64,000 nucleotides of DNA. Origin: an uncultured Planctomycetales bacterium (lineage in GTDB: Bacteria > Planctomycetota > MHYJ01 > JACPRB01). The stretch lies in assembly GCA_964468745.1 (NCBI GenBank), contig CAYXVY010000140.1, forward strand, positions 5,945-69,944, read 5' to 3'. Of this stretch, positions 1 to 64,000 are shown piece after piece. Both the position numbers and the translations under genes were made by a program. The first letter of the stretch is position 1; each line of letters begins with the position of its first letter. Under the pieces are notes generated by a model. The model was not told the origin of the DNA. It saw nothing but the letters and a program-made list of their open reading frames with translations, and made no database searches.

Positions 1-415
1 GGACGTCCTGCAGGAACGCCTTGATCTTCCCCCACCAGTTCGCGGGGAATGGGATCCCCTTCGCCTCCGCCGCCGCGCGGATCCCCGTGACGACGAACTC
101 GCGCACGACGATGATCACGATCACCCACGCCGGAATCAGCTGCGCGATCACCTCGATCCGCTGCGTCAGGATGAGCACGCCGCACACCGTGATCTTGTCC
201 ACCATCGGGTCGGCGATCCGGCCGATCTCCGAGATCTCGCCGTACCGCCGCGCCGCCCACCCGTCGAGCGCGTCACTGATCGCCACGACAAGGTAGAGCA
301 CGTAGCAGACGACGAGCAGCGTGTGCTTCTCCGGCCCGTCCACCGGCACCAGCAGCCCGAAGAGCACCAGCGACAGCAGGAAGCGGGCAAGAGTGATCTT
401 GTTTGCGAGCGTCAT
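1..415 (-). CDS. pgsA: CDP-diacylglycerol--glycerol-3-phosphate 3-phosphatidyltransferase (CDP-alcohol phosphatidyltransferase); 3' end of the gene lies outside the window
   Basis: Minus-strand translation from the ATG at 413-415 reads MTLANKITLARFLLSLVLFG...DALDGWAARRYGEISEIGRIADPMVDKI. This carries the CDP-alcohol phosphatidyltransferase D-G-x2-A-R-x8-G-x3-D-x3-D motif and multiple TM segments. The reading frame runs off the window start, so it is absent from the ORF track. Confidence 0.8.
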   Translation of the reverse strand, partial: MTLANKITLARFLLSLVLFGLLVPVDGPEKHTLLVVCYVLYLVVAISDALDGWAARRYGEISEIGRIADPMVDKITVCGVLILTQRIEVIAQLIPAWVIVIIVVREFVVTGIRAAAEAKGIPFPANWWGKIKAFLQDV

Positions 416-466
416 TCCCTGTTTTGAGTCATGAGTGTTGAGTTATGAGCCGCTACTCAGAACTCA

Positions 467-1843
467 TCACTCACAACCAATCAGATCGCCGACGAGATCA
501 TACTGACGGAATCCAGTCACACGTGCTCGTGCGATCGAACCCTCAGATACCGAGTTTCCATGGAGGGCGATCACGGGGTCAATTTCCGGCGCGTCCCCGT
601 ACGTCCGCCCCTCCCACGTCCGCGCGTTGATCTTCCGTTCGACGAGCACCGGCACCTCGCGTCCGACCCACGAGCGATTGTGCGCATAGGCGATCGTCTG
701 CTGGAGCCGCATCAGCTTGTCCATGCGGCGCAGCTTCTCCGGCTCGGCGATGTGCCCGTCGAGCCCGTCCGCATGCGACCCCGGCTCGCGCGAGAACGCG
801 AACGCCCCGAGCCGCTCGAACTTCATCACCTCGAGGTCGGCGAGCATCCCGTCGAAGTCCTCTTCCGTCTCGCCGGGGAAGCCGACGATGACCGTCGTGC
901 GCAACACGAGCCCGGGGATGCCCGCGCGGAGCTTCGAGATCAGCTCCTTCTGCTTCTCCTCCGTGATCCCGCGCCGCATCAACCGCAGCACGCGCTCCCG
1001 CGTGTGCTGGATCGGCATGTCCATGTACTTCACGACCTTCGGCAGCCGCGCGACGGTCTCGATCAGCCGGTCGGTCACGAACGTGGGATAACAATACAGG
1101 AGACGGAGCCAGTCGATCCCCTCCACGTCGCTCAGCTTCTCGAGCAGCTCGTCGAGGCACAGCTTGCGATAGAGGTCGAGCCCGTAGTTCGTCGTGTCCT
1201 GCGCGATGAGGTTGAGCTCGCGGCACCCGTCCTTCGCGAGTTCCTGCGCCTCGCCGAGAATCGCCTCGATCGGCTTTGAGCGGAACTTCCCGCGGATTTG
1301 CGGGATGACGCAGAACGAGCATGTGTGATTGCACCCCTCGGAGAGGCGCAGGTAGGCGGTGTGCCGCGCTGTCAGGCGGAAGCGGTCGCGGTCGATCTCG
1401 TACTTCGGGAGGTCCGACGAGACCAGGTTGACTTTGCGCTTGCCGACCTTCGCCAGGACGGTCTGGCACACGTCGGCAATCTTCTCTCGGTTGGTAATCC
1501 CAAGCACCGCGTCGACATCCGGGAGTCGCTTCTCGAATTCGGGGCCGTAGCGCTGCGGGAGGCAGCCGGCGACGACAACCGCGCGCAGCTTGCCGCGCTT
1601 CTTCAGATCGACCATCTTGTCGATCGTCTCCATCGACTCGCGCTCGCTCGCCTGCAGGAATCCGCACGTGTTGACGACGACGACGTCCGAGTCCTCGTAC
1701 CGCGAGCAGATCGTGAATCCCGACTGCGCGAGGTGCCCGAGCAGCACTTCGCTGTCGATCAGGTTCTTCGCGCAGCCGAGGCTGACGAAGGAAACCCGGG
1801 GACCTGTCCCGAGCGCAGTCGAGGGGGCCGTTTCGGTGGTCAA
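467..1843 (-). CDS. rimO: Ribosomal protein S12 methylthiotransferase RimO (radical SAM, MiaB-like, C-terminal TRAM domain)
   Basis: ORF 467..2044(-) contains RVSFVSLGCAKNLIDSEVLLGHL (RimO N-terminal UPF0004 signature), a radical-SAM CxxxCxxC (CNHTCSFCVIP) and a C-terminal TRAM-like domain. The first ~80 aa of the track ORF are low-complexity junk. The likely TTG start is near 1843, about 9 nt downstream of a minus-strand TATAAT at 1853-1858. Confidence 0.75.
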   Translation of the reverse strand: MTTETAPSTALGTGPRVSFVSLGCAKNLIDSEVLLGHLAQSGFTICSRYEDSDVVVVNTCGFLQASERESMETIDKMVDLKKRGKLRAVVVAGCLPQRYGPEFEKRLPDVDAVLGITNREKIADVCQTVLAKVGKRKVNLVSSDLPKYEIDRDRFRLTARHTAYLRLSEGCNHTCSFCVIPQIRGKFRSKPIEAILGEAQELAKDGCRELNLIAQDTTNYGLDLYRKLCLDELLEKLSDVEGIDWLRLLYCYPTFVTDRLIETVARLPKVVKYMDMPIQHTRERVLRLMRRGITEEKQKELISKLRAGIPGLVLRTTVIVGFPGETEEDFDGMLADLEVMKFERLGAFAFSREPGSHADGLDGHIAEPEKLRRMDKLMRLQQTIAYAHNRSWVGREVPVLVERKINARTWEGRTYGDAPEIDPVIALHGNSVSEGSIARARVTGFRQYDLVGDLIGCE

Positions 1844-1852
1844 GGGGGGACG

Positions 1853-1858
1853 ATTATA
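1853..1858 (-). promoter_or_regulatory. -10 box (CCTATAATC) with TTGCCC -35 18 nt upstream, driving a leaderless rimO transcript
   Basis: Minus-strand sequence reads cgcccCTATAATcgtcccccc-TTG, and a TTGCCC lies 18 nt upstream of the TATAAT. Confidence 0.5.
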
Positions 1859-1895
1859 GGGGCGATCGCACGGCGGGGGCAACAGGGATGCCCGA

Positions 1896-2495
1896 CTACG
1901 CCTTAAACGTGATCCAGCCGTCCTCCTCGACACGCCAGCCGAGATCCCCTGCGTGCTCCTTGAGGGTTGCAAGGAGACGTCGCGAGGCGGTGTTCTGTCC
2001 GGTCCCCACCCGGGCCCCCGTGATGCCGGGCGACCGCGCCGCATACGCGACGAAGTCCAGAAGCATCATCACCGACAAACCCTGGCCGACATGCGATTCA
2101 TCTACAGCAACCGAGAAGCCGTGCAGCTTCGTCGCGTGACGCTGAAAAAAGACATGCCCGAGGACGATGTCCCCCTTTGGGTATATGAAACCGTCGTACC
2201 CCCGCCACAGCATGACGCGCCAGAGCAGCGCTCCCGGCATCCAGCGCACCCACCGCGTCCGGGTATGGAATCGACCGCCCTCCATGGGATGTCGTATGCA
2301 CGACAGGATGTACTCGCGCACGATTTGAGTCGATCGGCTAACAGGGTCGCTGGCAAGCCACGGCGGCGGCACCTCAAGCGCATCCGTATCGCGCGCGATC
2401 ACCTGCCTCGCGAGCCAGCGCACGTCCGCCCGCCCGGGCCCGGCGCACGGGGATCCGGAAGCATCATCCGCTCGCACTTGGTCCCGCGCAGTCAA
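1896..2495 (-). CDS. Putative GNAT-family N-acetyltransferase (hypothetical)
   Basis: ORF 1896..2519(-). C-terminal half has GNAT-like HVGQGLS...LGW motifs. A minus-strand TATAAT (2503-2508) lies inside the first codons of the track ORF, so the real start is probably the TTG at 2493-2495, 7 nt after the -10 (leaderless). Confidence 0.4.
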   Translation of the reverse strand: MTARDQVRADDASGSPCAGPGRADVRWLARQVIARDTDALEVPPPWLASDPVSRSTQIVREYILSCIRHPMEGGRFHTRTRWVRWMPGALLWRVMLWRGYDGFIYPKGDIVLGHVFFQRHATKLHGFSVAVDESHVGQGLSVMMLLDFVAYAARSPGITGARVGTGQNTASRRLLATLKEHAGDLGWRVEEDGWITFKA

Positions 2496-2502
2496 GGGGC
2501 GG

Positions 2503-2508
2503 ATTATA
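2503..2508 (-). promoter_or_regulatory. -10 box (CCTATAATC) with TTGCTC -35; leaderless start of the GNAT-like gene
   Basis: Minus-strand sequence reads TTGCTC-n18-TATAAT-ccgcccc-TTG. It is the same CCTATAATC-GCCCC module seen at rimO, cysD and the FmdB-like gene. Confidence 0.5.
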
Positions 2509-2574
2509 GGCGCGCTCACAGCGAGGGAGCAAACCCGATTGCCCCCGAAGCCGCTCGCGACTATGCTCCTCGCG

Positions 2575-3351
2575 ATGAATGAGCGGTCACTGCTCTGCGT
2601 GGCGCATCCGGGACACGAGCTGCGCGTCTACGGCTGGCTGGCGCAAGCGCGTCCCATCGTGTGCGTCGTCACCGACGGTTCGGGACGCTCGGGGCGCTCG
2701 CGCATCGAGGCCACACGCGAGACGCTCCTCGAGACGGGGTGCGTCGTCGGGCCCGTTTTCGCGCCGCTCACCGATGCGGATGCCTATCGCGCCGTCACCA
2801 CGGCCGACGCCGCACCGTTCATCCGCATCATCGACGACCTGGTCCGTACGATCGTCGAATGTGACATTCGATGCCTCGTGGGGGACGCCGCCGAAGGATA
2901 CAACCCGGCCCACGACGTCTGCCGCCTCATCCTCAACGGCGCCGGAGAAGCGTGTCGGCGGAGGGGGCATGCGCTGCGAAACCTCGAATTTCCCCTGTTC
3001 GGCGATCCCGCCGCGTGCCCCGACGCGCTTCGCTCGCAGGCCGTCGAATTGCGCCTCAGCGAGGCAATGTTCGAGGCGAAGCTCAAGGCGGCGCGACGCG
3101 AGGCGGATCTCGGCGTCGATGTGGACCAGGCGCTGCGCGAGGCGGGCGCCGACGCTTTCCGCTGCGAAGTCCTGCGGCCCTGCCTCACCACGGGCCCGAC
3201 TGACGGACTCCCGGACGCACCGACCGTCTACGAGCGATACGGCGAGGGGAAGGTGGCGGAAGGCAAGTACGCGACGGTGATCCGGCGACGTGAGCACGTG
3301 CTTCCCTTGGCGGCCGCCCTATGGCGTCACGCGGAGAGCGCCGGCCCATGA
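2575..3351 (+). CDS. PIG-L / LmbE-family N-acetylglucosaminyl deacetylase-like protein
   Basis: ORF 2539..3351(+). LLCVAHPGHELRVYGW near the N-terminus resembles the AHPDDE motif of PIG-L/LmbE deacetylases. The start is uncertain (2539 or 2575). The stop overlaps the next start (ATGA at 3348-3351). Confidence 0.5.
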   Translation: MNERSLLCVAHPGHELRVYGWLAQARPIVCVVTDGSGRSGRSRIEATRETLLETGCVVGPVFAPLTDADAYRAVTTADAAPFIRIIDDLVRTIVECDIRCLVGDAAEGYNPAHDVCRLILNGAGEACRRRGHALRNLEFPLFGDPAACPDALRSQAVELRLSEAMFEAKLKAARREADLGVDVDQALREAGADAFRCEVLRPCLTTGPTDGLPDAPTVYERYGEGKVAEGKYATVIRRREHVLPLAAALWRHAESAGP

Positions 3352-5426
3352 GCCCGCTGCGCGTCCTCATCACCAACATCACCCTGGCCACGCGGACCGG
3401 CACCGAGTTCTTCGTCCGCGATCTGGCGCACGGCCTCAAGGAGGCCGGCCACCTCCCGATGGTCTACACGCCTGCGCCGGGCTCCGTCGCCGACGAGAGC
3501 CGCGCCGAGGGGATCGCGGTGACGGACGACCTCACACGGTTGCCGGAGCGCCCCGACATCATCCACGGCCACCATACCCTGCAGACCATGGAGGCCGTCG
3601 TGCGCTTTCCCGGGGTGCCGGCGATCTTCGTCGCCCACGACCGCCTCGTCTGGCACGACGCGCCGCCCCTGCACCCGCGCATCCGTCGCCATGTCGCCGT
3701 CGACTACAACTGCCTCGATCGGCTGACGATCGACGCGAAGATCGCGGCGGACCGCACGTGCGTGATTCAAAACGCCGTGGATCTCCGAAAATTCCGCCCG
3801 CGCGATCCCCTCCCCCCGCGCCCGCGGCGGGCCCTGCTCTTCAGCAATTACGCCACGGAGGAGGGTGTTGCGGGGGCCGTTCGCGACGCGTGCGCGCGAA
3901 GCGGCATCGCCCTCGACGTCGCGGGTCAACGGCTGGGAAGCGTTTGCGAGCACCCGGAGTCGGTGCTGGGCGGCTACGATCTCGTGTTCGGGAAGGCGCG
4001 TTGCGCGCTCGAGGCGCTCGCCGTCGGGTGCGCGGTCGTGGTCTGCGATTTCCGCGGAGTCGGAGGTCTCGTGACGCCGGTCGACTTCACGCGCATGCGT
4101 CGCCTCAACTTCGGCATGCGGTTGCTCGTCGAGCCCGTAAGCGCGGAGGTGATCGCGCGCGAGATCGGGCGCTACGATCCGGCGGCCTGCACCGAAGTAA
4201 GCGCCGCCGCGCGGCGCGACGCTTCCCTGGAGGGTCAGGTCGCGCAGTTCGTGCGGCTCTACCACGACGTTCTCGCGGAACCGGCGCCGACTGGGTCGGA
4301 AGCGGAGGCCGTCGGGCGTTACCTCGCTTCCCTTATGCCCGCCTGCACGGAAATCGCCGTGCGCGCCGGCGACGGGCTGGCGGGGAGCGTCATCCATCCG
4401 CGCGCCAACCCCGCGCCAGACGAACGTGCGGCCCTGGAGGCCCAGATTGACGCGATCCGCAACTCTGCCGCGATGCGTGTGCGGGATCGCCTGCTCTCGA
4501 TGCCCGGCGTCGGCCCCGTCGCGCTCTACCTCGCCCGCTGGCTCTCGGGAAAGCATGCAAGCACCGGGCTGCGCCATCCGATGCCCGTCATCGTTGGGGT
4601 CCCGCGCTCGGGGACAACGCTCCTGCGGTTCATGCTCGACGCGCACCCGCTGCTGGCGATCCCTCCCGAGACGGGCTGGCTGCCGGAGGTCGCGAAGATG
4701 AAGCCGACGGGCAACGGTCCCGAGGCGCTCCTGAAGACGATCGCCGATCCCCCCAACTGGTCCGACTTCAAGCTGACGCGAGGAGCGCTCGAGGCGGCGC
4801 TGCGGGCCGTGCGGCCGTTCACGATCAGCGACGGCGTGCGCGCCTTCTACCGGCTGTACGCGCTCCGCTTCGATAAGCCGCGCTGGGGCGAGAAGACGCC
4901 GGGATACGGCCTGCACATGCTCGGCATCGAACGCGTGCTCCCGGAGTCGCACTTCATCCACCTCATCCGCGATGGACGCGACGTGGCCGCGTCCGTGCGC
5001 GGGCTGCCGTTTGCGCCCGGAAATACGATGGAGTCGATCGCGAACGATTGGTGCCGTCGCATTCGCGAGACCCGCGCGCAGGCGCGCCGCTGTCGGCGCT
5101 ATCTCGAGATTCGGTACGAAGATTTGATCCTCAAGCCCGCCGAGACCGTCCAGAGCGTGTGCACATTCATCGATCTCGTCTACGATCCCGCCATGCTCGA
5201 GTACTACCGGCGAAGCCGGGGACGCCTGATGGAGCACGAGGCGGGCGTCGCCCCCGATGGCCGCCCGATCACCAAGCAGGAACGCATCGAGAATCAGCGC
5301 TTCACGATGCAGCCGCCCGATGCTGCTCGGATCGGTCGCTGGCGGCAGGCTCTGAGCGCCCAAGAGATCGCGGAGTTCGAACGGGTCGCGGGACCGCTGT
5401 TGCGCGAACTCGAATATGCCAGATAG
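3348..5426 (+). CDS. Bifunctional glycosyltransferase (GT4-like, N-terminal) fused to a PAPS-dependent sulfotransferase domain (C-terminal)
   Basis: ORF 3321..5426(+), probable start MSPLRVLITN at 3348 (translationally coupled ATGA). The N-terminal ~320 aa have GT-B/GT4 features. The C-terminal ~270 aa carry the sulfotransferase 5'-PSB motif (IVGVPRSGTTLLRFML), 3'-PB motif (IRDGRDVAASV) and the typical WCRRIRE...RYEDLI region. Confidence 0.75.
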   Translation: MSPLRVLITNITLATRTGTEFFVRDLAHGLKEAGHLPMVYTPAPGSVADESRAEGIAVTDDLTRLPERPDIIHGHHTLQTMEAVVRFPGVPAIFVAHDRLVWHDAPPLHPRIRRHVAVDYNCLDRLTIDAKIAADRTCVIQNAVDLRKFRPRDPLPPRPRRALLFSNYATEEGVAGAVRDACARSGIALDVAGQRLGSVCEHPESVLGGYDLVFGKARCALEALAVGCAVVVCDFRGVGGLVTPVDFTRMRRLNFGMRLLVEPVSAEVIAREIGRYDPAACTEVSAAARRDASLEGQVAQFVRLYHDVLAEPAPTGSEAEAVGRYLASLMPACTEIAVRAGDGLAGSVIHPRANPAPDERAALEAQIDAIRNSAAMRVRDRLLSMPGVGPVALYLARWLSGKHASTGLRHPMPVIVGVPRSGTTLLRFMLDAHPLLAIPPETGWLPEVAKMKPTGNGPEALLKTIADPPNWSDFKLTRGALEAALRAVRPFTISDGVRAFYRLYALRFDKPRWGEKTPGYGLHMLGIERVLPESHFIHLIRDGRDVAASVRGLPFAPGNTMESIANDWCRRIRETRAQARRCRRYLEIRYEDLILKPAETVQSVCTFIDLVYDPAMLEYYRRSRGRLMEHEAGVAPDGRPITKQERIENQRFTMQPPDAARIGRWRQALSAQEIAEFERVAGPLLRELEYAR

Positions 5427-5472
5427 GTGCTTCCCGAACGCCGCCGGTTCGCTTGATATACTCCGCTGCTGA

Positions 5473-6185
5473 ATGTCGTCTCCCCCGATCAGGATCTCCA
5501 TCGACGTCTCGCACACGTTGACCCACGGCGCCTCGACGGGGATCCAGCGCATCGTACGGAACGTCGCGCGATGGGCCGCGGAAGCAGGCGAGGACGCGGG
5601 GATCGAGGGCCGCCCCATCGTCGTGGACAACCGCAGATCCCGCCGCCCGCGGTGGCCGTACGCCCACGTCCCCTTCATTTCGGCGATAGTAGCCGGCACC
5701 CCGCTACCCCCGGCATCTGCCGAACGCCCAGGCCAGGGAACAAGAAGCGCGGGCACACGCGCCGCAAGCCGTGCGAATCCTGCAGGCAGTTTATGAACGT
5801 CACGAGTCCATTGCGCTGGCTGGGTACCCAGTGGACGCGGCTTAAAGAAGAAGGCTTGGCCGCACGAACCTTGGCGCTGGGCAAAAAACTTTTGAGACCC
5901 GTGCTGCGCGGCTGCTTCCGCTTTGCCGGTTCACGCCCGCGCCTGAAACGGGCAGGCGCACGGCTGGCAAGAAATTCCGGCCTGTATGGGCCTCTGCATT
6001 CGCTGTACCTGCGCTTATCCGGCAAGGCCCTTCCGGTCGCGATCCTGGATCACGAGCTGCTGTTCAATGACGATGCGGAGGAAACCTCGCCCGCCAGGAT
6101 GCCGGGGAAACTGACCCTCGACGAACTCCTTTCGCGCATTCGCGCGGAACTGGCAGACCCCAAGAAACAGGGACAGCCACGGTGA
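5473..6185 (+). pseudogene. Frameshifted, truncated N-terminal fragment of a GT4 glycosyltransferase; a paralog of the 50311..51639 gene
   Basis: Two ORFs in different frames (5473..5796 and 5793..6185) resemble the N-terminal domain of the GT at 50311..51639 (ISIDVSHTLTHGASTGIQRIVRNVARW vs LIECTASFTSGLNTGVQRVMRGLANN; LLRPVLRGCFRFAGSRPRLKRAG vs LRAVLPSGVARSVIRTLKRAE). No catalytic C-terminal domain follows. The AT-richer block begins near 5800. Confidence 0.4.
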
Positions 6186-7240
6186 CGCCACAAGGTTCCG
6201 CACAATACACTTCGCACCGTGACCCGCTTCGGGTTGCCGTCCTGACAGCCGGACCCTCCACCGGAGAGCAGGGTGGAGCCGAGCGTCTCTATCAAACGCT
6301 GCTCAAGGGTCTGCTCGAGATCGGGTGCAGGGCGGAATTGATCCCGGTATCCGCAGACGAGCGCTCATTCGAGCAGATCGTGAGGAACTACGACCAAGTC
6401 CAACGCATGGACCTCTCGGCGTTCGACGTGGTCATCTCGACAAAAGCCCCGACCTTTGCGGTGGAGCACCCGAACCATGTGATGTACCTCACGCACACGA
6501 TCCGGGTGTACGACGACATGTTCCACGATGCGTTTCCCAAGCCTCATCCCCGGCATTGGGTCGAGCGCGCCAAGTTGCATGCAAGAGACTTCCAGTGCAT
6601 GTCCCGCATCAAGGCGAAGTTCGCTCTAAGTCATGAAGTCGCGAGGCGGCTGTACCGCTGGCGCGGGATCAGGGCCGAGGTATTGCACCCGCCCCTTGGC
6701 GTCCAGGGCTTCCGGCAAGGCGAGACAGGGGACTACTTCTTCCTGCCCGGACGCCTGCATCCTTGGAAGCGTGTCGACCTGCTCATCGAGGCGGTTCGGC
6801 ATTCATCGATGCCGCTGCGTCTCATCATCGCCGGCACCGGCGAAGCGGAGGCAGACCTGAGGCGCCGGGCCGCAGGCGATCCGCGCATCCGATTGGCCGG
6901 GCACATCAGCGATGAGGAATTGTTCGTGTACTATTCCGGCGCGCTGGCCATACCGTTCGTGCCTTTGCGGGAAGACTACGGCTACGTAACGCTCGAAGCG
7001 TTCGCCAGCGGCAAGGCCGTCGTGACGTGCAGCGATTCCGGCGAACCGACCCATTTCGTGAAGCACGGAGAAACCGGCCTTGTCAGTGCCCCGGACGCGC
7101 ACAGCCTGTGCGAATCGCTGGAATGGCTCTTTACCCATCGTGATGACGCCCGGAACATGGGACAAAAACGGGAAGACGCTGCTCGATGGCATGGCCTGGT
7201 CCAAGGTTGCCTCCCGGCTTGTGGACGCCGCGCTGGACAA
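6182..7240 (+). CDS. Glycosyltransferase family 4; C-terminus requires a +1 shift at an A5 run (about 7161-7168) to read the typical GT4 end
   Basis: ORF 6182..7954(+). The first ~330 aa are a good GT4 (RVAVLTAGPSTGEQGGAERLY...EAFASGKAVVTCSDSGEPTHFVKHGETGL). After DDARNMGQ the track frame becomes Arg-rich junk, whereas the +1 frame gives NGKTLLDGMAWSKVASRLVDAAL, a typical GT4 C-terminus. The shift maps to ggacaaaaacggg. Confidence 0.6.
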
Positions 7241-9299
7241 GACGCCCGCAACTCCGCCCGCACCGACAAGAGTCACCGTGCTCGACATGCAACCCATCGA
7301 CCCACCGGTCGGCGGAGGACGGCTGCGCCTGCTCGGTGTCTACCACAACCTTGGCGACAGGGTGGATTGCACGTACGTAGGCTCCTACGACTGGCCGGGG
7401 GAACGGCACAGAAAACACCGGCTGAGCGCCTGCCTCGAAGAAATCGACGTTCCTCTCAGCGACGAACACCACGCCGCGGCGCGGGCTTGGAGCGCCCATG
7501 CGGGCGGCAAGACCGTCATCGACATTTCGTTCGGCAAGCTTGGGAAGCTGTCCACCGAATACCTGGACGCCGCCCGCCGAAATATTCGCGATGCCGACAT
7601 CGTGGTCTTCTCCCATCCCTGGGTCTACCCGCTGGTCGCAGGGGATCTCTCACCGCGTCAGATCGTCGTCTACGACTCCCAGAATGTCGAAGGCTACCTT
7701 CGCGCCCAGTTGCTCGACGAGAGCAACGGGGCCGAGGCCAAGCTGTTGCGGCAGGTGGTCGACGACGAATACCAGCTGGGCTGCCGCGCGGACCTGATTC
7801 TCGCGTGCTCGCACGAGGACCTGCTTCGCTTCCAGCGGATTTACGAGTTCCCGCCGGACAGGATACGGGTCGTGCCGAACGGAGTGATGGCGTTCGCACA
7901 TCCGGTGCCAAGCCGCGAAGACAAGTCGAAGGCAAAAGCCGGACTGAAGCTTGAGAAAGGCCGTCTGATAGCGGTCTTCATCGGCAGCGCCTACGGACCC
8001 AATATCGAGGCCGGAAAGTTCATCATGGAGCACCTGGCGGACACGCTGCCGGACGTCACCTTCGTGCTTGCGGGAGGCGTCGGAGCCGAAGTGCCGGGCC
8101 GCAAGCGCAACGTCATCGTCACCGGCGGCCTGAACGAACAAGAAAAGCTGCGGTGGCTCTCCGCAGCCGACATCGCCATCAATCCCATGTTTTCGGGCTC
8201 GGGCACCAACATCAAGATGTTCGACTTCATGGCGATGGCGTTGCCTACCGTGACCACGGCCACCGGCGCGCGCGGCATCGATACCGGTGGACGTGACGCA
8301 TTGATCATCGCGGAACCCAGCACAGCGGCGTTCACCGATGCCATTCAGCGGCTCCGCGACGAAGAGACGCGAAACCGGATGGGCCGCGAGGCGCGTGCAT
8401 GCGTCGAGGAAGGCTACGCCTGGGAACGCATTTCCGGCCTTACAGGCCGGATGCTCGTGGCCAGGCATGCGCTGGCCGGACAGCCGCGCCCCATGTTCTC
8501 CGTGGTGATCCCCAGTTACGAGCGCCACCCCAAGCTGGATACGTTGATGGTCAGCTTGCAGAAACAGGTGGAAAGGGACTTCGAGGTCATCATCGTGGAC
8601 CAGACCGCGTCGCGCTGGCCTGGCGCGGAGAAAGAGTACGGATTCCCGTGCCTCTACTACCCCTCTTCGGTCAAGGGCGCGGTCCGGGCGCGCAACACCG
8701 GCGCCATGCTGGCGCAGGGCAGCGTAATCGCGTTCACCGACGACGACTGCATGCCGACCGAGGGCTGGCTGGCCAATGCCCGCAAGTACTTCCGCAGCCG
8801 CCGCGTGGTGGGCGTCGAAGGCATGATCGTATCCGACCACCTGGGCGAGTCCGATTGGCGCCCCGTCACCAATGTCGGCTTCGAAGGCGCCGGGTTCATG
8901 ACCGCCAACCTGATGGTGCGCAGCGACGTCTTCCAGAAACTCGGCGGCTTCGACCTGCAGTTCGACCGCCCGCACTTTCGCGAAGACACCGACTTCGGCT
9001 GGCGCATGACGGGCGCCGGCTTGGTGCCGTACGCGAAGGACGTCACCGTTTTCCATCCGGCCCAGCCCCGCTCCCTGGAGCGGGAATCAGCGGGTACTCG
9101 CGCCCGTCTCTTCCAGAAAGACGCATTGCTGTACCGCAAGCATCCGGACTCTTACCGACGGCTGTTCATGAAAGAGCGCCATTACCGGATCACGCCGGGG
9201 TTCAGGGAAAACGTGCTTGCCGGATTCTGCGCAACGGGGGACAAGATGCCGGAATGGATGGAGAAGCTCATCGGGAATGAACCTGATCCCATGTGCTGA
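7080..9299 (+). CDS. Bifunctional glycosyltransferase: GT4 domain (N-terminal) + GT2 domain (C-terminal); true start uncertain (possibly the ATG at 7287, or fused to the upstream GT4 via frameshift)
   Basis: GT4-like region (RIRVVPNGV...FIGSAYGPNIEAGKF...INPMFSGSGTNIKMFDFMAMALPTVTT) is followed by a GT2 domain (MFSVVIPSYERHPKLDTLMVSLQKQ...FEVIIVDQTAS...FTDDDCMP). No stop separates it from the upstream GT4 in the shifted frame. Confidence 0.7.
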   Translation: MSVPRTRTACANRWNGSLPIVMTPGTWDKNGKTLLDGMAWSKVASRLVDAALDKTPATPPAPTRVTVLDMQPIDPPVGGGRLRLLGVYHNLGDRVDCTYVGSYDWPGERHRKHRLSACLEEIDVPLSDEHHAAARAWSAHAGGKTVIDISFGKLGKLSTEYLDAARRNIRDADIVVFSHPWVYPLVAGDLSPRQIVVYDSQNVEGYLRAQLLDESNGAEAKLLRQVVDDEYQLGCRADLILACSHEDLLRFQRIYEFPPDRIRVVPNGVMAFAHPVPSREDKSKAKAGLKLEKGRLIAVFIGSAYGPNIEAGKFIMEHLADTLPDVTFVLAGGVGAEVPGRKRNVIVTGGLNEQEKLRWLSAADIAINPMFSGSGTNIKMFDFMAMALPTVTTATGARGIDTGGRDALIIAEPSTAAFTDAIQRLRDEETRNRMGREARACVEEGYAWERISGLTGRMLVARHALAGQPRPMFSVVIPSYERHPKLDTLMVSLQKQVERDFEVIIVDQTASRWPGAEKEYGFPCLYYPSSVKGAVRARNTGAMLAQGSVIAFTDDDCMPTEGWLANARKYFRSRRVVGVEGMIVSDHLGESDWRPVTNVGFEGAGFMTANLMVRSDVFQKLGGFDLQFDRPHFREDTDFGWRMTGAGLVPYAKDVTVFHPAQPRSLERESAGTRARLFQKDALLYRKHPDSYRRLFMKERHYRITPGFRENVLAGFCATGDKMPEWMEKLIGNEPDPMC

Positions 9300-9453
9300 A
9301 CTTTTCAGGAAGACGCGTTCAACAAGCACACAAAAGCAATCATCGCCGGGCAGGGCGGCCCCTACTTGCGACGCGCGACGAGCGCCGATCACCGCGGGAG
9401 AGAGTCGATGAATCCGTCGACCCAGACGGCCCGAAGCGGTCCTCGCGACGCCG

Positions 9454-11361
9454 TCACAGCGGCTGCGGCGCCGCACGCGCGCGTGCGGGCGCTGGGTCGC
9501 GCGCGGAGCGACCCTCCTCGATCGAACGGACACGGTCACGGATCCGGCGCGCCGTGTGATCCCACGTGCGCTCAGCGAGCACCACGGCCGATGCGGCGCG
9601 TCCCTTCTCGCGCGCCTCGCCCGGATTCTCGGTGACATGCCGCATGAGGCGGCGTAGATCAGAGTAGGACGGCTCCGCCCAATTCGCGCCGGCATAGTAC
9701 GGACACTTCGCCCGCGCCGGAACGACCCCCGTGATCGGAAGCGGGTACGCGATGTCCGGCCCCAGGAAATCGCGGGGTCCGCTCCAGTCCGTGGCGATGA
9801 CGGGGAGTCCGCAGGCCATGGCCTCCAACACCGGCATCCCCCACCCCTCTCCCCGCGTCGGCAGGACGAAACAGTCCGACGAGCGGTAGAGTGCCCCCAT
9901 CTGGTACGTGGGCACCATGTCGTTCACGGAGAGGATCACGCGCCCGCCGCGCGCATCGAGGCGGAGCGCCGCGATCTGCGTGTCGATGTCCACGTCCGGA
10001 TCCCGGTTGAACGTTTTGCACAGCAGCGTCACCGGCTCACGTGCACGGAACTCCTCGTTGAACGCGCGCAGCAGCAGCTCCGGCGCCTTGCGCTCTCCCC
10101 ATTCAAAGACGGACACAAACGTGTACTCGTCCCGCACGGGATAGCGCGCGATCCCGGGATGAAAGTAGTCCGCATCCACTCCGAACGGGATGACATGGAT
10201 GGGTCTCGTCACCCCGCTTCCCTTGAATGTTCCAATGTTGAACGTCGACGGGACCCAGACTTCGTCCATCAGGTTGGCCTGTCGCACCCAGTCGTTCGGG
10301 ATCCGGTCCGTCTCGAGCATCGAAAACCCGATCCGGTACGAGCCTGTGTTGCGCGAAAAGACGCCGCCCTCCCCGTAGACGACCTCGATTCCTCCCGGGC
10401 GAATCCGACGGCCGCGGATGAGGCCGAGCCGACAGGAGGAGGCCTCGGCGGATTGCGGAGCGGGACCAGATGTTCCCTCGCCGTACACGTACTCGTACCG
10501 GACCTCGATGCCGAGGCGGTCGAGCGCGAGCACCATCGCGCGGGAGCTGATCGCGTATCCTGTTTCGGGTTCGAACAATGATCTCCAGCCAATCGTCGCG
10601 GAATGCCCGCTCTTCTCGAGCTTCTTCTGCCACTTGTCCTTGAAGATCCGCTGCGACTCCAGGAACATCGGACGGAAGTCCACGCCGTTGACGCGCGTGT
10701 TCATGTTCTCGTGATGCAGCACGGTGACCCGGCCGCAGCACACGGTGCGGTAGCCGTGCTCGCGCGCCCGCAGACAGTAGTCGGTGTCTTCGAAGTAGGA
10801 AAAGTAGTCGGTGTCGAGCAACCCGACCTTCACGATCGCCTCGCGCTTGATGTAGCTGCACGCGAAGACCACCCCTTCCACGTCGCGGGTGCCGGCGTAC
10901 TGGTTGATGTCCTTCTCGCCCCCGCCGATCTGCTGCCCCCACCAGCTGTCCAGCGGCATGAACGTTCCCGCATGCTGGAGCGTGCCGTCGGGGCGTGCGA
11001 TGCGGCACCCCACGACGCCGATGTCGGCGGACGCGTGCGCCGTCTCTTGCAGCAAGTTCAACCAGTCCGGTTGGTGGATCTCGGTGTAGTTGCTGAGCAG
11101 GACAATGTCGGACTCCGGATCCGCCGCCTGGATCCCCTGATTGCACCCGCGCGCAATGCCGACGTTCGTCGCGTTCAGGACGAGATGGATGTCGGGCATC
11201 GCTGTCAGATGGTCGACGGTTCCGTCCTTGCTGCCGTTATCGACAACGATGATGCGGACGGCCGGATGCACTGTGTTGCGGCGCAGCGTGTCGAGACAGC
11301 GGCGCGTGTACTCGAGGCCGTTCCACGTCAGGATGACGACGCTGACGGGGCGCGGCTTCAC
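9454..11361 (-). CDS. Bifunctional glycosyltransferase: GT2 domain (N-terminal) + GT4 domain (C-terminal)
   Basis: N-terminus VSVVILTWNGLEYTRRCLDTL...IIVVDNGSKDGT...DTDYCLRAREHGY is GT2. C-terminal half (...CFVLPTRGEGWGMPVLEAMACGLPVIATDWSGPRDFL) is GT4. Confidence 0.8.
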   Translation of the reverse strand: MKPRPVSVVILTWNGLEYTRRCLDTLRRNTVHPAVRIIVVDNGSKDGTVDHLTAMPDIHLVLNATNVGIARGCNQGIQAADPESDIVLLSNYTEIHQPDWLNLLQETAHASADIGVVGCRIARPDGTLQHAGTFMPLDSWWGQQIGGGEKDINQYAGTRDVEGVVFACSYIKREAIVKVGLLDTDYFSYFEDTDYCLRAREHGYRTVCCGRVTVLHHENMNTRVNGVDFRPMFLESQRIFKDKWQKKLEKSGHSATIGWRSLFEPETGYAISSRAMVLALDRLGIEVRYEYVYGEGTSGPAPQSAEASSCRLGLIRGRRIRPGGIEVVYGEGGVFSRNTGSYRIGFSMLETDRIPNDWVRQANLMDEVWVPSTFNIGTFKGSGVTRPIHVIPFGVDADYFHPGIARYPVRDEYTFVSVFEWGERKAPELLLRAFNEEFRAREPVTLLCKTFNRDPDVDIDTQIAALRLDARGGRVILSVNDMVPTYQMGALYRSSDCFVLPTRGEGWGMPVLEAMACGLPVIATDWSGPRDFLGPDIAYPLPITGVVPARAKCPYYAGANWAEPSYSDLRRLMRHVTENPGEAREKGRAASAVVLAERTWDHTARRIRDRVRSIEEGRSARDPAPARARAAPQPL

Positions 11362-11804
11362 GAGGGCGTGCCCGTGGATTCCCCGCCGGTCGGGGTGATC
11401 GGGCCCGCCGAAGCGCCGTCGAGCTGCTTACGCAGCGTCGTCACCTCCCGGCGAAGGTCGTCGTTGCAGGCGGCCAGCTCCCGGACTGCCTCGAGGAGGT
11501 TGAGGTTGACGCGGCGCTGATCGCGGAAGAGCAGTTCGAAAAGCCTGAGGAACCAGCCGCGGAGCACGCCGCTGCGGTTGAACGGAAACCGGTTCAGCTG
11601 GCGCGGCAGCTCGGTGCGAACACGCGCGCCATGCTCCGCCTGCGCAAGCAGGCCGAGGATCCGCCAGCGATCCGCGGGCAGCCGCAGCACGGCGGAGGAG
11701 GCGCCCGACGGCAGGTCTGCCTCGACGCGATGCGCCCGGGTCGCGTCCCGGATCGCCGACATCAGGTCCTCGACATCCCGTTGGTTGCCGGCAAGGCCGT
11801 TCAT
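11358..11804 (-). CDS. Hypothetical protein with a predicted C-terminal coiled coil, co-transcribed with the GT2+GT4 gene
   Basis: ORF 11358..11804(-). Stop overlaps the start of the downstream GT gene (ATGA). The C-terminus LLEAVRELAACNDDLRREVTTLRKQLD is heptad-like. No recognisable catalytic motif. Confidence 0.4.
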   Translation of the reverse strand: MNGLAGNQRDVEDLMSAIRDATRAHRVEADLPSGASSAVLRLPADRWRILGLLAQAEHGARVRTELPRQLNRFPFNRSGVLRGWFLRLFELLFRDQRRVNLNLLEAVRELAACNDDLRREVTTLRKQLDGASAGPITPTGGESTGTPS

Positions 11805-11967
11805 GGCGGAGATCTCGTGAAAAGAGGAACGCCTTATATCCGATCGCGCGCGCAGCTTCCAGCGGCGCCGGTTCCGCGCCCGTCACTGGGCGACACGGCG
11901 AACCCGGGGCGATTGCGCAACGGTGGCACGGGAACAAGGCGGCTTGCGAACGTGTTATAATGCGCTC

Positions 11968-12168
11968 ATGGCCGGACAGTGGAAAGAGCGCATGGAGCGC
12001 ATGGGCCGCGCGAACGAAGAGGCGCGCTTGGAGTACCTTCGATCGCTGACCCCTGAAGCGGCTGCGCGGGTGCTCGAAGGCATCCTTGCGCATCCCATCG
12101 CGCCGCCGCGTCCGCGCGCCGATCATCCGGTTTCTCTCTCCCGCCGCATGCGCTCACGGCACGCTTGA
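11968..12168 (+). CDS. Small hypothetical protein (66 aa), leaderless
   Basis: TATAAT at 11956-11961 sits 6 nt upstream of the ATG at 11968, in frame with track ORF 11923..12168. No SD sequence. Function unknown. Confidence 0.3.
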   Translation: MAGQWKERMERMGRANEEARLEYLRSLTPEAAARVLEGILAHPIAPPRPRADHPVSLSRRMRSRHA

Positions 12169-12382
12169 GGTGGCAGGGCAACCTTCGACGGGCGTAAGAG
12201 CGCCCCACAATGTTCTCTCTGTTTCCTCGGCTTCCTCGGTGTTTATCCCCGTCTCGTGTGGAGCGACCGAGATGCATCGGTCTTCCTGAGATCCCCTTGG
12301 CGTTCTTGGCGGCCCATCCCGAAGGTGCGTTGCCGGGTTGCGTCTCTGCGTCAATCGCCTCCACGGCGATCCGCGCTGCGCC

Positions 12383-14284
12383 CTACGTGGCCTGCTCCGC
12401 CTCCAGCCGCCGGAAGTGCGCCATGATCTGCGCGACGCACGCATCCACGTCCGCCTTGTCCGTGCGCACGACGAGATCAGCCTTCTCCGGCGCCTCGTAT
12501 GGCGCGTCGATCCCCGTCACCGACTTCACCTGCCCAGCCCGCGCCTTCTTGTAGATCCCCTTCGGATCGCGCTCCTCACAGACCGCGAGCGGGCAGTCGA
12601 CGAACACCTCGACGAACTCCCCCTGCCGCAGCCCGCCCCGCACGCGGTCGCGGTCCGCCTTCATCGGCGAAATTAGTGCGACAAGCACGATGAGGCCGGA
12701 GTCGCCGAACAGCTTCGCCACCTCGCCCACGCGACGCACGTTCTCCGCCCTGTCTTCCTCGCTGAACCCGAGGTTCGCATTGAGGCCGTGCCGCAGATTG
12801 TCTCCGTCGAGCAGGTACGTCTGGTATCCCGCGTCGAACAGCCGCCGCTCCAGCGCGACGGCGAGCGTGGACTTCCCCGACCCCGAGAGACCCGTGAACC
12901 AGAGGACGCGCCCATGATGGCCGGTGCGCCGCGCGCGCTCGTCCCGCGAGACCTGGCCCGACACGAACGAGATGTTATGGCTCTTGACGCCCGACAACTC
13001 CGAGCGCAGGTCCTTCGTCGCGGCCGTCGAGATGATCCCTCCCCCCTCGATCCGCGCCCCCGCGTGCAGCACGAAACGGCCGAGCTGCGGCACCCCGCCG
13101 AAGTCGTCGATCGCGATCGGCCGCTGCGTCTCGATCGTGACCTCCGCGATCTGGTTGCGCGCCACCGACTGCGCCTCGACGGCACCGAGCGTCGCAACGT
13201 CCACCACCTGGTGGATCTTCACGACGCGGCAGATGACTTCCTGCGACGTGATCTTCAGCAGGTACTCCTTGCCGGGCATGAGGTCCTGTTTCCCCAGCCA
13301 GAACAGGCGCGCGTCGAATCGGTCCGCCTCGACCGGCGCGTTCTCGAGATGCGACGCGATCTGCCCGCGCTCGACGAAGAGCTGCGCGTCGAGCGTGATC
13401 CCGACCGAGTCGCCCGCGTGCGCCTCCGTCACCGGCGGCGCGCTCCAGCGCTCGATCGTCTTGACGAAGCCGGTCTTGTTCCACGGCGAGAACACGAGCT
13501 GATCCCCGACGCGAAGCGTGCCGGACTCGATGCGGCCGGCGAAGATGCGCGTCGTTTCGTTCTGGCGGTAGACGTCCTGGATCGGGAAGCGCAGCGGGCC
13601 GTCGGTGATGGGGACGCGCGACTTGAAGCCGTGCATCGCCTCGGCCACCGTCGGGCCGGTGTACCACGGCATGTCCGTCGCGCGCGCGACGACGTTCGCG
13701 CCCGCCTTCGCGGAGATCGGAATGAACACCGATTTGCCCGCACCGGTTGCCTTCAGGTAGGCCCCGTATTCCTTCTCGATGTCGCGGAAGGTCTGCTCCG
13801 ACCACCCGACGAGATCCATCTTGTTGACGAGCACGGCGACCTGGTGGAGCCCGAGCAGGCGCAGCAGCAGCGCGTGACGGCGCGACTGCTCGCGGATCCC
13901 CTCGCGCGCGTCGACGAGGACGAGCGCGGCGTCGGCCGTCGAAGCCCCCGTGATCATGTTCTTCAGGAATTCTTCGTGCCCGGGCGCGTCGATGATGACG
14001 AACGGGCGTCCGTTGACGTGCATCCAGACGTGCGCGGCGTCGATCGTGATCCCCTGGTCGCGCTCGGCCTGCAGCGCGTCGAGGGCGAACGCGAACTCGA
14101 ATTCGAGACCGCGCTTCTCGGAGATCTTCCGGATCTGTTCGAGCTTCCCTTCCGGGAGCGAACCGGTGTCGTGCATGAGCCGGCCGACGAACGTCGACTT
14201 GCCGTGGTCGACATGGCCGAGCATCACCACGCGGACCGGTGCGGTCGTGGGGGTGACGGCCTTTTCTTTGGTAGTCACGGGCAT
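12383..14284 (-). CDS. cysNC: Bifunctional sulfate adenylyltransferase subunit 1 (GTPase, CysN) fused to adenylylsulfate (APS) kinase (CysC); NodQ-like
   Basis: N-terminal GTPase motifs ([23 protein letters not shown]) of CysN/EF-Tu-like. C-terminal APS kinase ([39 protein letters not shown]-loop kinase signature). 633 aa. Confidence 0.9.
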
Positions 14285-14290
14285 GATTCT

Positions 14291-14520
14291 TCCCGAAGAC
14301 CGCGGAGCTCGCGGAGTTGCCGCAGAGTCGCTTGGGGCGCGGAGAGCTTCCTTCGAGTCCGCCGGCCCGCGCGCAGCGCGGGCGCGGTCAGGCAGATGCC
14401 GGATCCGGAACGCTCGGCCCCTCTTCGCGAGCGTTCCGGATCCGGCATCTGCCTGACTGCTCGTGCGGGCAAAGCCCGCACGCCGGCGGACCTCTGCGCC
14501 CCGAACCCCTCTGCGGTTCC
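14291..14520. repeat. Copy 1 of a ~200-230-bp GC-rich palindromic structured repeat element; it lies in the intercistronic gap between cysD and cysNC
   Basis: Perfect 27-bp inverted repeat (caggcagatgccggatccggaacgctc / gagcgttccggatccggcatctgcctg, ~14389-14455) with loop ggcccctcttcgc. Flanking arms match the second copy at 35641-35845 in inverse orientation (e.g. ctccgcgccccaagcgact, gtgcgggc..gcccgcac). Confidence 0.75.
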
Positions 14521-14557
14521 TCCGCGCGCTCTGCGGTTTGTCTTCATCTTCTGCGGG

Positions 14558-15367
14558 TTACATGTATCCGGAGGTGCGAAGACGCTCGAACGCGTCCTCC
14601 GATTCCTGGTCCTGTGCTCGGCCCGATCTCTCGCTCGTCTTCGTGCGCCGCAGCTCCTCGACGATCTCCGCGACGCTCGTGGCGGTGGACTCGATCATGC
14701 CGGTGCACGGCGCGCATCCGAGGCTGCGGTAGCGGCGTCCGTCCTTCGCGTAGTAGAGGTCGATGATCGGGATCGACTCGCGCTGGATGTACTCCCACAC
14801 GTTGAGTTCGGTCCAGTGGAGCAGCGGATGAATGCGTATGTGCGTGCCGGCCGGGAATTCGGTCTGGTACTGGTCCCAGAATTCCGGGGGCGCGTCGCCG
14901 AAGTTCCACGTGAGGTTCTTGTCGCGCGGCGAGAAGTAGCGCTCCTTCGCGCGCGTGCTCTCCTCGTCGCGGCGGATGCCGAGGAGCAGGCCGTGATACC
15001 CCTTGAGTTCGAGGACCTGCTTGAGGCCCTCCGTCTTGAGCGAGGAGCAGCAGACGACGCGGCCGAGGGTGTGGTTCATCCCGCCGGCGAGGGCGGCGAC
15101 GTTCTTGCCGACCACGAGGTCGAGCCCCAGCTCCTTCGCGACGCGGTCGCGGTACTCGATCATCGACGGGATTTTGTAGGTCGTGTCGACGTGGATGACG
15201 GGGAACGGGACGGCGCCGAAGAATGCCTTGCGGATGAGCCAGAGCAGGACGGTCGAATCCTTGCCGATCGACCAGAGGCACCCGAGGTTTTTCAGCTTCG
15301 CGCGCGCCTCGCGGATGATGTAGACGCTCTGCGCTTCGAGGGCGTCCAAGGGGTCGCGGTGAGCCAT
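14558..15367 (-). CDS. cysD: Sulfate adenylyltransferase subunit 2 (CysD; PAPS reductase-like ATP sulfurylase small subunit)
   Basis: ORF 14558..15367(-). [12 protein letters not shown] (PP-loop), LGIRRDEE, and overall CysD architecture. The ATG is preceded by TTGAGA-n17-TATAAT-n11. Confidence 0.9.
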
Positions 15368-15378
15368 AAGAGGGGCAG

Positions 15379-15384
15379 ATTATA
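15379..15384 (-). promoter_or_regulatory. -10 box (CCCCTATAATC) with TTGAGA -35 for cysD
   Basis: Minus-strand sequence reads TTGAGAccgcgcgcgcctgcccCTATAATctgcccctctt-ATG(15367). Confidence 0.55.
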
Positions 15385-15486
15385 GGGGCAGGCGCGCGCG
15401 GTCTCAATGGCTGCGCGCGCGTGGGACGTGTGAGGTTGGAGCTTTGAAGGGCGGAACGCGGAACGGTGACCCACCCTTCCAACGAC

Positions 15487-15918
15487 CTACTCGCCGCGCC
15501 ACGCGAGTTCGGTGATGCGATCCGCGTTCAGAATGCGCACGTCGAATCGATCGAACACGTCCGCCCTGCCCAGGAGCAGGGGCGCTTGATCCGTCTGCGC
15601 CCACCCGATGTCCGCGTAGAAGCGATGGCGCCCGATCTTGAACTCGGCTCGACGCTTCACAACCCAGATCCAGCCGCCGATGCCCCCGGCTCGGAATACC
15701 CTGTCATGGGATTCCTTGCGAAATCCGAGCAGCTCGCCCACGCTCTTTGGAACCAGCGTGAAGTCCGATCCGGAGTCTACGAGCATCACGTGGGGCAACC
15801 AGTTGTTGCGCTGCGAGCGGATAAACACCATCGCCGAGGGACGATGGATCGGTCCATAAAGCTCCGACGTCCCGATCATGTAGGGAAATCGGATGGGCGG
15901 CCGCGTTGCCGAGTTCAT
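15487..15918 (-). CDS. Retropepsin-like (clan AA) aspartic protease
   Basis: MLVDSGSDFTLVP contains the D-S/T-G active-site triad of retroviral-type aspartyl proteases. Length is ~143 aa. Confidence 0.6.
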   Translation of the reverse strand: MNSATRPPIRFPYMIGTSELYGPIHRPSAMVFIRSQRNNWLPHVMLVDSGSDFTLVPKSVGELLGFRKESHDRVFRAGGIGGWIWVVKRRAEFKIGRHRFYADIGWAQTDQAPLLLGRADVFDRFDVRILNADRITELAWRGE

Positions 15919-15924
15919 TTCCGC

Positions 15925-16137
15925 CTAGACGATCAGGATGTCCTCGGTCGGCACCTTCAACAGGACCGGCTGGCGGCGCGGATGCCGCTTACGCGCTCGC
16001 TCGACGACCGTGCGCGCATTCTTTCCGGACGCCGCAACGCGGCAGTCGACGATGGCGACGTACAACCCCCGATATCGACTGAGGTCCGTACGCGACAGCC
16101 ACTCCATCGTCGGGTCCATTTTTCTCGCGGCTCCCAT
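15925..16137 (-). CDS. Small protein partner of the retropepsin-like protease (DUF-type, ~70 aa)
   Basis: Track ORF 15925..16230(-). A TAGAAT -10 at 16145-16150 sits 7 nt upstream of the internal ATG at 16137 (MGAARKMD...GLYVAIVDCRVAASGKNARTVVERARKRHPRRQPVLLKVPTEDILIV). It is immediately upstream of, and co-oriented with, the protease gene. Confidence 0.4.
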   Translation of the reverse strand: MGAARKMDPTMEWLSRTDLSRYRGLYVAIVDCRVAASGKNARTVVERARKRHPRRQPVLLKVPTEDILIV

Positions 16138-16202
16138 CGGCGTTATTCTACTGCGCCGCTTTATGGCGGGGTAGCGGATTCCATTCGGGGTAAGGAACGG
16201 TG

Positions 16203-16872
16203 ATCCGCACCTTCCACCTTCCAACCTCAAACCTCAAACTCCTGCCCCAGTCCCCACCCCGCCTCCGCTCCGCGCCCCACGTCACTCCGCGCTTCCTTGG
16301 CGCGCTCCGCGTTTTCTTCGGGAAGTCCCGGGATGAAGTCACCCGCGGGGTATCCGTTCGCCGCAGACCTTCCGGATTCAACGCAGAGGTCGCTGAAGGA
16401 TTTGGATGGGGGCGAAGTTTTTCCTCCACCATTCCAATGTCCTCTCGGTTACCTCGGCTGCCTCGGTGTTGTCGGAGGGGTGGGGCAGCAGGCGGAAACC
16501 TCGTGGATGACACTGGGCAATCCGAGCAAACAGAGAAGCCCATCCATGCGAGGGCGTTCCCTGCTCCTCCCCTGCGCGCTCCGCGCTTTCTTCGGATAGT
16601 CCCGGGATGAAGTCGCACGCGGAGTATCAATCCGCCTCAGAATGACCCGCACCTTCCAACTTCCAACTTCCAACTTCAAACCTCAAACGCCTCCCCCACT
16701 CCCCATCCCGCCTCCGCTCCGCGCCCCCAGCCACTCTTGTCCTCCTCAGCGGGCTCCGCGTTTTCTTCGGATAGTCCCAGGATGAAGTCGCACGCGGGGT
16801 ATCCGTTCGCCTCAGAATGACCCACACCTTCCAACTTCCAACTTCCAACCTCAAACCTTAGACTCGTCCCCC
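16203..16872. repeat. Tandem array of a ~173-bp repeat (3 full or partial copies plus a fourth partial copy running into the wzm start codon); copy 2 is interrupted by a ~185-bp insert
   Basis: Unit landmarks ccgcaccttccaac(ttccaac)n ctcaaac...ccgcctccgctccgcgcccc...gcgctccgcgttttcttcggatagtcccgggatgaagtcgcacgcggggtatccgttcgcctcagaatgacc recur at ~16203, 16563 (tail only), 16647 and 16820. Each unit has internal heptad microrepeats TTCCAAC x2-3 and CTCAAAC x2. Confidence 0.85.
16859..16864 (+). promoter_or_regulatory. TAGACT -10-like box 8 nt upstream of the wzm ATG (leaderless-type)
   Basis: ccttAGACTcgtccccc-ATG(16873) with no SD. The same TAGACT-n8/9-start arrangement occurs at fcl (47400) and gmd (about 48417). 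Confidence 0.4.
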
Positions 16873-17628
16873 ATGCCCTCCTGGTTCGAGCTCCTGCGCG
16901 CGCTCGTCGCGAAGGACTTCAAGGTCCGCTACAAGAGCACGGCGCTGGGGTTCGTGTGGTCGATCGCGAACCCGGTCATGTTCGGCCTGACGTTCTACGT
17001 GGTCTTCGAGAACGTCTTCCGCGGCGGGCAGAAGAACTTCCTCGTCTTCCTGCTCGCGGGGATGTTCCCGTGGCAGTGGTTTGCGAGCACCGTGGGCGGC
17101 GCGCCCGGCACGTTCGTCGGCAACGCGGGCCTGATCAAGAAGGTCCGGTTCCCGTGGATGCTGCTCCCGACGGCGGCCCTTGTCAGCAACCTCCTGCACT
17201 TCCTGCTGGCGCTGGCGGTGGCCGTCCCGCTCCTCGGGATGAAGGGGATCTGGCCGACACCGGTCTGGCTGATCGGCATTCCGGCCCTGCTCCTCATCCA
17301 GGGGGCGCTGACACTGGGAGTCGCGCTGCTGATCGCATCGATCAACGTCATCTTCCGCGACCTCGAGTACATCACGCAGATCGTGCTGCAGTTGGTATTC
17401 TTCCTCACGCCGATCTTCTACTCGGCAACGGCGCTGCCGGAGGGGACGCGGTCGATCCTGCGCTGGAATCCGATGTGCTACGTGATTCCGGCGTGGCAGG
17501 AGCTGGTGCTGGAGGGCCGCATGCCCTGGCAGACGGCGGGGATCGGCGCGGCGATCGCGGCGGCGACGTTGCTGATCGGCTACGGAGTCTATCGACGGAT
17601 GGAGTGGCGGCTGGCGGAGTCGCTATAG
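16873..17628 (+). CDS. wzm: ABC-2 type polysaccharide export permease (Wzm/TagG/KpsM-like)
   Basis: 251 aa, 6 predicted TM segments, ABC-2 family signature region (FVWSIANPVMFGLTFYVVF...). Confidence 0.8.
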   Translation: MPSWFELLRALVAKDFKVRYKSTALGFVWSIANPVMFGLTFYVVFENVFRGGQKNFLVFLLAGMFPWQWFASTVGGAPGTFVGNAGLIKKVRFPWMLLPTAALVSNLLHFLLALAVAVPLLGMKGIWPTPVWLIGIPALLLIQGALTLGVALLIASINVIFRDLEYITQIVLQLVFFLTPIFYSATALPEGTRSILRWNPMCYVIPAWQELVLEGRMPWQTAGIGAAIAAATLLIGYGVYRRMEWRLAESL

Positions 17629-17765
17629 AGACACATGGGTTTTCTAACGCAGAGATCGCTGATTTGTTTTGAGAGCCGGAGAGGCCCATCTCAAAGAGTT
17701 AGTCTGCGGTCTCTCCTTGTCCTCTTCTGCGCCCTCGGCGTTATTCGGGAAGATTGGGCGCGATC

Positions 17766-18527
17766 ATGAGTATCACGGCTGACCCCGCGGTTGAATTCCA
17801 CGACGTCGTCAAACGCTTCCACCGCGTCCACGCCCCGATGGGATTGAAGTACGCGATGCTGCATCCCGCGGAGTTCGTCCGCGTGTGGCGCTCGGCCCCG
17901 ACCTTCACGGCGCTCGACGGGGTGTCCTTCACGGTGAAGCGCGGAGAGTCGCTGGGGATCTGCGGCCGAAACGGCAGCGGGAAGAGCACGACGATGACGT
18001 TGATGGCGGGCGTAATGCGTCCGACGAGCGGCCGCGTGGTCGTGCGCGGGAGGATCGCGCCGCTGCTGGCGCTCGGCGCCGGTTTTCATCCGGACTTGAG
18101 CGGGTCGGACAACATCACGCTGAACGGGCTGCTCCTCGGCCTGTCCCGGCGGGAGATCGCGGAGCGTCGCGAGGCGATCATCGAGTTCGCCGGGCTGCGC
18201 GAGTTCATCAACGAGCCGATGCGCACATACTCCTCCGGCATGTTCATGAGGCTGGGGTTCGCGGTGGCGGCGCATACCGATCCCGAGGTCCTGCTGGTGG
18301 ACGAGCTGTTGTCGGTCGGCGACTTCGAGTTCCAGGCGAAGTGCAAGGCGAAGATGCACGAGTTCCGGAAGTCCGGCGTCACGATCGTCTTCGTGAGTCA
18401 CACGGTGGCGGAGATGGAAGCGATGTGCGATCGCGCGATCTGGCTCGACGGCGGGAAGGCGCGCATGGACGGCACGCCGGTCGAGGTGGACAAGGCTTAT
18501 CGCGGCGCGCTGGGGGCGGCGTCGTAG
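17766..18527 (+). CDS. wzt: ABC transporter ATP-binding protein for polysaccharide export (Wzt/TagH/KpsT-like); no C-terminal carbohydrate-binding extension
   Basis: Walker A GRNGSGKST, ABC signature YSSGMFMRLGFA, Walker B LLVDELLSVGD, H-loop. Track ORF starts at 17754 (TTG); the ATG at 17766 (MSITADPAVEFHDV) is preferred. Confidence 0.85.
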   Translation: MSITADPAVEFHDVVKRFHRVHAPMGLKYAMLHPAEFVRVWRSAPTFTALDGVSFTVKRGESLGICGRNGSGKSTTMTLMAGVMRPTSGRVVVRGRIAPLLALGAGFHPDLSGSDNITLNGLLLGLSRREIAERREAIIEFAGLREFINEPMRTYSSGMFMRLGFAVAAHTDPEVLLVDELLSVGDFEFQAKCKAKMHEFRKSGVTIVFVSHTVAEMEAMCDRAIWLDGGKARMDGTPVEVDKAYRGALGAAS

Positions 18528-19549
18528 AGCCGCCGAAGATCGACCCCCTTGCGGCGCAGCGAGAGCGGCCCTTCGAGGTCGCGGTGCAGGTACGAGCAGA
18601 CGACCCCCGCGGCGGCGACAGCCAAGCGCACGGCGGAGGCCGGCGTGTGGAAGACGCCGAGGAACGAGCGACGAGCGTCGGCCCAGCGGCGCTGGACGAG
18701 CAGGTGTCGGCCGATCGTGAGGCGCACGGCCGCCCAGTAGCGGTCCCAGCGATGGGCGACGAGAGCGGGGTCGGGCTTGGGTTCGGGGAGGACGTCGTGG
18801 TGACGGCGCGCGAAGTCGACGGCAAAGCGGGCGTCGGCGCGGAGCATCGACTCAAGTTCGTCGGACGAGTTCGCTCCCGCGGGGTGTCGCCGCCAGAAGC
18901 CAAGCACTTCCGGGACGAAGTGGAATTTCCCGTGGAGGGCGAGCGTGAGGCAGGTCGCGTAGTCGACGGCGTGGCCGTCGTCCACGGACTGCAGGCCGCC
19001 GATGGCCTCGAGGGCGGAGCGCCGGATGAGGGTCGCGGGGGGATAGGTGAAGACCCCTTCGTCGGCGGAGAGCATGACGTGCGCGGCCGAGCCGACGGGA
19101 TTGTTCGATAGGATGCCGCCTGATCCCCGAGCCAGGAGCTGCGCGGTCGGGGTGGTCGCGTCGATCAGGGCGCCCGCGACGTCGACATGCTGGGTGATGC
19201 CGTAGGCGAGGACGACGGCCGGGTCGCGAAGGGGCGGGAGGAGCGATTCGAGGAAGTTGGGGGCCCAGTAGTCGTCCCCTTCGAGGAGGGCGATGAAGGG
19301 GCCGCGGGCATTTTCGAGGGCGCGGGCGTAGGTGTCCTTGAGGGCGTGTCGGCCCTGGCGGGGCTGGCAGATGATCTGGATGCGGGGGTCGCGGCGTGCG
19401 GCGATGAGTTCGACGGTGCGGTCCGTCGAGCCGTCATCGACAACGATCATGTGCCAGTCCTGGACGGTCTGGTTGAGGACGGAGTCGAGCATGCGGTCGA
19501 TGAACCGCTCGTGGTTGCAGGTCGGGGTGAGGATGGAGATCAGCGGCAT
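18497..19549 (-). CDS. Glycosyltransferase family 2
   Basis: ISILTPTCNHERFIDRMLDSVLNQT...MIVVDDGSTDRT is the GT2 N-terminal signature, followed by a DxD-type region. Confidence 0.75.
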   Translation of the reverse strand: MPLISILTPTCNHERFIDRMLDSVLNQTVQDWHMIVVDDGSTDRTVELIAARRDPRIQIICQPRQGRHALKDTYARALENARGPFIALLEGDDYWAPNFLESLLPPLRDPAVVLAYGITQHVDVAGALIDATTPTAQLLARGSGGILSNNPVGSAAHVMLSADEGVFTYPPATLIRRSALEAIGGLQSVDDGHAVDYATCLTLALHGKFHFVPEVLGFWRRHPAGANSSDELESMLRADARFAVDFARRHHDVLPEPKPDPALVAHRWDRYWAAVRLTIGRHLLVQRRWADARRSFLGVFHTPASAVRLAVAAAGVVCSYLHRDLEGPLSLRRKGVDLRRLYDAAPSAPR

Positions 19550-19642
19550 GCGAACTTATTGTTACGATTTGCGGGCGGTTGGGACACGGAATATTTCGGT
19601 CGCGCGACGGGGTCAGATCGAGACAGCCGGGATCGTGCATGA

Positions 19643-22015
19643 TTGAGCAACACGTCCAAGAACTCTGCATTGCGTGGGCACCAAGCTGCGGCTACCTTTT
19701 GGGGCTCACTGCTTCAACGTCTCACACGGTCACTGCTGTCCGCCTGGCGATGGAAGCCACATCAGATCCGGTTCAAACCGGTTCGTGATCTGCGCGCCTT
19801 CGGCTCGACCTATGCCAGCACGGAAGACCCGCAGGGGTTCGCGCTTTCCACGAGCGAAAGCTCGCTGCCCAATGGCTGGGCCCGAGTCACCCTGTTGTAC
19901 GCAACAAGTGATCTGCCCGTAGAGCCCATTCTTTACTTCGATACGGGGACGGGCTTCTCGGAGCAAAACAGGATCGTGCTTCCGAGAGGCCTCCGCGGCC
20001 GCGCAGCTGTTCTGGTCAAACTGCCCGATCACGTCGCTGCTTTGCGTCTCTACCCGCTGCGCACCGTGGATCGAATGGACCAACTCCAAGTCGAGATCGT
20101 CGAGATGGGCTGGCTGCAGGTGAGCGTACTGATGGCATGCGAGATCTTACGCAGCGTGGCACATCGCCAGGAGTCGCTCCACGCACTCGCCGTCGACGCC
20201 TGGAACGCATTCCGCCGGGGCGGCTGGAGTCACTTCATGCACTGGTACATCCGTGCGTACACCGGCGACCGCTCCAATCAGTCCGCATACCGCGTTTGGG
20301 TCCAATCCTACGACACGCTCGACGAGTCAGCACGCGCCTCCATCCGACGGCGCATCGATTCCTTCGCCCGCAAACCGGTCATCTCCGTCATCATGGCAAC
20401 GCGCAACTCGAACCTGGATCATCTTTGCGCCGCCATCGACTCTGTACGCGGGCAGCTCTATCCAGCTTGGGAACTGTGCATCGCCGACGACGCATCGAGC
20501 AGCCCGGCGATCCTCGACCTCCTGCGCTCGTGCGCGGCAAAGGATTCGCGAATCAAACTCGCATTTTGCGATGCGCCCGGGCAAGTAGCCGAGGCATCGA
20601 ACACGGCGCTTTCCCTCGCCTCGGGCGAATTCGCGACGTTCTTCGACGACGATGATCTGCTGGCAGAAGATGCGCTGTTTCACGTCGCGCTCGAGTCCGA
20701 ACGCTTTCCCGATGCCGACCTCTTTTATAGCGACGATGACAAGCTCGATCTGGATGGCGCCCGCTGCGAGCCGAATTTCAAGCCCGACTGGAATCCAGAT
20801 CTGCTGCTCGGTCAGAACTACTTGCACCGTCTCGCTGTCTACCGCATGAGACTGCTGCATGAACTGAATGGGCTTCGCTCCGGATTCGACGGCAGTCAAG
20901 ATTGGGATGTCGCCCTTCGGGCCATTGAGCGGCTCGACGCTTCGCGTATCCGCCACATTCCCCGCGTCCTGTATCACTGGCGAGTCTCCCCGGGCTCAAT
21001 GTCTCTGGGACAGGGTGACGCGCCTCACGTCCGGGAATCGCAACGCCATGTGCTGGCCGACCACCTGCAGAGGCGCGGCATCGCGGCGATCGTCGAGCCG
21101 AACGGCGCTAATTGGCGCATACGCCGCGCGCTTCCGTCCTTGCGGCCGCGAGTGAGCGTCATCGTTCCCACGCGGGACCATGCCGATCTTCTGCGCGCCT
21201 GCATCGAGAGCATCCGGTCGCGCAGCACATATGGGCCCGTCGAACTCGTTATCGTGGACAACGGATCGAAAGAGCCGGCGACGCTGGCTTATCTCTCAGA
21301 ACTTGCCGCAACCGCCGGTGCGCGCGTGATCCGCGACGACCGACCGTTCAATTACGCCGCCCTGATGAATCGCGCGGTCGCGCATGCAAGCGGAGAGATC
21401 GTCGCGCTCGTGAACAATGACATCGAAGTACTCTCGCCCGACTGGCTGGAGGAAATGGTTTCGCACGCGCTGCGGTCCGAAGTGGGCGCCGTGGGCTGCA
21501 TGCTTTACTATCCGAATTGGAAGATCCAACATGGCGGCATGATCGTCGGTGCGACCGGCGTCGCTCGCCATGCGTACGTGTGGCGGTCGCGCGGCGACGA
21601 GGGCTACAGCGGTCGTGGACGCTTAGTACAGAATCTCTCGGCGGTCACGGGCGCATGCATCGTCATCCGTCGTGATGTCTATCGCGAAGTCGGGGGTATG
21701 GACGAGGAGCACGTCGGGGTTGCCTTCAACGACATCGATTTCTGCCTGCGCCTTCGTGCGGCAGGATATCGGATCGTGTGGACGCCGCATGCAGAGCTCA
21801 TTCATCACGAATCTGCCAGCCGTGGTTCCGACGAGACGCCTGAGCGTGTGGGTCGATTCCGGCGTGAATTGGAATGGATGCGCGAGCGGTGGGAACCTGA
21901 GTTGCGGAACGACCCTGCGTACAATCCCAATCTCGCAGTCGACTGCGAGCCGTTCGAGCTCGCATTTCCGCCGCGCACGCCGCGCGGACGTTCTTGCGTC
22001 AATGAGCGACGATAG
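19643..22015 (+). CDS. Large glycosyltransferase with two tandem GT2 domains and a ~230-aa N-terminal region of unknown function
   Basis: First GT2 domain ISVIMATRNSNLDHLCAAIDSV...CIADDASS...FFDDDDLL. Second GT2 domain VSVIVPTRDHADLLRACIESI...VIVDNGS...NNDIEVLSPDWL. Confidence 0.75.
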   Translation: MSNTSKNSALRGHQAAATFWGSLLQRLTRSLLSAWRWKPHQIRFKPVRDLRAFGSTYASTEDPQGFALSTSESSLPNGWARVTLLYATSDLPVEPILYFDTGTGFSEQNRIVLPRGLRGRAAVLVKLPDHVAALRLYPLRTVDRMDQLQVEIVEMGWLQVSVLMACEILRSVAHRQESLHALAVDAWNAFRRGGWSHFMHWYIRAYTGDRSNQSAYRVWVQSYDTLDESARASIRRRIDSFARKPVISVIMATRNSNLDHLCAAIDSVRGQLYPAWELCIADDASSSPAILDLLRSCAAKDSRIKLAFCDAPGQVAEASNTALSLASGEFATFFDDDDLLAEDALFHVALESERFPDADLFYSDDDKLDLDGARCEPNFKPDWNPDLLLGQNYLHRLAVYRMRLLHELNGLRSGFDGSQDWDVALRAIERLDASRIRHIPRVLYHWRVSPGSMSLGQGDAPHVRESQRHVLADHLQRRGIAAIVEPNGANWRIRRALPSLRPRVSVIVPTRDHADLLRACIESIRSRSTYGPVELVIVDNGSKEPATLAYLSELAATAGARVIRDDRPFNYAALMNRAVAHASGEIVALVNNDIEVLSPDWLEEMVSHALRSEVGAVGCMLYYPNWKIQHGGMIVGATGVARHAYVWRSRGDEGYSGRGRLVQNLSAVTGACIVIRRDVYREVGGMDEEHVGVAFNDIDFCLRLRAAGYRIVWTPHAELIHHESASRGSDETPERVGRFRRELEWMRERWEPELRNDPAYNPNLAVDCEPFELAFPPRTPRGRSCVNERR

Positions 22016-22106
22016 TCGCCGCATGCGCGCTTGAACGCTTCTGAAGCAGCGCTCGAACAGAAGTGCTTGACTCTGTTCCGGCACCCTCGTATCACGCACC
22101 GACCGG

Positions 22107-24749
22107 ATGGCGAACGAACAGTTGGGACGCGGCACCGCTGCCTGCACTATCATCGCGAAGAACTACCTCGCCCAAGCGCGCGTGCTCGCGCGTTCATTCA
22201 AGCGCGAACACCCGGACTCCGGAATGTTCGTCCTCGTCATTGACGACATTGAGGGCTTCGTCGACGCTTCGCAGGAACCGTTCGAGACGCTCACGTTAGG
22301 CGAGCTTGCGATCCCCGACGTGCAGTCGCTCTGTTTCAAATACACGGTAATGGAGCTGGCAACGGCGGTGAAGCCGTTCCTGCTGCAATTCCTGCTGGAT
22401 CGACGGGGTGTTCAACGGCTGCTGTACCTGGATCCCGACATCCAGGTGACCAGCGACCTCTCGCAGCTCTTCGAGCGGCTACTGCAGAAGTCGATCATGC
22501 TGACCCCTCACATTACACGCGCGATCGATGACGGGTCGTTCGCGAGCGAGGTCCGCATTATGCAGTCGGGGACGTACAATCTCGGTTTCATCGGGATCTC
22601 GGACACGCCGACGACGCGAGAGATGCTCGCGTGGTGGCAGAAGCGATGCCACGACCACTGCGTGAGCCGTCCAGAGCAGGGCCTGTTCGTCGACCAGAAG
22701 TGGATCGACCTCGTTCCGGGTCTCTTCGGGGATGTGGACGTGATCCGAGAGCCCGGCTACAACGTCGCGTACTGGAACCTCCATGAGCGCGAGGTCACGA
22801 TCAACTCGCCTCCCCTGGTAAACGGCCAGACGCTGCGCTTTTTTCACTTCAGCGGGTATGACCCCGACAAGCCGCACATCGTTTCGAAGCACCAGACCCG
22901 CTTCAACATGAACGAGGTGGGGGACGCGGAGCGCCTCTTCGGAGAGTACGGGCGGCGGCTCGGCGAGGAGGGATATCACGAGAGCATCCGCTGGCCCTAC
23001 TCGTTTGACGCGTTTGACAATGGCGTGCGGATCCTGCCGTTGATGCGCGACCTCTATTATCGCCTGGGCAGCCAGCGGGAGGCGTTTGGCGACCCCTTCG
23101 TAACGAGGGGCGACAACACGTTCTCTCGCTGGATGAATGCGCCTGCGCCGGGCGAGCCGCAATCTCCTCCTTATGTCTCGCACCTGGCAGCGCACTGTTG
23201 GGAGATCCGCGAGGATCTGAGACAAACGTTCCCGGAGTATCGCGGCGCGCAGCGCGCCAGTTTCCTTCGGTGGTTCGCGTCGGACGGCATCGCGTATTTC
23301 GGATTGGATTCCGTGACGGCGGAAGAGATCCGGCGTCAGGCGTCGGGCAACAGGATTCCCGAGCAAGCCATCGCTCCTCGAGCGACGGCCATTTCCAATT
23401 CGGCGCACTGCCGGGTTTGTGCGGTTCAGGCGATACTCGATCGCTGGCGCTTGCGCGCCCCGGCAAAGGAATTGGTGCTGGGGCATGGTGCGCCGAGCCC
23501 GTTGCTGCGGCTGCTGCGCTGGCTGGGAAGGCGCGGAGTGATGACCAACCTCCGGAAGAGTCTCCGTCCCTGTGCCAAACATGAGCTTCTGGTAAAGCGG
23601 CTGGGGGCGGATCTATCGGCTTCGCGCGAGAAGCGAACCTGCGTTGGGCCGTTCGGACTGAACGCGGCAGGGTATTACACGACCGAGAGCGGCATCGGCG
23701 AAGCGGCGCGGCTCATGGCGCGGAGCTTCGAGAGCGTGGAATTGCCGCACGTCCTCATCAACTTCGACCGCAGTTACGGGTTGCGACGCGACGATCGGAC
23801 GTACACGAAATTCTCGACCTCGAACCCGTACGCGATCAATCTGGTGCAGGTGAACGCGGACGAGGTTCCCGCCTTTGTCACCTTCGTGGGTGAGCAGTAC
23901 TTCGAAGGAAAGTACAACATTGGATCGTGGCTCTGGGAGTTGCCGGACTTTCCACTGGATTGGGCGGATCGGTTCGACCGTTTCGACGAGATCTGGGCGT
24001 CGAGCTGTTTCACGGCGGCGGCGCTGCGCAAGGCAACATCGCTTCCCGTCACGGTCGTGCCGTATCCGTTGGCCGCGCCTGCGCCTGTTGTTCATGGTCG
24101 CGACCACTTTGGCATCGCAGAGGACGCTTTCGTCTTCCTCTTCATATTCGATTTCATGAGCGTTTTCGAGCGCAAGAATCCGTTGGCGACGATCGAGGCC
24201 TTCCTGCGTGCGTTTCCCGGGCGCCGCGACGTAAGGCTCGTGATCAAGTGCTCGAATTCGCGGATCGACCCCGAGAATGCAGCTCGCCTCAGACAGGCGG
24301 CGGAGCGCGGACTTGTGCAGATCATTGACGGGTATCTGTCGCGCACCGAAGTAAACGATCTGGTTGCCTGCTGCGACGCCTACGTCTCGCTCCATCGTTC
24401 CGAGGGATTCGGCCTGACGCTCGCGGAGGCGATGACGCGCGGGAAGCCAGTCATTGGCACGGATTTCTCCGGCAACACGGACTTCATGAACGCCTCGAAC
24501 AGCTTTCCAGTGCGCTGCAAGGTCATCGAGCTAACGCGGGACGTGGGACCTTACCGCCGAGGCTCCCGCTGGGCGGAGGCAGACGTCGACCATGCGGCAG
24601 ACCGGATGCGCAACGTGTTGGACGATCGCGAAAGTTCCGCCGCCATCGGCACCGCGGCCGCTGCATATATGGCCGAACACCATAGCCCTACGGCGGTGGG
24701 TGCCACTATCGACGTCCGACTTAGGGCGATCCAAAAGCACATGAGATGA
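22107..24749 (+). CDS. Two-domain glycosyltransferase: N-terminal GT-A-like nucleotide-sugar transferase domain (DxD: YLDPDIQV) + C-terminal GT4 domain
   Basis: N-terminus TIIAKNYLAQARVLARSFK...YLDPDIQV is GT-A-like. C-terminus ...VSLHRSEGFGLTLAEAMTRGKPVIGTDFSGNTDFM is GT4. Confidence 0.7.
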   Translation: MANEQLGRGTAACTIIAKNYLAQARVLARSFKREHPDSGMFVLVIDDIEGFVDASQEPFETLTLGELAIPDVQSLCFKYTVMELATAVKPFLLQFLLDRRGVQRLLYLDPDIQVTSDLSQLFERLLQKSIMLTPHITRAIDDGSFASEVRIMQSGTYNLGFIGISDTPTTREMLAWWQKRCHDHCVSRPEQGLFVDQKWIDLVPGLFGDVDVIREPGYNVAYWNLHEREVTINSPPLVNGQTLRFFHFSGYDPDKPHIVSKHQTRFNMNEVGDAERLFGEYGRRLGEEGYHESIRWPYSFDAFDNGVRILPLMRDLYYRLGSQREAFGDPFVTRGDNTFSRWMNAPAPGEPQSPPYVSHLAAHCWEIREDLRQTFPEYRGAQRASFLRWFASDGIAYFGLDSVTAEEIRRQASGNRIPEQAIAPRATAISNSAHCRVCAVQAILDRWRLRAPAKELVLGHGAPSPLLRLLRWLGRRGVMTNLRKSLRPCAKHELLVKRLGADLSASREKRTCVGPFGLNAAGYYTTESGIGEAARLMARSFESVELPHVLINFDRSYGLRRDDRTYTKFSTSNPYAINLVQVNADEVPAFVTFVGEQYFEGKYNIGSWLWELPDFPLDWADRFDRFDEIWASSCFTAAALRKATSLPVTVVPYPLAAPAPVVHGRDHFGIAEDAFVFLFIFDFMSVFERKNPLATIEAFLRAFPGRRDVRLVIKCSNSRIDPENAARLRQAAERGLVQIIDGYLSRTEVNDLVACCDAYVSLHRSEGFGLTLAEAMTRGKPVIGTDFSGNTDFMNASNSFPVRCKVIELTRDVGPYRRGSRWAEADVDHAADRMRNVLDDRESSAAIGTAAAAYMAEHHSPTAVGATIDVRLRAIQKHMR

Positions 24750-24778
24750 ACCGGCGCGATGTCTGAGCCTGCCGGCGA

Positions 24779-25945
24779 CTACCGTCTGAGCCGCAGCAGA
24801 GCTCGCGTTGTTTCCCCCTCATGGACTGCTTCGCTGAGGATCTCCATGCGGAGTCCAATCGACGCTCCGAGTTTCTTGAAGGCATTCAGATTCCACTCGA
24901 CAAGTGCGCGCGTTCCGCGGGTTTCAGAGACATCCTTCGCACAAAATATATCGGCGAGAATGCGACCTCCATCTCCCATGCACCTCGTGGCGTCAGTTAG
25001 GAGTCCGCGAGACTCATGCGGATAGGTGTGCGTTAGGACGCTCATGAAGAGCACAAAATCGAAGGGTCCTCCAACAATTTCGAGTGGCAGACTGGCGTCC
25101 ATATTCCGCGTGAAGGAAAATGTGGAGCGACTGTAGCGCTGTCTGCAGAAAGCCACAGGCTTTTCCGCGATATCTGTACCGCAGTAGCGCCCCGTCGAAT
25201 CCAAGAAGCTGTGTAGTGGTCGTGTTAACAGCCCTGTTCCGCAACCCACATCGAGTACGCGGGAATTGCGCGCCAATCCAAATTCCATCAACATGCGCAA
25301 CTTGTCGTCGCCCAGTGTGACGAACTGTTCCTCGGACGGAACTCCGACGACCGACCAGTAGTCGCGAGTAAAGTCGGCGTTTTCCCAGACAGTGGCATAT
25401 TCGCCAAAATCGCCAGGCCGCGCTCCAGCGATTTCAACTGTGATCGGTGAGACTCTTGAGCCCCGATCCTTGAACCAGGTAATGTTTTCGTGAACTAAGT
25501 CAAATTCGAGCGTACACAGACTTGGAGTGGCAGGCGCCTGAACTGTCGCGCGAACTAAGACCTCTGCGCCGGAATCAATATCGGTTGGAAAATCGGTCCG
25601 AATCCCGTCATAGACAAGTACTTTCCCGTCTTGTCGCAGCCAATGGTATGCCAGCCGAACGGCATTTGGTTTGTTTCCAGCAGGCCACCGATGGGGAGTA
25701 GCGTTACGAACGCGCACGGGCACTTGAACAATCTCTCCTTCGTGCAGCTTGGCAGGTGCCTCTAGTACGTGGATTTGGGCGCGGTATGCCACGCTGGGCA
25801 TGCTGTCCAGTGGCAAGGTGGGGTCGCCCAACTGCAGTTCTCCTTTTTCTGAGTCCGACTTAGTATCTGAGTTTTGCAGCAGATGCAAGAAGCGATTCGC
25901 CGAGAGCCTTCGAATCTCGCGAGCTATTTCTTCGCCGGTTGACAT
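24779..25945 (-). CDS. Class I SAM-dependent methyltransferase (C-terminal) with a ~190-aa N-terminal domain of unknown function
   Basis: VLDVGCGTGLL (SAM-binding motif I) and downstream motifs (FDFVLFMSVLTH). Noticeably AT-richer than the background. Confidence 0.7.
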   Translation of the reverse strand: MSTGEEIAREIRRLSANRFLHLLQNSDTKSDSEKGELQLGDPTLPLDSMPSVAYRAQIHVLEAPAKLHEGEIVQVPVRVRNATPHRWPAGNKPNAVRLAYHWLRQDGKVLVYDGIRTDFPTDIDSGAEVLVRATVQAPATPSLCTLEFDLVHENITWFKDRGSRVSPITVEIAGARPGDFGEYATVWENADFTRDYWSVVGVPSEEQFVTLGDDKLRMLMEFGLARNSRVLDVGCGTGLLTRPLHSFLDSTGRYCGTDIAEKPVAFCRQRYSRSTFSFTRNMDASLPLEIVGGPFDFVLFMSVLTHTYPHESRGLLTDATRCMGDGGRILADIFCAKDVSETRGTRALVEWNLNAFKKLGASIGLRMEILSEAVHEGETTRALLRLRR

Positions 25946-25982
25946 AGGATCGACGCGCCCGATAAGCTCCGCTGGCGAACGA

Positions 25983-27293
25983 ATGGATAACCACTTGCAT
26001 CGCGTTGAGATTCAGCACGTTGCCCCGACCACCGTTGATCCCTTGGTGCTCTGGGGGGCAGGGCTGAACTCGCCCACGCTTGGTACGAGCGGCAGTTACT
26101 CAATTGGAATTGCAGGTTGGGTATTACCGCGCGCGGGACAAAGGGCTAAAGTCCAGTTCACTTGTGGACGCCGAATCCTCAGTGAACTAGAAATTGACCG
26201 GTGGCGACCTGACGTGCTGAAGCACTTCCCCGATATTCCCGGTGCCGAGCATTGCGGATTCTACGGGTCGCTACGGACGGTAGAACTCCCTAGTCAGTTC
26301 GATATCCAGATCTCCATCAAGTTGGAAGGCCACGGATTGCTTCCCATGACGACCATTCGCGGCTGTCGCAATTCCATCGTTCCTGCGCCGGTGGAATCAC
26401 TGCGTCCAATCTTTATTACATCGTTAGGGCGCTGCGGCTCGACCTATCTCGCCCTGCTGCTAAAAAACCATCCCGAGATAGTAGTTGCTGGCCCCTTCCC
26501 GTACGAAAACCACGTACTCCCTTACTGGGTTTCAGTTTTCGAGACCCTCTCAGCTCCACAGTCTTTCTTAAAGCAGCTCGCCTCGCCCCTGCGTGGACAC
26601 TATTGGTGGCTGGGCGATGCGCGCGACTCAGTAGAGACCTACCTTGAGCGCTTTCCCAACGTAGATCTCGTTGGTGGCGACGCGGTTGACGCAGCCGCAA
26701 CGTTCTGTCGTGCTCGCGTTTACGCGTACGATGCACAACTTGCAGCACGCGTCGGCAAGCCGAAGGCTGTTTATTTCGCCGAGAAGTTACCTCCGTCCGG
26801 CCCCAACCCCCTCGCGGAACAACTGTTCCCCACGACGCGTGAAATCGTACTTCTTCGCGATCCCCGAGACATTATCGCGTCCGTGCTCGCGTTCAATCGA
26901 AAGCGGGGTTTCGCATCGTTTAGCCGCGAACTCGTTCAGAGCGATCTAGAGTATGTGGCTTCCATTCGACATCAGTGGCTCGCGCTGGCCGTCGGATGGC
27001 GGAACCGAAAGACAAATGCGATAGTTGTACGTTACGAAGATCTCATGGAGAAACGTGACGAGACCGTCCGAAGCGTCTTTGGTGCATTGAATCTGTCAGC
27101 TTCTGATGACGTGCTTCGACACGTGGTGGAAGCCTCCGCACAGGAAGATGTCGCTCTTCAAGAAGCTCATATGACATCAACAAGCACTGAAAGTTCGATT
27201 GGCAGATGGAAGCGGGAGCTTCCAAGTGAGCTCCAGAAAGCCTGCAGGGACACCCTAGGTGACGCGCTGGAGGAGTTCGGTTACGCAGTGTAA
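25983..27293 (+). CDS. Sulfotransferase family protein (PAPS-dependent)
   Basis: 5'-PSB motif ITSLGRCGSTYLALLL and 3'-PB motif LLRDPRDIIASV. Track ORF 25749..27293 overlaps the convergent methyltransferase gene by ~200 bp. Starting at the internal Met (MDNHLH..., 25983) removes the overlap and the low-complexity N-terminus. Confidence 0.75.
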   Translation: MDNHLHRVEIQHVAPTTVDPLVLWGAGLNSPTLGTSGSYSIGIAGWVLPRAGQRAKVQFTCGRRILSELEIDRWRPDVLKHFPDIPGAEHCGFYGSLRTVELPSQFDIQISIKLEGHGLLPMTTIRGCRNSIVPAPVESLRPIFITSLGRCGSTYLALLLKNHPEIVVAGPFPYENHVLPYWVSVFETLSAPQSFLKQLASPLRGHYWWLGDARDSVETYLERFPNVDLVGGDAVDAAATFCRARVYAYDAQLAARVGKPKAVYFAEKLPPSGPNPLAEQLFPTTREIVLLRDPRDIIASVLAFNRKRGFASFSRELVQSDLEYVASIRHQWLALAVGWRNRKTNAIVVRYEDLMEKRDETVRSVFGALNLSASDDVLRHVVEASAQEDVALQEAHMTSTSTESSIGRWKRELPSELQKACRDTLGDALEEFGYAV

Positions 27294-27412
27294 CCGCGCT
27301 TACCACGCTTTACTGGCATATCGAAAGTCAACGCCTCCGGACTTCGACGCGCGTACGCGCACCATTTCCTGATTCTGTCTCCGGTCTCCTGAATTCTGTA
27401 TCCTCTCCGCAC

Positions 27413-28150
27413 ATGCGCCACCGGTCCGAAGTCGCCTACTTCCAGCCCACCAGCTGGACTGTCGTCGAAGAAGCGCAGGACAAGGCCGGACCCGCGGCGC
27501 GTGCCGCCTACGAACGGCTCGCCGCCGGCTACTGGAAACCCACCTTCTTCTTCCTCCGCAAGCGCGGGCTCCGGCGCGAGAACGCCGAAGACGCCACCCA
27601 GGACTTCTTCGCCTACTTCTTCGACCGCGACTTCATCCAGAACGCCGACCCCGCCAAGGGGAAGTTCCGCACCTTCATCATCGCCCACCTCGAAAACTTC
27701 CTCGCCAACCAGCGGCGTAACGCCCACACCGTGCGACGCGGCAAAGGCACCCACACCATCAGCGCCGACTTCGGCGATGCCGAGCAGGAACTCTCCGGCA
27801 TGCCCGCCTCCATCGAAACCGCCGACGCCGTCTTCCTCCGCTCGTGGGCCCTCGAAACGATGGCCAAGGCGTGGGAGCTGCTCCGCCTCAAGATGATCGA
27901 GAGCGGCGAAGGCCACTACTTCGGCCCCCTCCACACCTTCTTCAACAACGTGAAGGACCGGCCCACCCGCGCCCAGCTCGAGGAACAGCTCGGCCTGTCC
28001 TACAAACAAGTCGACCACCTCATCGACGGGACGCGCAAGCAGTTCAAGGATCAGCTCCGCCTCGTCGTCCGTCCCACGGTCGAAAACGAGAGCGAAGTGA
28101 AGGCGGAAATCGTCGCACTCTTCGACGCCCTGGGCGCGACTCAGCCGTAA
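27413..28150 (+). CDS. ECF-type RNA polymerase sigma factor (sigma-70 regions 2 and 4)
   Basis: Region 2 (ENAEDATQDFFAYFF...FRTFIIAHLENFLANQRR) and a region 4 HTH (RAQLEEQLGLSYKQVDHLIDGTRKQFKDQL). 245 aa. Confidence 0.8.
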   Translation: MRHRSEVAYFQPTSWTVVEEAQDKAGPAARAAYERLAAGYWKPTFFFLRKRGLRRENAEDATQDFFAYFFDRDFIQNADPAKGKFRTFIIAHLENFLANQRRNAHTVRRGKGTHTISADFGDAEQELSGMPASIETADAVFLRSWALETMAKAWELLRLKMIESGEGHYFGPLHTFFNNVKDRPTRAQLEEQLGLSYKQVDHLIDGTRKQFKDQLRLVVRPTVENESEVKAEIVALFDALGATQP

Positions 28151-28273
28151 CCGGCCACCCGTCGCGGCACACCCGCGCCCGCACGCGCGTACCCCGATCA
28201 GACAATCCGCACTTTCCGCGCGCGGATTCGCACTTTCGTCCGGGAAGTCGCCCCAAACCTTACCTAAGGGAGT

Positions 28274-28774
28274 ATGAACGCAAACGTAAACAAGAAGGAC
28301 GGGGGCGAAACGACGCCGAAGGGCGTCCTGCCGCGGCAGGACGATGCACCGGCTTCCCAGCGCACCACCGTGGCGCGGCACGACGCTGCACCGGAATCCC
28401 AGCGCGCCTCCGTGGCGGGGCACGGCATTGCACCGGCTTCCCAGCGCACCACCGTGACGCGGCACGACAGCACATCGGCTTCCCAGCGCACTTCCGTGCC
28501 GAGTCACGACACTGCATCGGCATCTCGACGCACCTCCATGGCGGGGCATGGCACTGCATCGGCAACCCGGCGCACTAGCGTGGCGGGGCACGGCGCTGCA
28601 CTGGCCACCCGGCGCACTTCCGTGCCGCGGCACGACACTGCACCGGCATCCCGATGCACCTCCGTGACGCGGCAGGACGTCGGGATCGCGATCCTCACCC
28701 ACTTCGATCGAGGACCTCCTGTGCATCCATCGCTCTCACGCAGTAACGCGACGGGGAGTGTTTCCCCGTCGTGA
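28274..28774 (+). CDS. Repetitive Ser/Thr/Arg/His-rich protein (8 x 14-aa repeats) encoded directly downstream of the ECF sigma factor; strand assignment tentative
   Basis: AGGGAG-like SD before the ATG at 28274. Body is 8 near-identical 14-residue units (APASQRTTVARHDA...). The complementary strand is also open (PRHGGALGSRC... repeats), so strand is not certain. Confidence 0.35.
   Translation: MNANVNKKDGGETTPKGVLPRQDDAPASQRTTVARHDAAPESQRASVAGHGIAPASQRTTVTRHDSTSASQRTSVPSHDTASASRRTSMAGHGTASATRRTSVAGHGAALATRRTSVPRHDTAPASRCTSVTRQDVGIAILTHFDRGPPVHPSLSRSNATGSVSPS
28346..28681. repeat. 42-bp tandem repeat x8
   Basis: Units gcaccggcttcccagcgcaccaccgtggcgcggcacgacgct and variants are repeated 8 times head-to-tail (28346, 28388, ... 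28640). Confidence 0.9.
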
Positions 28775-28831
28775 CGGTTCGACGAAATCGAACCCGGTTT
28801 TCAATAACAAAACAGATTAGGAGATCTAACC

Positions 28832-29554
28832 ATGTTCATTCCGCAAAACCACAACGCCAGCCAGCGGCTGGTGGATACGTTCGGTACCTATCTCGCGTCC
28901 CGCCTGAAGGCGAACGCCGAGACCCGCAGTCTGTACGAGACCTTCCAGAAGGCGCAGGAGACGCTCGACGCCTCCAATGCCCTTCAGCGGAAGTCCCGGC
29001 GCGGGATGTTGGAGGCTCAGTCCGCGCGTGATCACGCCGCGTTCCTGATGGGGCGCGTGATCGCCAAGTTCCAGCTCGCCGTGCTCGCGCACGTCGAGAA
29101 GGTCCGGACGAGCCCGCTGTACGGCCGTTACTTCAAGGACGGGATGGAAGCGATCGCGCTCGTCCCGCCGCATCGCCTGGTCGAGAACGTGAAGACGTTC
29201 GAACGCGACCTGGCGATGTCCGCGGACGCCGAAGCTCTGCGGTCCTGGGTCCCGGTGCTCGTTGAAGGCCGGATGACCCTGGAGAAGTCCATGGTCGAGT
29301 ACTCCGACGCTCGGATCGTGTACACCAACGCGGTGAACGCCGAGGAGACGGAGCGGCTCCACTGGGTGGAGGCTTACCGCACCGTCGCCGGCGACCTCGT
29401 CGGGATCTACCCGGCCGATCGTCGGAAGATCGAGAGCTTCTTCCGGAAGGGTCGCAAGCCGCGCGGCGGCACGACCCCGACGGAAGCGGCCACCTCCGAC
29501 GAGACGAAGGTGATCGGTCCGCCGACGGCGGGGGAGACCCGAATCGCCATGTAG
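28832..29554 (+). CDS. Hypothetical protein (240 aa)
   Basis: Good SD (ttAGGAGatctaacc-ATG). No recognisable motifs. Lies between the sigma factor/repeat-protein genes and the Ser/Thr kinase. Confidence 0.5.
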   Translation: MFIPQNHNASQRLVDTFGTYLASRLKANAETRSLYETFQKAQETLDASNALQRKSRRGMLEAQSARDHAAFLMGRVIAKFQLAVLAHVEKVRTSPLYGRYFKDGMEAIALVPPHRLVENVKTFERDLAMSADAEALRSWVPVLVEGRMTLEKSMVEYSDARIVYTNAVNAEETERLHWVEAYRTVAGDLVGIYPADRRKIESFFRKGRKPRGGTTPTEAATSDETKVIGPPTAGETRIAM

Positions 29555-29745
29555 ACACCGCACAGTCGCGAGAACGGGGAAGCGGGAAGCGAGAATCGAC
29601 CCGCGACTCGATCGAAGGGCGATGGGAGACGTCAGGTTGCACGCACCCTCCATCCGCGCGATCGAACGTTGAGGTCGTGACTCGCTTCCCCTTCCCCGGA
29701 TCTCCACACCGTTCCCTTTTTCAAACAATTTGATACTCTTCCGAG

Positions 29746-29811
29746 CGGCCTTGCGGCCTCGCTCACCATGAACGGATTCGACTCGGCCTTGCGGCCTCGC
29801 TCACCATGAAC
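29746..29811 (+). repeat. 28-bp direct duplication (cggccttgcggcctcgctcaccatgaac x2) spanning the kinase start codon; the upstream copy creates a 13-codon uORF overlapping the kinase ATG
   Basis: Copies at 29746-29773 and 29784-29811. uORF atg(29768)...tga(29807-29809) = MNGFDSALRPRSP*. Its stop overlaps ATG 29806 (ccATGAac). Confidence 0.8.
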
Positions 29812-31326
29812 TGCCCCGAGTGTAATGCCCCCGACGTCGCCGGCATCTGCTACGCCTGCGTGATGGGCAAGCCAAAGGAAATGTCCTCTGGCCCGGCTTC
29901 GTCGCAGCCGGCGCCCGTCGATCCCGCGAAGGATCTCCCCGCCCTCAAGCGCGGCGACAAGATCGGCGGCTGGTATATCCTCTCACTGATCGCTTCGGGC
30001 GGTCACGCCGTCGTTTACAAAGTCGAAGCCGCCGGCGTCATCGTCGCGACCAAGATGCTGCGACCGTCGATGGCGAAGCGCCCTGAAGTCCTCGCGCGCC
30101 TCCAGCGCGAGAAGGAACTGTTGCAGTCCTTCGACCATCCCAACATCGTAAAGGTCCTCGACAGCGGCAAGGGTCCGCCGCCGTGGTACGCGATGACGCT
30201 CGTCAATGGCAAGTCGCTGCGGCAACGGCTCGATGAGGGGCGCGTACCGGCGACCGAAGCGACGCGCATCGGCGACGCAGTCTGCTCCGTCGTCGAGTAC
30301 GTCCATTCGAAGGACGTCGTGCATCGCGACCTCAAGCCCGCGAACATCATCCTCGACACGCAGGGCCACGTGTGGCTCGTGGACTTCGGCGTCGCGAAGC
30401 ACAAGTCGGACCTCCCCCCGAAGAACGGCCCGACGGGCGCCGACACGCCGGATCAGCAGACCGAGGACGGGCAGTTCGTCGGGACGCGCGACTACGCGTC
30501 GCCGGAGCAGCTCGCGAACTCTCACCTGGCGGACCAGCGGTCGGACATCTACTCGCTCGCCCTCATCCTGTACGAGATGCACACGGGGATCCGGCCGCCG
30601 ACGATCGGCAAGGACGGGCGTCCGGTGCTCACGCAAACGGCGGCGGGGGGGACGCCGCCCGGGGTGCGCAAACTGAGCGCGCCGTCGAAGGATGCGCCCG
30701 TGACGCGGGAGTTCGACGACGCGGTGCTGGAGTCGCTCCTCGTGGATCCCGATCTCCGCCCGCAGTCCGTGGCGGAGTTGAGGGCGGCGCTCAAGGAGGC
30801 GGCGAAGTGGATCTCCTATAAGACGGTCATGGACGAGAAGAAACTCCAGGCGTGGCAGATCGATCAGGCGCGGGAGTGTCATCCGGTCAAGACCCGCATG
30901 TACCGGGGCCGGCTGTTCCTGGATCGAGCCGGTTTCGAGTATGCGCTCCGCGCGTGGCGGCACAAGGGGTCGCAGCCGGACGCGCAGGGGTCGCAGACGG
31001 CGGCGCTAACGACCCTGCTGGCGATCTTCGCGTGCGGCTTCCTGCTGGCGGGGCACGCCGCGTGGGACGATCGGGGGTTGAGCGCGGGTCTGTTCGTGTT
31101 CGGCCTGGGGCTCGGGATCGCGACGTTCCTATTCCACGCGAAGGCGGACAAGGAGATCCGGGAGTCGCAAGGCGGGCTGACGGGGATGGGGTGGGTATGG
31201 TTTGGGACGCTGCTGGCGTCGCTCGCGTTGACGGTTGCGCTGCTGTCGGCGATGACGCGGGAAAAGCCGAAGGTGAAGACGCCGGGGCCGGCGACGTCAG
31301 GCGAAGACGTCCGGCGCGTGCGATGA
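29806..31326 (+). CDS. Serine/threonine protein kinase with N-terminal zinc-ribbon (CxxC...CxxC) and C-terminal transmembrane segments
   Basis: CPECNAPDVAGICYAC; kinase subdomains (VATKML, HRDLKPANIIL, DFGVAKH, GTRDYASPEQ). C-terminal hydrophobic segments (ALTTLLAIFACGFLLAG..., LFVFGLGLGIATFLF, WVWFGTLLASLALTVALL). Confidence 0.85.
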   Translation: MNCPECNAPDVAGICYACVMGKPKEMSSGPASSQPAPVDPAKDLPALKRGDKIGGWYILSLIASGGHAVVYKVEAAGVIVATKMLRPSMAKRPEVLARLQREKELLQSFDHPNIVKVLDSGKGPPPWYAMTLVNGKSLRQRLDEGRVPATEATRIGDAVCSVVEYVHSKDVVHRDLKPANIILDTQGHVWLVDFGVAKHKSDLPPKNGPTGADTPDQQTEDGQFVGTRDYASPEQLANSHLADQRSDIYSLALILYEMHTGIRPPTIGKDGRPVLTQTAAGGTPPGVRKLSAPSKDAPVTREFDDAVLESLLVDPDLRPQSVAELRAALKEAAKWISYKTVMDEKKLQAWQIDQARECHPVKTRMYRGRLFLDRAGFEYALRAWRHKGSQPDAQGSQTAALTTLLAIFACGFLLAGHAAWDDRGLSAGLFVFGLGLGIATFLFHAKADKEIRESQGGLTGMGWVWFGTLLASLALTVALLSAMTREKPKVKTPGPATSGEDVRRVR

Positions 31327-31387
31327 CGGTTCAGGACTTCACCCTGCCACCCTCCGGCACTCGTCGAGTTGCCGGTGGTGCGCCTCA

Positions 31388-31690
31388 TCATCTGAGCTTG
31401 GGGCCGATCCCGCGCACGGCGCTCCACACCGCCAAGACGACGACGCTATCCTTGTGGATCTTGTAGTAGACGTGATAGCGGCTCGACCGTAGCAGGACTC
31501 TGCGAATTCCGGCGACCGTCGGATGCGGATAGGGTCTCCCAGCCCGGGGCGCACCGCTCAGGAGTGAGAAGGCTGCCGCCAGTTCCTCGGCAAACAGATT
31601 GGGGGCAGCGGTCCTTTCGCGACGCCACCAAACATCGATTGTCCGAACCTGCGTTTCGGCCTCGGGAGCAACGAACACCCGCAGGGTCAT
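31388..31690 (-). CDS. parE: ParE/RelE-family type II toxin
   Basis: MTLRVFVAPEAETQVRTIDVWW...GIRRVLLRSSRYHVYYKI...VVLAVWSAVRG is the ParE-like pattern. Start overlaps the antitoxin stop (ATGA). Confidence 0.65.
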   Translation of the reverse strand: MTLRVFVAPEAETQVRTIDVWWRRERTAAPNLFAEELAAAFSLLSGAPRAGRPYPHPTVAGIRRVLLRSSRYHVYYKIHKDSVVVLAVWSAVRGIGPKLR

Positions 31691-31917
31691 CGACCGAAGC
31701 GGAGATCGTTGATCAGGTGGTGCGCGGGGCGAAGTTTGCCCTTCCTGGCCGAGGCCCACGCCCTCTCAATGGCCCGATCGAGAACCATGCGCTCCCGCTG
31801 CGTCAGATCGTCGCCTTCATCGTCCAGGACGAGGTCCAGCGTCGTTCCATCCGGCAGACTCGTCGGCTCATCAAGATGCAAGCGCCCGTTCTTGACGCGT
31901 GCGCGAAGGCTGCCCAT
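31687..31917 (-). CDS. Type II antitoxin (ParD/Phd-like), upstream partner of the ParE-like toxin
   Basis: 76-aa acidic protein (MGSLRARVKNGRLHLDEPTSLPDGTTLDLVLDDEGDD...). Minus-strand TATACT -10 at 31924-31929 sits 6 nt upstream of the ATG at 31917. Confidence 0.55.
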   Translation of the reverse strand: MGSLRARVKNGRLHLDEPTSLPDGTTLDLVLDDEGDDLTQRERMVLDRAIERAWASARKGKLRPAHHLINDLRFGR

Positions 31918-32266
31918 GTCCACAGTATATCAGGGGCGCTCCACGGTTCCAGTTGCGGGACCCGCCCGGGGCCGGTGACCTCCGGCGCGGACGCTAACTC
32001 GCTCGCATGCGGGGTCCTGCCTGATACTCTGCCGTGCCGGCCGGAGTTGCGTCCCGGGGCGCCGGCCTCCCCCATCGTCGTGGGTCTCCATGCTCTTCAG
32101 CGAGCCGTTCTTCCTCTTCCTGCCCCTCCCTCTCACCCTCGCCGCCGCCGGTGCTGAGCCCGGCGTCAGGCCGCTGACGGTCCATCCCCGCCGCACGCGC
32201 GTCGGATCGCCATTCGCCGTCGCTCCGATGAAACGCGAAGCGCGGCGGCGGCAATCGGACGCGCGA

Positions 32267-34501
32267 CTACTCCCGTTCGGTGAGCGTGAAGTCGGCCACC
32301 CGGAACACCAACTCACGGAGGTCCGCCGGACTCTCCAGCCTCGCGGCGTCGCAGAAGAAGCGCAGCGTGTGCCGGCCAGGGGGGACGGTCATCTTCAACA
32401 CGAGCGGCTTGAGCCGCCCGTCGATCTCGAGCTCCTCCGTGATCATGTCGCCTGTCACTCGCAGCCGCGCCGGCGCGGGCCGTCCGGTCGCGCACAGCAT
32501 CGCGAGCTCCACCCCCTTGGGTCGCACGGATGAGTTGATCACGATCAGCTTTCCCTGCGCGCCGCACCAGCGCCAGCTCTCGACAGCGGGCTCCGTTCGC
32601 GGAGCGGAGGCATCCGCGGGAGCCCGTTCCTGCGAATGGAATCCGCTGCGCCAGAGGATCAGCGGCATGTGTAGCGCCGCCTCTCGTCTTCGATTCCACT
32701 CCTCTTCGGTGAACTGCGCCCTGTACTCCGCGCCGAACCTCTCCAGGTCGAAGAACGCCAATCGACCGTTGTCGCTGACCATCGGTTCGAGCCGCAGCAT
32801 CTTCGAAAGACCGGCCTCGAGGTCCCTAGCCTTGTCCGCGAAGGCGGCACGATCGAGGGTGACGCCGGCAAATCCGGCCAGCGTCACCGTTTTCACCCAC
32901 GCGTCCATCGGCTGCGCGGCCACGGTCTCGTGCCAGAGGTCGCCTTCCCTGCCGCGCATCGCGCCGTAGCTCCATCGCAGCGCCCGGGAGTGCATGTAGC
33001 CGCGAAGGAGGTCGTAGTCGAGCATGCCGTTCACGGGACTGGATTCCGGGAACGCGTGGTACGGCAGCTGGTAGATCATCGAACCCTTCGGCACGCGCCC
33101 TTCGATCCGTCGAACGAAGTCCGCGTCACCGGCATACGCCCGTGCGGTCGCGACGTAGGAGGGTATGCACGACGGCGGCGTCATATCGAGGAGGCCCGCG
33201 ATCAACACCAGGGCCAACCCGGCGTGGACGATGCGGCGACTTCGCGTTCCCGTGCCGTACCGCCGGCACGCTTCCTGCATCAGCCACACGAGCGCCAGGA
33301 GCGCGAAGAACGCGATGAACACGCTGATGCGGTTGTACCCGCGGATGTCCGGAGAAATGTAATACGAGAAGACCGCGCCGAGTCCGCCGATGGTGCCGAG
33401 GAGGACGGACGCGATATTCAAAATGCCCAGGGAGTCCAGGAGATCCCCCGCGCCCTCGGGTTTCCGCCGCGCCAGCAGGCGCCCGACCAGGAACAGGAAG
33501 CCGCAGCTTCCAAACAGGCCCAGGGCAGCCATGCGGTTCTCCGTGACCAGGGGCGTGCCGGGTTTGTTGTATCGCGCGCTCAGGGAGGCGAGCCGCGGCA
33601 CCCTGTGGCCCTGGACGGGGACCAGGAGTTGAATGACTTTCAACCCGTAGATCTCAGCCCCCTCAGGGCTGCGCTGAACCGCCTCCGTGTTGGCGCCGTG
33701 CCGCAGGCGGTAGACCAGGTTCGGACCGATGTTCACCAGGACGCCCACGGAGATCACCCCGACAAGAATCGACGCGATGACCAGCGGACGCCATCGCCCG
33801 TGCCAAAGCCGCGCAGAGACTCCCGCGACGAGCAGCAGAAAGCAGCCGAAAAACGCGTAATAGACCGATGCAGAGGACACGAGGATGCAGGTGACGATGG
33901 TGACGACGACTTCGAAGGTTCGCAGATCCCTTGTGGACCACCGGGTGCCGTCGCGGGGAGAGAACTTGTCGAGATGCACCCAGACGATCACCAGGACCAT
34001 CAGGGGGACGTGACCATACGCGCCCACGTAGAGATGTGCGATGCTTCGGGCGAAATGGAACGGGAGGAATGCGTAGAGCAGGCTTCCGACGAGAGATGGG
34101 CCGGCTCCGAATCCGAGCCGCCGGCAGACAAACAGGGCCACCAGCGTGGTCAACGGGTACGTGAGCAGGTAGAAGACGTTGCACACGAGCGCGGGGTCTG
34201 AACAGAAGATGGAGATGAGCTTGATGACCAGGTGCCAGAGGTTATGGGCCGCCGGATAGTCGTGCGAGTCCTGGCCGAAAGGCGCCCCGAGGAAGTCGTT
34301 GTGCAGATACCAGCCGTTGTCGATCGCGCCCTTGATCGCTGCAACGACCGCCATGCTGTCGCCCCCGGCGTACGACAGCGGGACGTGAAGATCCGCACGC
34401 CACAGTTCCATCACGCAGGTGAGGGCCACCAGGGTGATGAGAAGGGCGCCGCCATACAGGGCGGCCGTTCGAGCGATCTGTTCCCGCGGCGGACATTGCA
34501 T
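32267..34501 (-). CDS. Large polytopic membrane protein (~744 aa; ~13 TM + C-terminal soluble domain), YfhO/GT-C-like; candidate polysaccharide glycosyltransferase or polymerase
   Basis: Track ORF 32267..35689(-). Only the part after MQCPPREQ... (ATG ~34501) looks coding; the rest is antisense to the GT2 gene. Many hydrophobic helices. Conserved-looking periplasmic loop YAGGDSMAVVAAIKGAIDNGWYLHNDFLGAPFGQDSHDYP. Confidence 0.45.
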   Translation of the reverse strand: MQCPPREQIARTAALYGGALLITLVALTCVMELWRADLHVPLSYAGGDSMAVVAAIKGAIDNGWYLHNDFLGAPFGQDSHDYPAAHNLWHLVIKLISIFCSDPALVCNVFYLLTYPLTTLVALFVCRRLGFGAGPSLVGSLLYAFLPFHFARSIAHLYVGAYGHVPLMVLVIVWVHLDKFSPRDGTRWSTRDLRTFEVVVTIVTCILVSSASVYYAFFGCFLLLVAGVSARLWHGRWRPLVIASILVGVISVGVLVNIGPNLVYRLRHGANTEAVQRSPEGAEIYGLKVIQLLVPVQGHRVPRLASLSARYNKPGTPLVTENRMAALGLFGSCGFLFLVGRLLARRKPEGAGDLLDSLGILNIASVLLGTIGGLGAVFSYYISPDIRGYNRISVFIAFFALLALVWLMQEACRRYGTGTRSRRIVHAGLALVLIAGLLDMTPPSCIPSYVATARAYAGDADFVRRIEGRVPKGSMIYQLPYHAFPESSPVNGMLDYDLLRGYMHSRALRWSYGAMRGREGDLWHETVAAQPMDAWVKTVTLAGFAGVTLDRAAFADKARDLEAGLSKMLRLEPMVSDNGRLAFFDLERFGAEYRAQFTEEEWNRRREAALHMPLILWRSGFHSQERAPADASAPRTEPAVESWRWCGAQGKLIVINSSVRPKGVELAMLCATGRPAPARLRVTGDMITEELEIDGRLKPLVLKMTVPPGRHTLRFFCDAARLESPADLRELVFRVADFTLTERE

Positions 34502-34540
34502 GGCTGAATCGGGCATCCTATCACCGTCGCGCACGAGCCG

Positions 34541-35512
34541 ATGCGACTCGATCGCAGCCCCCGCCGCGCGTCGAAGGTCTTGACACCCCGCACGGGCACG
34601 GTTACCGTCACCCCCGCGCACGTGGGGAATGGAATAGTGAATCGGCCGTCGGTCGCCGTCGTTCTCACCTCCTACAACGGCAAAGACGACACGCTGGAGT
34701 GCCTGCGCTCCCTGGCTGCCCTCACCTACCCGAACTACTCCGTCATCGTCATGGACGACGCCTCCGGCGACCGCACCGCCGACACCGTCGCGCGCGACTT
34801 CCCCAGCGTCCGCGTCGTCCACAACCCGAAGAATCTCGGCTATATCCGCAACCTCAACCGCGGCGTCATGCTGTCGATGGACGCCGACTACATTCTCATC
34901 CTCAACAACGACCTGACGGTCGCGCCTGACCTGATCGACCGACTCGTCGACGTCGCGGAACGCGACCCCAGGATCGCGCTCTGTGGTCCGGAAATGTATC
35001 GCTATCACGAACCCGACACGCTGTGGGCCGCGGGCGGCGACGTTTCGCCTTGGACCGGGCGTTCCTACCATCACGAGACGAACGGTCTCGCGGGACCCGC
35101 CGATGTGGGCTACATCCCGGGCGCGGCCATGCTCGTCCGGCGCGATGCCTTCGAGCAGATCGGTTTCTTCGAAGCCGCGTACCATGCGTACTTCGAGGAA
35201 GTGGACTTCGCGTTCCGTCTGCGCCGCAGGGGCCACCGCGTCGTCTGCGTCCCGGACGCGCGCATCTGGCACAAGGTCAGCGCGACGATGACGCGCGTGC
35301 TCTCCCCCGAGCAGCGCAAGTTCTACGGCGTGCGCAATCGCCGCTGGGTGCTGCGCAGCCATGCGTCCCCCTGGAAACGCCCGCTGCTCCACGCCATCGA
35401 CGCCGTCGCGAGCGCCTTCCACTTCGCGTACACCATGGCGCGCTCCCCCGGCGAGGCCGGCGCCGTCTTCCGCGGCTACTGCGCCGGGTGGCGGCCAGTC
35501 ACACCCAGCTGA
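34541..35512 (+). CDS. Glycosyltransferase family 2 (real start probably the GTG near 34637)
   Basis: VAVVLTSYNGKDDTLECLRSL...VIVMDDASGDRT...FEEVDFAFRLRRRGHRV. Confidence 0.75.
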   Translation: MRLDRSPRRASKVLTPRTGTVTVTPAHVGNGIVNRPSVAVVLTSYNGKDDTLECLRSLAALTYPNYSVIVMDDASGDRTADTVARDFPSVRVVHNPKNLGYIRNLNRGVMLSMDADYILILNNDLTVAPDLIDRLVDVAERDPRIALCGPEMYRYHEPDTLWAAGGDVSPWTGRSYHHETNGLAGPADVGYIPGAAMLVRRDAFEQIGFFEAAYHAYFEEVDFAFRLRRRGHRVVCVPDARIWHKVSATMTRVLSPEQRKFYGVRNRRWVLRSHASPWKRPLLHAIDAVASAFHFAYTMARSPGEAGAVFRGYCAGWRPVTPS

Positions 35513-35640
35513 TCTCTCAGGCCCTTTTAACGCCGAGAGCGCAGACGCGCTGCAGAAGAGAGCGCAGGTTTGTGGTGGAACGTGGGGCGTGGTCCTTCCG
35601 GAACTTCCGGACAACCGCTGAGCGCGCAGGGGCAAGCAGA

Positions 35641-35845
35641 GGGGTTCCGGGCGCTGAGGTGTCCGCCGCCGTGCGGGCAACGCCCGCACGAGCGGCCACG
35701 CAGAAGCCGTTTCCGAAACGCCCAGCCCTTCTTCGGGAGCGTTTCGGAAACGGCTTCTGCGTGGCCGCGCCCGCGCTACGCGCGGGCCGGCGGACCCGAA
35801 AGAAGCTCTCCGCGCCCCAAGCGACTCCTGTCCTCCTCTGCGTTC
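35641..35845. repeat. Copy 2 of the ~200-bp palindromic structured repeat element; lies between the convergent GT2 and GT2-GT-C genes
   Basis: Perfect 22-bp inverted repeat (gcagaagccgtttccgaaacgc / gcgtttcggaaacggcttctgc, ~35700-35760), loop ccagcccttcttcggga. Arms ggggttccgggcgctgaggtgtccgccgccgtgcgggcaacgcccgcac and gcgcgggccggcggacccgaaagaagctctccgcgccccaagcgact match copy 1 (inverted). Confidence 0.75.
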
Positions 35846-35893
35846 TCTGCGGTTGTCCGGCAGGCGAGCGGAGATTTGATGCCCCGCGTGTCT

Positions 35894-37990
35894 CTAGTTC
35901 GCCTTGAACACGGACACCCCCTCGAACCGCGCGACCCGTTGCCCGATCTTCTCGAGCTCCTCGAGCGCACCCGGCGCCTCTTTGCGCAGATCTTTCTCCA
36001 CCACGATCGCGTACTCCCCATCGCGCAGCTCCACTCGTCGACCCGGCAGGATCGGCTCCGACCGCCGACCGACGTACCACTCCACCCGCTGCGTGTTCGA
36101 CCACAGGCCCGACGGCGACTGCGCCTTCACCCACAGCGCCGCTTCCTTCACCGGCCGATCCTCAGTTCGACGCGGCCGCGCGCTCGCCACCACCATCCCC
36201 GTCAGCGCGACGCCGATCGCGATCGACGACGCGACACGCACGAGCTTGGCGCGGGCCCGCGACGCCAGCCAGTCGATGAACGCCACCGCCGCCGCCGCCG
36301 CGAGGGGCAGTACGAAGAGCACCGGCAGCAAGACCTGTCGCTGGCTCACCATGTATCCGCTCGCCGCCGCGAGGATCGGCCCCAGCATCGCCCCCGCGCT
36401 CAGGCAGAGCAGGAACGCCAAGCCGAGCGGACGCACCCGACCGCGCAGAAACCAGATCCCCAGCGCCAGCGGCGGAAGCACGAGCCACGCGAGACTCTTG
36501 AGCTTCGACGCGTAGCGCGCGAACGCGGCCCCCCACCCCGACTCCAGCGGCGCGTGTGGCCCCATCGGGGGAAGCTCGGGCCGCTTGCCGAGCGACTGCA
36601 TCGCCGCCTGCACGCCTCCGCGCCACGTGATCTTCCACTCCCCGGTGAGCTCCCTCCAGAAGTTGAGCAGCGGCATCGCCGCGGCCACGAACACCGCCGC
36701 ACCAGCCACTGCCGACCCCGCGACTCCCCAACGAAACGGACGGCGCATCAGAGCGATGCCCACCAGCGCGATCGGCACGTAAATCCCCTCGGGTCGGACA
36801 TAGTACGCCAGCGCGCCGACAAGCCCCGACGCGATCGTGAGCCCCGCGCTCCCCCGCATGACCCCGAACCACGCGAGCGAAATCGCGCTGATGAAGAACA
36901 GGTGGAACAGTCCCTCCGTCATCACGTCCGCGTGCGCCTGCGCGTAGTACGGCGCGCACGCGAAGAGCAGCGCCGCCAGCATGCCCGCCCGCCGGCCCGT
37001 CACGTCCATCGCCAGCGCGAGGAACGGCGCGACGGCCAGCGCCCCCGCCAGCGCCGAGACGAGATACCCCGCGCGCTCCCAGTCTCCGATCAGCGAATGC
37101 GCGGCCGCGATCGCGACCGGATATCCCGGATGAATTCCGTGCCCCATCCACGTCTTCCAAGTCCCCTGCGTCAAATCCTGCGCGGCGAAGAGATAGGAGG
37201 ACGCATCGGTCGTCAGCACTTCCGTGAGCGACGCCTGCACCATGCGCAGCGCGAACGCGAGGAGCACGATGCCGATCGGCGCCGCCATCGCCACCGCGTA
37301 CCACTTGAGGTAGTGCGGCAGCCACTTCAGGATTCTGAAGCGGCTCTCGCCCGCGGTGCGGTCCTCCCACGTGCTCGGCACTTCAGCGACGTTCCATCCG
37401 CGCACGTGCGCCTTCACCGTCATCTCGAGGCCGAGCTCGAACCCCGCCTCGCTCTGCACCGGCACCTTCGACAGGAACTCGCGACTGTACGCGCGGAAGT
37501 TGTTCGTAGCGTCGTGGGTCGCGACGCCGGCGAGCCAGTGGAGCGACAGGCCGGCCGCGCGCGAGCCGAGCCGTTTCAGGAGCGGTCCTCCCTTTTGCGA
37601 CCCACCCGGCATGTACCGCGAGCCGCTGACGACGTGCGCCCCCTCGTCGCGGATCTTCCGCGCCATCGCACGGATGATCTCCGGCGGATCGGAGAGGTCT
37701 GCCATCGTGACGACGACGACGTCCCCTGTCGCCGCCGCCATGCCGGCCCGGATCGCGAACGCGGGACCGCGTCCGAGGTCGTTCTTCACGAGCCGGACGC
37801 TCGGCGGCTTGTCGGGCATCGCGGCGATTGCGGCGAGCGTGCGGTCCTCGTCGAAGTCGTAGCAGACGAGGAGCTCGTGATCCTCCGAGGCCAGAGCGTG
37901 TGCCAGTCGCCGCAGGCACTCGGCGATGTTTCGGTCTTCGTTGTAGACCGGGATGACGACGCTGACGCGGCGAGCAATCAGAGGGGGCAT
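35894..37990 (-). CDS. Fusion protein: polyprenyl-phosphate glycosyltransferase (GT2, DPM1/GtrB/ArnC-like) + large C-terminal polytopic membrane domain (GT-C-like)
   Basis: N-terminus RVSVVIPVYNEDRNIAECLRRL...DFDEDRT...LVKNDLGRGPAFAIRAGM is the Dpm1/GtrB-type GT2. It is followed by >400 aa of TM helices. Track start TTG 38011; preferred ATG 37990 (MPPLIARR), 10 nt after a TATAAC -10. Confidence 0.6.
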   Translation of the reverse strand: MPPLIARRVSVVIPVYNEDRNIAECLRRLAHALASEDHELLVCYDFDEDRTLAAIAAMPDKPPSVRLVKNDLGRGPAFAIRAGMAAATGDVVVVTMADLSDPPEIIRAMARKIRDEGAHVVSGSRYMPGGSQKGGPLLKRLGSRAAGLSLHWLAGVATHDATNNFRAYSREFLSKVPVQSEAGFELGLEMTVKAHVRGWNVAEVPSTWEDRTAGESRFRILKWLPHYLKWYAVAMAAPIGIVLLAFALRMVQASLTEVLTTDASSYLFAAQDLTQGTWKTWMGHGIHPGYPVAIAAAHSLIGDWERAGYLVSALAGALAVAPFLALAMDVTGRRAGMLAALLFACAPYYAQAHADVMTEGLFHLFFISAISLAWFGVMRGSAGLTIASGLVGALAYYVRPEGIYVPIALVGIALMRRPFRWGVAGSAVAGAAVFVAAAMPLLNFWRELTGEWKITWRGGVQAAMQSLGKRPELPPMGPHAPLESGWGAAFARYASKLKSLAWLVLPPLALGIWFLRGRVRPLGLAFLLCLSAGAMLGPILAAASGYMVSQRQVLLPVLFVLPLAAAAAVAFIDWLASRARAKLVRVASSIAIGVALTGMVVASARPRRTEDRPVKEAALWVKAQSPSGLWSNTQRVEWYVGRRSEPILPGRRVELRDGEYAIVVEKDLRKEAPGALEELEKIGQRVARFEGVSVFKAN

Positions 37991-38374
37991 GAGTTCATGA
38001 GTTATAACCAAGCTCCACTGCCGACACCGTCTTGCCCGATCAACACAGAGGAATCCGAGGACACCGAGAAGATTGGGATGGGGTAGTTACGCCCGCTTGG
38101 AGGATACCTCCGGGCTGCGATATTGCGCGCTGCAATGGGATCATCGGACGCGACACCGAGATATCGGAGGGAACCGAGAAGAGGCCGTGGGGGGATCGCA
38201 GACCGCCTCGGTCGCCACGGTGACACGAAGATCTGCCGGCTCCCACGACGAGGAGTGAATGTCCCCTCCAAAAGCCTTCTCGGTTGACTCGGATGACTCG
38301 GTGTTCATCCGCGTCCTGCCGCGCTCATACTCACGTTCTCTGATTTCCGGTCTTCGCATCGGTATAGTGTCTCG

Positions 38375-39463
38375 GTGCCCCGCATCGGGATCAACGCAAC
38401 CTTCATCCACGACCCGCCGACCGGCATCGCCACATATTCCATCCAGGTCGCGCGCCGGCTGCTGCGCAGTCCCGACTATGCGGCGTTCGTATCGTTGCCG
38501 GGTCAGATCGGCCCGGAGAACGACTCCCGCATCCTCGGGACCTACCCGCGCTTCGCCCCCAACGGCCGCGCCTTGACGCATCTGAAGCGGCTCTTCTGGG
38601 AGCAGTTCAGTCTTCCGCGCCTGTCGCGAAAGCACGGACTCGCCCTGATCTATTCCCTGGCGGCGGAGGCGTCCCTGGTGGACTCCATGCCGACGGTGAT
38701 CACGCTCTATGACGTGGTGCAACTCGCGCGGCCCAACTTCTTCCCGAAGCACCGGATCTATCACAGGCGCGTGGTCCCGCGCATCGCGCGCCGCGCGGCC
38801 GCCGTCATCACGATTTCGGAATTCAGCAAGGGGGAGATCGCGCACTACTGCGACGTGCCGCCGGAGCGCATCCACGTTGCCCCGTGCGCCGTGGACCTCG
38901 ACCGGTTTCGGCCGCGTCCGCCGGGGACGCCGCGCGCGCGCTACGGGCGCTTCGTGCTCATGGTTGGCGCGCAGCACCCGCACAAGAACGTGGCGAGAGG
39001 TCTGCGTGCCTTCGATCGGTTGAGCGACGACGATCTCAAGCTCGTGTTGATCGGGGCGCACGACGGCATGGGGATGGAGGAGTCGATCGACGGTCTGCGC
39101 CATCCGGAGCGGATCGTCGCCGCTGGACGCGTGAGCACCGACGAACTCGTCCAGTACTACGCGGATGCGGCGGCATTTCTGTTCCCGTCGCTCTACGAGG
39201 GGTTCGGGTTGCCCCCTCTCGAGGCGATGGCCTGCGGCACGCCCGTGGCGGCGGCGCGTGCGACGGCGCTTCCCGGCACGTGCGGCGACGCGGCGCGGCT
39301 GTTCGATCCGGGTTCCGAGGAGGATATGGCCGAGGCGCTGCGGGAGGTGATCGCCCATCCGCAGCCTTACCGCGAGCGCGGACTGGCGCGTGCGGCCGCG
39401 TTCTCGTGGGACCGTACCGCGCAGACGATAGACGCGGTGCTGCGCGCCGTGACCAACGATTGA
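38375..39463 (+). CDS. Glycosyltransferase family 4
   Basis: GT4 C-terminal signature FLFPSLYEGFGLPPLEAMACGTPVAAARATALPGTCGDAARLFDP. Confidence 0.8.
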   Translation: MPRIGINATFIHDPPTGIATYSIQVARRLLRSPDYAAFVSLPGQIGPENDSRILGTYPRFAPNGRALTHLKRLFWEQFSLPRLSRKHGLALIYSLAAEASLVDSMPTVITLYDVVQLARPNFFPKHRIYHRRVVPRIARRAAAVITISEFSKGEIAHYCDVPPERIHVAPCAVDLDRFRPRPPGTPRARYGRFVLMVGAQHPHKNVARGLRAFDRLSDDDLKLVLIGAHDGMGMEESIDGLRHPERIVAAGRVSTDELVQYYADAAAFLFPSLYEGFGLPPLEAMACGTPVAAARATALPGTCGDAARLFDPGSEEDMAEALREVIAHPQPYRERGLARAAAFSWDRTAQTIDAVLRAVTND

Positions 39464-39494
39464 TTCGCGGCGACGCATCGGGTAACACACTTCC

Positions 39495-40940
39495 GTGACC
39501 GAAGTTCAATCGGCAACCACGTCGCTGCCGCAGGCGGCACACGCGACCGAGCGCCCGCGGTCACGGTACCTGGCACGCGTACTGGCGGAAGCCACGTGCA
39601 CGGTCGCGCTTGCGGTGAGCGACCTGGCCGGCGCGTGCCTGTCGGTGGCCGTCGCGTACGGCATACATCGTCTGCTCACGACGTGGCTCACGTTGAAACC
39701 GCTCAGCCTGGCGCACGGCCTCGGGAACGCGATCTGGCTCGCGATCCCGCTTCTCGCGGTCTCGCTGCTGCGCGGCACGTATACCCGCAAAGTGCCGTTC
39801 TGGGAGGCGGCGCGGCTCCTGCTGGGGTCGGTGGTCGTCGCGATCGTCGTTTCCTTTATCGGCCTCTATCTGACGCGCTTGGCGCCCGAGATGTCGCGCT
39901 CGCTGTTCGTCCTGTCGGGCGTGGCGATGGTCGCGATCGTGCCGCTGCTGCGATTGAGCTGCGTCGCGCTGCTGTACCGGCTGAAGCTTTGGGGACAGGA
40001 GGTCGCGGTGGTCGGGCATGCCACGCACGTCCACACGGTGGCGGCGAACCTCGAGCGCGACCACATGCTCGGCTATCACGTGGTGCAGACGATCGAGGTG
40101 ACAGGAGACGAAAAGGAGCTGATGCCGAGGACAAACGCGGCGATCGTCGTCATGGAAGGGCTCGCGCCCGAGGCGGCCTCGCGCCTCGTCTCCGCGCTGC
40201 ACGCCGTCATCCGACGCGTGACCATCATGCCGGTGCTCACGGAGCTGCCGTACGCCTGGACCACACCCCATTTCCTGCTCGACCGCCGCTACATGCTGCT
40301 GACCACGGACAACCGGCTGAAGGAGCCGGTGAATCTGCTGCTCAAACGCGTGTTCGATTTCGTCCTGGCGGCGCTGATGACGGTGCTCCTCGCGCCGTTC
40401 TTCCTATTGATGGCGCTGGCGATCCGCCTGGAGTCGAGCGGTCCGGCGTTTTTCGCCCACAAGCGCATCGGCAGGCGCGGCCGCACGTTCCCGTGCCTCA
40501 AGTTCCGCACGATGTACGCCGACGCCCAGCAGCGCCTGCAGTCGATCCTCGATGCCGACCCCGCAAAGCAGGCGGAATGGGACGCGACGTACAAGCTCAA
40601 GGACGATCCGCGCATCACGGGCGTGGGGAGATTCCTGCGCAAGACGAGTCTCGACGAGTTTCCACAGCTCTTCAATGTGCTCGCCGGGCAGATGAGCCTG
40701 GTCGGCCCGCGGCCGATCGTCGAGGGGGAGATCGCGAAGTACGGCGACGGCTATGCGGTCTACAGCGAGGTGACGCCCGGGATCACAGGGCTCTGGCAGG
40801 TGTCGGGGCGCACGGAGACGAGCTACGCGGAGCGCGTGGCGATCGACGTGTGCTACGTTTGCAACTGGTCGCTGTGGCTCGATCTCGTTGTCTTGTTGCG
40901 GACGATTCCCGCCGTCCTTTCGAAGCGCGGCGCGTATTGA
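39495..40940 (+). CDS. Polyprenyl-phosphate sugar phosphotransferase (WbaP/WcaJ-type initiating glycosylphosphotransferase)
   Basis: N-terminal TM segments. C-terminal bacterial sugar transferase domain (KRVFDFVLAALMTVLLAPFF...PCLKFRTMY...DEFPQLFNVLAGQMSLVGPRP). Confidence 0.85.
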   Translation: MTEVQSATTSLPQAAHATERPRSRYLARVLAEATCTVALAVSDLAGACLSVAVAYGIHRLLTTWLTLKPLSLAHGLGNAIWLAIPLLAVSLLRGTYTRKVPFWEAARLLLGSVVVAIVVSFIGLYLTRLAPEMSRSLFVLSGVAMVAIVPLLRLSCVALLYRLKLWGQEVAVVGHATHVHTVAANLERDHMLGYHVVQTIEVTGDEKELMPRTNAAIVVMEGLAPEAASRLVSALHAVIRRVTIMPVLTELPYAWTTPHFLLDRRYMLLTTDNRLKEPVNLLLKRVFDFVLAALMTVLLAPFFLLMALAIRLESSGPAFFAHKRIGRRGRTFPCLKFRTMYADAQQRLQSILDADPAKQAEWDATYKLKDDPRITGVGRFLRKTSLDEFPQLFNVLAGQMSLVGPRPIVEGEIAKYGDGYAVYSEVTPGITGLWQVSGRTETSYAERVAIDVCYVCNWSLWLDLVVLLRTIPAVLSKRGAY

Positions 40941-40948
40941 CGGGGGCC

Positions 40949-42040
40949 ATGGCGCGCATACTCCACGTCAGCAAGCTCTACGCCCCGTGGATCGGCGGGG
41001 TGGAGCGCGCGGTCCAGGACATGGCCGAGGGGTTGCGCCTCGAGCACGAGGTGCGGGTGCTCGTGTGCAATCACCACCGGCGGTACGTCCGCGAGACGAT
41101 CAATCATGTACCCGTCGTGCGCGCGCGCACCCCGAAGATCGCGTTCTCGATGCCGCTCTCGCTGCAGTTTCCGTCGTTGCTGGCGCACTATGCGCGGCGG
41201 GCCGATCTCGTGCACTTTCACAGCCCGTTTCCGCTGGGCGATCTCGCGGGCGTGCTCGACGGGTGCGAGGGCAGGCCGGTCATCGTCTCGTACCACTTTC
41301 ACGTCGTGCGGCAGTGGTGGGCGATGCCGTTCTACGGCCCGGTGCTTCGCGCGCTGCTGCGGCGGGCGGACCGCGTGATCGTTTCGGGCGCGCGGATGCG
41401 CGACAGTTCGCGCGCGCTCATGGAGGTTGCGGAGAAGTGCCGCATCGTTCCGTACGGCGTTCGCGACGAAGCCGCCGCCCCGCGGGAAAGCTTCGCGCTT
41501 CCGGCGCGCGACTTCGTCCTCTTCGTCGGCCGCCTGGTGCCGTACAAGGGGTGCGAGGTCCTCATCCGGGCGATGCCGCAGGTCGACGCACCGCTGGTGA
41601 TCGTTGGGCAGGGTCCGCTGCGCGGGGCGCTCGAACGGCTTGCGCGGGAGTTGGGAGTCGCCTCCCGGGTGCACTTTCTCGGCGCGCTTTCCACGCCGCG
41701 CATCCGCCACTGCTATGCCGAGTCGCGCGTCTTCGCGTTCCCGTCCGTCATCAACACGGAGGCGTTCGGGATCGTGCAGCTCGAGGCGATGTCGTTCGGC
41801 AAGCCGGTGGTCAACACGGACCTGCCGACGAGCGTGCCCGAGGTGGGGCCGCACGACGTGACGGGGCTCACGGTGCCGCCGCGCGACGCGACTGCGCTGG
41901 CCGGGGCGCTCAACGCGATCCTGCGTGAGCCCGAGCGCTATGAACGCTACAGCCGGGCGGCGCGCGCGCGGGCGGGCGAGCTTTCCACCGCACGATTTCT
42001 CGACGGCGTTCGCGCAGTCTATCGCGAGGTGCTGTCGTGA
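40949..42040 (+). CDS. Glycosyltransferase family 4
   Basis: Starts MARILHVSKLYAPWIGGVERAV. Has GT4 EX7E region (FAFPSVINTEAFGIVQLEAMSFGKPVVNTD). Embedded in a longer out-of-frame track ORF (39596..42040). Confidence 0.8.
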   Translation: MARILHVSKLYAPWIGGVERAVQDMAEGLRLEHEVRVLVCNHHRRYVRETINHVPVVRARTPKIAFSMPLSLQFPSLLAHYARRADLVHFHSPFPLGDLAGVLDGCEGRPVIVSYHFHVVRQWWAMPFYGPVLRALLRRADRVIVSGARMRDSSRALMEVAEKCRIVPYGVRDEAAAPRESFALPARDFVLFVGRLVPYKGCEVLIRAMPQVDAPLVIVGQGPLRGALERLARELGVASRVHFLGALSTPRIRHCYAESRVFAFPSVINTEAFGIVQLEAMSFGKPVVNTDLPTSVPEVGPHDVTGLTVPPRDATALAGALNAILREPERYERYSRAARARAGELSTARFLDGVRAVYREVLS

Positions 42041-43569
42041 GCGAAGTTGCGGCCGGGGAGCGCGGCGCGGAGCGCGACCGTCGTGCGCGCCTGGGCTTCC
42101 TGCTGGCCAACGCCTATCGCGTGGTGCGCCTCGGGCTCGGGCTCATGAGCGTGCCGCTGGCGATCACGTATTTCGAGCGCGAGCAGTACGGGTTCTGGCT
42201 GGTCGGTTTGAGCGTGGTCGCCTATCTCTCGCTCAGCCATTTCGGGGTCGGCAACAGCCTGTTGAATACGGTCGCGCGCCAGCGGGGCGCCGCCGGGCCG
42301 GACGACCAGAAGCGCGCCGTCTCCAGCGCCTTCTTTCCGTTCCTGGTCGCCGCGCTCGTCATCGGTGTCGTCGGCTTCATTCTCGTCCGGATCCTTCCGA
42401 TCGACCGCCTCTTCGGACTGTCCAGCAAGGTTCGCGAAGCTCCCGCGGTCCTTACGGTTCTCATGGCATGGGCGCTGATCGATCTCGTGCTGCGAATCCC
42501 GCTGGCGGCGCAGCAGGGGCACCAGGAGGACTACCGCGCCCATGCGTGGAACATCGTCGGGGCCATCGCCGCATTCAGCGGGCTGGTGGCGGTCACGCGC
42601 CTCGACGGCGGGCTTCTGGGGTGGGCCTACGTGTCGCTCGTGGCGAACATGGGTGTCGAGGCGATCAACCTCGTACTTTTCCTTCGCGAGCACCCCGAAT
42701 GCCGGCCGTCGCTGCGGTTCTTCGACTGGGGAGAGGCGAAGCTCCTGTTCACGCGCGGGTTCCTGTTCTGGTGCCTTCAGATCTGCTCGCTGCTCATCGT
42801 CAGCACGGACAACGTGGTCATCGCGCGACTGATGGGCGCGACCGAGGTGGCGACCTACGGCGTGGTCTTCCAGCTCGTCATGTTCGGCACGACGGTGATT
42901 CACGCGCTCAGCGCGTCACACTGGGGCGCGTACGCGGAGGCGGCCGGGCGCGGCGATTGGGATTGGATCGGCCGCTCGTTCTCACACATCATTCAGCTCT
43001 CGGTGTGGCTCGCGGCGGCGGCGGGCCTGTGCGTGGCTGCCTGGGGGCAGGATCTCCTGCGCGTGTGGCTGCGCGGCGAGATCACGGCGTCGGCGACGCT
43101 CCTGGCGGTGATGGGCGCGTATCTCGCGATCAACGTCTGGTACAACGCGTACAGCGTGCTGCTGGGGGCGCTCGACCGCGTCGGTCGGCAGGTTATCGCA
43201 TTTGGCTTGGAAGCGGCGGTGCATCTCACACTCTCGCTGATTCTCGTGACGAAGATGGGAATCGAAGGGGCGGCGTGGGCCACGATCGTTCCGGCAGTCG
43301 CCATCACGGCATGGCTGCTGCCGGTCCTCGCACGCCGGGCACTGGGAGGGCATGCGCCGCGCGTGCTGTTCAATCTCCTGCGCGGAGTCGCGATCCCGGC
43401 GGCGCTCGCGCTGGGCGCTACGGTCCTGCTCCGTCGCTGGCTCGGCGAGAGCGCTCCGCTCATCCGCTTGCTGGTGGGTTCGGCGGGCACGCTGGCGGTG
43501 TTCGGCGTCTCCTCGCTCGTGCTGATGGGGCGCGAGAGGGCGATGCTGGCGCTCAGGAAGATCACGTAG
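42037..43569 (+). CDS. Polysaccharide biosynthesis/flippase protein (Wzx-like, MOP superfamily), ~14 TM
   Basis: 510 aa, hydrophobic throughout, with Wzx-like N-terminal (LANAYRVVRLGLGLMSVPLAITYF). GTG start overlaps the upstream stop. Confidence 0.65.
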   Translation: MSEVAAGERGAERDRRARLGFLLANAYRVVRLGLGLMSVPLAITYFEREQYGFWLVGLSVVAYLSLSHFGVGNSLLNTVARQRGAAGPDDQKRAVSSAFFPFLVAALVIGVVGFILVRILPIDRLFGLSSKVREAPAVLTVLMAWALIDLVLRIPLAAQQGHQEDYRAHAWNIVGAIAAFSGLVAVTRLDGGLLGWAYVSLVANMGVEAINLVLFLREHPECRPSLRFFDWGEAKLLFTRGFLFWCLQICSLLIVSTDNVVIARLMGATEVATYGVVFQLVMFGTTVIHALSASHWGAYAEAAGRGDWDWIGRSFSHIIQLSVWLAAAAGLCVAAWGQDLLRVWLRGEITASATLLAVMGAYLAINVWYNAYSVLLGALDRVGRQVIAFGLEAAVHLTLSLILVTKMGIEGAAWATIVPAVAITAWLLPVLARRALGGHAPRVLFNLLRGVAIPAALALGATVLLRRWLGESAPLIRLLVGSAGTLAVFGVSSLVLMGRERAMLALRKIT

Positions 43570-43599
43570 CAAGGAACGCGAAAACCCGTCCTTATTGCC

Positions 43600-44505
43600 T
43601 CAGGCGAGATCTCCCAAGCGACACGTGGCGTGACTGATCACGTCGACGACAGGGAGATGCGCGATGAGCCGCAGTCGATCCGAACCCGATACGAATGTGA
43701 GCTTGCCCGATTGATCTCGCGATTCCCGATATCGGCTCTCGACATACGCTTCGGCAGCGGTCAGCCGCCTGAATGAAGCCGCAAGATCCACTCGAACGAA
43801 GAACGCGTTCAGTCCCGCACTCGTACAGCCCACCAGCTGGTATCCTTTTGCCTTAGCCGCATGGCAAAGGGCCGGGAGCGAGGCGCCCCAATACAGATTC
43901 GATTCATGCGCGCGAGTTCGGTGGAATTCAGCCTCATACGGAATCGTAACCGAGTGAACCTTGCCGAAGATGCTGTTGTATTCGCAAACGACGATCCGGG
44001 GTTGGATGACGGTAATCGCCTGCCAGACCCAATAGTCGTTCCCGTCGATGTCGATGCTCAGGAGCCCGATGTCCCCGGAGAAGCCTGCCGCTTGGATTGT
44101 GGTATTGATGTTCTCCCGGGTGATAAAGGAACGGATCGCCTTGAGCTGATGCCTCCAGTAGATCGGATCCTGCTTGATGTACTCGATGTGATTTCCGTCG
44201 CAGTCGATGACGAGGCCTTGCCAGTTATTGTGACGCACCAAGAACCGCGTGTTGGACTCCAAGTAGTCCTCAACGCCGATCTCCACGAAGACCTGATTCT
44301 CTAGCAGAACGCGTTGTATGAGATGCTGGATGATGCCGTCCTCGCCATATTGCGAATAGACTCGGAACTCAAGCTCTGAAAGTCGTGAAAAGGATTGGAT
44401 CCGTCCGACCCGCTCTGCTTGCTGTTGGCCCAGCAGCATCAGTGCAGCATCGTCACGCGTCATGAATCTGCGAATCTTCGCCAGAAGACCCTTCACGAGT
44501 TTCAC
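43600..44505 (-). CDS. FkbM-family methyltransferase (putative sugar O-methyltransferase); markedly AT-richer than surroundings
   Basis: GLLSIDIDGNDYWVWQAI...PRIVVCEYN matches the FkbM-type l.iDvEG.E..vl.....P.i..E.h region. Confidence 0.55.
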   Translation of the reverse strand: MKLVKGLLAKIRRFMTRDDAALMLLGQQQAERVGRIQSFSRLSELEFRVYSQYGEDGIIQHLIQRVLLENQVFVEIGVEDYLESNTRFLVRHNNWQGLVIDCDGNHIEYIKQDPIYWRHQLKAIRSFITRENINTTIQAAGFSGDIGLLSIDIDGNDYWVWQAITVIQPRIVVCEYNSIFGKVHSVTIPYEAEFHRTRAHESNLYWGASLPALCHAAKAKGYQLVGCTSAGLNAFFVRVDLAASFRRLTAAEAYVESRYRESRDQSGKLTFVSGSDRLRLIAHLPVVDVISHATCRLGDLA

Positions 44506-44615
44506 GTGCGATCAGCCCTTATGCACACGTTTCACCGGATTTCCGTCGTCTTCAGCATAGCAAGGCGCGGCCGGCGTGAGGCGCGATATACTGTCGTTCC
44601 TCCTCGAGGATCACC

Positions 44616-46496
44616 GTGCTCGCGTTGCTCCCCGGCCTCACGTTCCTGGCGCTGCTGGCCGTCCTGCGCACCCGGGCGCCGCACGCGGACTGGAGGGACA
44701 GCTATCTGGCGGCCGCTGTACTGATCGGCGTCTACCTCACCGCCGCCACCGAAGTCCTGAGTGTCCTCCACGCCTTGCATGCGACGGCGCTGGTCTGCGT
44801 CTGGACCCTGCCGTGCGCCCTGCTCACCGTCTGGCTGATTCGCAAGCGCACCGATTGGTCGACTTCACTGCTGCCGCGGGGTTGCCGACGGGCTGAGTCG
44901 ATGATCGTTCTTACGATTGTCGGTATCGTCGGCCTGATCGCAATGATCGCACCGCCGAACAACTGGGATTCGATGACCTACCACATGGCGCGAGTGGCGC
45001 ACTGGAAGCAGAACGCGACAGTCGCCTTCTATCCCACGCACATCATGCGACAGCTGCATCCGCCGCCGGGATCGGAATACGCCCTGGCGCACGTCTTCAT
45101 CCTCGGCGGGGATCGGTTTGTGAATTTGGTCCAGGGGTTCGCGTTCGCAGCCGCAGCTGTGGCGGCCAGTCGACTCGCCGACCATCTCGGCGCCCCTGCT
45201 CCTGCGCAGTGGCTCGCCGCGATGCTGGTGCTCACCACGCCGATGGCGATTCTGCAGGGATCGAGCACGCAGAATGACCTCGTGGCAGCCATGTGGGTGG
45301 CGATTTTCGTCACCTTCGGGACCCGGTGGCTGAGCGATCGCAGGTTCGTGTCCCTCATGCTTGGCGCCGGAGCGCTCGGATTGGCGCTGCTGACGAAGGG
45401 CACGTCGTACGTCTTCGCGGCGCCGTTCGTGATCGGATTCGGAGCGGCGATCATCAGACATCGCGGGCTCCGGGCTTGGCGACCCCTTGTGGCCACTGTC
45501 GCGATCGTCGTGGCACTGAACGCAGGCCACTACGCGCGGAACGCCGGACTCTATGGTCATCCCCTCGGTCCGGCCACCGGCAGAGACGCGGACGAGAAAG
45601 TGAAGTACACGAACGACATCGTGACGCCACTGTCCGTGGCTTCGACCATCGTCCGCAACGTCGCGAGCCATTTCATGTCGACCCCCCTCCGGCCCGTGAA
45701 TCGGCTCGCCCACGCTGTCACCGTCGCGCTTCATGAACGCACAGGGTGCGACGTCAGCGACCCCCGCACGACCTTCGGTCTCCCCTTCGCGATCCCCCGC
45801 TCGTGGAGGCACGAGGATTCGATCGGAAATCCACTGCATCTGTTGATCGGCGCCGTGGCGCTCGCCCTGTTCATCCGCCGGCGCCGGGAGATTCCCAACG
45901 CGCGAAATCTGGCCGCGTTCGTCGCGGCGTGCGCCGCGGCCGCGCTCCTGTTCTGCGTGCTGTTCCGATGGCAGATGTGGAGCACGCGCCTTCACCTCCC
46001 GCTATTCGTCCTGGGAAGCGCGTTCGCCGCCTCGGCGCTTCCGCCGGGCGCCACGCGCCTGCGCTTCGCGGTGCTGGCCGTCGTTCTCGTCGGAGCCGTG
46101 CCGTGCCTTGTTTACAACAAGAGCCGGCCCATCGTCGGCGAGGGTAGCATTCTCACGACCCCGCGGACGGAGCTCTATTTCAGCAATCGCCGTGACCTGT
46201 ATGCCCCCTATCAAGACGCCGCCGCCCGAGTCCGCGCCGCGGGGGTGACGGAGATCGGTCTCATCGCCGGATCGGACGACTGGGCGTATCCGCTGTTCGC
46301 GCTGCTCGGCCCGGGGGTGCGCATCGTGCACGTCGATGTGGAGAACGCCTCGCGCACGCTGCCGGGGGCGCGCCTTCACGGTTCGCTCGACGTGATCGCA
46401 TGTCTGGATCCCGCACGCACGTCCCAGCTCAGCACTGATCGCGACTACGCGCTCTGGGCCGCATTCGACCGCATATCGCTGTTCCGGAGGCGATGA
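44616..46496 (+). CDS. Polytopic membrane protein (~11 TM + ~200-aa C-terminal domain), GT-C/PMT-ArnT-like; candidate glycosyltransferase or polymerase
   Basis: 626 aa. Loop with NNWDSMTYHMARVAHW after TM1-2. Repeated hydrophobic helices, then a soluble C-terminal domain. Confidence 0.4.
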   Translation: MLALLPGLTFLALLAVLRTRAPHADWRDSYLAAAVLIGVYLTAATEVLSVLHALHATALVCVWTLPCALLTVWLIRKRTDWSTSLLPRGCRRAESMIVLTIVGIVGLIAMIAPPNNWDSMTYHMARVAHWKQNATVAFYPTHIMRQLHPPPGSEYALAHVFILGGDRFVNLVQGFAFAAAAVAASRLADHLGAPAPAQWLAAMLVLTTPMAILQGSSTQNDLVAAMWVAIFVTFGTRWLSDRRFVSLMLGAGALGLALLTKGTSYVFAAPFVIGFGAAIIRHRGLRAWRPLVATVAIVVALNAGHYARNAGLYGHPLGPATGRDADEKVKYTNDIVTPLSVASTIVRNVASHFMSTPLRPVNRLAHAVTVALHERTGCDVSDPRTTFGLPFAIPRSWRHEDSIGNPLHLLIGAVALALFIRRRREIPNARNLAAFVAACAAAALLFCVLFRWQMWSTRLHLPLFVLGSAFAASALPPGATRLRFAVLAVVLVGAVPCLVYNKSRPIVGEGSILTTPRTELYFSNRRDLYAPYQDAAARVRAAGVTEIGLIAGSDDWAYPLFALLGPGVRIVHVDVENASRTLPGARLHGSLDVIACLDPARTSQLSTDRDYALWAAFDRISLFRRR

Positions 46497-46504
46497 GCCG
46501 CGAA

Positions 46505-47335
46505 TCAGAGTTCGCTCTTCACGGCGTCGATCATGTCCGCGAGGGTGGCGCGCAGATCGTGCCGAGGACGCCAGCCGGTCGCCCGGCGCAGCCGGGTCGC
46601 ATCCCCCACCTGGACGTCCGCCGGCCGCAGACGACGGGGATCCTGGACGACCCGCACGCTCCTGCCGGAGAGCCGGATGAGCGTGTCGAGAAGGTCGCCG
46701 ATCCTCCAGCCGCGCCCGGAGGCGATGTTATACGTTTCGCCCCGCCGGCCGCGCTCGATGAGCAGCCGGTAGGCGGCAACGACGTCGCGCACGTCGAGGA
46801 AATCGCGAACCGAGTCGAGCTGGCCGACGCGCACGACGGGCCCGGTCACGACCTGCCGGGCGAACGACCCACACACGAACGATTCCTTCTGGCCCGGGCC
46901 GGTGTGGTTGAAGGGACGCGCGATCACCACATCGAGACGATCCTGGGCGCGCGCGACCGCCTCCGCCATCACCTTGCTCCACGCGTACGGATTGCGAGGG
47001 TCGAGGGGATCCGTCTCGCGGATCGGGCGGCCGACGAGCCGGTAGATCTCGGCCGAGCTCACGATGAGGACGCGTCCGCCGAACCCCTCGAGCGCCTCCA
47101 GAAGACGCGCCGTGCCGAGCGTGTTGATCTCGAACGTCTCGTCCGGACTCAGGCGCGACTGACCGGGGTGCGACTTTGCGGCCAGATGGAAGACAGCGTC
47201 GCCCCGGAAGCCGCGCGCCCTGCGCGGATCGCGGATATCGCCCTGAAGGAGGGTGACGCGCGAGCCCGCCTCGCGCAAGGCCGCGACGAGATGGCGTCCC
47301 ACGAAGCCGTTGCCCCCCGTCACCAGCGCATGCAT
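46505..47335 (-). CDS. NAD(P)-dependent epimerase/dehydratase-family reductase, short form (Rmd-like GDP-4-keto-6-deoxy-D-mannose reductase candidate)
   Basis: MHALVTGGNGFVGRHL (Rossmann GxxGxxG), YAWSK (YxxxK), 276 aa. Divergent from fcl and next to gmd. Confidence 0.55.
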   Translation of the reverse strand: MHALVTGGNGFVGRHLVAALREAGSRVTLLQGDIRDPRRARGFRGDAVFHLAAKSHPGQSRLSPDETFEINTLGTARLLEALEGFGGRVLIVSSAEIYRLVGRPIRETDPLDPRNPYAWSKVMAEAVARAQDRLDVVIARPFNHTGPGQKESFVCGSFARQVVTGPVVRVGQLDSVRDFLDVRDVVAAYRLLIERGRRGETYNIASGRGWRIGDLLDTLIRLSGRSVRVVQDPRRLRPADVQVGDATRLRRATGWRPRHDLRATLADMIDAVKSEL

Positions 47336-47414
47336 GCGAAGCGGAACTGTAGCACACGCGGGCCGACAGTGTTCGCTTCAACCCGTGCACCTCGCGGGAT
47401 AGACTGACTGCCCC

Positions 47415-48395
47415 ATGGCCGAGATTCTGAAATTCGATGCGCGCATCTTCGTAACGGGACACTTGGGTCTCGTCGGCTCCGCCATCCTGCGCCGGCTGCA
47501 GCGCGAGGGGTTTTCGAATCTCCTGACCGCCACGCGGAAGGAGCTCGATCTTCGTGATCAGCACGCAACCGAGACATGGTTCCGCAAGAACCGTCCGGAG
47601 TACGTCTTCCTCGTCGCCGGAACGGTCGGCGGCATTCACGCGAACTCGACGCGCCCCGCGACCTTCCTTTATGACAATCTGATGATTCACGCGACCGTCG
47701 TGCACGCCGCGCACCTGACGGACGTGAAAAAGCTCCTCTATCTCGGCAGCTCGTGCATCTATCCGCGCAACGCGCCGCAGCCGATGCGCGAGGAGTATCT
47801 TCTGACCGGCCCCCTCGAGCCGACGAACGAGGGGTATGCCGTGGCCAAGATCGCCGGCATCAAGATGTGCCAGTTCTACCGCCAGCAGTACGGCCGCAAC
47901 TTCATCTCCGCGATGCCGACGAACGTCTACGGACAGTTCGACAACTTCGACCTGCAGGACGCCCACGTCCTGCCCGCGCTGATCCGCAAGTTTCACGAGG
48001 CCGCGCGCGACACGTCGGGCCAGGTGACGATCTGGGGGTCCGGAACGCCGCGCCGCGAGTTCCTGCATGCCGATGACCTCGCCGAGGCATGCCTCTTTCT
48101 CATGCGCACGTATGAAGACGCCTCCCACGTGAACGTGGGGACCGGGATCGATCTGACAATCCGCGAGCTGGCGGAGACAATCCGTCGCATCGTGTCGCCG
48201 AACGTAAAGCTGGTCTTCGACAGCACCAAGCCCGACGGCATGCCGCGCAAGCTGCTCGACGTCGGCCGCCTGCAAAAACTCGGATGGAGCGCGCGCATCG
48301 GGCTCGAGGACGGCGTCCGCGACACGTACGCGTGGTTCGCAAAGAACTACGACGCGGCGGTGGCGCGCCGGCGATCGCACGCCGCCGTTCCGTAG
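47415..48395 (+). CDS. fcl: GDP-L-fucose synthase (GDP-4-keto-6-deoxy-D-mannose 3,5-epimerase/4-reductase)
   Basis: IFVTGHLGLVGSAILRRL, YAVAKIAG, LTGPLEPTNEGYAVAK, and the overall WcaG/Fcl pattern, ~326 aa. TAGACT -10 sits 9 nt upstream of the ATG. Confidence 0.85.
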   Translation: MAEILKFDARIFVTGHLGLVGSAILRRLQREGFSNLLTATRKELDLRDQHATETWFRKNRPEYVFLVAGTVGGIHANSTRPATFLYDNLMIHATVVHAAHLTDVKKLLYLGSSCIYPRNAPQPMREEYLLTGPLEPTNEGYAVAKIAGIKMCQFYRQQYGRNFISAMPTNVYGQFDNFDLQDAHVLPALIRKFHEAARDTSGQVTIWGSGTPRREFLHADDLAEACLFLMRTYEDASHVNVGTGIDLTIRELAETIRRIVSPNVKLVFDSTKPDGMPRKLLDVGRLQKLGWSARIGLEDGVRDTYAWFAKNYDAAVARRRSHAAVP

Positions 48396-48430
48396 CGGAA
48401 CTCGCGCGCGGGTGTTAGACTTCGCCCCTC

Positions 48431-49396
48431 GTGAAACGGGCGCTGATCACCGGCATCACCGGTCAGGACGGGTCGCACCTCGCCGACCTTCTCCTCGAGA
48501 AGGGGTACGAAGTGCACGGCATGGTGCGCCGCTCCAGCACGGAGAACTTCGAGCGCATCGCGCATCTCACGCACCGGGTGACGCTGCACCAGGCCGACCT
48601 TCTCGACCAGCTCTCGATCATCGACATGATCCAGACTGTCCGGCCGAAGGAGGTGTACAACCTCGCCGCGCAGTCGTTCGTTCCGATCTCGTGGGTCCAG
48701 CCGGTCCTCACCGCCGAGTACACGGCGCTGGGCGCCACCCGGGTCCTCGAGGCAATCCGTCTGGTCGATCCCAAGATCCGCTTTTACCAGGCGTCGTCGA
48801 GCGAGATGTTCGGGAAAGTCCTCGAGACCCCGCAGAAGGAGTCGACGCCGTTCTATCCGCGCAGCCCGTACGGCGTCGCCAAGTGCTACGCGCACTTCCT
48901 CACGGTGAACTACCGCGAGAGCTACAACCTGTTCGCGTGTTCGGGAATCCTGTTCAACCACGAAGGTCCGCGGCGCGGCCGCGAGTTCGTCACCCGGAAG
49001 ATCACACACGCGGTCGCCGAAATCAAGCTGGGCCGCCGCAAGAACCTGGCGCTCGGAAACCTCGATGCGCGCCGCGACTGGGGATTCGCGGGGGACTACG
49101 TCCGCGCCATGTGGCTGATGCTCCAGCTGAAGAAGCCCGACGATTTCGTCATCGCCACGGGACGGTCCCACACCGTCCGCGAGTTCTGCGACATCGCCTT
49201 TGCGCACGCCGGGCTCGACTGGCGGAAGCACGTCGTCGTGGACCGCAAGCTCTACCGTCCCGCGGAGGTGCACACGCTCTGCGGCGACGCGTCCAAGGCG
49301 CGACGCAAGCTGGGCTGGAAGCCAGCGGTGGGGTTCGAAGCGCTCGTGCACATGATGGTGGACGCGGATCTCGAGAGGCTGGGCCGCACGTCCTGA
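48431..49396 (+). CDS. gmd: GDP-mannose 4,6-dehydratase
   Basis: [33 protein letters not shown]...[37 protein letters not shown] is the Gmd signature. GTG start. Confidence 0.9.
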
Positions 49397-50314
49397 TCAC
49401 GGGGCGGACGGCGTCCCGGAGAACGATCGCCGCAGGCCGAGGGCGGCGAGCACGCGTCGCGACGCGCGCAGAAAGCTGCTGCGGACGAGCTCCAGCGCGC
49501 GCAGCGCGAGGTGCGCTACGGCGTGGAACATGTGGCGCGGCGGGCAGTAGCGCACGAAGGCGGCCACGACGGGCCGCCAGTAGTAGGGGGAGCGCTTGTG
49601 AAAGAGGAGGTCGTAGAGCCGGCGCACGTTTGTCGAGCTGGTCGTGTCGTTCCACACGACGGCATCGAGATTCACGCACGCGTCGTATCCATGCTTGCGC
49701 GCGCGCAGGACGAGCTCGGAATCGGCGTGGTACTGGGGGAAGTTGACGGCGTCGTACACTCCGATGCGACGGTAGCAGCGCGCCGGAACGAGCGTGCCGC
49801 ACCCGGTGAGGATGTCCGTCGGAACCTCGCGGGCCGGGGAGGGCGCGGCGCCGTCGGAATGGGGCGTGGCGCGCATCTGGAAGATGTTTCCGTTGCGCCA
49901 GTCCATCCGGCCGCCGATCGTCCAGATCTGCTCCGGGTCGTCCATATAGTGGATACGGCTCCCCACGATCGTGCGGCTGCGGCGCTCGGCCGTACCAACG
50001 AGGTGATCGAGGAAGTCGGGGCGCACGACGGAATCGTTGTTGATGGTCAGCACGTAGTCGAATCCGTTGCGAAGGGCGAAACGGACGCCGACGTTGGTGC
50101 CGCCGGCCCACCAGAGGTTGCCGCTCCCCGGAAGCACGGTTGCCTCCGGGAACTCCTTTCCCAGGATCTCGCGGGTGCCGTCGCTGGAGCGGTCGTCGAC
50201 GATCACGATCCGGTAGTTGGAATAGCGAACGTTGCGGAACGATTCGAGGAAGCGCCGCGTCAGCCGGATCTTGTTGAAGACAGGGACGACGACGGCCACC
50301 GTGGGGGCGCTCAT
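49397..50314 (-). CDS. Glycosyltransferase family 2
   Basis: Starts at the internal Met (MSAPTVAVVVPVFNKIRLTRRFLESF...IVIVDDRSSDGT), whose ATG 50314 overlaps the upstream stop (ATGA). The longer track ORF N-terminus is junk. Confidence 0.75.
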   Translation of the reverse strand: MSAPTVAVVVPVFNKIRLTRRFLESFRNVRYSNYRIVIVDDRSSDGTREILGKEFPEATVLPGSGNLWWAGGTNVGVRFALRNGFDYVLTINNDSVVRPDFLDHLVGTAERRSRTIVGSRIHYMDDPEQIWTIGGRMDWRNGNIFQMRATPHSDGAAPSPAREVPTDILTGCGTLVPARCYRRIGVYDAVNFPQYHADSELVLRARKHGYDACVNLDAVVWNDTTSSTNVRRLYDLLFHKRSPYYWRPVVAAFVRYCPPRHMFHAVAHLALRALELVRSSFLRASRRVLAALGLRRSFSGTPSAP

Positions 50315-51639
50315 GGCGACGCTCCGCCGGCGGGCGGCACCAGGCTCAGGGCCGTGCGCAGGAAGTCCTCGCAGGATTCCTGCCAGGTGCACTGCCGGAA
50401 GGACGCGCCGCTGCCACGCTCCGCGGCTGGCGCCAAGAGCAAGTCGGCCAGCGTGGACGCCGAATCGAGCGGGAAATACGTGCACGCCTCGCCCCCCACC
50501 TCGCGATGCACGGGCGTGTCGCTCGCGAGGACGCGCAGTCCGCGTCCCAGCGCCTCGGCGATCGGGAGTCCGTACCCTTCATGCGTGGACGGGAAGACGA
50601 GCCCGCGGGCATTCCCGTACGCGTAGGTCAGCTCGTCGTCGGTCGCATCGTTGATCATGAACAACCGGTGGCCCAGCTCGCCGTGTCGCTGGATGCGATC
50701 CACGGTTTTCTGCGACAGCGGGTTGATCCGTCCCAGGATGCACAGTCGCGCGTCGCCGCCCTGCTTCCAGAGGGCGTCGAACGCGTCGAGAAGAAAGGCG
50801 TGATTCTTCCTCGGCTCGATGCTGCCGACGGCGATCCAAGGCTGCGGCGAGCTCTCGAAGACTTGGCGCAAGTCGGCACGGACGGCGGACGCCGACGCCG
50901 GATCCGCACGATCGAGGGTCGCGGCGAGTCGAAAGGCCTCGGCGCGGAGCGGCCTCGCGTCTCCCTGCGACTGCTCGCGGAGCCAGGCCCGAAGGTCGTC
51001 GCGCGTCCAGCGCGAGATCGTCAGGCAGAAATCGACGTTCGGCATGACGGCGTCGAACCACTGGCGGTAGTCGGCGACGATGCCGGCGGGCAGCAGTTCC
51101 GGGGCGCGCAGCGGGATGAGATCGTAGAGGACGCATCCGACTGTCGCGCGCGAGGCGCGTAACGTGTCGAAGACGCTGTCGAAGGGGAGGTGCCACGAAA
51201 TGTCGGCGAGAATGACGATGTCCTGCTGCGTCAGCACGAGCGTCGACTCGCGGTCCCCCGACCGGCTTCGCGTTTCGGCGCGCTTCAACGTGCGGATGAC
51301 GGATCGCGCGACCCCGGAGGGCAGGACGGCGCGCAGCGTTCGTCCCGCGATCTCGCGCAGCCGCTGGCGCTTCGAGAGCGAGGGGGACGAAAGCGAAAGT
51401 CCGTCGATCGCGTGAAACGCGCCGTCGGAGAAGACGACGGGGCGGCAGTCGATCCCGAGCGAGCGGCCCACCTCGACGCAGTTGTTCGCGAGGCCGCGCA
51501 TGACGCGCTGCACGCCCGTGTTCAATCCTGACGTGAAGCTGGCCGTGCACTCGATGAGGACGCGCCGCACGGACGGGGTCGCACCGGGGCGGAGCTGCAT
51601 GGGCAGTCGCTTATACACCGAGACTCGCCGCGGGGACAA
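50311..51639 (-). CDS. Glycosyltransferase family 4 (WbdA/mannosyltransferase-like, with an N-terminal ...TG.QRV... domain)
   Basis: N-terminus VLIECTASFTSGLNTGVQRVMRGLANN. C-terminus VFPSTHEGYGLPIAEALGRGLRVLASD. Confidence 0.8.
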   Translation of the reverse strand: MSPRRVSVYKRLPMQLRPGATPSVRRVLIECTASFTSGLNTGVQRVMRGLANNCVEVGRSLGIDCRPVVFSDGAFHAIDGLSLSSPSLSKRQRLREIAGRTLRAVLPSGVARSVIRTLKRAETRSRSGDRESTLVLTQQDIVILADISWHLPFDSVFDTLRASRATVGCVLYDLIPLRAPELLPAGIVADYRQWFDAVMPNVDFCLTISRWTRDDLRAWLREQSQGDARPLRAEAFRLAATLDRADPASASAVRADLRQVFESSPQPWIAVGSIEPRKNHAFLLDAFDALWKQGGDARLCILGRINPLSQKTVDRIQRHGELGHRLFMINDATDDELTYAYGNARGLVFPSTHEGYGLPIAEALGRGLRVLASDTPVHREVGGEACTYFPLDSASTLADLLLAPAAERGSGASFRQCTWQESCEDFLRTALSLVPPAGGASP

Positions 51640-51719
51640 GTCGGGGCGGGTCGCGCGGAAGCCGCCGGTCGGAAGTCTTGCCGCACGTCCGTCGCGTCCC
51701 TATAATCGCCCCCGACGAC

Positions 51720-52073
51720 ATGCCCACATACGACTACGGGTGTGCCGCGTGCGGGCACGTCTTCGAGGTGTTTGAGAAGATCAACGATGGAGGAACGAAG
51801 GCCTGTCTGAAGTGCGGCAAGAGGCGCGCCAAGCGGCGCATCGGCGCCGGCGCGGGCGTGATCTTCAAGGGAAGCGGCTTCTACGCCACCGACTCCAAGG
51901 AGTCCTCGAAGGCCCCCTCCACCGGCGGGGACAAGAAGAAGACGACGCGAAAGACGACCGAGACCAAGACCGAAACAAAGACCGAGACTAAGCCCGAGAC
52001 GAAGACCGAGGCCAAGTCCGAGGCAAAGACCGAGTCGAAACCCGAGAAAACAGAAAAGACGGAGAAACGATGA
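51720..52073 (+). CDS. FmdB-family zinc-ribbon protein with Lys/Thr/Glu-rich repetitive C-terminal tail
   Basis: MPTYDYGCAACGHVFEV...CLKCG (CxxC...CxxC), then KKKTTRKTTETKTETKTETKPETKTEAKSEAKTESKPEKTEKTEKR. TATAAT at 51701-51706 sits 13 nt upstream of the ATG (CCCTATAATCGCCCCC module) with TTGCCG -35. Confidence 0.6.
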   Translation: MPTYDYGCAACGHVFEVFEKINDGGTKACLKCGKRRAKRRIGAGAGVIFKGSGFYATDSKESSKAPSTGGDKKKTTRKTTETKTETKTETKPETKTEAKSEAKTESKPEKTEKTEKR

Positions 52074-53503
52074 GAGACCTGAAAGGGGACTGGCGCGATC
52101 TCTTCAATGGGTTCATGCTGGCGCTCGACCTGCGCAAGATGTTCCTAGGACTTTGCGCGATCCTCTTCACCGTTTTCGGCCCGCTCGGGTTTACATGCTG
52201 GATCGCCAACAAGATCGACGCCGGCGCCGTGAACGCCCCGCAGACGTTCGTCCTCGGCGAGATCTGGGGGACGATTTGCCAGTCGTGGCACGTCATCTAC
52301 AGCGGCACGTCCGGTCATCCCGCGGACTGGAAGCTCTACATCCCCTATAGCCTCCTGTTTGTCACGTCGGTGCTTGCGATCTGGGCCTATTTCGGCGGCG
52401 CGATCGCGCGCAACGCGGCGTACGAGATCGGACGCGACGGCGAGCGCATCGAGACGGCCCGCGCGCTCGGATTCGCCGGTAAGAAGTTCTGGTCCTTCTT
52501 CATGTCGCCGTGGATCTGCGTCATCGGCGCCCTCTTCTTCTTCCTCTGCAACTTCGCGGGGGGCGCGCTCGGCCGGGTCCTGGACCTGGCGTGGATCGGC
52601 GGTCCCATCGTGGCGCTGCTCCTGCCGCTGGCGCTCCTCTCCGGATTCATCATGACGCTCATCTCCGTGGGCACCGTCGCGGGATTCCCGCTCTTCGCCC
52701 CCGCGGTGGCGGCCGAGGGAACCGACGCGTTCGACGCCGTGAGCCGCGGCTTCAGCTACGTGTACTCGCGGCCGTGGCACTATCTGTGGTACCAGGTCGC
52801 GGGGTCGCTGTACGGAGTCGTCTGCTCATCGTTCGTCATCCTCTTCGCGATCCTGATGTGCCATTTCGGACTGCAGGCGGGGGCGGCGGGCTTCGACACC
52901 TTTGCCGTCGAGGAAACGCCCCAAGCTCCGGCGAGTCCGGCGGACAACGCGACGCCGGCGGAGCGCGACAAGTTCAAGCAGGCGATGGACGCCTGGCACA
53001 AGCGCCGCATCGAGCAGCCAAAGGACTTCGAGGAGAAGAACGACCGGTTCCAGGACATCGCGAACACGGCGTGGGCGAAGATCCTCAGTCGCGAACACGC
53101 CACGCAGCAGTACGGATGGTGCCCGTCGGATCTTGCGAACAATCTCGACCCGTACGGCCGCCTGATGAACCTCGCGAATTGCATCGTGAAGCCGAACCAC
53201 ATGATGCACGTGGACGCGCTCAACACGAAATTCCACAAGGTCGCGGCGTGGCTCGTCATGGCGTGGCTCGTGATCACGCTCGGGCTCGCGCTGGGCTACA
53301 TCCCCAGCTACGTGATCTCCCACCAGACGATCATCTACTTCCTGCTGCGCAAGAAGGTGGACGGGATCGAGATGAACGAAGTCTACGAGGAGCCGGAGGA
53401 GGGCCGGGGCGGAGAGCCCGTTGCCGCGTCCGACAAGCCCGCGCCGCCGCCCGCAGCCGACGCGAAACCGGCGCCGCCGCCGGAGCAGAAACCGCCTGCG
53501 TAG
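52070..53503 (+). CDS. Hypothetical integral membrane protein (translationally coupled to the FmdB-like gene)
   Basis: 477 aa with several TM helices and a Pro/Ala/Lys-rich C-terminus. ATGA overlap with the upstream stop. Confidence 0.5.
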   Translation: MRDLKGDWRDLFNGFMLALDLRKMFLGLCAILFTVFGPLGFTCWIANKIDAGAVNAPQTFVLGEIWGTICQSWHVIYSGTSGHPADWKLYIPYSLLFVTSVLAIWAYFGGAIARNAAYEIGRDGERIETARALGFAGKKFWSFFMSPWICVIGALFFFLCNFAGGALGRVLDLAWIGGPIVALLLPLALLSGFIMTLISVGTVAGFPLFAPAVAAEGTDAFDAVSRGFSYVYSRPWHYLWYQVAGSLYGVVCSSFVILFAILMCHFGLQAGAAGFDTFAVEETPQAPASPADNATPAERDKFKQAMDAWHKRRIEQPKDFEEKNDRFQDIANTAWAKILSREHATQQYGWCPSDLANNLDPYGRLMNLANCIVKPNHMMHVDALNTKFHKVAAWLVMAWLVITLGLALGYIPSYVISHQTIIYFLLRKKVDGIEMNEVYEEPEEGRGGEPVAASDKPAPPPAADAKPAPPPEQKPPA

Positions 53504-53765
53504 TCCCTGGTCCCTGGTAGTTGGTTCTTAGTCGCGTTGCGCGCGACCCGCTCGCGTCCACAGAGACCGAGGCGCACGTACGACTCCGTGCACATTTCCG
53601 ACGATCGAAGTGCGATGCGGTCGTGAGGGTCGGTCGTCATACGCGTAGCCGGGGGACAGGACGATGGAAGCAACCATCGATCGCGCTCTCGGTACCTTCG
53701 TCGAGGCCGCCCGCAGCTTCGCCAGCAAACGTGCGAAAGCGTCGCGTCGATCCTAGAATGCGCCC

Positions 53766-55025
53766 GTGCACTGGCTCACTTTTCTCAAGGTGACCGTCGT
53801 TTTCATCGCGGTCGTCTATGCGATGAAGAAGAAGGTCCCGATGGGCCTCGCCCTGTCGGGGGGCGGACTCGCGATCGCGCTTCTGATGGGCTTCGGCCCT
53901 CGCTGGATCCTCGACCAGCTCGCCGGAGGGGACGCGATCCTCTTCTCGACGCACACCTGCGAGTTCGTGGCCGTGATGGGCCTGACCGTGTCGCTCTCGT
54001 TCGTTCTCGAGCGGTCACGGCAGATCGAACGGCTCACCAACGCGTTCCGCACGAGCTTCTCGAATCCGCGCGTGACGCTGGCGACGCTCCCCGCGATCAT
54101 CGGGCTGCTGCCGATGCCCGGCGGCGCGCTCTTCTCCGCGCCGATGGTCGAGGCGGCGGCGACCGGCACCGGCCTCGACGGCGAGGAAAAGGCCCTCATC
54201 AATTACTGGTACCGCCACGTCTGGGAGTACGCGTGGCCGCTCTACCCCGGCATCATTTACTCCGCGCAGCTCATGCACCGCGAGATGCGCGAGGTCGCGC
54301 TCGCCCAGTTTCCACTGTGCATCGTGGCGATCGTCGGCGGTTTCCTATTCCTGCGTCGCGCCACCGCTCCTCCCGTCCCTCGCGAAAGCGCCCCGCGCCG
54401 TCAGGCGGCGCTCGACATCTTCATCGCGCTTCTCCCGTTCGCGATCATCACCGTCACGCACCTCGTCGCGAAGCTGAACATCGTCGCCTCCGTCGGCCTG
54501 GGATTCGGTGTCGCGAGCCTCTGGCTTCTCGGCACGCGCGCGATCGGATTTCGCACGCTCCTCAAGACCGTCTTCGCGAACTGGGGCGTGCTCGAGATGA
54601 TGCTCATGGGGTACGGCGCGAAGATCTTCGGCGACCTCATGATGCGCGCGGGGGCGATCGACGGCATCTCGGCGCTGCTGCAATCGATGAACCTGCCCGT
54701 CATCCTGCTCGCGATCGCGCTCCCGTATGCCGTCGGCTTCTTCGCGGGGATGACAATCGTCTACGTCATGACGGCGCTGCCGGTGCTGCTCACCTTCCCG
54801 GAGGTCTCCGCGAATCCGCTGCCGTTCTTCGTCCTCGCGTTCGCGGCCGGGTACTGCGGCACGCTGATGTCCCCCATCCACGCGTGCCTTGTGCTCTCGG
54901 CGAAGTACTTCAAGAGCGACCTGCTGCGGCCGATCTATCGCATGGCGCTGCCGTGCCTGGCGCTCGTCCTCACCGGCCTCGCGCTCTTCTTCGTCTACCG
55001 GCGATTCCCCATTACCCTTTCGTAG
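53766..55025 (+). CDS. Polytopic membrane protein (DUF401-like putative permease)
   Basis: 419 aa, ~10-12 TM. GTG start 6 nt after a TAGAAT -10 (53754-53759). Confidence 0.45.
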   Translation: MHWLTFLKVTVVFIAVVYAMKKKVPMGLALSGGGLAIALLMGFGPRWILDQLAGGDAILFSTHTCEFVAVMGLTVSLSFVLERSRQIERLTNAFRTSFSNPRVTLATLPAIIGLLPMPGGALFSAPMVEAAATGTGLDGEEKALINYWYRHVWEYAWPLYPGIIYSAQLMHREMREVALAQFPLCIVAIVGGFLFLRRATAPPVPRESAPRRQAALDIFIALLPFAIITVTHLVAKLNIVASVGLGFGVASLWLLGTRAIGFRTLLKTVFANWGVLEMMLMGYGAKIFGDLMMRAGAIDGISALLQSMNLPVILLAIALPYAVGFFAGMTIVYVMTALPVLLTFPEVSANPLPFFVLAFAAGYCGTLMSPIHACLVLSAKYFKSDLLRPIYRMALPCLALVLTGLALFFVYRRFPITLS

Positions 55026-55938
55026 CGAAGAAGATGTCTTCCTTCCACGTCGCGATCGTGTTGTCCTTGTTCACCTGTTTCGCGCGCAGAACGTTGAGCC
55101 GCCATGCCCCCGCATAGTCCTTGAACGCACTCGCCGCATACCGATCCTTCAGCGACTTCGGAAACGCGTCGGTCGCCACAGTGACGTTCGATGCCCCATG
55201 CGGCTTCGCCACGTTGATGCGCTTCAGGCTGTCGTTCGACGACTCGAAATCGAAGTCCGTCTTCGTAAACACGTAGAGGTTCACGTCGAACACGCCCTGC
55301 CGCGACGAGAAGCGCAGCGGGTAGTACGGCTTGTCGCTCTTGAACGAGAGGTGCAGCGGGGGCACGCCGCTCGCCTTCTCGACCGCCTTCTGTCCCTGCT
55401 CCGGCACGATCTTCATGCAGAGGAAGGTGAACTTCTTGTCGACGAAGTACGCCATATGATTTTCATCTTCCGTCGGGAAGCCGTTCTTCTTGAGCCATTC
55501 GTTGAGGCCGGCGAGCGCCTCGCGGCCGAGTGCGCGCACCGGCTGGATCTCGTATGGCCCGACTTTTACGGCCTTGCCGAATTCGAGGCCTTCCCCGAGA
55601 TCGCCTTTCGCGGGACCGCGTCCTTTCAAGTCGGGCGGATTGACCTGCGATTCGGCCCACGAGAAGACCTCCTCGAAGAGCTTCGCGTCGCCCACGGCGT
55701 ACGCGTCCGGCTCGTTCGGAACCGTCACGATCCACGCGAAGCGGTCCGGCATCTTGTCGCCGGTGATCTGGTAATTGATTTTCAATATTAGTTCCTCGCG
55801 GCCGTCGGCGTGGAACATCACCGCTTCCTGCGCCGACTGGCTGATCGTCCCCTTGTAGTCCGCCGGCACCATGCAGCACGGTTCGGCGACGGCGCCCGCG
55901 ACGAGAAGAAGAACGACGAATGCGACGGTAGTTTTCAT
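55012..55938 (-). CDS. Secreted hypothetical protein (signal peptide)
   Basis: MKTTVAFVVLLLVAGAVAEP signal peptide. No recognisable motifs. Confidence 0.5.
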   Translation of the reverse strand: MKTTVAFVVLLLVAGAVAEPCCMVPADYKGTISQSAQEAVMFHADGREELILKINYQITGDKMPDRFAWIVTVPNEPDAYAVGDAKLFEEVFSWAESQVNPPDLKGRGPAKGDLGEGLEFGKAVKVGPYEIQPVRALGREALAGLNEWLKKNGFPTEDENHMAYFVDKKFTFLCMKIVPEQGQKAVEKASGVPPLHLSFKSDKPYYPLRFSSRQGVFDVNLYVFTKTDFDFESSNDSLKRINVAKPHGASNVTVATDAFPKSLKDRYAASAFKDYAGAWRLNVLRAKQVNKDNTIATWKEDIFFATKG

Positions 55939-56005
55939 GGCTCCTCCGTTGACATACTGTACGTCCGAACCCGCACCGTAGGCTCGTCGCTATAATTCGC
56001 TGCCA

Positions 56006-58588
56006 ATGCGTCGATCGAAGCTCGCCCGCCGGAGCCTCCTCGCCCTCCTCTATATAGTGTGGGGCGCGGCGGTCGCCTGGTTCTCGATCCTCCCCGCCGC
56101 CCTGCGCGCCGGCTTCCTGCACGCGACGATCGAAAGGAAGGTGGGCGAAGCCCTCGGTTGCGCCGTGCGCCTTGGGCAGATCGACTTTCCGAATGGGCGG
56201 GAGCTGACGGTCCGAGGAACCACGATCACGCCATCCATGCCGGGGCTCGGCGCCGTCGAAATCGAATCGGTCCGCGTCTCCTTTGCAGGGCTCGCCCCGC
56301 TGTCGGAGCTGAGCGAGATCGCGATCGACGGCGTGAAGGCGCGCGTCGATCTGGCCGTCGATCACCTCAAACCGACGGCCGCGCCGCCGGGCGCCCCGCC
56401 TTCCACCCCCATCCGGCTTGCCGTGCCGCGAACGCTGCCGACGATCCGCGCAACGCGCGTGTCGATCGACGGCACCGTCGGGGGCGAGGCCGTCTCCCTG
56501 CGGGAGCTCGACGTGCGGCTCGAGCGCGACGGCTCATTCGCCGGCACCGGCAGGCTCGCGACGTCGTCCGATCCCGAAATCGACGTCCGCGGTTCGATCA
56601 CGGATGGGCGAGTGCGGTTCGACCGCCTGAAGATAGGCACGCTCTCCGCGAAGGCCGGCCTCGCAACGCCCGGGGACAAGGACATGACGGGCAACTTCGC
56701 TATAGACTCGTTCAAAATACCGCGCGCGCTGCAGTCCGTCCTCGAAGGCGTCACGGGAGTGAAGGCGCGCGGCCTGGTGACGACGAGTCTCGCATTTACG
56801 CTGGACGGCACGCGCCTCGCATCGCTCGAGTTCGAAGGCGAGCTCGTGAACTACGAGGTCGAGAAGTCTGGCGTGCGCGTGGCGCACAAGAAGGACCGCA
56901 CACGCGTGAAGCTCTCGGTGACAACGCACCCCGCGGGAGGCTGGGCGGCGACGGGCACGCTCAGCGACGTCGAGGTGCAGCTCGGCGGCGGGTTCGTCCT
57001 GCACTTCCCGCAGGCTGCATACGATGCGCACATCGACGGCGGCCGATCCGCCGGCACGATCCGCTTCGCCGACGCCTTCTGCTCGCAGGGCGAGTTCGAG
57101 TCGAGCCGCACGGAAGGGGACCTCGCGTTCGACGTGACGCGCGACGCCGAGAATCGGGTCTTCACCGGATCGACGCGCCTGACGCTGCGTCACGCGGAGA
57201 TGCTCAGGGGCGAGATCTACCAGGAAGTGGACAAGGATCACGTGCTCGAGCTGCTCCTTGCGGGCCGTTTCGACATCGAGGCCGGCAACTACGAATTCAG
57301 GGGGACCGGCGCGTCGCTCGGAGGCGTCGGGAAGATCTCGCTGGACGGAAGCGTGCGCCGCGGCGGGAACGGATTCGTCTACGACGTCGGTATCGAGACC
57401 GATGACCTGTCCGCGAAGGAGCTCGCCGCGCGTCTCGCCGCGATGTACTCGATCGAGGATATCACGATGGCAGGGCGCATCCGAGCGAAGGCGCGCCTGA
57501 CGGGGGAGGCGGGGGAGTACGCGCTCGACGGTCGCGCGACGCTCATCGACGTCGCGATCCGGAAGGGCCCGCTCGCGATTGCGAAGCTCGAGGGGGAGAT
57601 CCCGCTGATGATCTCGAAGCGTCGCGATTTCGACCGCACGGAGCGGGGCTGGATCTCGTTCGAGGACCTCGTGCCGATGAAGGGGATCTCGCTCGGCAAG
57701 CGCCGGCTCGAGGCGGTCGCGCGCACGAATTCGCTGCGGTTCCCCGACACGATATCGTTCGATCTTTTCGGCGGGCGCGCCACGCTCGGTGAGATTGCGA
57801 TCTGGGACATCGCGAACAGCCCGCACTACGACTTGAAGTGCGGCGCGACGGACATCGACCTGACCCTCCTCGTCAAGTCGTTCGGAAGCGACCGCCGCTT
57901 GAAGGGGAGCGCCTCCATCGAACACGGCCCGGTCCTGATCTCGATGCAGCAGGTCACGATCCTGAAGCCCCTGAGGTTGTCGATTTTCGAGGGGATGGCC
58001 GAGTTCCAGCACATCCGCGTCCTCAAGCCGGCGGACCCGGTGCACCGCGCGTACCAGATGGGATTCGTGGCGGGCGGGCTGCGGCTGCGCGACATCTGCC
58101 GCACGATGACGGAGTTCGGCGCCATCGACGGCGTTGCGGACGCGCAGGGGATGATCGAGCTGCACACGAGCGGCCTACCAAACTGGTTCCAGATCCAGAT
58201 GCGCACGGTAAAACGCGACGGCGTGGAGCAGATGTGCGACCTGAAGGCGATCCGGGCGCTCGCGCGGGTCATGAGCGGGGAGGACATCGCGGCGCGGCTG
58301 CAGGAGCTGCGGACCGACAAGCTGTACTACGACAAGTTCGGGTTCTTCGCGGCGATGGACGTGGACTTCTCGCTCTACCTGCGCGGCTTCTGGTGGCAGC
58401 CGCGGGGATCGAGCACCTTCACGGAGGTCCCGATCGAGGATCTGAAAGTGGGCAAGCGGCCGAAGACGCCGGGGCTCGAGTTCCTCATGGTGGGCACGGG
58501 GCGTCAGCAGGTAAACATGAACATCGCGAACCCGGGCGTCGGGATCGACTTCAACGATCTGCTCGACAGATTCAAGAAAGTTAAATGA
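56006..58588 (+). CDS. Large AsmA-family / YdbH-like envelope protein with N-terminal membrane anchor
   Basis: 860 aa. N-terminal TM (LLALLYIVWGAAVAWFSIL), then a long beta-rich periplasmic region. Followed by a YdbL-like gene, as in the ydbH-ynbE-ydbL arrangement. Confidence 0.5.
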   Translation: MRRSKLARRSLLALLYIVWGAAVAWFSILPAALRAGFLHATIERKVGEALGCAVRLGQIDFPNGRELTVRGTTITPSMPGLGAVEIESVRVSFAGLAPLSELSEIAIDGVKARVDLAVDHLKPTAAPPGAPPSTPIRLAVPRTLPTIRATRVSIDGTVGGEAVSLRELDVRLERDGSFAGTGRLATSSDPEIDVRGSITDGRVRFDRLKIGTLSAKAGLATPGDKDMTGNFAIDSFKIPRALQSVLEGVTGVKARGLVTTSLAFTLDGTRLASLEFEGELVNYEVEKSGVRVAHKKDRTRVKLSVTTHPAGGWAATGTLSDVEVQLGGGFVLHFPQAAYDAHIDGGRSAGTIRFADAFCSQGEFESSRTEGDLAFDVTRDAENRVFTGSTRLTLRHAEMLRGEIYQEVDKDHVLELLLAGRFDIEAGNYEFRGTGASLGGVGKISLDGSVRRGGNGFVYDVGIETDDLSAKELAARLAAMYSIEDITMAGRIRAKARLTGEAGEYALDGRATLIDVAIRKGPLAIAKLEGEIPLMISKRRDFDRTERGWISFEDLVPMKGISLGKRRLEAVARTNSLRFPDTISFDLFGGRATLGEIAIWDIANSPHYDLKCGATDIDLTLLVKSFGSDRRLKGSASIEHGPVLISMQQVTILKPLRLSIFEGMAEFQHIRVLKPADPVHRAYQMGFVAGGLRLRDICRTMTEFGAIDGVADAQGMIELHTSGLPNWFQIQMRTVKRDGVEQMCDLKAIRALARVMSGEDIAARLQELRTDKLYYDKFGFFAAMDVDFSLYLRGFWWQPRGSSTFTEVPIEDLKVGKRPKTPGLEFLMVGTGRQQVNMNIANPGVGIDFNDLLDRFKKVK

Positions 58589-58700
58589 TGAGTTCTGGGT
58601 TTTGAGTCGTGAGTCGGACCGGCCTCTGATCACTCATAACTCAAAACTCATAACTCGCTGCGTCGTGTATACTCAGACCCCACTTATCTAGGAGAGCGTC

Positions 58701-59303
58701 ATGTTGCGTAGCCTTGCGTTGTCCGCTGCGATCGCTTTTGGCGCAGCCTGTATTCCCGTGACCGTCAACCTCACGTTCGCCTTCCCGCCCAAGGAGATGG
58801 AGCAGAAGCTCATCGACATGGAGAAGAAGGTGCGCGAGGTGGAGGACAAGCCGAAGAGCCCCGCGGCCGCGTTCGATCCCGTGGCGGATCAAGACCAGGG
58901 GGTAAACATCACCGTCGAGACCCCTGCCATCAAGGAGATCAACGAGCGTCGCAAGAAGCGCGCGGGCGAACTCAAGGGACACTTCGAGGCCGGGCGCGTC
59001 GGCGAAGGGAACGACGCCCGAGTCACCGAGCGCGAGACGGGCGATCTCGCCGGCAAGGACAAGGCCGCGTTCAAGAAGCTCGTGAATGCGGAGAACGACG
59101 ACCGCGAGAATCTCGTCAAGGAGATCCTGAAGGCCAACAAGCTCGCCGACGATCAGCTTGGCAACGTTCGCGGTATCTATGCCCGGGCACTGCGCAAGGT
59201 CGCCGCGGTCGGCTGGTGGTTCCAGACGGCCAAAGGGACCTGGCTCAAGAAAACCGCGGAGCACCAGAAAAAACTCGAGAAAGATGAGGAAATCGACCAG
59301 TAA
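58701..59303 (+). CDS. YdbL-like (DUF1318) periplasmic protein, possibly with an N-terminal YnbE-like lipoprotein segment
   Basis: C-terminal half GRVGEGNDARVTERE...LVNAENDDRENLVKEILKAN...GIYARALRKVAAVGWWFQTAKGTWLKK matches the YdbL pattern (G.VGE...N..R...Y...A...G.W.Q...G.W.K). N-terminus has a signal/lipobox-like GAAC and IPVTVNLTF. Good SD (AGGAGA). Confidence 0.5.
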   Translation: MLRSLALSAAIAFGAACIPVTVNLTFAFPPKEMEQKLIDMEKKVREVEDKPKSPAAAFDPVADQDQGVNITVETPAIKEINERRKKRAGELKGHFEAGRVGEGNDARVTERETGDLAGKDKAAFKKLVNAENDDRENLVKEILKANKLADDQLGNVRGIYARALRKVAAVGWWFQTAKGTWLKKTAEHQKKLEKDEEIDQ

Positions 59304-59348
59304 CCGTCGTTCAATAGAGCGGAGGACGGTTTACCCAAGGGAGATCTC

Positions 59349-60080
59349 ATGAGGGCTCTGGCTGTCGGTCTGGCTCTCGCGCTCGCCCTTCCCGCATTCG
59401 CGGACGAGGTCGTTCTCCGAAACGGTTCGCGCTTTGAAGGCAAGGTCAAGGAGAACGGCGACCAGGTCGTGGTCGTCATGGACTTCGGCGAGATCGCCTT
59501 CAACCGCAGCGATGTGGTGAAGATCATTCCGGGGAAGTCGTCGATCCAGGAATTCGACAGCAAGGTTACGGAGCTCAAGAGCGACGAGATCGAGGGGCGC
59601 CTCAAGCTCGCGATGTGGGCGAAGAATCGCGACTTGAACAACCGCGCGAAGGCGCTCCTGGAGGAGATTCTCGTCATCAATCCGGATCATGCGGGCGCGC
59701 GCGCCGAGCTCGGGTACACGAAGGTTGAGGGTCGCTGGCTCACGGCGGACGAAGCGAAGGCCGCGCAGGGGCTCGTCAAGTTCCGCGGCGCGTGGGTGAA
59801 GCAGTCGGAGGCCGAGGCGGTGCTCCAGCGCGAGGCCGACCGTTCGGTGGAGGCGGCGCGCGACATGGAACTCGTCACGGCGCAGCGCAGGTTGCTCGAG
59901 GCCGAGGCGGACTACGTCAAGGCGAAGGCCGAAGGCGAGCGCGTGCGCACCGAGATCGAACGCGTGAAGCAGGAGTCGGCGCGGCGCTGGGTTCCGATCA
60001 TGGTCTGGTACGTCAACGACGCGCGTATTCCCGCGGCGCACCACGGCTGCGCGAGCAAGACACCCGTACTGAAGAAATAG
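59349..60080 (+). CDS. Secreted hypothetical protein
   Basis: Signal peptide MRALAVGLALALALPAFA, then a coiled-coil-rich C-terminus. Confidence 0.45.
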   Translation: MRALAVGLALALALPAFADEVVLRNGSRFEGKVKENGDQVVVVMDFGEIAFNRSDVVKIIPGKSSIQEFDSKVTELKSDEIEGRLKLAMWAKNRDLNNRAKALLEEILVINPDHAGARAELGYTKVEGRWLTADEAKAAQGLVKFRGAWVKQSEAEAVLQREADRSVEAARDMELVTAQRRLLEAEADYVKAKAEGERVRTEIERVKQESARRWVPIMVWYVNDARIPAAHHGCASKTPVLKK

Positions 60081-60122
60081 CGGATTGTGTTCTGGGGGCG
60101 GTTTTTGTCAGGAGGCGGACTC

Positions 60123-60989
60123 ATGCGGACTCTGGCAGCAATAGTGGCGCTGACGCTCGGCGGCGCGGCGCTCGCGCAAGACAAGCCCGACGAAGCCAAG
60201 AAGCAGGCGGAGAAGGATGCCGAGACGAAGGCCAAGGCCACGCTCGACAATTTCAGAAACGCGACCAAGAAGGCCAAGGTGAGCGACGATTTCATCGCCG
60301 CCCTCAACGGCCTCGGCGACGAGCCGCATGCCCTCATCCTCGCGGAGCTCAAGATCTGGCTGGGCAAGCCCGCACCGGAGGTCCGCCAGGAGGCCGCCGA
60401 CGAGATCGGCAAGTTCAAGGGGGACGAGAAGGCCGCCCAGACCCTCATCAACTGCGCGAAGGGCGATAAGATGCTCGACGTGCAGGTGAAGTGCCTGCTC
60501 GAGGTCGGCAAGATCGGCTGCCGTAAGATCGCGAAGGACCTGCACGGGTTCTGGCAGCACAAGGAGCTCGACATCGCGCGCGAGGCGCTCGACTCCACCG
60601 GCGCCTGCAAGGCGAAGGACTCGATCGAGCCGCTCATCCGCTTCCTCGAGGAGAAGGAGGCGGAGAAGGCTCAGCTCGCTCAGCAACAGCAACAGCAGCA
60701 GTCCGGTGGCAGCGGCGGCGGCAGCAGCAGCGGCGGCGGCAGCTACGGACCGACGACCCCGGGTCCCGTCACCACGAACCAGAACAACGACCTCGCCGAC
60801 AAGATCAAGCGCGTGGACGAGCTCATCCCGCGCGCGGTGCAGGCCCTGCAGGACATCAGCGGCGAGAAGTTCAAGATGGCCAAGGAGTGGAAGAAGTGGT
60901 GGGGCAAGAGCAAGCAGTTCTTCAAGGAAGAGGGCGAAGAACCCAAGAAGGAAGAAAAGAAAGAAGAGAAAAAGGAAGATAAGAAATAG
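60123..60989 (+). CDS. Secreted HEAT/ARM-like repeat protein with Gln/Gly/Ser linker and Lys/Glu-rich C-terminal tail (paralog A of a tandem family)
   Basis: SD AGGAGG 7 nt before ATG 60123. Signal peptide. Conserved ...DDFIAALNGLGDEPHALILAELKIWLGKP...EEIGKFKGDEKAA.... Tail ...KKEEKKEEKKEDKK. Confidence 0.6.
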   Translation: MRTLAAIVALTLGGAALAQDKPDEAKKQAEKDAETKAKATLDNFRNATKKAKVSDDFIAALNGLGDEPHALILAELKIWLGKPAPEVRQEAADEIGKFKGDEKAAQTLINCAKGDKMLDVQVKCLLEVGKIGCRKIAKDLHGFWQHKELDIAREALDSTGACKAKDSIEPLIRFLEEKEAEKAQLAQQQQQQQSGGSGGGSSSGGGSYGPTTPGPVTTNQNNDLADKIKRVDELIPRAVQALQDISGEKFKMAKEWKKWWGKSKQFFKEEGEEPKKEEKKEEKKEDKK

Positions 60990-61010
60990 GCGGGATCTCT
61001 GGGGAGGACT

Positions 61011-61856
61011 ATGACGATGCGGATGCTTGTGGCGCTGCTGCTTCTGAGCGGGCTGACCTACGCGCAGGATGACCCGAAGAAGCAGGCCGAGAAGGAAGCC
61101 GAGGCGAAGGCCAAGGAGAAGATCGACGCCTTCAAGGCGACGGTCAAGAAGGCCAAGACGAACGACGACTTCATCGGGGCCATCGACGGCCTCGGCGACA
61201 TGCAGCACCCCCTCATCCTGGCGGAGCTGAAGGCCTGGCTCGGCAAGCCCACGCCGGAGATCCGGCAGGCCGCGGCCGAGGAGATCGGCAAGTTCAAGGG
61301 GGACGAGAAGGCCGCCTCCGCGCTCTGCATGATGGCCAAGAACGACAAGATCCCCGACGTCGCGATCAAGTGCCTCCTCGAGATGGGCAAGATCGCATGC
61401 AAGAAGACCGCCAGGGAGCTCGTCGGCTTCTTCGCGCGCAAGGAGTGGGAGGTCGCCCGCGAGGCGGTCGACTCCTGCGCCGCGATCAAGAGCAAGACGG
61501 TCATCTCGCCCCTGATCACCTTCCTCGAGGACCTCGAGACGGAGAAGGAGCGCGTCAAGCAGGCCCAGAATTCGCAGCAGGCGGGCGGCCAGGGAGGCCA
61601 GCTGCCGGGCGGCGGCGGGCAGCTCCCCGGCGGCCAGGCCGGCGGCACGAACTCGCAGACCGACCTGCAGGACCGCCAGAAGCGCGTCGACGAGCTCATC
61701 CCGCGCGTCGTTCAGGCTCTCAAGGACATCACCGATGAGAAGCTGAACACCGCCAAGGAATGGCGCAAGTACGAGATGAAGAACCGCGGGTTCTTCAAGG
61801 ACGACGAGGAGAAGAAGGACGACAAGAAGGAAGAAAAGAAGGACGAGAAGAAGTAG
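61011..61856 (+). CDS. Paralog B of the secreted Lys/Glu-tailed family
   Basis: About 55-60% identical by eye to paralog A (DDFIGAIDGLGDMQHPLILAELKAWLGKP...). Tail KKDDKKEEKKDEKK. Confidence 0.6.
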   Translation: MTMRMLVALLLLSGLTYAQDDPKKQAEKEAEAKAKEKIDAFKATVKKAKTNDDFIGAIDGLGDMQHPLILAELKAWLGKPTPEIRQAAAEEIGKFKGDEKAASALCMMAKNDKIPDVAIKCLLEMGKIACKKTARELVGFFARKEWEVAREAVDSCAAIKSKTVISPLITFLEDLETEKERVKQAQNSQQAGGQGGQLPGGGGQLPGGQAGGTNSQTDLQDRQKRVDELIPRVVQALKDITDEKLNTAKEWRKYEMKNRGFFKDDEEKKDDKKEEKKDEKK

Positions 61857-62098
61857 TCGAAACGGAGATCAACACGCCCCCGGTTCCACCGAGCCGGGGG
61901 CTTTTTTGTTGGCCGAGCAAACAGAGAAGTAGGAAAACACCGAGAAAGCCGAGTCATCCGAGAGGCGATCTTGGATGGGACGGGAGAACTCCCCAAGTCC
62001 TCTCGGTTTTCTCGGATCTCTCGGTGTTGATCCGCTCGGGTTCCTCTTTCTCCCTCTATTCTCTCACGCCGCAGTTTACAGCCTCTCGGAGGTGCCTC

Positions 62099-62881
62099 AT
62101 GCGGCGAGTCTGGATCGTGGTCGCCACGGTGTGCGTCGCATCGAGCGCCTGGGCGCAACAGGACGCGAAGGCCGAGGAGAAGGCGGCCGAGGAACGCGCG
62201 AAGGCGCGCCTCGTCGAGTTCCGCAAGAGCCTTCGCAAGTGTCAGGAAACCGACCACTTCGTCGACGCGCTCGCCGGACTCGCCAACGAGCCGCACGCCC
62301 TCATCCTCGCCGAGCTCAAGCTCTGGCTCGCCAAGCCGCAGTATGAAATCCGGCTCAAGGCGGCCGAGGAGATCTCGAAGTTCACCGGCGACGGCAAGGC
62401 TTCCGCAACGCTCATCGCCGCCGCCGTCACGGAAAAGGAGACCGGCGTCGCCACCGCCTATCTTGACCGCCTCCTCGAGATCCGCCATCGCGCGTCCGTA
62501 CGGAATCTCGCGCCCCTCTTCAACCACAGGGAGAAGATCGTCGCCCAGAAGGCGACCGAGATCGCAGGCGCGTTCCGAACGAAGGACGCCGTCGAGCTTC
62601 TCATCGGCCAGCTGTTCAAGCTCGAGGGGGACCGCAAGAAGCACACCACGCAGGACTCCAGCGGCATCAACAACGGACCGGACTTCGGCACTTCGGCCTA
62701 CGGCCAGCAGGCGGGCGCCATGGAGTCAGCGGCCAAGCGCATCGAGGACATGATCACGTGCACGCGCCAGGCGCTGCTCACCCTCACGAAGCAGCCGTAC
62801 ATGAGCTCGATGCAATACAAGGAATGGTGGGCGAAGGCCAAGACGACGTGGAAGGAACCTGATCCGGAGGATGAAGACTAA
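62099..62881 (+). CDS. Paralog C of the secreted family (no poly-Lys tail)
   Basis: Signal peptide, HFVDALAGLANEPHALILAELKLWLAKP. Ends ...KEPDPEDED. Confidence 0.55.
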   Translation: MRRVWIVVATVCVASSAWAQQDAKAEEKAAEERAKARLVEFRKSLRKCQETDHFVDALAGLANEPHALILAELKLWLAKPQYEIRLKAAEEISKFTGDGKASATLIAAAVTEKETGVATAYLDRLLEIRHRASVRNLAPLFNHREKIVAQKATEIAGAFRTKDAVELLIGQLFKLEGDRKKHTTQDSSGINNGPDFGTSAYGQQAGAMESAAKRIEDMITCTRQALLTLTKQPYMSSMQYKEWWAKAKTTWKEPDPEDED

Positions 62882-63076
62882 ATGAAACTTTCACTTGCGA
62901 TTGCAGTAGCGCTCTTCGTCGGCCTCGCGCAGGTCGACGCCCACGGTCAGTGATGCGGCAGTTCGGGCGGGGGCGGATCCGCTCCCGCGGCGCCGACCGG
63001 CGGCGGCAGCCCGACCGGCGGGGGCGGCGGCGAGAAGAGCGGGGGCTCCAAGTCCAGCGGCAGCTCCGGCGGGCAG

Positions 63077-63712
63077 ATGTACGACGCGCTCATCGTCCCG
63101 GAGGAGTGCATCACGCTCCGGTACTACCCGGGCGAGATCGACGTCGCGGTCGTCAAGCCCGCGCTCCAGCGCATCAAGAACGTCGCCAAGGTAGACGTCG
63201 ACGCGTCGCTGCGGCTGATCCTCGTCACCTGGAAGGGCAAGTGCAAGGGGATCCACCAGCTCGAGAGCGCGGCAGCCGCCGCGGGCGTGCCGGCGTACCT
63301 CCTCAACCACGCGCATGTCACCGCGACGCTCAAGACGAATCGCGGCTCGAACCTCAACACCCTCTGGTACGGACTGAATGACGTCGCGGGCGTGAAGGGG
63401 TCGATCATCACAGGCGCGCAAGTCGAGATCCACTGCGACCTGCAGGATCTCTCGATCACGGGCATCCGCAAGGCGGCAAAGGAAGCCAACGTGGAAGTCG
63501 AATTCACGTCGCATCATTGGATCGAGCCCACGCTCTCCGGCGGCGACGTCGAACGCGCCTGTCGCGAGGTCGGACAGCTGAAAGGCGTGGTCCTCGCACG
63601 GGTGACGAACGAGAAGCTCGGCTTCTGGGCAATCAAGTCCGTGAAGGACGATCAGCTCAAGGCCGCCGTCGAGCGCTCCGGCTCAACCTGCACCGCGCTC
63701 GAGCGGAAGTAG
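63077..63712 (+). CDS. Hypothetical protein with three ~60-aa internal repeats; possibly the mature part of a secreted protein whose signal peptide (62882-62950) is separated by an in-frame TGA
   Basis: Track ORF 63077..63712. Upstream in the same frame reads MKLSLAIAVALFVGLAQVDAHGQ-TGA-CGSSGGGGSAPAAPTGGGSPTGGGGGEKSGGSKSSGSSGGQ-MYDAL..., with no other stop. Confidence 0.4.
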   Translation: MYDALIVPEECITLRYYPGEIDVAVVKPALQRIKNVAKVDVDASLRLILVTWKGKCKGIHQLESAAAAAGVPAYLLNHAHVTATLKTNRGSNLNTLWYGLNDVAGVKGSIITGAQVEIHCDLQDLSITGIRKAAKEANVEVEFTSHHWIEPTLSGGDVERACREVGQLKGVVLARVTNEKLGFWAIKSVKDDQLKAAVERSGSTCTALERK

Positions 63713-63777
63713 TCGTTCTGCGCACCGATTCCCGCCCAAGCGGTGTCATAGTATAAAGCGGGTTTCGGAGGGGTGCA

Positions 63778-64000
63778 TGGCACGGATCGGGTGTATCGTC
63801 TCTCTTCTTCTGTGCGCGTCGACGGCTTATGCGCAGTCGCCGGAGGAGAAGGCGGCCGAGGAGAAAGCCAAGGCGCGTATCGCCGAGTTCAAGAAGTCGC
63901 TCGGCAAGTGCCGCGCGGCCGAAGATTACGTCGCCGCGCTCGACGGCCTGGGCAGCGAGCCGCACCCCTTGATCCTCAAGGAGTTGCTGATCTGGCTCGC
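63778..64000 (+). CDS. Paralog D of the secreted family (5' part; continues beyond the window)
   Basis: MARIGCIVSLLLCASTAYAQSPEEKAAEEKAKARIAEFKKSLGKC...YVAALDGLGSEPHPLILKELLIWL. Confidence 0.55.

Follow-up and report, generated by a model that had tools for sequence, protein, structure and literature searches.

A conserved two-gene module pairing a DUF5678 protein with a retropepsin-like aspartic protease in an uncultured Planctomycetales bacterium

A gene for a small DUF5678 protein and a gene for a retropepsin-like aspartic protease lie together in a 64,000-nt stretch of DNA from an uncultured Planctomycetales bacterium (the window, meaning throughout the whole of that stretch). In bacteria and archaea alike, partner and protease are inherited together, in an obligate partnership. 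The pair is tentatively read as a self-contained two-gene module of cytoplasmic proteolysis in which, we infer, the small partner gates the enzyme; this account is offered as possible, short of probable. The locus had been picked out in an earlier reading of the sequence alone, which suggested a toxin-antitoxin, anti-phage or regulated-proteolysis function; among these options regulated proteolysis fits best, and the toxin-antitoxin and anti-phage options find little support in the genomic context. The same reading had called such modules poorly characterised in bacteria, an accurate description: a literature search for the DUF5678-protease pair, covering also retropepsin-like proteins together with toxin-antitoxin systems and PDC-M08, returned nothing relevant and no study of the pair.

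The two genes and the start of the partner

The sequence-only reading had described a 143-aa clan AA protease with a D-S-G motif, preceded on the same strand by an ORF of about 70 aa. Two ORFs were found at this site on the minus strand, head to tail, with the small ORF upstream and the protease downstream, and the peptide quoted for the small ORF (GLYVAIVDCRVAASGKNARTVVERARKRHP...LLKVPTEDILIV) was exact. The features of the locus are as follows.

15925..16137, minus strand: small partner gene, 70 aa plus stop, Pfam DUF5678 (PF18929), pI 10.9, net charge +8
15943..16083, minus strand: DUF5678 domain, residues 19-65 of the 70-aa protein, by Pfam boundaries
15487..15918, minus strand: protease gene, 143 aa, retropepsin-like (clan AA) aspartic protease
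15763..15777, minus strand: catalytic motif D48-S49-G50-S51-D52 (family consensus D-S-G-A-D; codons checked)
15673..15687, minus strand: flap-like glycine loop G78-G-I-G-G82, between model strands 74-79 and 82-95
15559..15570, minus strand: motif G117-R118-A-D120, opening the C-terminal helix and corresponding to the retropepsin G-R-N/D
15919..15924, minus strand: spacer GCGGAA, 6 nt, from the partner TAG stop to the protease ATG
16145..16150, minus strand: -10-like hexamer TAGAAT, 7 nt upstream of ATG 16137, candidate promoter

The 70-aa protein matched Pfam DUF5678 (PF18929) at 47.1 bits (E=2e-12, model positions 3-49 of 49; gathering cut-off 23.2 bits), and this was its sole Pfam match. Homologues of the protease were found outside the source genome down to E=1e-51. 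Chance ORFs are common in a window of 65% G+C; on the strength of the 47-bit DUF5678 match and the protease homologues, both ORFs are taken to be real. The small ORF is 101 aa in its longest form (TTG start at 16230) and 60 aa in the public gene calls for the identical sequence (ATG 16107). An N-terminal MGAARK-DPT-EW is kept in homologues P0008 and P0009 and in the partners at loci L001, L002 and L007, so that ATG 16137 is the best-supported start; the length of about 70 aa given earlier is thereby backed by homologues.

DUF5678 partners are basic (median pI 9.6, against 10.9 for the window copy) and the protease is near neutral in most members. In an alignment of homologues the partner is conserved over its entire length as a folded domain, unlike a leader-plus-core precursor, and its hydrophobic C-terminal tail, E-D-I-L-I-V, is conserved. 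For the DUF5678 portion of one natural fusion, the predicted order of elements runs helix, strand, strand, helix, strand, which could not be assigned to RHH, HTH, AbrB or Phd/YefM. Comparison of DUF5678 with solved structures by sequence gave no match, and neither a nucleic-acid-binding nor a ubiquitin-like fold could be assigned to it. Pfam and sequence comparison with solved structures revealed no recognised antitoxin fold of the DNA-binding type in DUF5678.

Motifs, predicted fold and family of the protease

Motif columns were counted over 151 sequences (the window protein and the 150 best profile-search matches). The earlier assignment hung on the catalytic Asp, and this residue (D48, in the context M-L-V-D48-S-G-S-D in the window protein) was kept in 149/151 family members. 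Position 49 was Ser or Thr in 143/151, G50 was kept in 150/151, position 51 was Ala in 146/151 (the window copy has Ser) and D52 was kept in 140/151; G79 of the flap loop was kept in 144/151, G117 in 150/151, R118 in 144/151 and D120 in 100/151. The order and spacing of these motifs are as in the retroviral proteases, and GGIGG is the flap-tip sequence of HIV-1 as well. Judged by its near-invariant motifs, the protease is apparently catalytically competent. Since each chain has a single D-S-G, the enzyme is probably dimeric. No signal peptide or membrane segment was visible in the 143-aa protein sequence.

An AlphaFold2 model of the protease, made from an alignment with 82 homologues, had a pLDDT of 93.3 and a pTM of 0.85 and includes a helix at residues 118-124. 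Its best Foldseek matches in the PDB were the SIV, HIV-2 and HIV-1 proteases (E about 1e-6, target-normalised TM about 0.7), with APRc of Rickettsia (5c9f) also among the top matches. Relative to the viral enzymes the model has about 40 extra N-terminal residues and one extra C-terminal strand, on a retropepsin fold. Against Pfam Asp_protease_2 (PF13650) the window protease scored 18 bits (E=0.005), under the gathering cut-off of 24.3 bits; NCBIfam at E<=1, including TIGR02281 and TIGR03698, and PHROGs gave no match. As its own Asp_protease_2 score is below the cut-off, the clan AA assignment of the window protein rests on family evidence together with the fold. The window protease is a divergent clan AA member outside the exact Asp_protease_2 model and, going by its motifs, predicted fold and family profiles, is a genuine retropepsin-like enzyme.

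When 1.84 billion cluster representatives were searched exhaustively with the profile, 1,998 relatives passed E<=1e-3 and 444 passed E<=1e-10, a family of about 2,000 clusters at 50% identity from bacteria and archaea, most of whose members are 130-140 aa long. Profile searches of both proteins had been proposed in the sequence-only reading; they identified the partner as DUF5678 and matched the protease family to Asp_protease_2 (69/82 family members at E<=0.01) and to Ddi1 protease domains (7efy at E=3e-4 with the family profile; also 4z2z and 2i1a). TIGR02281 and TIGR03698 were weakly matched by 8 and 6 of the 82 members, respectively (best E=2e-4), and since matches to these two models are absent or weak the proteins are regarded as a separate subfamily that NCBIfam does not model. 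Members that have a name at NCBI are called 'retropepsin-like aspartic protease', and the named ones come from Methanoperedens, Bathyarchaeia, Altiarchaeales, Deltaproteobacteria, Bacteroidia and cyanobacteria.

Co-inheritance and natural fusion

The sequence-only reading had staked the pair beforehand on whether the small ORF stays next to the protease in relatives. Adjacency proved to be conserved, in metagenome loci, close relatives, archaea and Sungbacteria and, as fusions, within single proteins. The protease profile recovered 80 metagenome loci, 76 of them with at least 200 nt of upstream sequence, and in 72/76 the ORF immediately upstream, in the same orientation, was DUF5678-like, as scored by a detector built from those very sequences; in an independent check with Pfam, 34/34 upstream partners were DUF5678. 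Three of the exceptions (L080, L081 and L083) share an identical truncated protease match and are apparently one locus type, and the fourth (L063) is a solo protease. L080, the one of the three that was read, has been split by an IS element (TnpB-like) and a VapBC (AbrB/PIN) pair, which stand between the partner and an N-terminally truncated protease.

Directly upstream of the protease in the closest relatives (55-58% identity) stands a DUF5678 gene of 70-74 aa, and the flanks are unrelated, with MOSC and DUF1501 genes in one contig and HEAT-repeat and transposase genes in the other. By independent gene calls the pair is present in an archaeal Methanoperedens contig and, amid housekeeping genes such as IF-2 and NDK, in a groundwater contig; it also occurs in Candidatus Sungbacteria (candidate-phyla-radiation). 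Pairwise identities of partner and protease were correlated at r=0.90 over 1,770 comparisons (maximum r 0.24 in 500 label permutations), with mean identities of 46% for the partner and 52% for the protease; this co-divergence is weak evidence for binding, as it is expected for any adjacent co-inherited genes.

Cyanobacteria, Bacteroidia and Acidobacteriota have natural fusions of DUF5678 and the protease, of about 200-216 aa. Among the top 150 representatives some 15 had a length of 200-216 aa and a protease domain that began near residue 80. A further fusion of 197 aa was found in an Acidobacteriota genome, one from Spirulina (P0253) has 206 aa, and precomputed annotations place DUF5678 and Asp_protease_2 together in proteins of Spirulina, Oscillatoriales, Tolypothrix and Bacteroidia. 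Among ten fused representatives tested, Pfam found DUF5678 at the N-terminus in four (two of them over the cut-off) and seven exceeded the Asp_protease_2 cut-off. Free DUF5678 and the fusion N-termini were aligned colinearly by hhalign (probability 95%, E=3e-8), and in the fusions the partner C-terminal tail is joined almost directly to the protease N-terminal strand. A model of a natural fusion had a pLDDT of 74 and a pTM of 0.58, at which the relative placement of the domains is unreliable; its only long low-confidence stretch was the junction (residues 68-85), as would be expected for a flexible or processed linker.

Because fusions recur, physical cooperation between the two proteins is likely. 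The recurrence of a one-polypeptide form argues for direct cooperation and against a merely regulatory or incidental pairing, in which DUF5678 would be a small transcription factor of the operon without contacting the protease, or the protease domain would have a scaffolding rather than a catalytic function. The basic partner is in keeping with the first form of that idea and the sub-cut-off Asp_protease_2 score of the window protein with the second, against which stand the near-invariant D-S/T-G-A, flap Gly and G-R that argue for catalysis; such a pairing is considered highly improbable.

The fusions also bear on whether DUF5678 is the dedicated and sole substrate of the protease, which would then mature or excise a small protein or peptide. 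Rosetta-stone fusions with a flexible junction and the conserved hydrophobic tail of the partner would suit this arrangement, as would the habit of retropepsins of freeing themselves and their neighbours from polyproteins and the autoprocessing of APRc (PMC4140852). The two proteins are already separate in most lineages, which makes excision unneeded, and conservation extends over the entire partner as a folded domain rather than over a leader and core, so that a substrate role is judged quite improbable.

Gene coupling and a candidate promoter

In the window the partner stop TAG occupies 15925-15927 and the protease ATG 15916-15918. In 50/72 related loci the two genes overlap, the start codon of the protease falling 10 nt inside the partner 3' end, and the others have short gaps of 3-13 nt (9-13 nt in L001, L002 and L007). 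This geometry of overlaps and short gaps suggests translational coupling. Following the TAG and the 6-nt spacer, the window protease ATG is in frame with the partner, an arrangement that is not conserved. Fusion of the products by frameshift or read-through in the style of gag-pro was rejected, as there is an own protease ATG at each locus and a double stop at the end of the partner gene in L007.

The small ORF had been credited with a TAGAAT leaderless promoter of its own, a proposal that gains comparative support from recurrence of the hexamer close upstream of the partner ATG in four further distinct bacterial loci. TAGAAT stands 6-8 nt before the partner ATG in L001, L005 (with TTGACC upstream) and L078 (TTGACA-17-TAGAAT); in L002/L003 it stands 1 nt before the first of three consecutive ATGs and about 7 nt before the third. 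An upstream GCTAC(C/A)CC, 18 nt from the hexamer, is common to the window and L001. Owing to its poor -35 region, the TAGAAT site in the window was not reported by a consensus promoter scan. Archaeal-type loci have, instead of the hexamer, A/T-rich TATA-like boxes about 25-35 nt upstream. A leaderless bicistronic transcript from TAGAAT is plausible on this comparison. An Rfam scan of 15200-17000 gave no match.

Genomic surroundings

The pair had been placed between the PAPS operon (cysDN) and wzm. The location is correct; it is without functional meaning, the flanks being different in relatives. Across 73 ORFs flanking 51 non-redundant loci, 86 Pfam families were recorded and none was present in more than three loci. 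Because the flanks of relatives are not conserved, the module is regarded as self-contained and unrelated to the flanking cysDN and wzm, and a functional link to the cysDN (PAPS) operon or to wzm/wzt was rejected. The cysD gene, just downstream, has a strong promoter of its own (TTGAGA-17-TATAAT, 15407..15379).

No copies of the module were found in 72,556 PLSDB plasmids, in 50,697 INPHARED phage records or in the viral contigs of IMG/VR, and a phage or plasmid origin was dropped on these results. The flanking ORFs were searched with PADLOC, which gave about three credible defence or toxin-antitoxin matches in 73 (AbiEii, PDC-M05A and PDC-S09), the rest being generic domains, and a defence-island context was rejected.

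These results bear on a strict anti-phage, abortive-infection or toxin-antitoxin system, in which the protease, as the toxin, would arrest growth once a labile partner is depleted on infection or stress. The layout of a type II toxin-antitoxin system is present (small two-gene operon, coupled genes, smaller protein first), and the small cassette lies in variable genomic contexts. The B component of PDC-M52 was matched by 76/82 family members at E<=1e-3 (best E=1.6e-10) and that of PDC-M08 (PDC-M08B) by 25/82 at the same threshold; the window protease itself matched a PADLOC candidate B component weakly (E=6e-4), and the PDC A components had no match among 34 DUF5678 partners. The PDC systems are unvalidated candidates found by 'guilt by embedding' (10.1101/2024.01.29.577857). 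Some copies adjoin toxin-antitoxin or restriction genes, namely an AbrB/PIN pair in L080 and L063 and, next to the fused form P0242, a gene for a methyltransferase-Mrr fusion. Set against these points are the scarcity of credible matches among the 73 flanking ORFs, the many copies amid housekeeping genes and the single copy of the module in the window; location on mobile elements, a trait of type II systems, was not found in the plasmid, phage and IMG/VR collections. A strict system of this kind is accordingly rated unlikely. It concerns biological role, and mechanistically it overlaps with gating.

Relation to known retropepsin-like proteins

The retroviral proteases (HIV-1, HIV-2 and SIV PR, MEROPS A2), which gave the best Foldseek matches, resemble the window protease in fold, in motif order (D-S/T-G-A, a glycine flap that is GGIGG here, and G-R-D/N) and in having one catalytic Asp per chain, which implies a dimer. 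The likeness extends to the segment of 60-70 residues immediately N-terminal to the protease, covalent in the fused relatives, which is comparable to the retroviral p6*/transframe region. The differences are that identity to the window protease is about 20%, that the window protease is cellular and outside any retroelement, and that DUF5678 is folded, conserved and usually a separate protein, for which no sequence homology to p6* is claimed.

Among bacterial enzymes, APRc (RC1339) of Rickettsia conorii is embedded in the outer membrane and processes autotransporters (PMC4140852), whereas the window protease shows neither signal peptide nor membrane segment and is paired with its own DUF5678 protein. 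RimB/Rlo (DUF785-type) of Pseudomonas is a different family; the Rlo enzymes are secreted, and the partners are an ATP-grasp protein and a transglutaminase-like protein rather than DUF5678. The B components of PDC-M52 and PDC-M08, retropepsin-like proteins of about 130-140 aa encoded in cassettes of several genes, are distant homologues of the family, with A components unlike DUF5678 and a weak match to the window protease. TIGR02281 (DTGA), TIGR03698 (DTGF, the AF_0612 family) and COG3577/COG5550 are likewise single-domain non-viral clan AA peptidases of about 120-140 aa in bacteria and archaea, and little is known of them (PMC2642776).

By sequence profile the closest solved relatives are the eukaryotic Ddi1/Ddi2 proteins. 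Ddi1 has an N-terminal accessory domain followed by a retropepsin domain, the same architecture as in the DUF5678-protease fusions; its accessory domains are ubiquitin-like and UBA, with no similarity to DUF5678 detected, and it acts in the ubiquitin system of eukaryotes. Neither of the window proteins, nor the fusions, had a UBL or UBA match in Pfam.

A working model of the pair

The proposed mechanism has three steps. A single short transcript would start at or near the partner ATG, from the TAGAAT -10 box and without a leader, and the protease would be translated by coupling or re-initiation. The protease would then act as a homodimer, each chain contributing one D-S-G Asp, as in all retropepsins. 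In the third and least certain step DUF5678 would bind and gate the protease, most likely through a pro-segment-like or antitoxin-like restraint in trans comparable to that of HIV p6*. The region of contact or cleavage may be the partner tail E-D-I-L-I-V together with the adjoining N-terminal strand of the protease, and the protease would be released onto cytoplasmic targets once the partner is lost or cleaved. The logic is analogous to that of a type II toxin-antitoxin pair.

In retroviruses the p6* transframe segment of HIV lies just N-terminal to the protease and restrains the enzyme until removed. Gating is favoured on three grounds: partner-first gene order, tight coupling of the two genes and a fused layout like that of this restraining segment. 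Against it, stable fusions are unusual for toxin-antitoxin pairs and suit an activating or targeting subunit equally well; antitoxins usually evolve faster than toxins, whereas this partner is about as conserved as its protease; and no DNA-binding fold known from antitoxins was recognised in DUF5678.

In another account DUF5678 is a positive subunit needed by the protease, an adaptor or targeting domain that would supply it with substrates or direct it to a site in the cell, for example nucleic acid or ribosomes in view of the basic charge, much like the ubiquitin-like domain N-terminal to the retropepsin domain of Ddi1. An adaptor or activator role would suit the stable fusions and the high conservation of the partner about as well as gating does. 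Stable N-terminal fusions are found in several lineages, the strongly basic partner is paired with an enzyme that is near neutral in most members, partner and enzyme are about equally conserved, and the retropepsin domains of Ddi1, the nearest solved sequence relatives, carry N-terminal accessory domains. On the other side, the absence of an assignable nucleic-acid-binding or ubiquitin-like fold weighs against a positive subunit, the predicted helix-strand-strand-helix-strand order is not a demonstrated beta-grasp, and tightly coupled genes in partner-first order are equally what a classic inhibitor-first arrangement looks like. A positive subunit, as adaptor or activator, is rated rather unlikely. 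Gating of the protease by its partner is retained as the working model.

Implications

Retropepsin-like proteases and DUF5678 were already known, each as a database entry. The conserved two-gene and sometimes fused architecture, with its implications, was found described nowhere in the searched literature. Within this large module, catalogued but so far unstudied, the window pair itself is an ordinary member, lying between unrelated operons.

Few prokaryotic retropepsin-like proteases have been studied: the membrane-embedded APRc, the RimB/Rlo group, of which Rlo is secreted, SpoIIGA and PerP. The present analysis defines a large soluble subfamily, apparently catalytically competent on its motifs, that spans both prokaryotic domains, and ties DUF5678 to a protease through a concrete functional link that can be tested. 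With only two proteins, the pair is also a simple system in which to study how retropepsin-type enzymes are restrained outside retroviruses.

It is doubtful, and put forward as such, that the pair represents an unrecognised class of partner-gated cytoplasmic protease switch, akin to toxin-antitoxin or abortive-infection systems, with an aspartic protease as effector and standing as the prokaryotic counterpart of p6*-PR and accessory-domain-RVP arrangements. If that were true, the switch would be widespread in archaea, candidate-phyla-radiation bacteria, cyanobacteria and soil bacteria, and its layout of restraining domain and retropepsin might be a forerunner of the p6*-PR and Ddi1 arrangements. 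If the protease is toxic or protects against phage, aspartic proteolysis would be a new effector chemistry for toxin-antitoxin and defence biology.

Sequence elements flanking the protease pair

Window 16151–16176, and upstream of position 1973 in L001: GCTAC(C/A)CC element, 18 nt upstream of TAGAAT
Window 16208–16878, intergenic, lying between wzm and the partner gene: repeat array of ~3.8 copies, unit ~175 nt
Window 15379–15407, minus strand: near-consensus sigma-70-type promoter TTGAGA-17-TATAAT, 11/12 positions

The GCTAC(C/A)CC element is common to the window and L001, a locus from other DNA carrying a homologous protease, and is spaced exactly 18 nt from this hexamer in both, with a different sequence in the stretch between. 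Possible identities are a lineage-specific -35 element and an operator travelling with the module. On the cysD side, the TTGAGA-17-TATAAT promoter ends 12 nt upstream of the cysD ATG (15367), so that the sulfate-activation operon is served, independently of the protease pair, by a promoter of its own with a very short leader.

Copies of the array match one another in pairs (16208–16367 vs 16657–16816, 85%; 16565–16698 vs 16740–16873, 89%; 16300–16367 vs 16574–16641, 85%), the final copy reaching the wzm ATG at 16873. A single weak additional match to the repeat was located elsewhere, at 35808–35854, and no Rfam match to the array was found on scanning 15200–17000. Long ORFs spanning 16208–16878 look like artefacts of the repeat.

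Split, partner-less and fused forms

L080, 333–3280: split module, ~2.4 kb between the DUF5678 gene and a protease gene truncated at its N-terminal end
L063, 271–1039: solo protease homologue, DUF5678 gene absent from the 270 nt upstream
L089–L092, 3233–5636: fused form P0242, 211 aa, directly after a methyltransferase-Mrr fusion gene

A TnpB-like ORF lies in the ~2.4 kb stretch in L080 together with an AbrB/PIN (VapBC-like) pair, and the module appears to have been broken up by insertion of a mobile element; the truncated protease match is identical in L081 and L083. Since no DUF5678 gene was found in the 270 nt upstream of the L063 homologue, which is followed by a small AbrB/SpoVT-type ORF, partner-less copies exist.

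Among the 24 contigs carrying P0242, the four loci examined have an identical arrangement. The preceding gene joins N6/N4 methyltransferase with Mrr-type nuclease domains, and both genes sit between pyrC-like and carA/carB genes, in what looks like a small defence-like islet within a pyrimidine operon.

Follow-up and report, generated by a model that had tools for sequence, protein, structure and literature searches.

The spacer between the divergently oriented cysD and wzm genes raises the question of whether the repeat array lying in front of a polysaccharide exporter is a dedicated regulatory device. For the window, by which we mean the whole stretch of 64,000 nucleotides analysed, the initial annotation had proposed a phase-variable or copy-number-variable control region, tandem binding sites for a regulator or tandem small RNAs. 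On balance the array is probably a non-coding mosaic, produced as the divergent promoter region between cysD and wzm was rearranged repeatedly, and not a device of its own. The repeats look like decaying duplicates of wzm's own promoter region, partly built from a dispersed element, of the kind left by ordinary genome turnover. A genetic switch at this array seems unlikely.

Anatomy of the array

The repeat upstream of wzm does exist where it had been placed; it is non-coding and lies far above chance expectation. A full copy (16194-16372) is followed by a foreign element of 183 bp (16373-16555) and then by 1.85 contiguous copies (16556-16878) that reach into the wzm ATG (Table 1). The stretch 16208-16367 is 85% identical to 16657-16816 over 160 nt with no gaps, and 16565-16703 is 88% identical to 16740-16878 over 139 nt. 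Identity among the copies is 85-90%, and exact direct repeats reach 25 nt at most. The unit had been estimated at ~173 bp and the array at ~3.5 copies; the period is in fact 175, and the repeat-derived DNA amounts to 496 nt, equal to 2.8 unit-equivalents. The array was also said to end exactly at the wzm start codon, and it does reach the ATG, but the homology between units 3 and 4 extends 6 nt into wzm (ATGCCC vs ACTCCC). The long-period array is absent from the Tandem Repeats Finder output because only 1.85 copies are contiguous. CRISPR arrays are made of short identical repeats, with unique spacers of similar length between them. The units found here are 175 bp long, 85-90% identical and contiguous, without spacers, and the earlier view that the array is not CRISPR-like stands.

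Table 1. Features of the cysD-wzm region and related elements in the window
Feature	Position	Strand	Description and basis
E2 copy A	14285-14557	-	full palindromic element filling the cysD-cysNC spacer; arm homologous to array block, abuts cysNC ATG
cysD	14558-15367	-	divergent from wzm; promoter TTGAGA-17-TATAAT at 15407-15379; Pfam PAPS_reduct, promoter scan
Inverted heptad tract	15428-15448	-	TTCAAAG CTCCAAC CTCACAC, read towards cysD; ~20-45 nt upstream of cysD -35 box
Isolated boundary fragment	15460-15483	+	GGAACGGTGACCCACCCTTCCAAC; direct repeat of 16194-16217, 75% identity; the two copies flank the cassette
Toxin-antitoxin-like cassette	15487-16137	-	two genes: DUF5678 protein (15925-16137) and clan-AA aspartyl-protease-like protein (15487-15918); Pfam, coding signal, promoter layout
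Unit 1 (full copy)	16194-16372	+	boundary GGAACGGTGATCCGCACC, 4-heptad tract, C-rich stretch, E2-arm-like block 16263-16342, tail; 85% identity to unit 3
Unit 1 heptad tract	16212-16239		TTCCAC C, TTCCAAC, then (CTCAAAC)2
Foreign 183-bp segment	16373-16555	+	in place of the 5' half of unit 2; matches dispersed CTCGG family
Unit 2 (3' half only)	16556-16640	+	E2-arm-like block and tail; 88% identity to corresponding part of unit 3
Unit 3 (full, 175 bp)	16641-16815	+	boundary, 5-heptad tract, C-rich stretch, E2-arm-like block 16712-16791, tail; alignment and profile HMM
Unit 3 heptad tract	16654-16688		(TTCCAAC)3, TTCAAAC, CTCAAAC
Unit 4 (5' part only)	16816-16872	+	boundary, heptad tract, putative wzm core promoter; 90% identity to head of unit 3
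Unit 4 heptad tract	16829-16863		(TTCCAAC)3, CTCAAAC, CTTAGAC
wzm	16873-17628	+	ABC-2 permease, 251 aa; Pfam ABC2_membrane 9e-15; start codon conserved in homologues
E2 copy F (small)	17629-17765	+	forms the wzm-wzt spacer; arm 17714-17752 resembles array block
wzt	17766-18527	+	ABC ATPase; Pfam ABC_tran 2e-19
E2 copy B	35530-35890	+	second full element, between two minus-strand genes; 80.6% identity to copy A over 217 nt

The heptad microrepeats TTCCAAC and CTCAAAC are present in the unit tracts as had been described, with four heptads in unit 1 and five each in units 3 and 4. A degenerate double heptad was found at only four tracts in the 64 kb, all within the cysD-wzm spacer (12 matches vs 0.13 expected), and within the window the heptads and the C-rich part of the unit are both confined to this spacer. 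No match was obtained when viral_contigs was scanned with the heptad pattern. An isolated fragment of the unit boundary had been noticed at ~15452 and was located slightly further on, beside a two-gene cassette whose DUF5678 gene has a leaderless-type TAGAAT -10 box. No transposase or integrase domain was detected among the ~39 ORFs scanned (seven ORFs at 56-64 kb were left out) and no target-site duplications were evident. Integrons have attC sites, imperfect hairpins with RYYYAAC and GTTRRRY cores, together with an IntI integrase. An integron-like cassette array was rejected, as TTCCAAC and CTCAAAC do not fit RYYYAAC, the boundaries form no hairpins and the scanned ORFs encode no integrase.

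Two dispersed palindromic families

The conserved GC-rich block attributed to each unit is present, but it also occurs outside the array: the block is one solo arm of E2, an intergenic palindrome with dispersed copies. Occurrence of the same array at many unrelated loci with no link to wzm had been named as evidence against a role in exporter control, and this is seen in part: the ~75-nt block, which is the only portion of the unit recurring elsewhere in the window, is found before cysNC (cysD-cysNC spacer), before wzt (wzm-wzt spacer) and at 35.8 kb in a leave-out HMM analysis. A profile HMM made from the non-array E2 copies alone matches 16717-16784 at E=2.2e-6 and another array block at 1.4e-4, along with the copy upstream of wzt. 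Full members of the family are giant palindromes of 140-360 nt. Copy A folds as a giant hairpin (-201 kcal/mol, z -13.3) while the array blocks alone are unfolded (z 0 to +0.6), and the blocks are therefore solo arms. Copy A also carries a 90-codon bridging ORF, which begins 10 nt downstream of the cysD stop and extends 7 nt beyond the cysNC ATG. In copy F a 44-codon ORF begins 6 nt past the wzm stop and overlaps the start of wzt in an ATGA. These bridging ORFs are seen in 1.6-5.3% and 3.4-7.5% of shuffles, respectively. The conserved block TTCGGNNAGTCCCNGGATGAAGTC had no match in genome_contigs, metagenome_contigs or viral_contigs, which therefore do not include the source genome.

Copy 2 of the unit had been described as disrupted by a ~185-bp insert. 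The insert does contain a CTCGG x3 element, but the segment is 183 bp long and replaces the 5' half of copy 2, so that this is no simple interruption. It belongs to a second dispersed palindromic family (CTCGG). Its recognizable parts are a left motif CGCAGAGG (16380-16396), the CTCGG x3 arm (16439-16471) and CCGAGCAAACAGAGAAG (16522-16538), and it matches 12208-12243, 38278-38312, 61997-62029 and 61913-61929 in the window. A hairpin fold at 16376-16480 has a z of -2.8, and the CTCGG pair one of -4.5.

Promoter, coding potential and comparison with relatives

The last partial unit was expected to supply the -10 box of wzm, and a plausible one, TAGACT (16859-16864), is indeed found 8 nt before a correctly placed and conserved ATG at 16873. 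The putative core promoter, as read from the sequence, would be completed by a -35-like TTCCAA (16836-16841) and a 17-nt spacer. TTCCAA matches the -35 consensus at only 3/6 positions and is not conserved, the sister genome having TTCCCC there. In a sigma-70 scan no plus-strand promoter was found in the array, and the proposed wzm promoter scores below the scan threshold. A TAnnnT 6-11 nt ahead of the start is present in 6/24 genes of the window, and the layout seen at wzm also occurs at cysD, at the DUF5678 gene and at the genes starting at 47415, 53766 and 56006. The equivalent -10 positions upstream are degenerate (CAAACT with start-equivalent AGT in unit 1, CAAACG with ACT in unit 3), and TAGACT together with ATG is intact only in the wzm-proximal copy. 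We infer that this proximal copy would act as the wzm promoter and that the upstream copies would be silent.

A coding array was rejected on the grounds of codon usage, GC3 and the phase of substitutions between copies. The GC3 of the array ORFs is 0.54-0.68 vs 0.85-0.94 in the neighbouring genes, codon scores are <=0 for all of them but one (52 aa, minus strand), and the substitutions between copies are evenly spread over the codon phases (9/9/6 and 7/5/5). The C-rich stretch as a duplicated 5' coding fragment of wzm was likewise rejected, its alignment scores being within the shuffle range. Short ORFs joined by ATGA/GTGA overlaps form a chain that begins at 15466/16200 and reaches a stop 11 nt short of the wzm ATG; it was given little weight, as an xTGA junction is found about every 110 nt and chains of five links are present elsewhere in the window.

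The initial annotation had named an assembly artefact as the result that would overturn it. Two Logan assemblies, from populations that are maybe not independent, match the array base for base: contigs L001 (SRR9952630) and L002 (SRR9952632) have zero gaps or mismatches to the window through the array. L001 spans it entirely and L002 begins at 16191, the array edge, which is the one point that might suggest a collapsed or expanded repeat. The longest exact repeat (25 nt) is shorter than k=31 and the copies are 10-15% diverged, therefore reads and 31-mers place the copies uniquely, and such an artefact is hardly conceivable.

The expected variation in copy number was observed between lineages, the sister lineage L003 having ~1 unit vs ~2.8 here, but no length difference was seen among assemblies. 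The sister genome has ~91% nucleotide identity in cysD and wzm and carries one diverged orthologous unit, which aligns at 69% (score 163 vs a null maximum of 86). This unit has the same five-heptad layout and retains TAAACT at the -10 position; its heptads 2-3 are degenerate (TTCCCCC, TTCACAC) and the cysD-side tract is absent. At the cassette spot a different toxin-antitoxin-like cassette is found in the opposite orientation. In this comparison of two lineages, the paralogues of the window are closer to one another than to the sister copy, and the duplication is therefore lineage-specific.

In more distant relatives cysD and wzm are only 121 bp apart; wzm and wzt overlap in relative L004, and cysD and cysNC overlap in L004 and L083. 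Wzm-based locus searches of both large collections yielded 75 loci, none closer than 58% identity and none with heptads or E2 arms. Exact-protein look-ups with Wzm, CysD and the protease returned only the same strain and one sister contig, and for a CysD relative at 79% identity the flanking sequence was too short to inform. The closest Wzm relatives that carry a name come from Planctomycetota metagenome-assembled genomes, at 40-52% identity.

Origin of the array and its meaning

The following order of events may account for the array. The ancestral wzm promoter-proximal module would have consisted of a C-rich stretch, a solo E2 arm and a tract of five heptads, the last of which provides the -10 box in a promoter of leaderless type. 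In the lineage of the window this ~175-bp module was presumably duplicated head-to-tail, giving about two extra copies, and the likely cause is unequal exchange or slippage between heptad and boundary sequences. A palindromic element of the CTCGG family would later have overwritten the 5' half of copy 2, and the DUF5678/aspartyl-protease cassette now occupies the distal boundary of the units. Transcription of wzm-wzt would be driven by the proximal copy only, with its TAGACT and ATG, and the upstream copies would be decaying pseudo-promoters, at most spacer or insulator DNA that separates the promoters of the cassette and of wzm.

Some observations can be held against such a neutral mosaic. 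Besides the poor -35 match given above, the ~500 nt of repeat kept at 85-90% identity might indicate some constraint, and the confinement of the heptads to the cysD-wzm spacer, with an inverted tract beside the cysD promoter, could denote a shared operator instead of junk. The heptad tracts would then bind a regulator co-ordinating the divergent cysD-cysNC and wzm-wzt operons, and the extra copies would serve as cooperative, looping or titrating sites. In favour of this are the restriction of the heptads to four tracts within the 64 kb, every one of them in this spacer, the position of the inverted tract ~20-45 nt upstream of the cysD -35 box, the overlap of the proximal tract with the wzm -35 box and spacer, and the functional link between sulfate-activation and exporter operons in a sulfated-polysaccharide locus. 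We nevertheless consider it unlikely, since heptads 2-3 are degenerate and the cysD-side tract is missing in the sister genome, relatives at 58% identity have no heptads, tracts 1 and 3 lie ~650 and 200 nt from any promoter, and no candidate regulator was identified. The boundary-plus-heptad sequence TGAYCCRCMCCTTCCAAC could alternatively be an attachment-like site for cassette or palindrome insertion and exchange, with the units as cassette-like fillers. The boundary recurs as 24-nt direct repeats on both sides of the cassette, with the inverted heptad tract just outside the left copy, an unrelated, oppositely oriented cassette of this kind occupies the same spot in the sister genome, and relatives have 121 bp there; the flanking repeats are only 75% identical, however, the heptads misfit integron core sites, no integrase or transposase is among the scanned ORFs and the cassette boundaries of the sister genome, one of only two genomes compared, show no clear copies of the site. 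A recombination site of this sort is therefore improbable. Slightly less so, though still rather doubtful, is a wider proposal in which the cysD-wzm spacer is a dedicated insertion hotspot of this attachment-like type, with DUF5678/aspartyl-protease cassettes swapped between strains, and E2 an undescribed MIRU-like family of giant palindromes that inserts at start codons, its bridging ORFs preserving downstream expression; the tandem units would be the footprints.

Transcription of the array offers another possibility: the units could be tandem C-rich small RNAs, as the initial annotation had considered, or form a long translated leader that brings ribosomes to wzm and shields the transcript from Rho. 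Each block contains a small GC hairpin with a T-run behind it (one scan match), the plus strand is C-rich and G-poor (C/G 2.0-2.5), and there are the chain of ATGA/GTGA-linked short ORFs and the intra-operon E2 copies with bridging ORFs. The evidence for small RNAs nevertheless failed to appear. Rfam gave nothing over the region at E<=10 and nothing over the whole window at gathering thresholds, units 3-4 show no excess folding on either strand (z +1.3), the upstream -10-like boxes are degenerate, and in place of a promoter and terminator per unit the scans found no sigma-70-like plus-strand promoter upstream and one weak terminator-like site only. Moreover, five-link ORF chains arise elsewhere in the window by chance and the differences between mini-ORF peptides are mostly non-synonymous, and we regard a transcribed element as quite improbable. 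Still weaker is the case for a contingency locus, in which heptad slippage or unequal crossing-over of the 175-bp units would switch or tune wzm expression. Heptad number does differ between unit 1 (four) and units 3 and 4 (five), as does unit number between the window and the sister genome, and there is a precedent in Haemophilus influenzae, where seven-base promoter repeats modulate hmwA (PMC2424069). As in hmw1A/hmw2A (PMC2424069, PMC8262952), the heptanucleotide direct repeats lie in the promoter region of a cell-surface-related gene. The hmwA promoters have 9-28 such repeats (PMC2424069), whereas here there are 2-3 plus 2 imperfect ones, (TTCCAAC)2-3 plus (CTCAAAC)1-2 with variant heptads, and no long uninterrupted slippage-prone tract. 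No variation in tract length was seen: the sequence is identical in the window, L001 and L002, and either lineage has five heptads in its proximal tract. The TTCCAAC repeats coincide with the putative -35 hexamer or precede it, the -35 and -10 boxes have only a single CTCAAAC heptad between them, and a change in TTCCAAC number would therefore regenerate an unchanged -35/-10 spacing, which would leave repeat number uncoupled from promoter spacing. With units 10-15% diverged and sharing <=25 nt of exact identity, the phase variation originally suggested is not borne out and seems very improbable.

Among known systems, the array can be compared with the mycobacterial MIRU/MIRU-VNTR (Supply et al. 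1997, as summarised in PMC3184786 and PMC12548453), which are intergenic units of 40-100 bp that contain an internal ORF coupled to the start codon that follows (PMC12548453). MIRU may share with the present repeats the presence of intergenic units at several loci, sometimes in tandem and in copy numbers that differ between related lineages, and the location at gene starts inside operons with an internal ORF bridging to the downstream start, here in E2 copies A and F. The head-to-tail intergenic arrangement is also found, as 1.85 contiguous copies and one separate full copy at a period of 175. In contrast to MIRU, the unit is longer (175 bp) and composite, being made of heptads, a C-rich stretch and one palindrome arm, the family members are palindromes of 140-360 nt and there is no sequence relationship. 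The ORF chain of the array itself is statistically indistinguishable from chance, and mobility and within-species VNTR behaviour are hypothetical here. REP/BIME, REPIN and MITE such as the Correia elements of Neisseria are likewise short, non-coding, palindromic, GC-rich multicopy repeats, restricted to intergenic DNA and inserted next to or between genes (PMC3116915, PMC3733652, PMC10969869), and members of the E2 and CTCGG families form long hairpins (z -13.3, -4.5). The array units differ in being solo arms in direct tandem order that remain unfolded, the arms consist of short motifs repeated periodically (CCGCAGAG, or CTCGG every 9 nt), and neither a GTAG/CGTC tag nor a target-site duplication nor, among ~39 ORFs scanned, a cognate RAYT/IS transposase was found. 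An ordinary tandem promoter duplication would also give head-to-tail copies ending at a gene start, the proximal one intact and the others gathering substitutions and insertions; the difference is that the segment here includes part of a dispersed element and has microsatellite-like heptads at its borders.

If it is indeed a mosaic, the locus provides an example of a divergent promoter region that has grown from the 121 bp of relatives to 1.5 kb, through tandem duplication, small palindromic elements and a toxin-antitoxin-like cassette, with the exporter gene undisrupted. It also advises caution, since a striking repeat before a surface-polysaccharide exporter need not be a switch. The by-products may prove more useful than the array, namely two lineage-specific palindromic intergenic families in an uncultured, probably Planctomycetota-related bacterium. 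Should the E2-type elements prove mobile, they would extend a MIRU-like insertion strategy to a distant phylum.

Structure and integrity of the repeat array

A large polysaccharide locus occupies the window. It holds sulfate-activation genes (cysD and a fused cysN/cysC gene, cysNC), a glycosyltransferase-sulfotransferase fusion along with many other glycosyltransferases, a Bac_transf sugar transferase, a Wzx-like flippase, a GDP-mannose dehydratase, epimerases and the Wzm/Wzt exporter. The closest named relatives of Wzm are found in Planctomycetota metagenome-assembled genomes (40-52% identity). There is one close relative, the sister genome L003 (GCA_040960765.1, contig JBFOMR010082213), which has about 91% nucleotide identity to the window in cysD and wzm.

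The intergenic region between cysD and wzm measures 1.5 kb and its right-hand 680 bp are repetitive. In ungapped comparisons 16208-16367 is 85% identical to 16657-16816, and 16565-16703 is 88% identical to 16740-16878. The start-to-start spacing of the latter pair is 175 nt and not the ~173 bp of the initial annotation, which had also counted about 3.5 copies. The repeat-derived DNA of units u1 to u4 amounts to 496 nt, or 2.8 unit-equivalents, and Tandem Repeats Finder reports only the 7-nt microrepeats (heptads) because just 1.85 copies are contiguous. The array had been said to end exactly at the wzm start codon; u4 does reach 16872, but its homology to u3 extends to 16878, 6 nt inside wzm. 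An isolated unit-boundary fragment, previously placed at ~15452, was located slightly further on (see table). Double heptads of the TTCCAAC/CTCAAAC type gave 12 matches in the 64-kb window against 0.13 expected, in four tracts, every one in the cysD-wzm spacer.

Features of the cysD-wzm region and of the dispersed elements (window positions)
Feature	Position	Strand	Remarks
E2 bridging ORF	14275-14547	minus	90 codons; ends 7 nt past cysNC ATG
E2 copy	14285-14557	minus	fills cysD-cysNC spacer
cysD	14558-15367	minus	divergent from wzm; TATAAT 11 nt to start, TTGAGA at 17 nt, 11/12 consensus matches
Heptad tract, inverted	15428-15448		
Unit-boundary fragment	15460-15483		
Two-gene cassette	15487-16137	minus	DUF5678 protein and clan-AA aspartyl-protease-like protein; between array and cysD
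DUF5678 gene	start 16137	minus	TAGAAT, 7 nt to start
u1	16194-16372		full unit
Heptad tract	16212-16239		
Insert	16373-16555		unrelated segment, 183 bp
u2	16556-16640		3' half of unit
u3	16641-16815		full unit
Heptad tract	16654-16688		
u4	16816-16872		5' part of unit
Heptad tract	16829-16863		
wzm	16873-17628	plus	TAGACT at 16859-16864
E2 copy	17629-17765		wzm-wzt spacer
E2 bridging ORF	17635-17769	plus	44 codons; ATGA overlap with wzt start
wzt	17766-18527		
E2 copy	35530-35890		
CTCGG copy	12208-12243	plus	
CTCGG copy	16439-16471	plus	in array insert
CTCGG copy	38038-38069	inverted	
CTCGG copy	38278-38312	plus	
CTCGG copy	61936-61963	inverted	
CTCGG copy	61997-62035	plus	
Gene	start 47415	plus	TAGACT, 9 nt to start
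Gene	start 53766	plus	TAGAAT, 6 nt to start
Gene	start 56006	plus	TATAAT, 9 nt to start

The array is not an assembly artefact. Logan contigs of two runs (L001, SRR9952630; L002, SRR9952632) agree with the window throughout the array, with zero gaps or mismatches, and no exact direct repeat within it exceeds 25 nt, less than the 31-mers of these assemblies. L001 differs from the window at just two positions, both within cysNC. The two samples may not be independent populations, and their agreement indicates a real structure, not natural invariance. L002 starts at 16191, exactly at the junction of the cassette and u1, where low coverage or a population variant could be the cause.

A coding function of the array was rejected on GC3, codon-usage scores and the codon-phase spread of differences. 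Third-position GC is 0.54-0.68 in the array ORFs against a GC3 of 0.85-0.94 in the flanking genes, codon-usage scores are at or below zero with the sole exception of a 52-aa minus-strand ORF (+0.23), and differences between copies fall evenly on the three codon phases (9/9/6 and 7/5/5). On the plus strand, short ORFs with ATGA/GTGA overlaps form a chain that begins at 15466/16200 and whose last stop codon lies 11 nt upstream of the wzm ATG. The chain was discounted because overlaps of this type turn up roughly every 110 nt in the GC-rich DNA of the window, where five-link chains are also found elsewhere. The C-rich stretch of the unit is not recognisable as a copy of the 5' coding region of wzm.

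Dispersed elements and the cassette

The E2 family of palindromic intergenic elements was traced through a short match from the array insert to the wzm-wzt spacer. DNA similar to the GC-rich block of the array (CTCCGCGCCCCCAGCCACTCTTGTCCTCCTCAGCGGGCTCCGCGTTTTCTTCGG...) lies immediately before the wzt ATG (17714-17752), in front of the cysNC start codon (14285-14348, minus strand), and at 35803-35884. A profile built from the cysNC and 35.8-kb copies alone and searched against the whole window matched u3 (E=2.2e-6), u1 (E=1.4e-4) and the copy upstream of wzt (E=0.014). The block reported as conserved does recur in the units, but it belongs to a dispersed family. Full copies are large palindromes with arms of short repeats (CCGCAGAG versus CTCTGCGG/CTCCGCG) around three hairpins; where the long central stem differs between them, the two arms show matching changes. 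A folding energy of -201 kcal/mol (z -13.3) was obtained for the cysD-cysNC copy, which shares 80.6% identity with the one at 35.6-35.8 kb over 217 nt. The array blocks alone give no folding signal (z 0 to +0.6); each unit therefore contains a solo E2 arm.

The family was detected in none of the 75 loci of other organisms and only faintly in L003. All three E2 sites are insertions with respect to more distant genomes, where the flanking genes overlap. The genes cysD and cysNC overlap in the relatives L004 and L005 (58% Wzm identity), as do wzm and wzt, whereas the window has gaps of 273 and 137 nt between the members of these pairs. The spacer downstream of cysD in L003 (L003 1-141, read on the minus strand) holds another palindromic element, with TCATTGA-type repeats of period ~9-10 nt, unrelated to E2 in sequence and similar in design.

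The 183-bp insert belongs to a second dispersed family, with a ~33-nt motif of three CTCGG repeats at a 9-nt period (GTCCTCTCGGTTnnCTCGGnTnnCTCGGTGTT), and the CTCGG-type element first noticed in it was confirmed. Like REPINs, these elements often occur as inverted pairs forming interrupted hairpins; the pair at 61.9 kb forms a long one (z -4.5) and the array copy likewise folds (z -2.8). No Rfam family matches the element. Both families appear lineage-specific.

Direct repeats of the unit boundary, 24 nt long and 75% identical, flank the cassette, and the inverted heptad tract lies just outside the left one. L003 has another pair of this type (DUF5678-type and clan-AA protease-like) at this site, in the opposite orientation (L003 1074-1743, plus strand), and thus the cysD-wzm spacer appears to be an insertion hotspot. 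The two proteases have no BLASTP similarity (E=2.2). The unrelated sequences and opposite orientations of the two cassettes suggest cassette turnover.

The putative wzm promoter and its counterpart in the sister genome

Homologues start at the same Met-Pro, which gives the wzm start codon good support. The TAGACT box lies 8 nt upstream of this codon, and the intervening DNA has no Shine-Dalgarno-like sequence. A TAnnnT box 6-11 nt before the start was present in 6 of the 24 starts examined, against ~1.4 expected on a rough composition estimate. Because this layout is shared, the leaderless-type promoter which the initial annotation placed in the last partial unit is plausible. Such boxes without a Shine-Dalgarno sequence suggest that leaderless or near-leaderless mRNAs are frequent in this organism. 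The putative -35-like hexamer TTCCAA (heptad 2, 17-nt spacer) agrees with just three of six consensus positions, and L003 does not conserve it. The upstream copies have CAAACT (u1) and CAAACG (u3) at the -10 position and AGT or ACT at the start position, and look like inactivated copies.

L003 has one diverged unit upstream of wzm. Its positions 1831-2018 are 69% identical to 16692-16872 of the window (score 163, shuffle maximum 86), with the five-heptad layout kept (TTCCAAC TTCCCCC TTCACAC CTCAAAC CTTAAAC) and TAAACT in place of TAGACT. The window copies are 85-90% identical to each other, closer than to the L003 copy, so the extra copies arose in the window lineage after the split or have been homogenised since. 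In L004 and L005 cysD and wzm stand back to back, 121 bp apart, with no heptads. The wzm gene call of L003 (2019-2492) ends at 157 aa though DNA homology goes on, which may be due to a frameshift or sequencing error.

Origin and possible roles of the array

An evolutionary reading of the array is best supported over a mechanistic one. A promoter-proximal module, made of the C-rich stretch, the E2 solo arm and the heptad tract holding the -10 box, would predate the split from L003 and would have been duplicated in tandem in the lineage of the window. A CTCGG element would have invaded the duplicated module afterwards, the cassette now being at the distal boundary, and the proximal copy alone would stay a working promoter. 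The phase variation proposed earlier is disfavoured: known slippage-prone promoter repeats are much longer than the heptad tracts, with 9-28 copies in hmwA (PMC2424069). In addition, the proximal tract has the same number of heptads in both lineages, and gain or loss of TTCCAAC would restore identical -35/-10 spacing. About 25 identical bases are the minimum for RecA-dependent exchange, and the 175-bp copies share no more than 25.

Tandem small RNAs, also put forward earlier, are disfavoured and a known RNA was rejected: Rfam gave no matches in the array region even at E<=10 and none across the whole window at gathering thresholds, and u3-u4 folds no better than shuffled sequence on either strand (z +1.3). 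The chief remaining alternative takes the heptad tracts to be operator sites common to the two divergent operons, cysD-cysNC and wzm-wzt. Confinement of the tracts to the spacer and the inverted tract adjoining the cysD promoter favour it; the decayed heptads of L003 and the lack of a cysD-side tract there count against it.

On the duplication reading, the array adds one more example of sequence types already known, namely promoter-region tandem duplication and MITE/REP/MIRU-like interspersed elements, and not a new class. Each of the two operon-internal E2 copies has one ORF starting 6-10 nt past the upstream stop and ending at the downstream start codon, as arises by chance in 1.6-5.3% and 3.4-7.5% of dinucleotide-preserving shuffles, depending on the start codons allowed. 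Mycobacterial MIRUs are likewise described as inserting at start codons and as carrying an ORF of their own that is coupled to the gene downstream (PMC12548453; PMC3184786). The likeness is suggestive of a MIRU-like translational bridging by E2, and this arrangement is worth genome-wide attention.

Follow-up and report, generated by a model that had tools for sequence, protein, structure and literature searches.

Two inverted copies of a palindromic, non-coding repeat of about 260 nt lie in the 64-kb stretch of DNA analysed here (the window), one between convergent glycosyltransferase genes (copy 2) and one between cysD and cysNC (copy 1). In our view, this element is probably a non-coding, mosaic palindromic repeat of intergenic DNA, restricted to its lineage and dispersed at the DNA level, and of the general kind of MITEs, REPINs, BIMEs and bcr1. 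Both copies fold into the same multi-branched structure, in which base changes on one side of a stem are matched on the other, and copy 1 occupies a site that is free of the element in relatives.

Anatomy of the repeat and upkeep of its pairing

The element is real and lies far beyond chance. Repeat finding in the window joined 14289-14502 to 35650-35863 through two inverted-repeat pairs (I1 and I2), and the two copies align with 83% column identity. Three conserved anchors of 26-32 nt have exactly two occurrences each in the window, where 100 shuffles gave an expectation of 0. A covariance model of the 136-nt core assigned the two copies 146.8 and 145.7 bits, and no other match in the window exceeded 18 bits. 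The GC content of the core is 74-75%, and the sequences that flank copy 1 and copy 2 are unrelated to each other.

These results bear out the original prediction of a second copy of a palindromic structured element, and the inverted-repeat pairing agrees with its opposite orientation relative to copy 1. The extent first given, 35641-35845, falls inside the element but is too short, as the outer inverted arms (pair I7) run from 35604 to 35863. The central stem had been described as a different, perfectly paired 22-bp stem. It is perfectly paired, but over 30 bp, and it corresponds to the stem of copy 1, from which it departs by seven compensated base-pair switches; the loop is different.

Table 1. 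Positions of the element, its parts, the solo arm modules and the neighbouring genes in the window
Feature	Position	Strand	Evidence or remark
Copy 2, whole (~260 nt)	35604..35863	+	outer arms 35604-35632 / 35835-35863, 29 nt, 83% complementary (I7)
Copy 2 left arm, 5' half of outer stem	35604..35660	+	degenerate CCGCAGAG-type iterations
Copy 2 closing stem, 5' half (GTCCGCCG)	35661..35668	+	pairs with 35788-35795; identical in both copies
Copy 2 hairpin 1 (CGTGCGGGC-AAC-GCCCGCACG)	35670..35690	+	9-bp stem, 3-nt loop
Copy 2 central hairpin	35692..35768	+	30-bp stem (35692-35721 with 35739-35768), 17-nt loop; self-BLAST 30/30 complementary
Copy 2 hairpin 3 (GCCCGCGC-TAC-GCGCGGGC)	35769..35787	+	8-bp stem, 3-nt loop
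Copy 2 closing stem, 3' half (CGGCGGAC)	35788..35795	+	
Copy 2 right arm, 3' half of outer stem	35796..35863	+	3 CTCYGCG iterations
Copy 1, whole	14291..14545	-	occupies most of the 273-nt cysD-cysNC spacer; alignment, fold
Copy 1 core (closing stem and three hairpins)	14357..14491	-	covariance model
Copy 1 central stem	14387-14416 with 14428-14457	-	perfect 30 bp, 11-nt loop; self-BLAST
Solo arm module (CTCCGCGCCCC...CTCCGCG...TTCTTCGGGAAG)	16268..16330	+	in a repeat-rich spacer; family D8, alignment A3, motif cluster
Third solo arm module, partial	16565..16600	+	
Second solo arm module	16717..16780	+	31 nt at 90% identity to copy 2 right arm
cysNC (GTPase subunit fused to APS kinase)	12383..14284	-	Pfam; N-terminus compared with relatives
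cysD (sulfate adenylyltransferase subunit 2), upstream of copy 1	14558..15367	-	Pfam PAPS_reduct, homologues
GT2 glycosyltransferase gene	34541..35512	+	Pfam PF00535, E 9e-27; stop ~90 nt before copy 2
GT2 and PMT_2 (GT-C type) fusion gene, convergent, 698-aa product	35894..37990	-	Pfam; stop ~30 nt past copy 2

In both copies, an imperfect outer stem leads to an 8-bp closing stem, which carries hairpin 1, the central hairpin and hairpin 3 in a four-way junction or cloverleaf. Read in the direction of copy 2, the arms are about 60-70 nt long and hold three to four iterations each, of CCGCAGAG in the left arm and of CTCYGCG in the right arm, at irregular spacings of 18, 11 and 8 nt. A 26-nt block of the right arm of copy 2, GAAGCTCTCCGCGCCCCAAGCGACTC, recurs unchanged in copy 1. 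The closing stem and the stems of both small hairpins are invariant between the copies while the loops of these small hairpins vary; in hairpin 1, all three loop positions differ, AAC in copy 2 versus TTT in copy 1. Hairpins 1 and 3 are not inverted copies of one another.

As RNA, the element strand is predicted to fold with -171.6 kcal/mol in copy 2 (z -10.0) and -196.0 kcal/mol in copy 1 (z -14.5). The opposite strands, with -170.3 and -207.1 kcal/mol respectively, fold equally well or better, so that no one transcribed strand is indicated. The core of copy 2 also folds strongly as single-stranded DNA (-80 kcal/mol, z -13.7).

Of the 86 pairs that RNAalifold predicts from the two-copy alignment, eight carry two-sided changes that keep the pair, two carry one-sided changes that keep it, and none is broken. 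The central hairpin accounts for seven of the eight double changes. The two copies differ in 10.5% of the paired columns (18/172) versus 53.6% of the unpaired ones (37/69). If 12 substitutions fell at random in a 30-bp stem, six complementary pairs would result with a probability of about 6e-10, a conservative estimate as fewer pairs were entered than observed. Four of the six central-stem switches that were classified by hand are of the transversion type (C-G to G-C, A-U to U-A, U-A to G-C) and thus have no wobble (G-U) intermediate. Such switches suggest template-switch copying of one arm onto the other, strong selection of double mutants, or the exchange of a whole hairpin. Template-switch correction of quasi-palindromes is an established process. 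Altogether, the base-pairing of the element is actively maintained.

Besides the two full copies, the window holds three solo arms, all in the repeat-rich spacer at 16.2-16.8 kb (Table 1). In a motif scan of the window, clusters of CTCYGCG were limited to the arms of the element and one solo arm. In the relative whose cysD is 92% identical at the nucleotide level, the arm signature CTCCGCGCCCCAAGC recurs upstream of the ABC-2 gene. The arm module is a repeat in its own right. It is accompanied by palindromic intergenic repeats with CCGAG/CTCGG arms at 61936-62028 and 38153-38304, and by another palindromic repeat, at 29570-29704, with GGGAAGCG-type arms; in these repeats, too, the arms iterate a short motif, though not CTCYGCG. 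The lineage is rich in mosaic fold-back repeats.

Sites of the two copies and search for related elements

Copy 1 lies on the sense strand of cysD and cysNC, and the start codon of cysNC is a few nucleotides from the right arm that ends the copy. In the two nearest relatives with usable contigs (L010 and L012, CysD 79% and 75% identical), there is no spacer but a 38-nt overlap between cysD and cysN, and the first 13 codons of cysN are inside cysD. This ancestral cysN ATG within cysD is lost in the window, where a new start gives the same N-terminal length. In L016, the relative with 92% nucleotide identity in cysD, the cysD stop codon is directly followed by an unrelated AT-rich palindrome. 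None of the three relatives examined has the element at the orthologous site. A junction that is unoccupied in distant relatives and holds other palindromes in close ones is the pattern that would be expected of insertion and not of a functional site passed down by descent.

The gene order cysNC, cysD, ABC-2 gene, ABC_tran and GT2 is the same in L012, across the site of copy 1. Since this order is conserved, the two copies are not the ends of a mobile 21-kb unit, and a composite transposon or mobile unit of that size bounded by both copies was rejected.

At cysD-cysNC, the sole sigma-70-like promoter match is directly upstream of cysD, where it is the best such match in 20 kb (11/12 positions); none was found in the spacer. 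Transcription of cysNC thus probably depends on read-through across copy 1.

Copy 2 has a different setting. Pfam assignments agree with its predicted position between the 3' ends of a GT2 gene and a GT2-GT-C fusion gene. The window as a whole is a sulfated-polysaccharide biosynthesis region with many GT2 and GT4 glycosyltransferases, sulfotransferases, cysD and cysNC, and it further encodes an ABC-2 exporter, a sugar transferase, a flippase and a GDP-mannose dehydratase. The source organism is sparsely sampled: most of the window proteins are the sole members of their 90%-identity clusters, and the best homologue of the GT2 protein encoded next to copy 2 is merely 45% identical. The two copies have the same orientation relative to the gene upstream (n=2).

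The search for related elements covered several collections. Rfam 15 gave no match in the whole window at gathering thresholds and, at relaxed thresholds, just generic long-hairpin matches to miRNA precursor models, with at most 45 bits versus thresholds of 65-168. The pattern GCCCGCGCNNNGCGCGGGCCGGCGGA retrieved eight loci from the contigs of 185,579 species-representative genomes, none of them related: all are Streptomyces or Kitasatospora sequences that do not contain hairpin 1. In JGI metagenome contigs, the left anchor had no match and the right anchor four chance matches, three of which are in apparent coding sequence. The hairpin 1 pattern found one isolated hairpin in viral contigs and not the element, and sensitive blastn gave no match in plasmids and phages. 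Finally, the core covariance model, run with filters off on the window and on the relatives' loci, returned no further copies. The sequence family of the element thus appears to be undescribed, while its kind, a structured palindromic intergenic repeat, is familiar.

As for the means of mobility, no transposase, recombinase, integrase or RAYT was found by Pfam among the ~38 window ORFs scanned. By inspection, no direct repeat flanks copy 2 that could be a target-site duplication, and copy 1 alone has a weak GAAGA-like match.

Other classes of structured DNA were considered and set aside. The ends GGACAAC / GTTGTCC deviate from the RYYYAAC ... GTTRRRY consensus of integron attC sites, the window has no integrase, and the neighbours are not cassettes but the large glycosyltransferase genes and cysDN. 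A retron, a group II intron and a bridge RNA were each rejected on the lack of matching motifs, Rfam matches or partner genes.

Dispersal as DNA or function as RNA

We propose that the element, which is built from two inverted arm modules of about 65 nt, with iterated CTCYGCG, that flank the 136-nt cloverleaf core, came to its present sites by inserting into or dispersing through intergenic DNA, irrespective of the transcription of neighbouring genes. Two processes could keep the stems paired. The folded single-stranded DNA may be recognised by a transposase or recombinase that acts in trans, analogous to the recognition proposed for REPINs in their 'clover' form (PMC3116915) and for IS200/IS605-type enzymes. 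Alternatively, intra-strand template switching at replication may perfect quasi-palindromes with short loops. Where it is transcribed, the element would form an extremely stable RNA that includes a perfect 30-bp duplex; this RNA may stand in the way of 3' exonucleases, give RNase III a cleavage target in the duplex, or delay RNA polymerase and ribosomes, effects for which REP/BIME and Correia elements provide precedents (PMC3184786, PMC2649163). Uncoupled translation of cysD and cysNC would be another plausible side effect. Such RNA-level effects are probably secondary and not the reason for the element's existence.

Several observations count against a mobile repeat. Two full copies are known, from 64 kb of genome. 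There is no evident target-site duplication, the ~38 window ORFs include neither a transposase nor a RAYT gene, and the searches found no related element elsewhere, so that mobility rests on one site that is unoccupied in relatives. Moreover, the invariant small hairpins and the compensated changes also fit an RNA function selected by the host.

This last point leads to the reading of the element as a host-selected RNA processing or stability element, at which RNase III would cut or 3'-to-5' exonucleases would halt, and which could set the levels of cysD versus cysNC and stabilise the glycosyltransferase mRNAs. We judge it unlikely. It would account for the conservation of pairing through compensated changes and for the placement of both copies after an upstream stop codon in the same orientation, and there are precedents in the stabilisation of mRNAs by REP/BIME and in the binding and cleavage of Correia elements by RNase III (PMC3184786, PMC2649163). 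However, with two copies a shared orientation is a 50% coincidence, most of the compensated switches are of the transversion type without a wobble intermediate, and the element is missing from the orthologous site in three of three relatives. The folding energy also has no strand asymmetry, and on this symmetry strand-specific RNA selection was rejected.

The original prediction saw in copy 2 a plausible bidirectional intrinsic terminator in a genome that lacks U-tract terminators. An intrinsic terminator is a GC-rich hairpin followed immediately by a U-rich tract of 7-9 nt. A consensus terminator scan of 35300-36100 returned no site with a hairpin and T-tract, and on neither strand of copy 2 does a T-run follow the central stem, hairpin 3 or the outer stem when the sequence is inspected; a weak TTTGTCTTCA tail is present on the antisense side of copy 1 alone. 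The premise about the genome is contradicted by a canonical terminator at 61876-61910, an 11-bp GC stem followed by TTTTTTGTT about 20 nt past the stop codon of a gene. Copy 2 does lie between convergent 3' ends, but copy 1 is inside the cysD-cysNC pair, between genes that overlap in relatives. Taken together, the missing T-tract, the location of copy 1 and the U-tract terminator elsewhere in the window leave the proposed role as an intrinsic terminator unsupported.

Spelled out, the idea of the original prediction is a bidirectional terminator or insulator that does not depend on a U-tract, in which the multi-branched GC-rich RNA would halt RNA polymerase from either side and so keep polymerases on the convergent glycosyltransferase genes from colliding and from reading into the opposite gene in antisense. 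The position of copy 2 exactly between two convergent 3' ends and the extreme stability of the structure on both strands speak for it, and an enrichment of REP-type repeats between convergent genes has been reported for some genomes (PMC3184786). We nonetheless regard it as quite unlikely, given that no stem is followed by a T-tract on either strand, that a canonical hairpin with U-tract is in use at 61876-61910, and that a strong stop at copy 1 would split the two subunits of one enzyme. Moreover, in the best-studied GC-rich system, the one tested biochemically, the RNA polymerase (mycobacterial) does not terminate in vitro at hairpins without U-tracts (PMC3993855). Pausing, partial termination or Rho-assisted effects may occur at the element in vivo.

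A more specific idea, which we offer as a long shot, is that the cloverleaf core, with its two invariant small hairpins and its freely covarying 30-bp hairpin, is the recognition structure of an undescribed, structure-specific single-stranded DNA transposition system or, alternatively, a host-domesticated, U-tract-free RNA insulator in the sulfated-polysaccharide cluster of this almost unsampled lineage.

We find it very unlikely that the element is a protein-binding or recombination site, in which the arms or a cruciform would bind a nucleoid protein, a gyrase- or IHF-like factor or a recombinase, and the inverted copies could let the 21-kb polysaccharide segment between them invert. Each arm does consist of three to four iterations of a short motif whose clusters are confined to the element and solo arm modules, two inverted copies bracket polysaccharide genes, and BIMEs are known to bind IHF and gyrase (PMC3184786). 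Against this, the spacing of the motifs is irregular, no recombinase gene was found in the window, the copies are just 83% identical, and relatives keep their gene order across copy 1.

Finally, there is a negligible chance that the element encodes a small protein and, as an insert, preserves translational coupling in the way that has been proposed for MIRUs: while a 90-aa ORF (14275-14547, - strand) starts 10 nt past the cysD stop, spans copy 1 exactly and has a stop that overlaps the start region of cysNC (ATGCCCGTGA), open frames are common in both copies, indels of 1 nt and 2 nt shift the frame between them, compensated stem changes replace amino acids by very different ones, a search of 5.8 billion proteins with the six-frame peptides gave no homologue, and copy 2 has no equivalent start or coupling.

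The peptide shared by spurious ORFs, which had been attributed to the repeat, was indeed found in the ORFs at 35023-35907 (+) and 14275-14547 (-). It is a by-product of the repeat, as claimed: the 1-nt and 2-nt indels are in the left arm, and nearly all six frames are open, with four of six frames free of stops in copy 1 and three of six in copy 2, as goes with a GC-rich palindrome. The search with concatenated six-frame translations of both copies, which would also have caught spurious ORFs on further copies, gave no match at E <= 10, and a protein-coding element was rejected on the frame shifts between copies and the absent homologues.

Comparison with known repeats and significance

The dispersed intergenic repeat that we favour has points in common with several described families. 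In REPINs, too, two conserved modules lie inverted on either side of a spacer that retains its length and its capacity to form a hairpin through compensatory changes, and the RAYT transposase that mobilises them has been proposed to recognise an alternative 'clover' fold (PMC3116915). They likewise leave solo modules as presumed remnants and have intergenic copies in either orientation (PMC3116915). However, the arms here are ~65 nt of iterated motifs, whereas REP palindromes are imperfect, ~20-35 nt long (up to ~40) and present in high copy number. The element is also longer, ~260 nt versus roughly 70-110 nt for a REPIN, and its small hairpins are not mutually inverted. In REPIN systems the repeats flank the gene of their RAYT (Y1 transposase); no such gene was found among the ~38 window ORFs scanned.

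MITEs such as Correia/CREE, Chunjie and ERIC are likewise non-coding elements of 100-300 bp with terminal inverted repeats and a stable predicted transcript (PMC10969869, PMC2649163, PMC3184786). They insert in intergenic DNA, including inside operons in the case of Chunjie (PMC10969869), and copy 1 is similarly placed within cysD-cysNC. MITEs alter expression through RNase III, promoters or IHF (PMC10969869, PMC2649163, PMC3184786). As a class they have many copies per genome; the 64 kb analysed here contain two full copies and three solo arms. The present element resembles them in being short and non-coding, in its terminal inverted repeats and in its presence or absence at the orthologous cysD-cysN site. 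Where a typical MITE is AT-rich, is flanked by target-site duplications and has a parent IS that matches it, the element has a GC-rich core, no evident duplication and no known parent IS; such duplications are lost in older MITEs (PMC10969869).

The bcr1 repeat of the Bacillus cereus group is comparable as a dispersed repeat of ~155 bp with a cruciform-like multi-stem structure and compensatory changes (PMC3184786), and its distribution is not conserved among close strains (PMC3184786). In contrast to the element described here, bcr1 has 5-bp direct repeats, is AT-rich, belongs to Firmicutes and is known to be transcribed. The two have no sequence similarity, and the core here is made of three hairpins on a closing stem.

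With BIME, RIME and BOX elements, the repeat shares a module, here the arm, that occurs recombined or alone, and the clustering of repeat families in the same spacers (PMC3184786, PMC10969869). The modules and the organism are other ones, and binding of IHF or gyrase is a feature of BIMEs.

With intrinsic terminators and SPRITEs, the element has in common a GC-rich hairpin past stop codons, copy 2 being located between convergent genes. It departs from them in the missing U-tract, in a 30-bp stem, far longer than is usual for a terminator, set in a four-way junction, and in the location of copy 1 within a gene pair that is probably co-transcribed. Altogether, the element works in the manner of a REPIN, MITE or bcr1-type repeat but can be assigned to no named family: no target-site duplication is evident, no parent IS or RAYT was found, its arm is not a REP unit, and its sequence resembles no described element.

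That structured intergenic repeats undergo compensatory changes is already well known. What the present case explains is why the annotation of this genome contains spurious ORFs with peptides in common, and it is a caution that a GC-rich hairpin between convergent genes need not be a terminator. It also provides a small, clean case of an insertion that separates the overlapping cysD and cysN without destroying the pair. If the genome holds many copies, the element, with its invariant small hairpins next to a perfect central stem that covaries, would become a good model for how palindromic repeats keep their pairing and for identifying the enzyme that moves them.

U-tract termination and a run of paralogous genes

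The original prediction started from the premise that this GC-rich genome lacks U-tract terminators. A gene ends at 61856, and about 20 nt past its stop codon we found a textbook intrinsic terminator (see table), which shows that U-tract terminators are in use in this genome. This gene belongs to a run of paralogues, at least two of which (ends 60989 and 61856) carry Lys/Glu-rich low-complexity C-terminal tails of the KKEEKKEEEKKEDKK type; HEAT repeats are present in one paralogue of the run.

Features of the window and of the relative's locus L016
Feature	Position	Strand	Description
Second palindromic intergenic repeat family	12207-12244, 16434-16471, 38153-38304, 61936-62028		Arms: 3x CCGAG/CTCGG
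Sigma-70-like promoter match	15379-15407	-	TTGAGA, 17-nt spacer, TATAAT; 11/12 positions
Repeat-rich spacer	16200-16880		640 nt; upstream of ABC-2 transporter gene
Tandem repeat, 42-nt unit	28332-28678		8.3 copies, 78% match
Third palindrome with iterated-motif arms	29570-29704		Arms GGGAAGCGGGAAGCGAGAA ... CTCGCTTCCCCTTCCCC
Run of paralogous genes	58700-62900		Repeat families D2-D4
Intrinsic terminator	61876-61910	+	11-bp GC-rich stem, then TTTTTTGTT
AT-rich palindrome, TCATTG-iterated arms	L016 2377-2470 (NCBI GCA_040960765.1, contig JBFOMR010082213.1)		Arms GATTGATTCATTGAATCATTG ... CAATGACTCAATGAATCAATGATC

Other palindromes and the repeat-rich spacer

The second palindromic family (arm example AACACCGAGAAAGCCGAGTCATCCGAGAGG ... 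CCTCTCGGTTTTCTCGGATCTCTCGGTGTT) shares with the cloverleaf repeat the design of arms built from an iterated motif, but differs from it in sequence. The third palindrome sits in the spacer preceding a Ser/Thr kinase gene; after it, at 29741-29807, comes a direct repeat with ggccttgcggcctcgctcaccatgaac.

The spacer upstream of the ABC-2 gene contains units of about 175 nt that are 85-88% identical; these units join the cloverleaf repeat's arm module to (CCTTCCAA)n/(CCTCAAA)n simple repeats and a conserved GGATGAAGTCGCACGCGGGGTATCC block. In the relative's locus L012, the spacer from cysD to the ABC-2 gene is just 121 nt, compared with 640 nt in the window.

The cysD neighbourhood

In L016, the locus of a relative whose cysD is 92% identical at the nucleotide level, the AT-rich palindrome follows the cysD stop codon, at the place where the window has the cloverleaf repeat; the L016 contig stops 140 nt past this stop codon. 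On the 5′ side of cysD, the promoter match is the strongest sigma-70-like one in the first 20 kb of the window. Its end and the cysD start codon are 12 nt apart, which suggests that the predicted cysD transcript would be leaderless or have a very short leader.

A low-GC segment and a tandem repeat

The GC content falls to 58-59% at 24000-28000, while the window as a whole stands at about 65%. At 24.7-27.4 kb we found no ORF with high third-position GC. The 24000-28000 segment may be a part of the polysaccharide cluster that was gained by horizontal transfer.

The 42-nt tandem repeat lies within an ORF (28274-28774, + strand), and its predicted product would be a 14-residue repeat rich in Ser, Thr, Arg and His.
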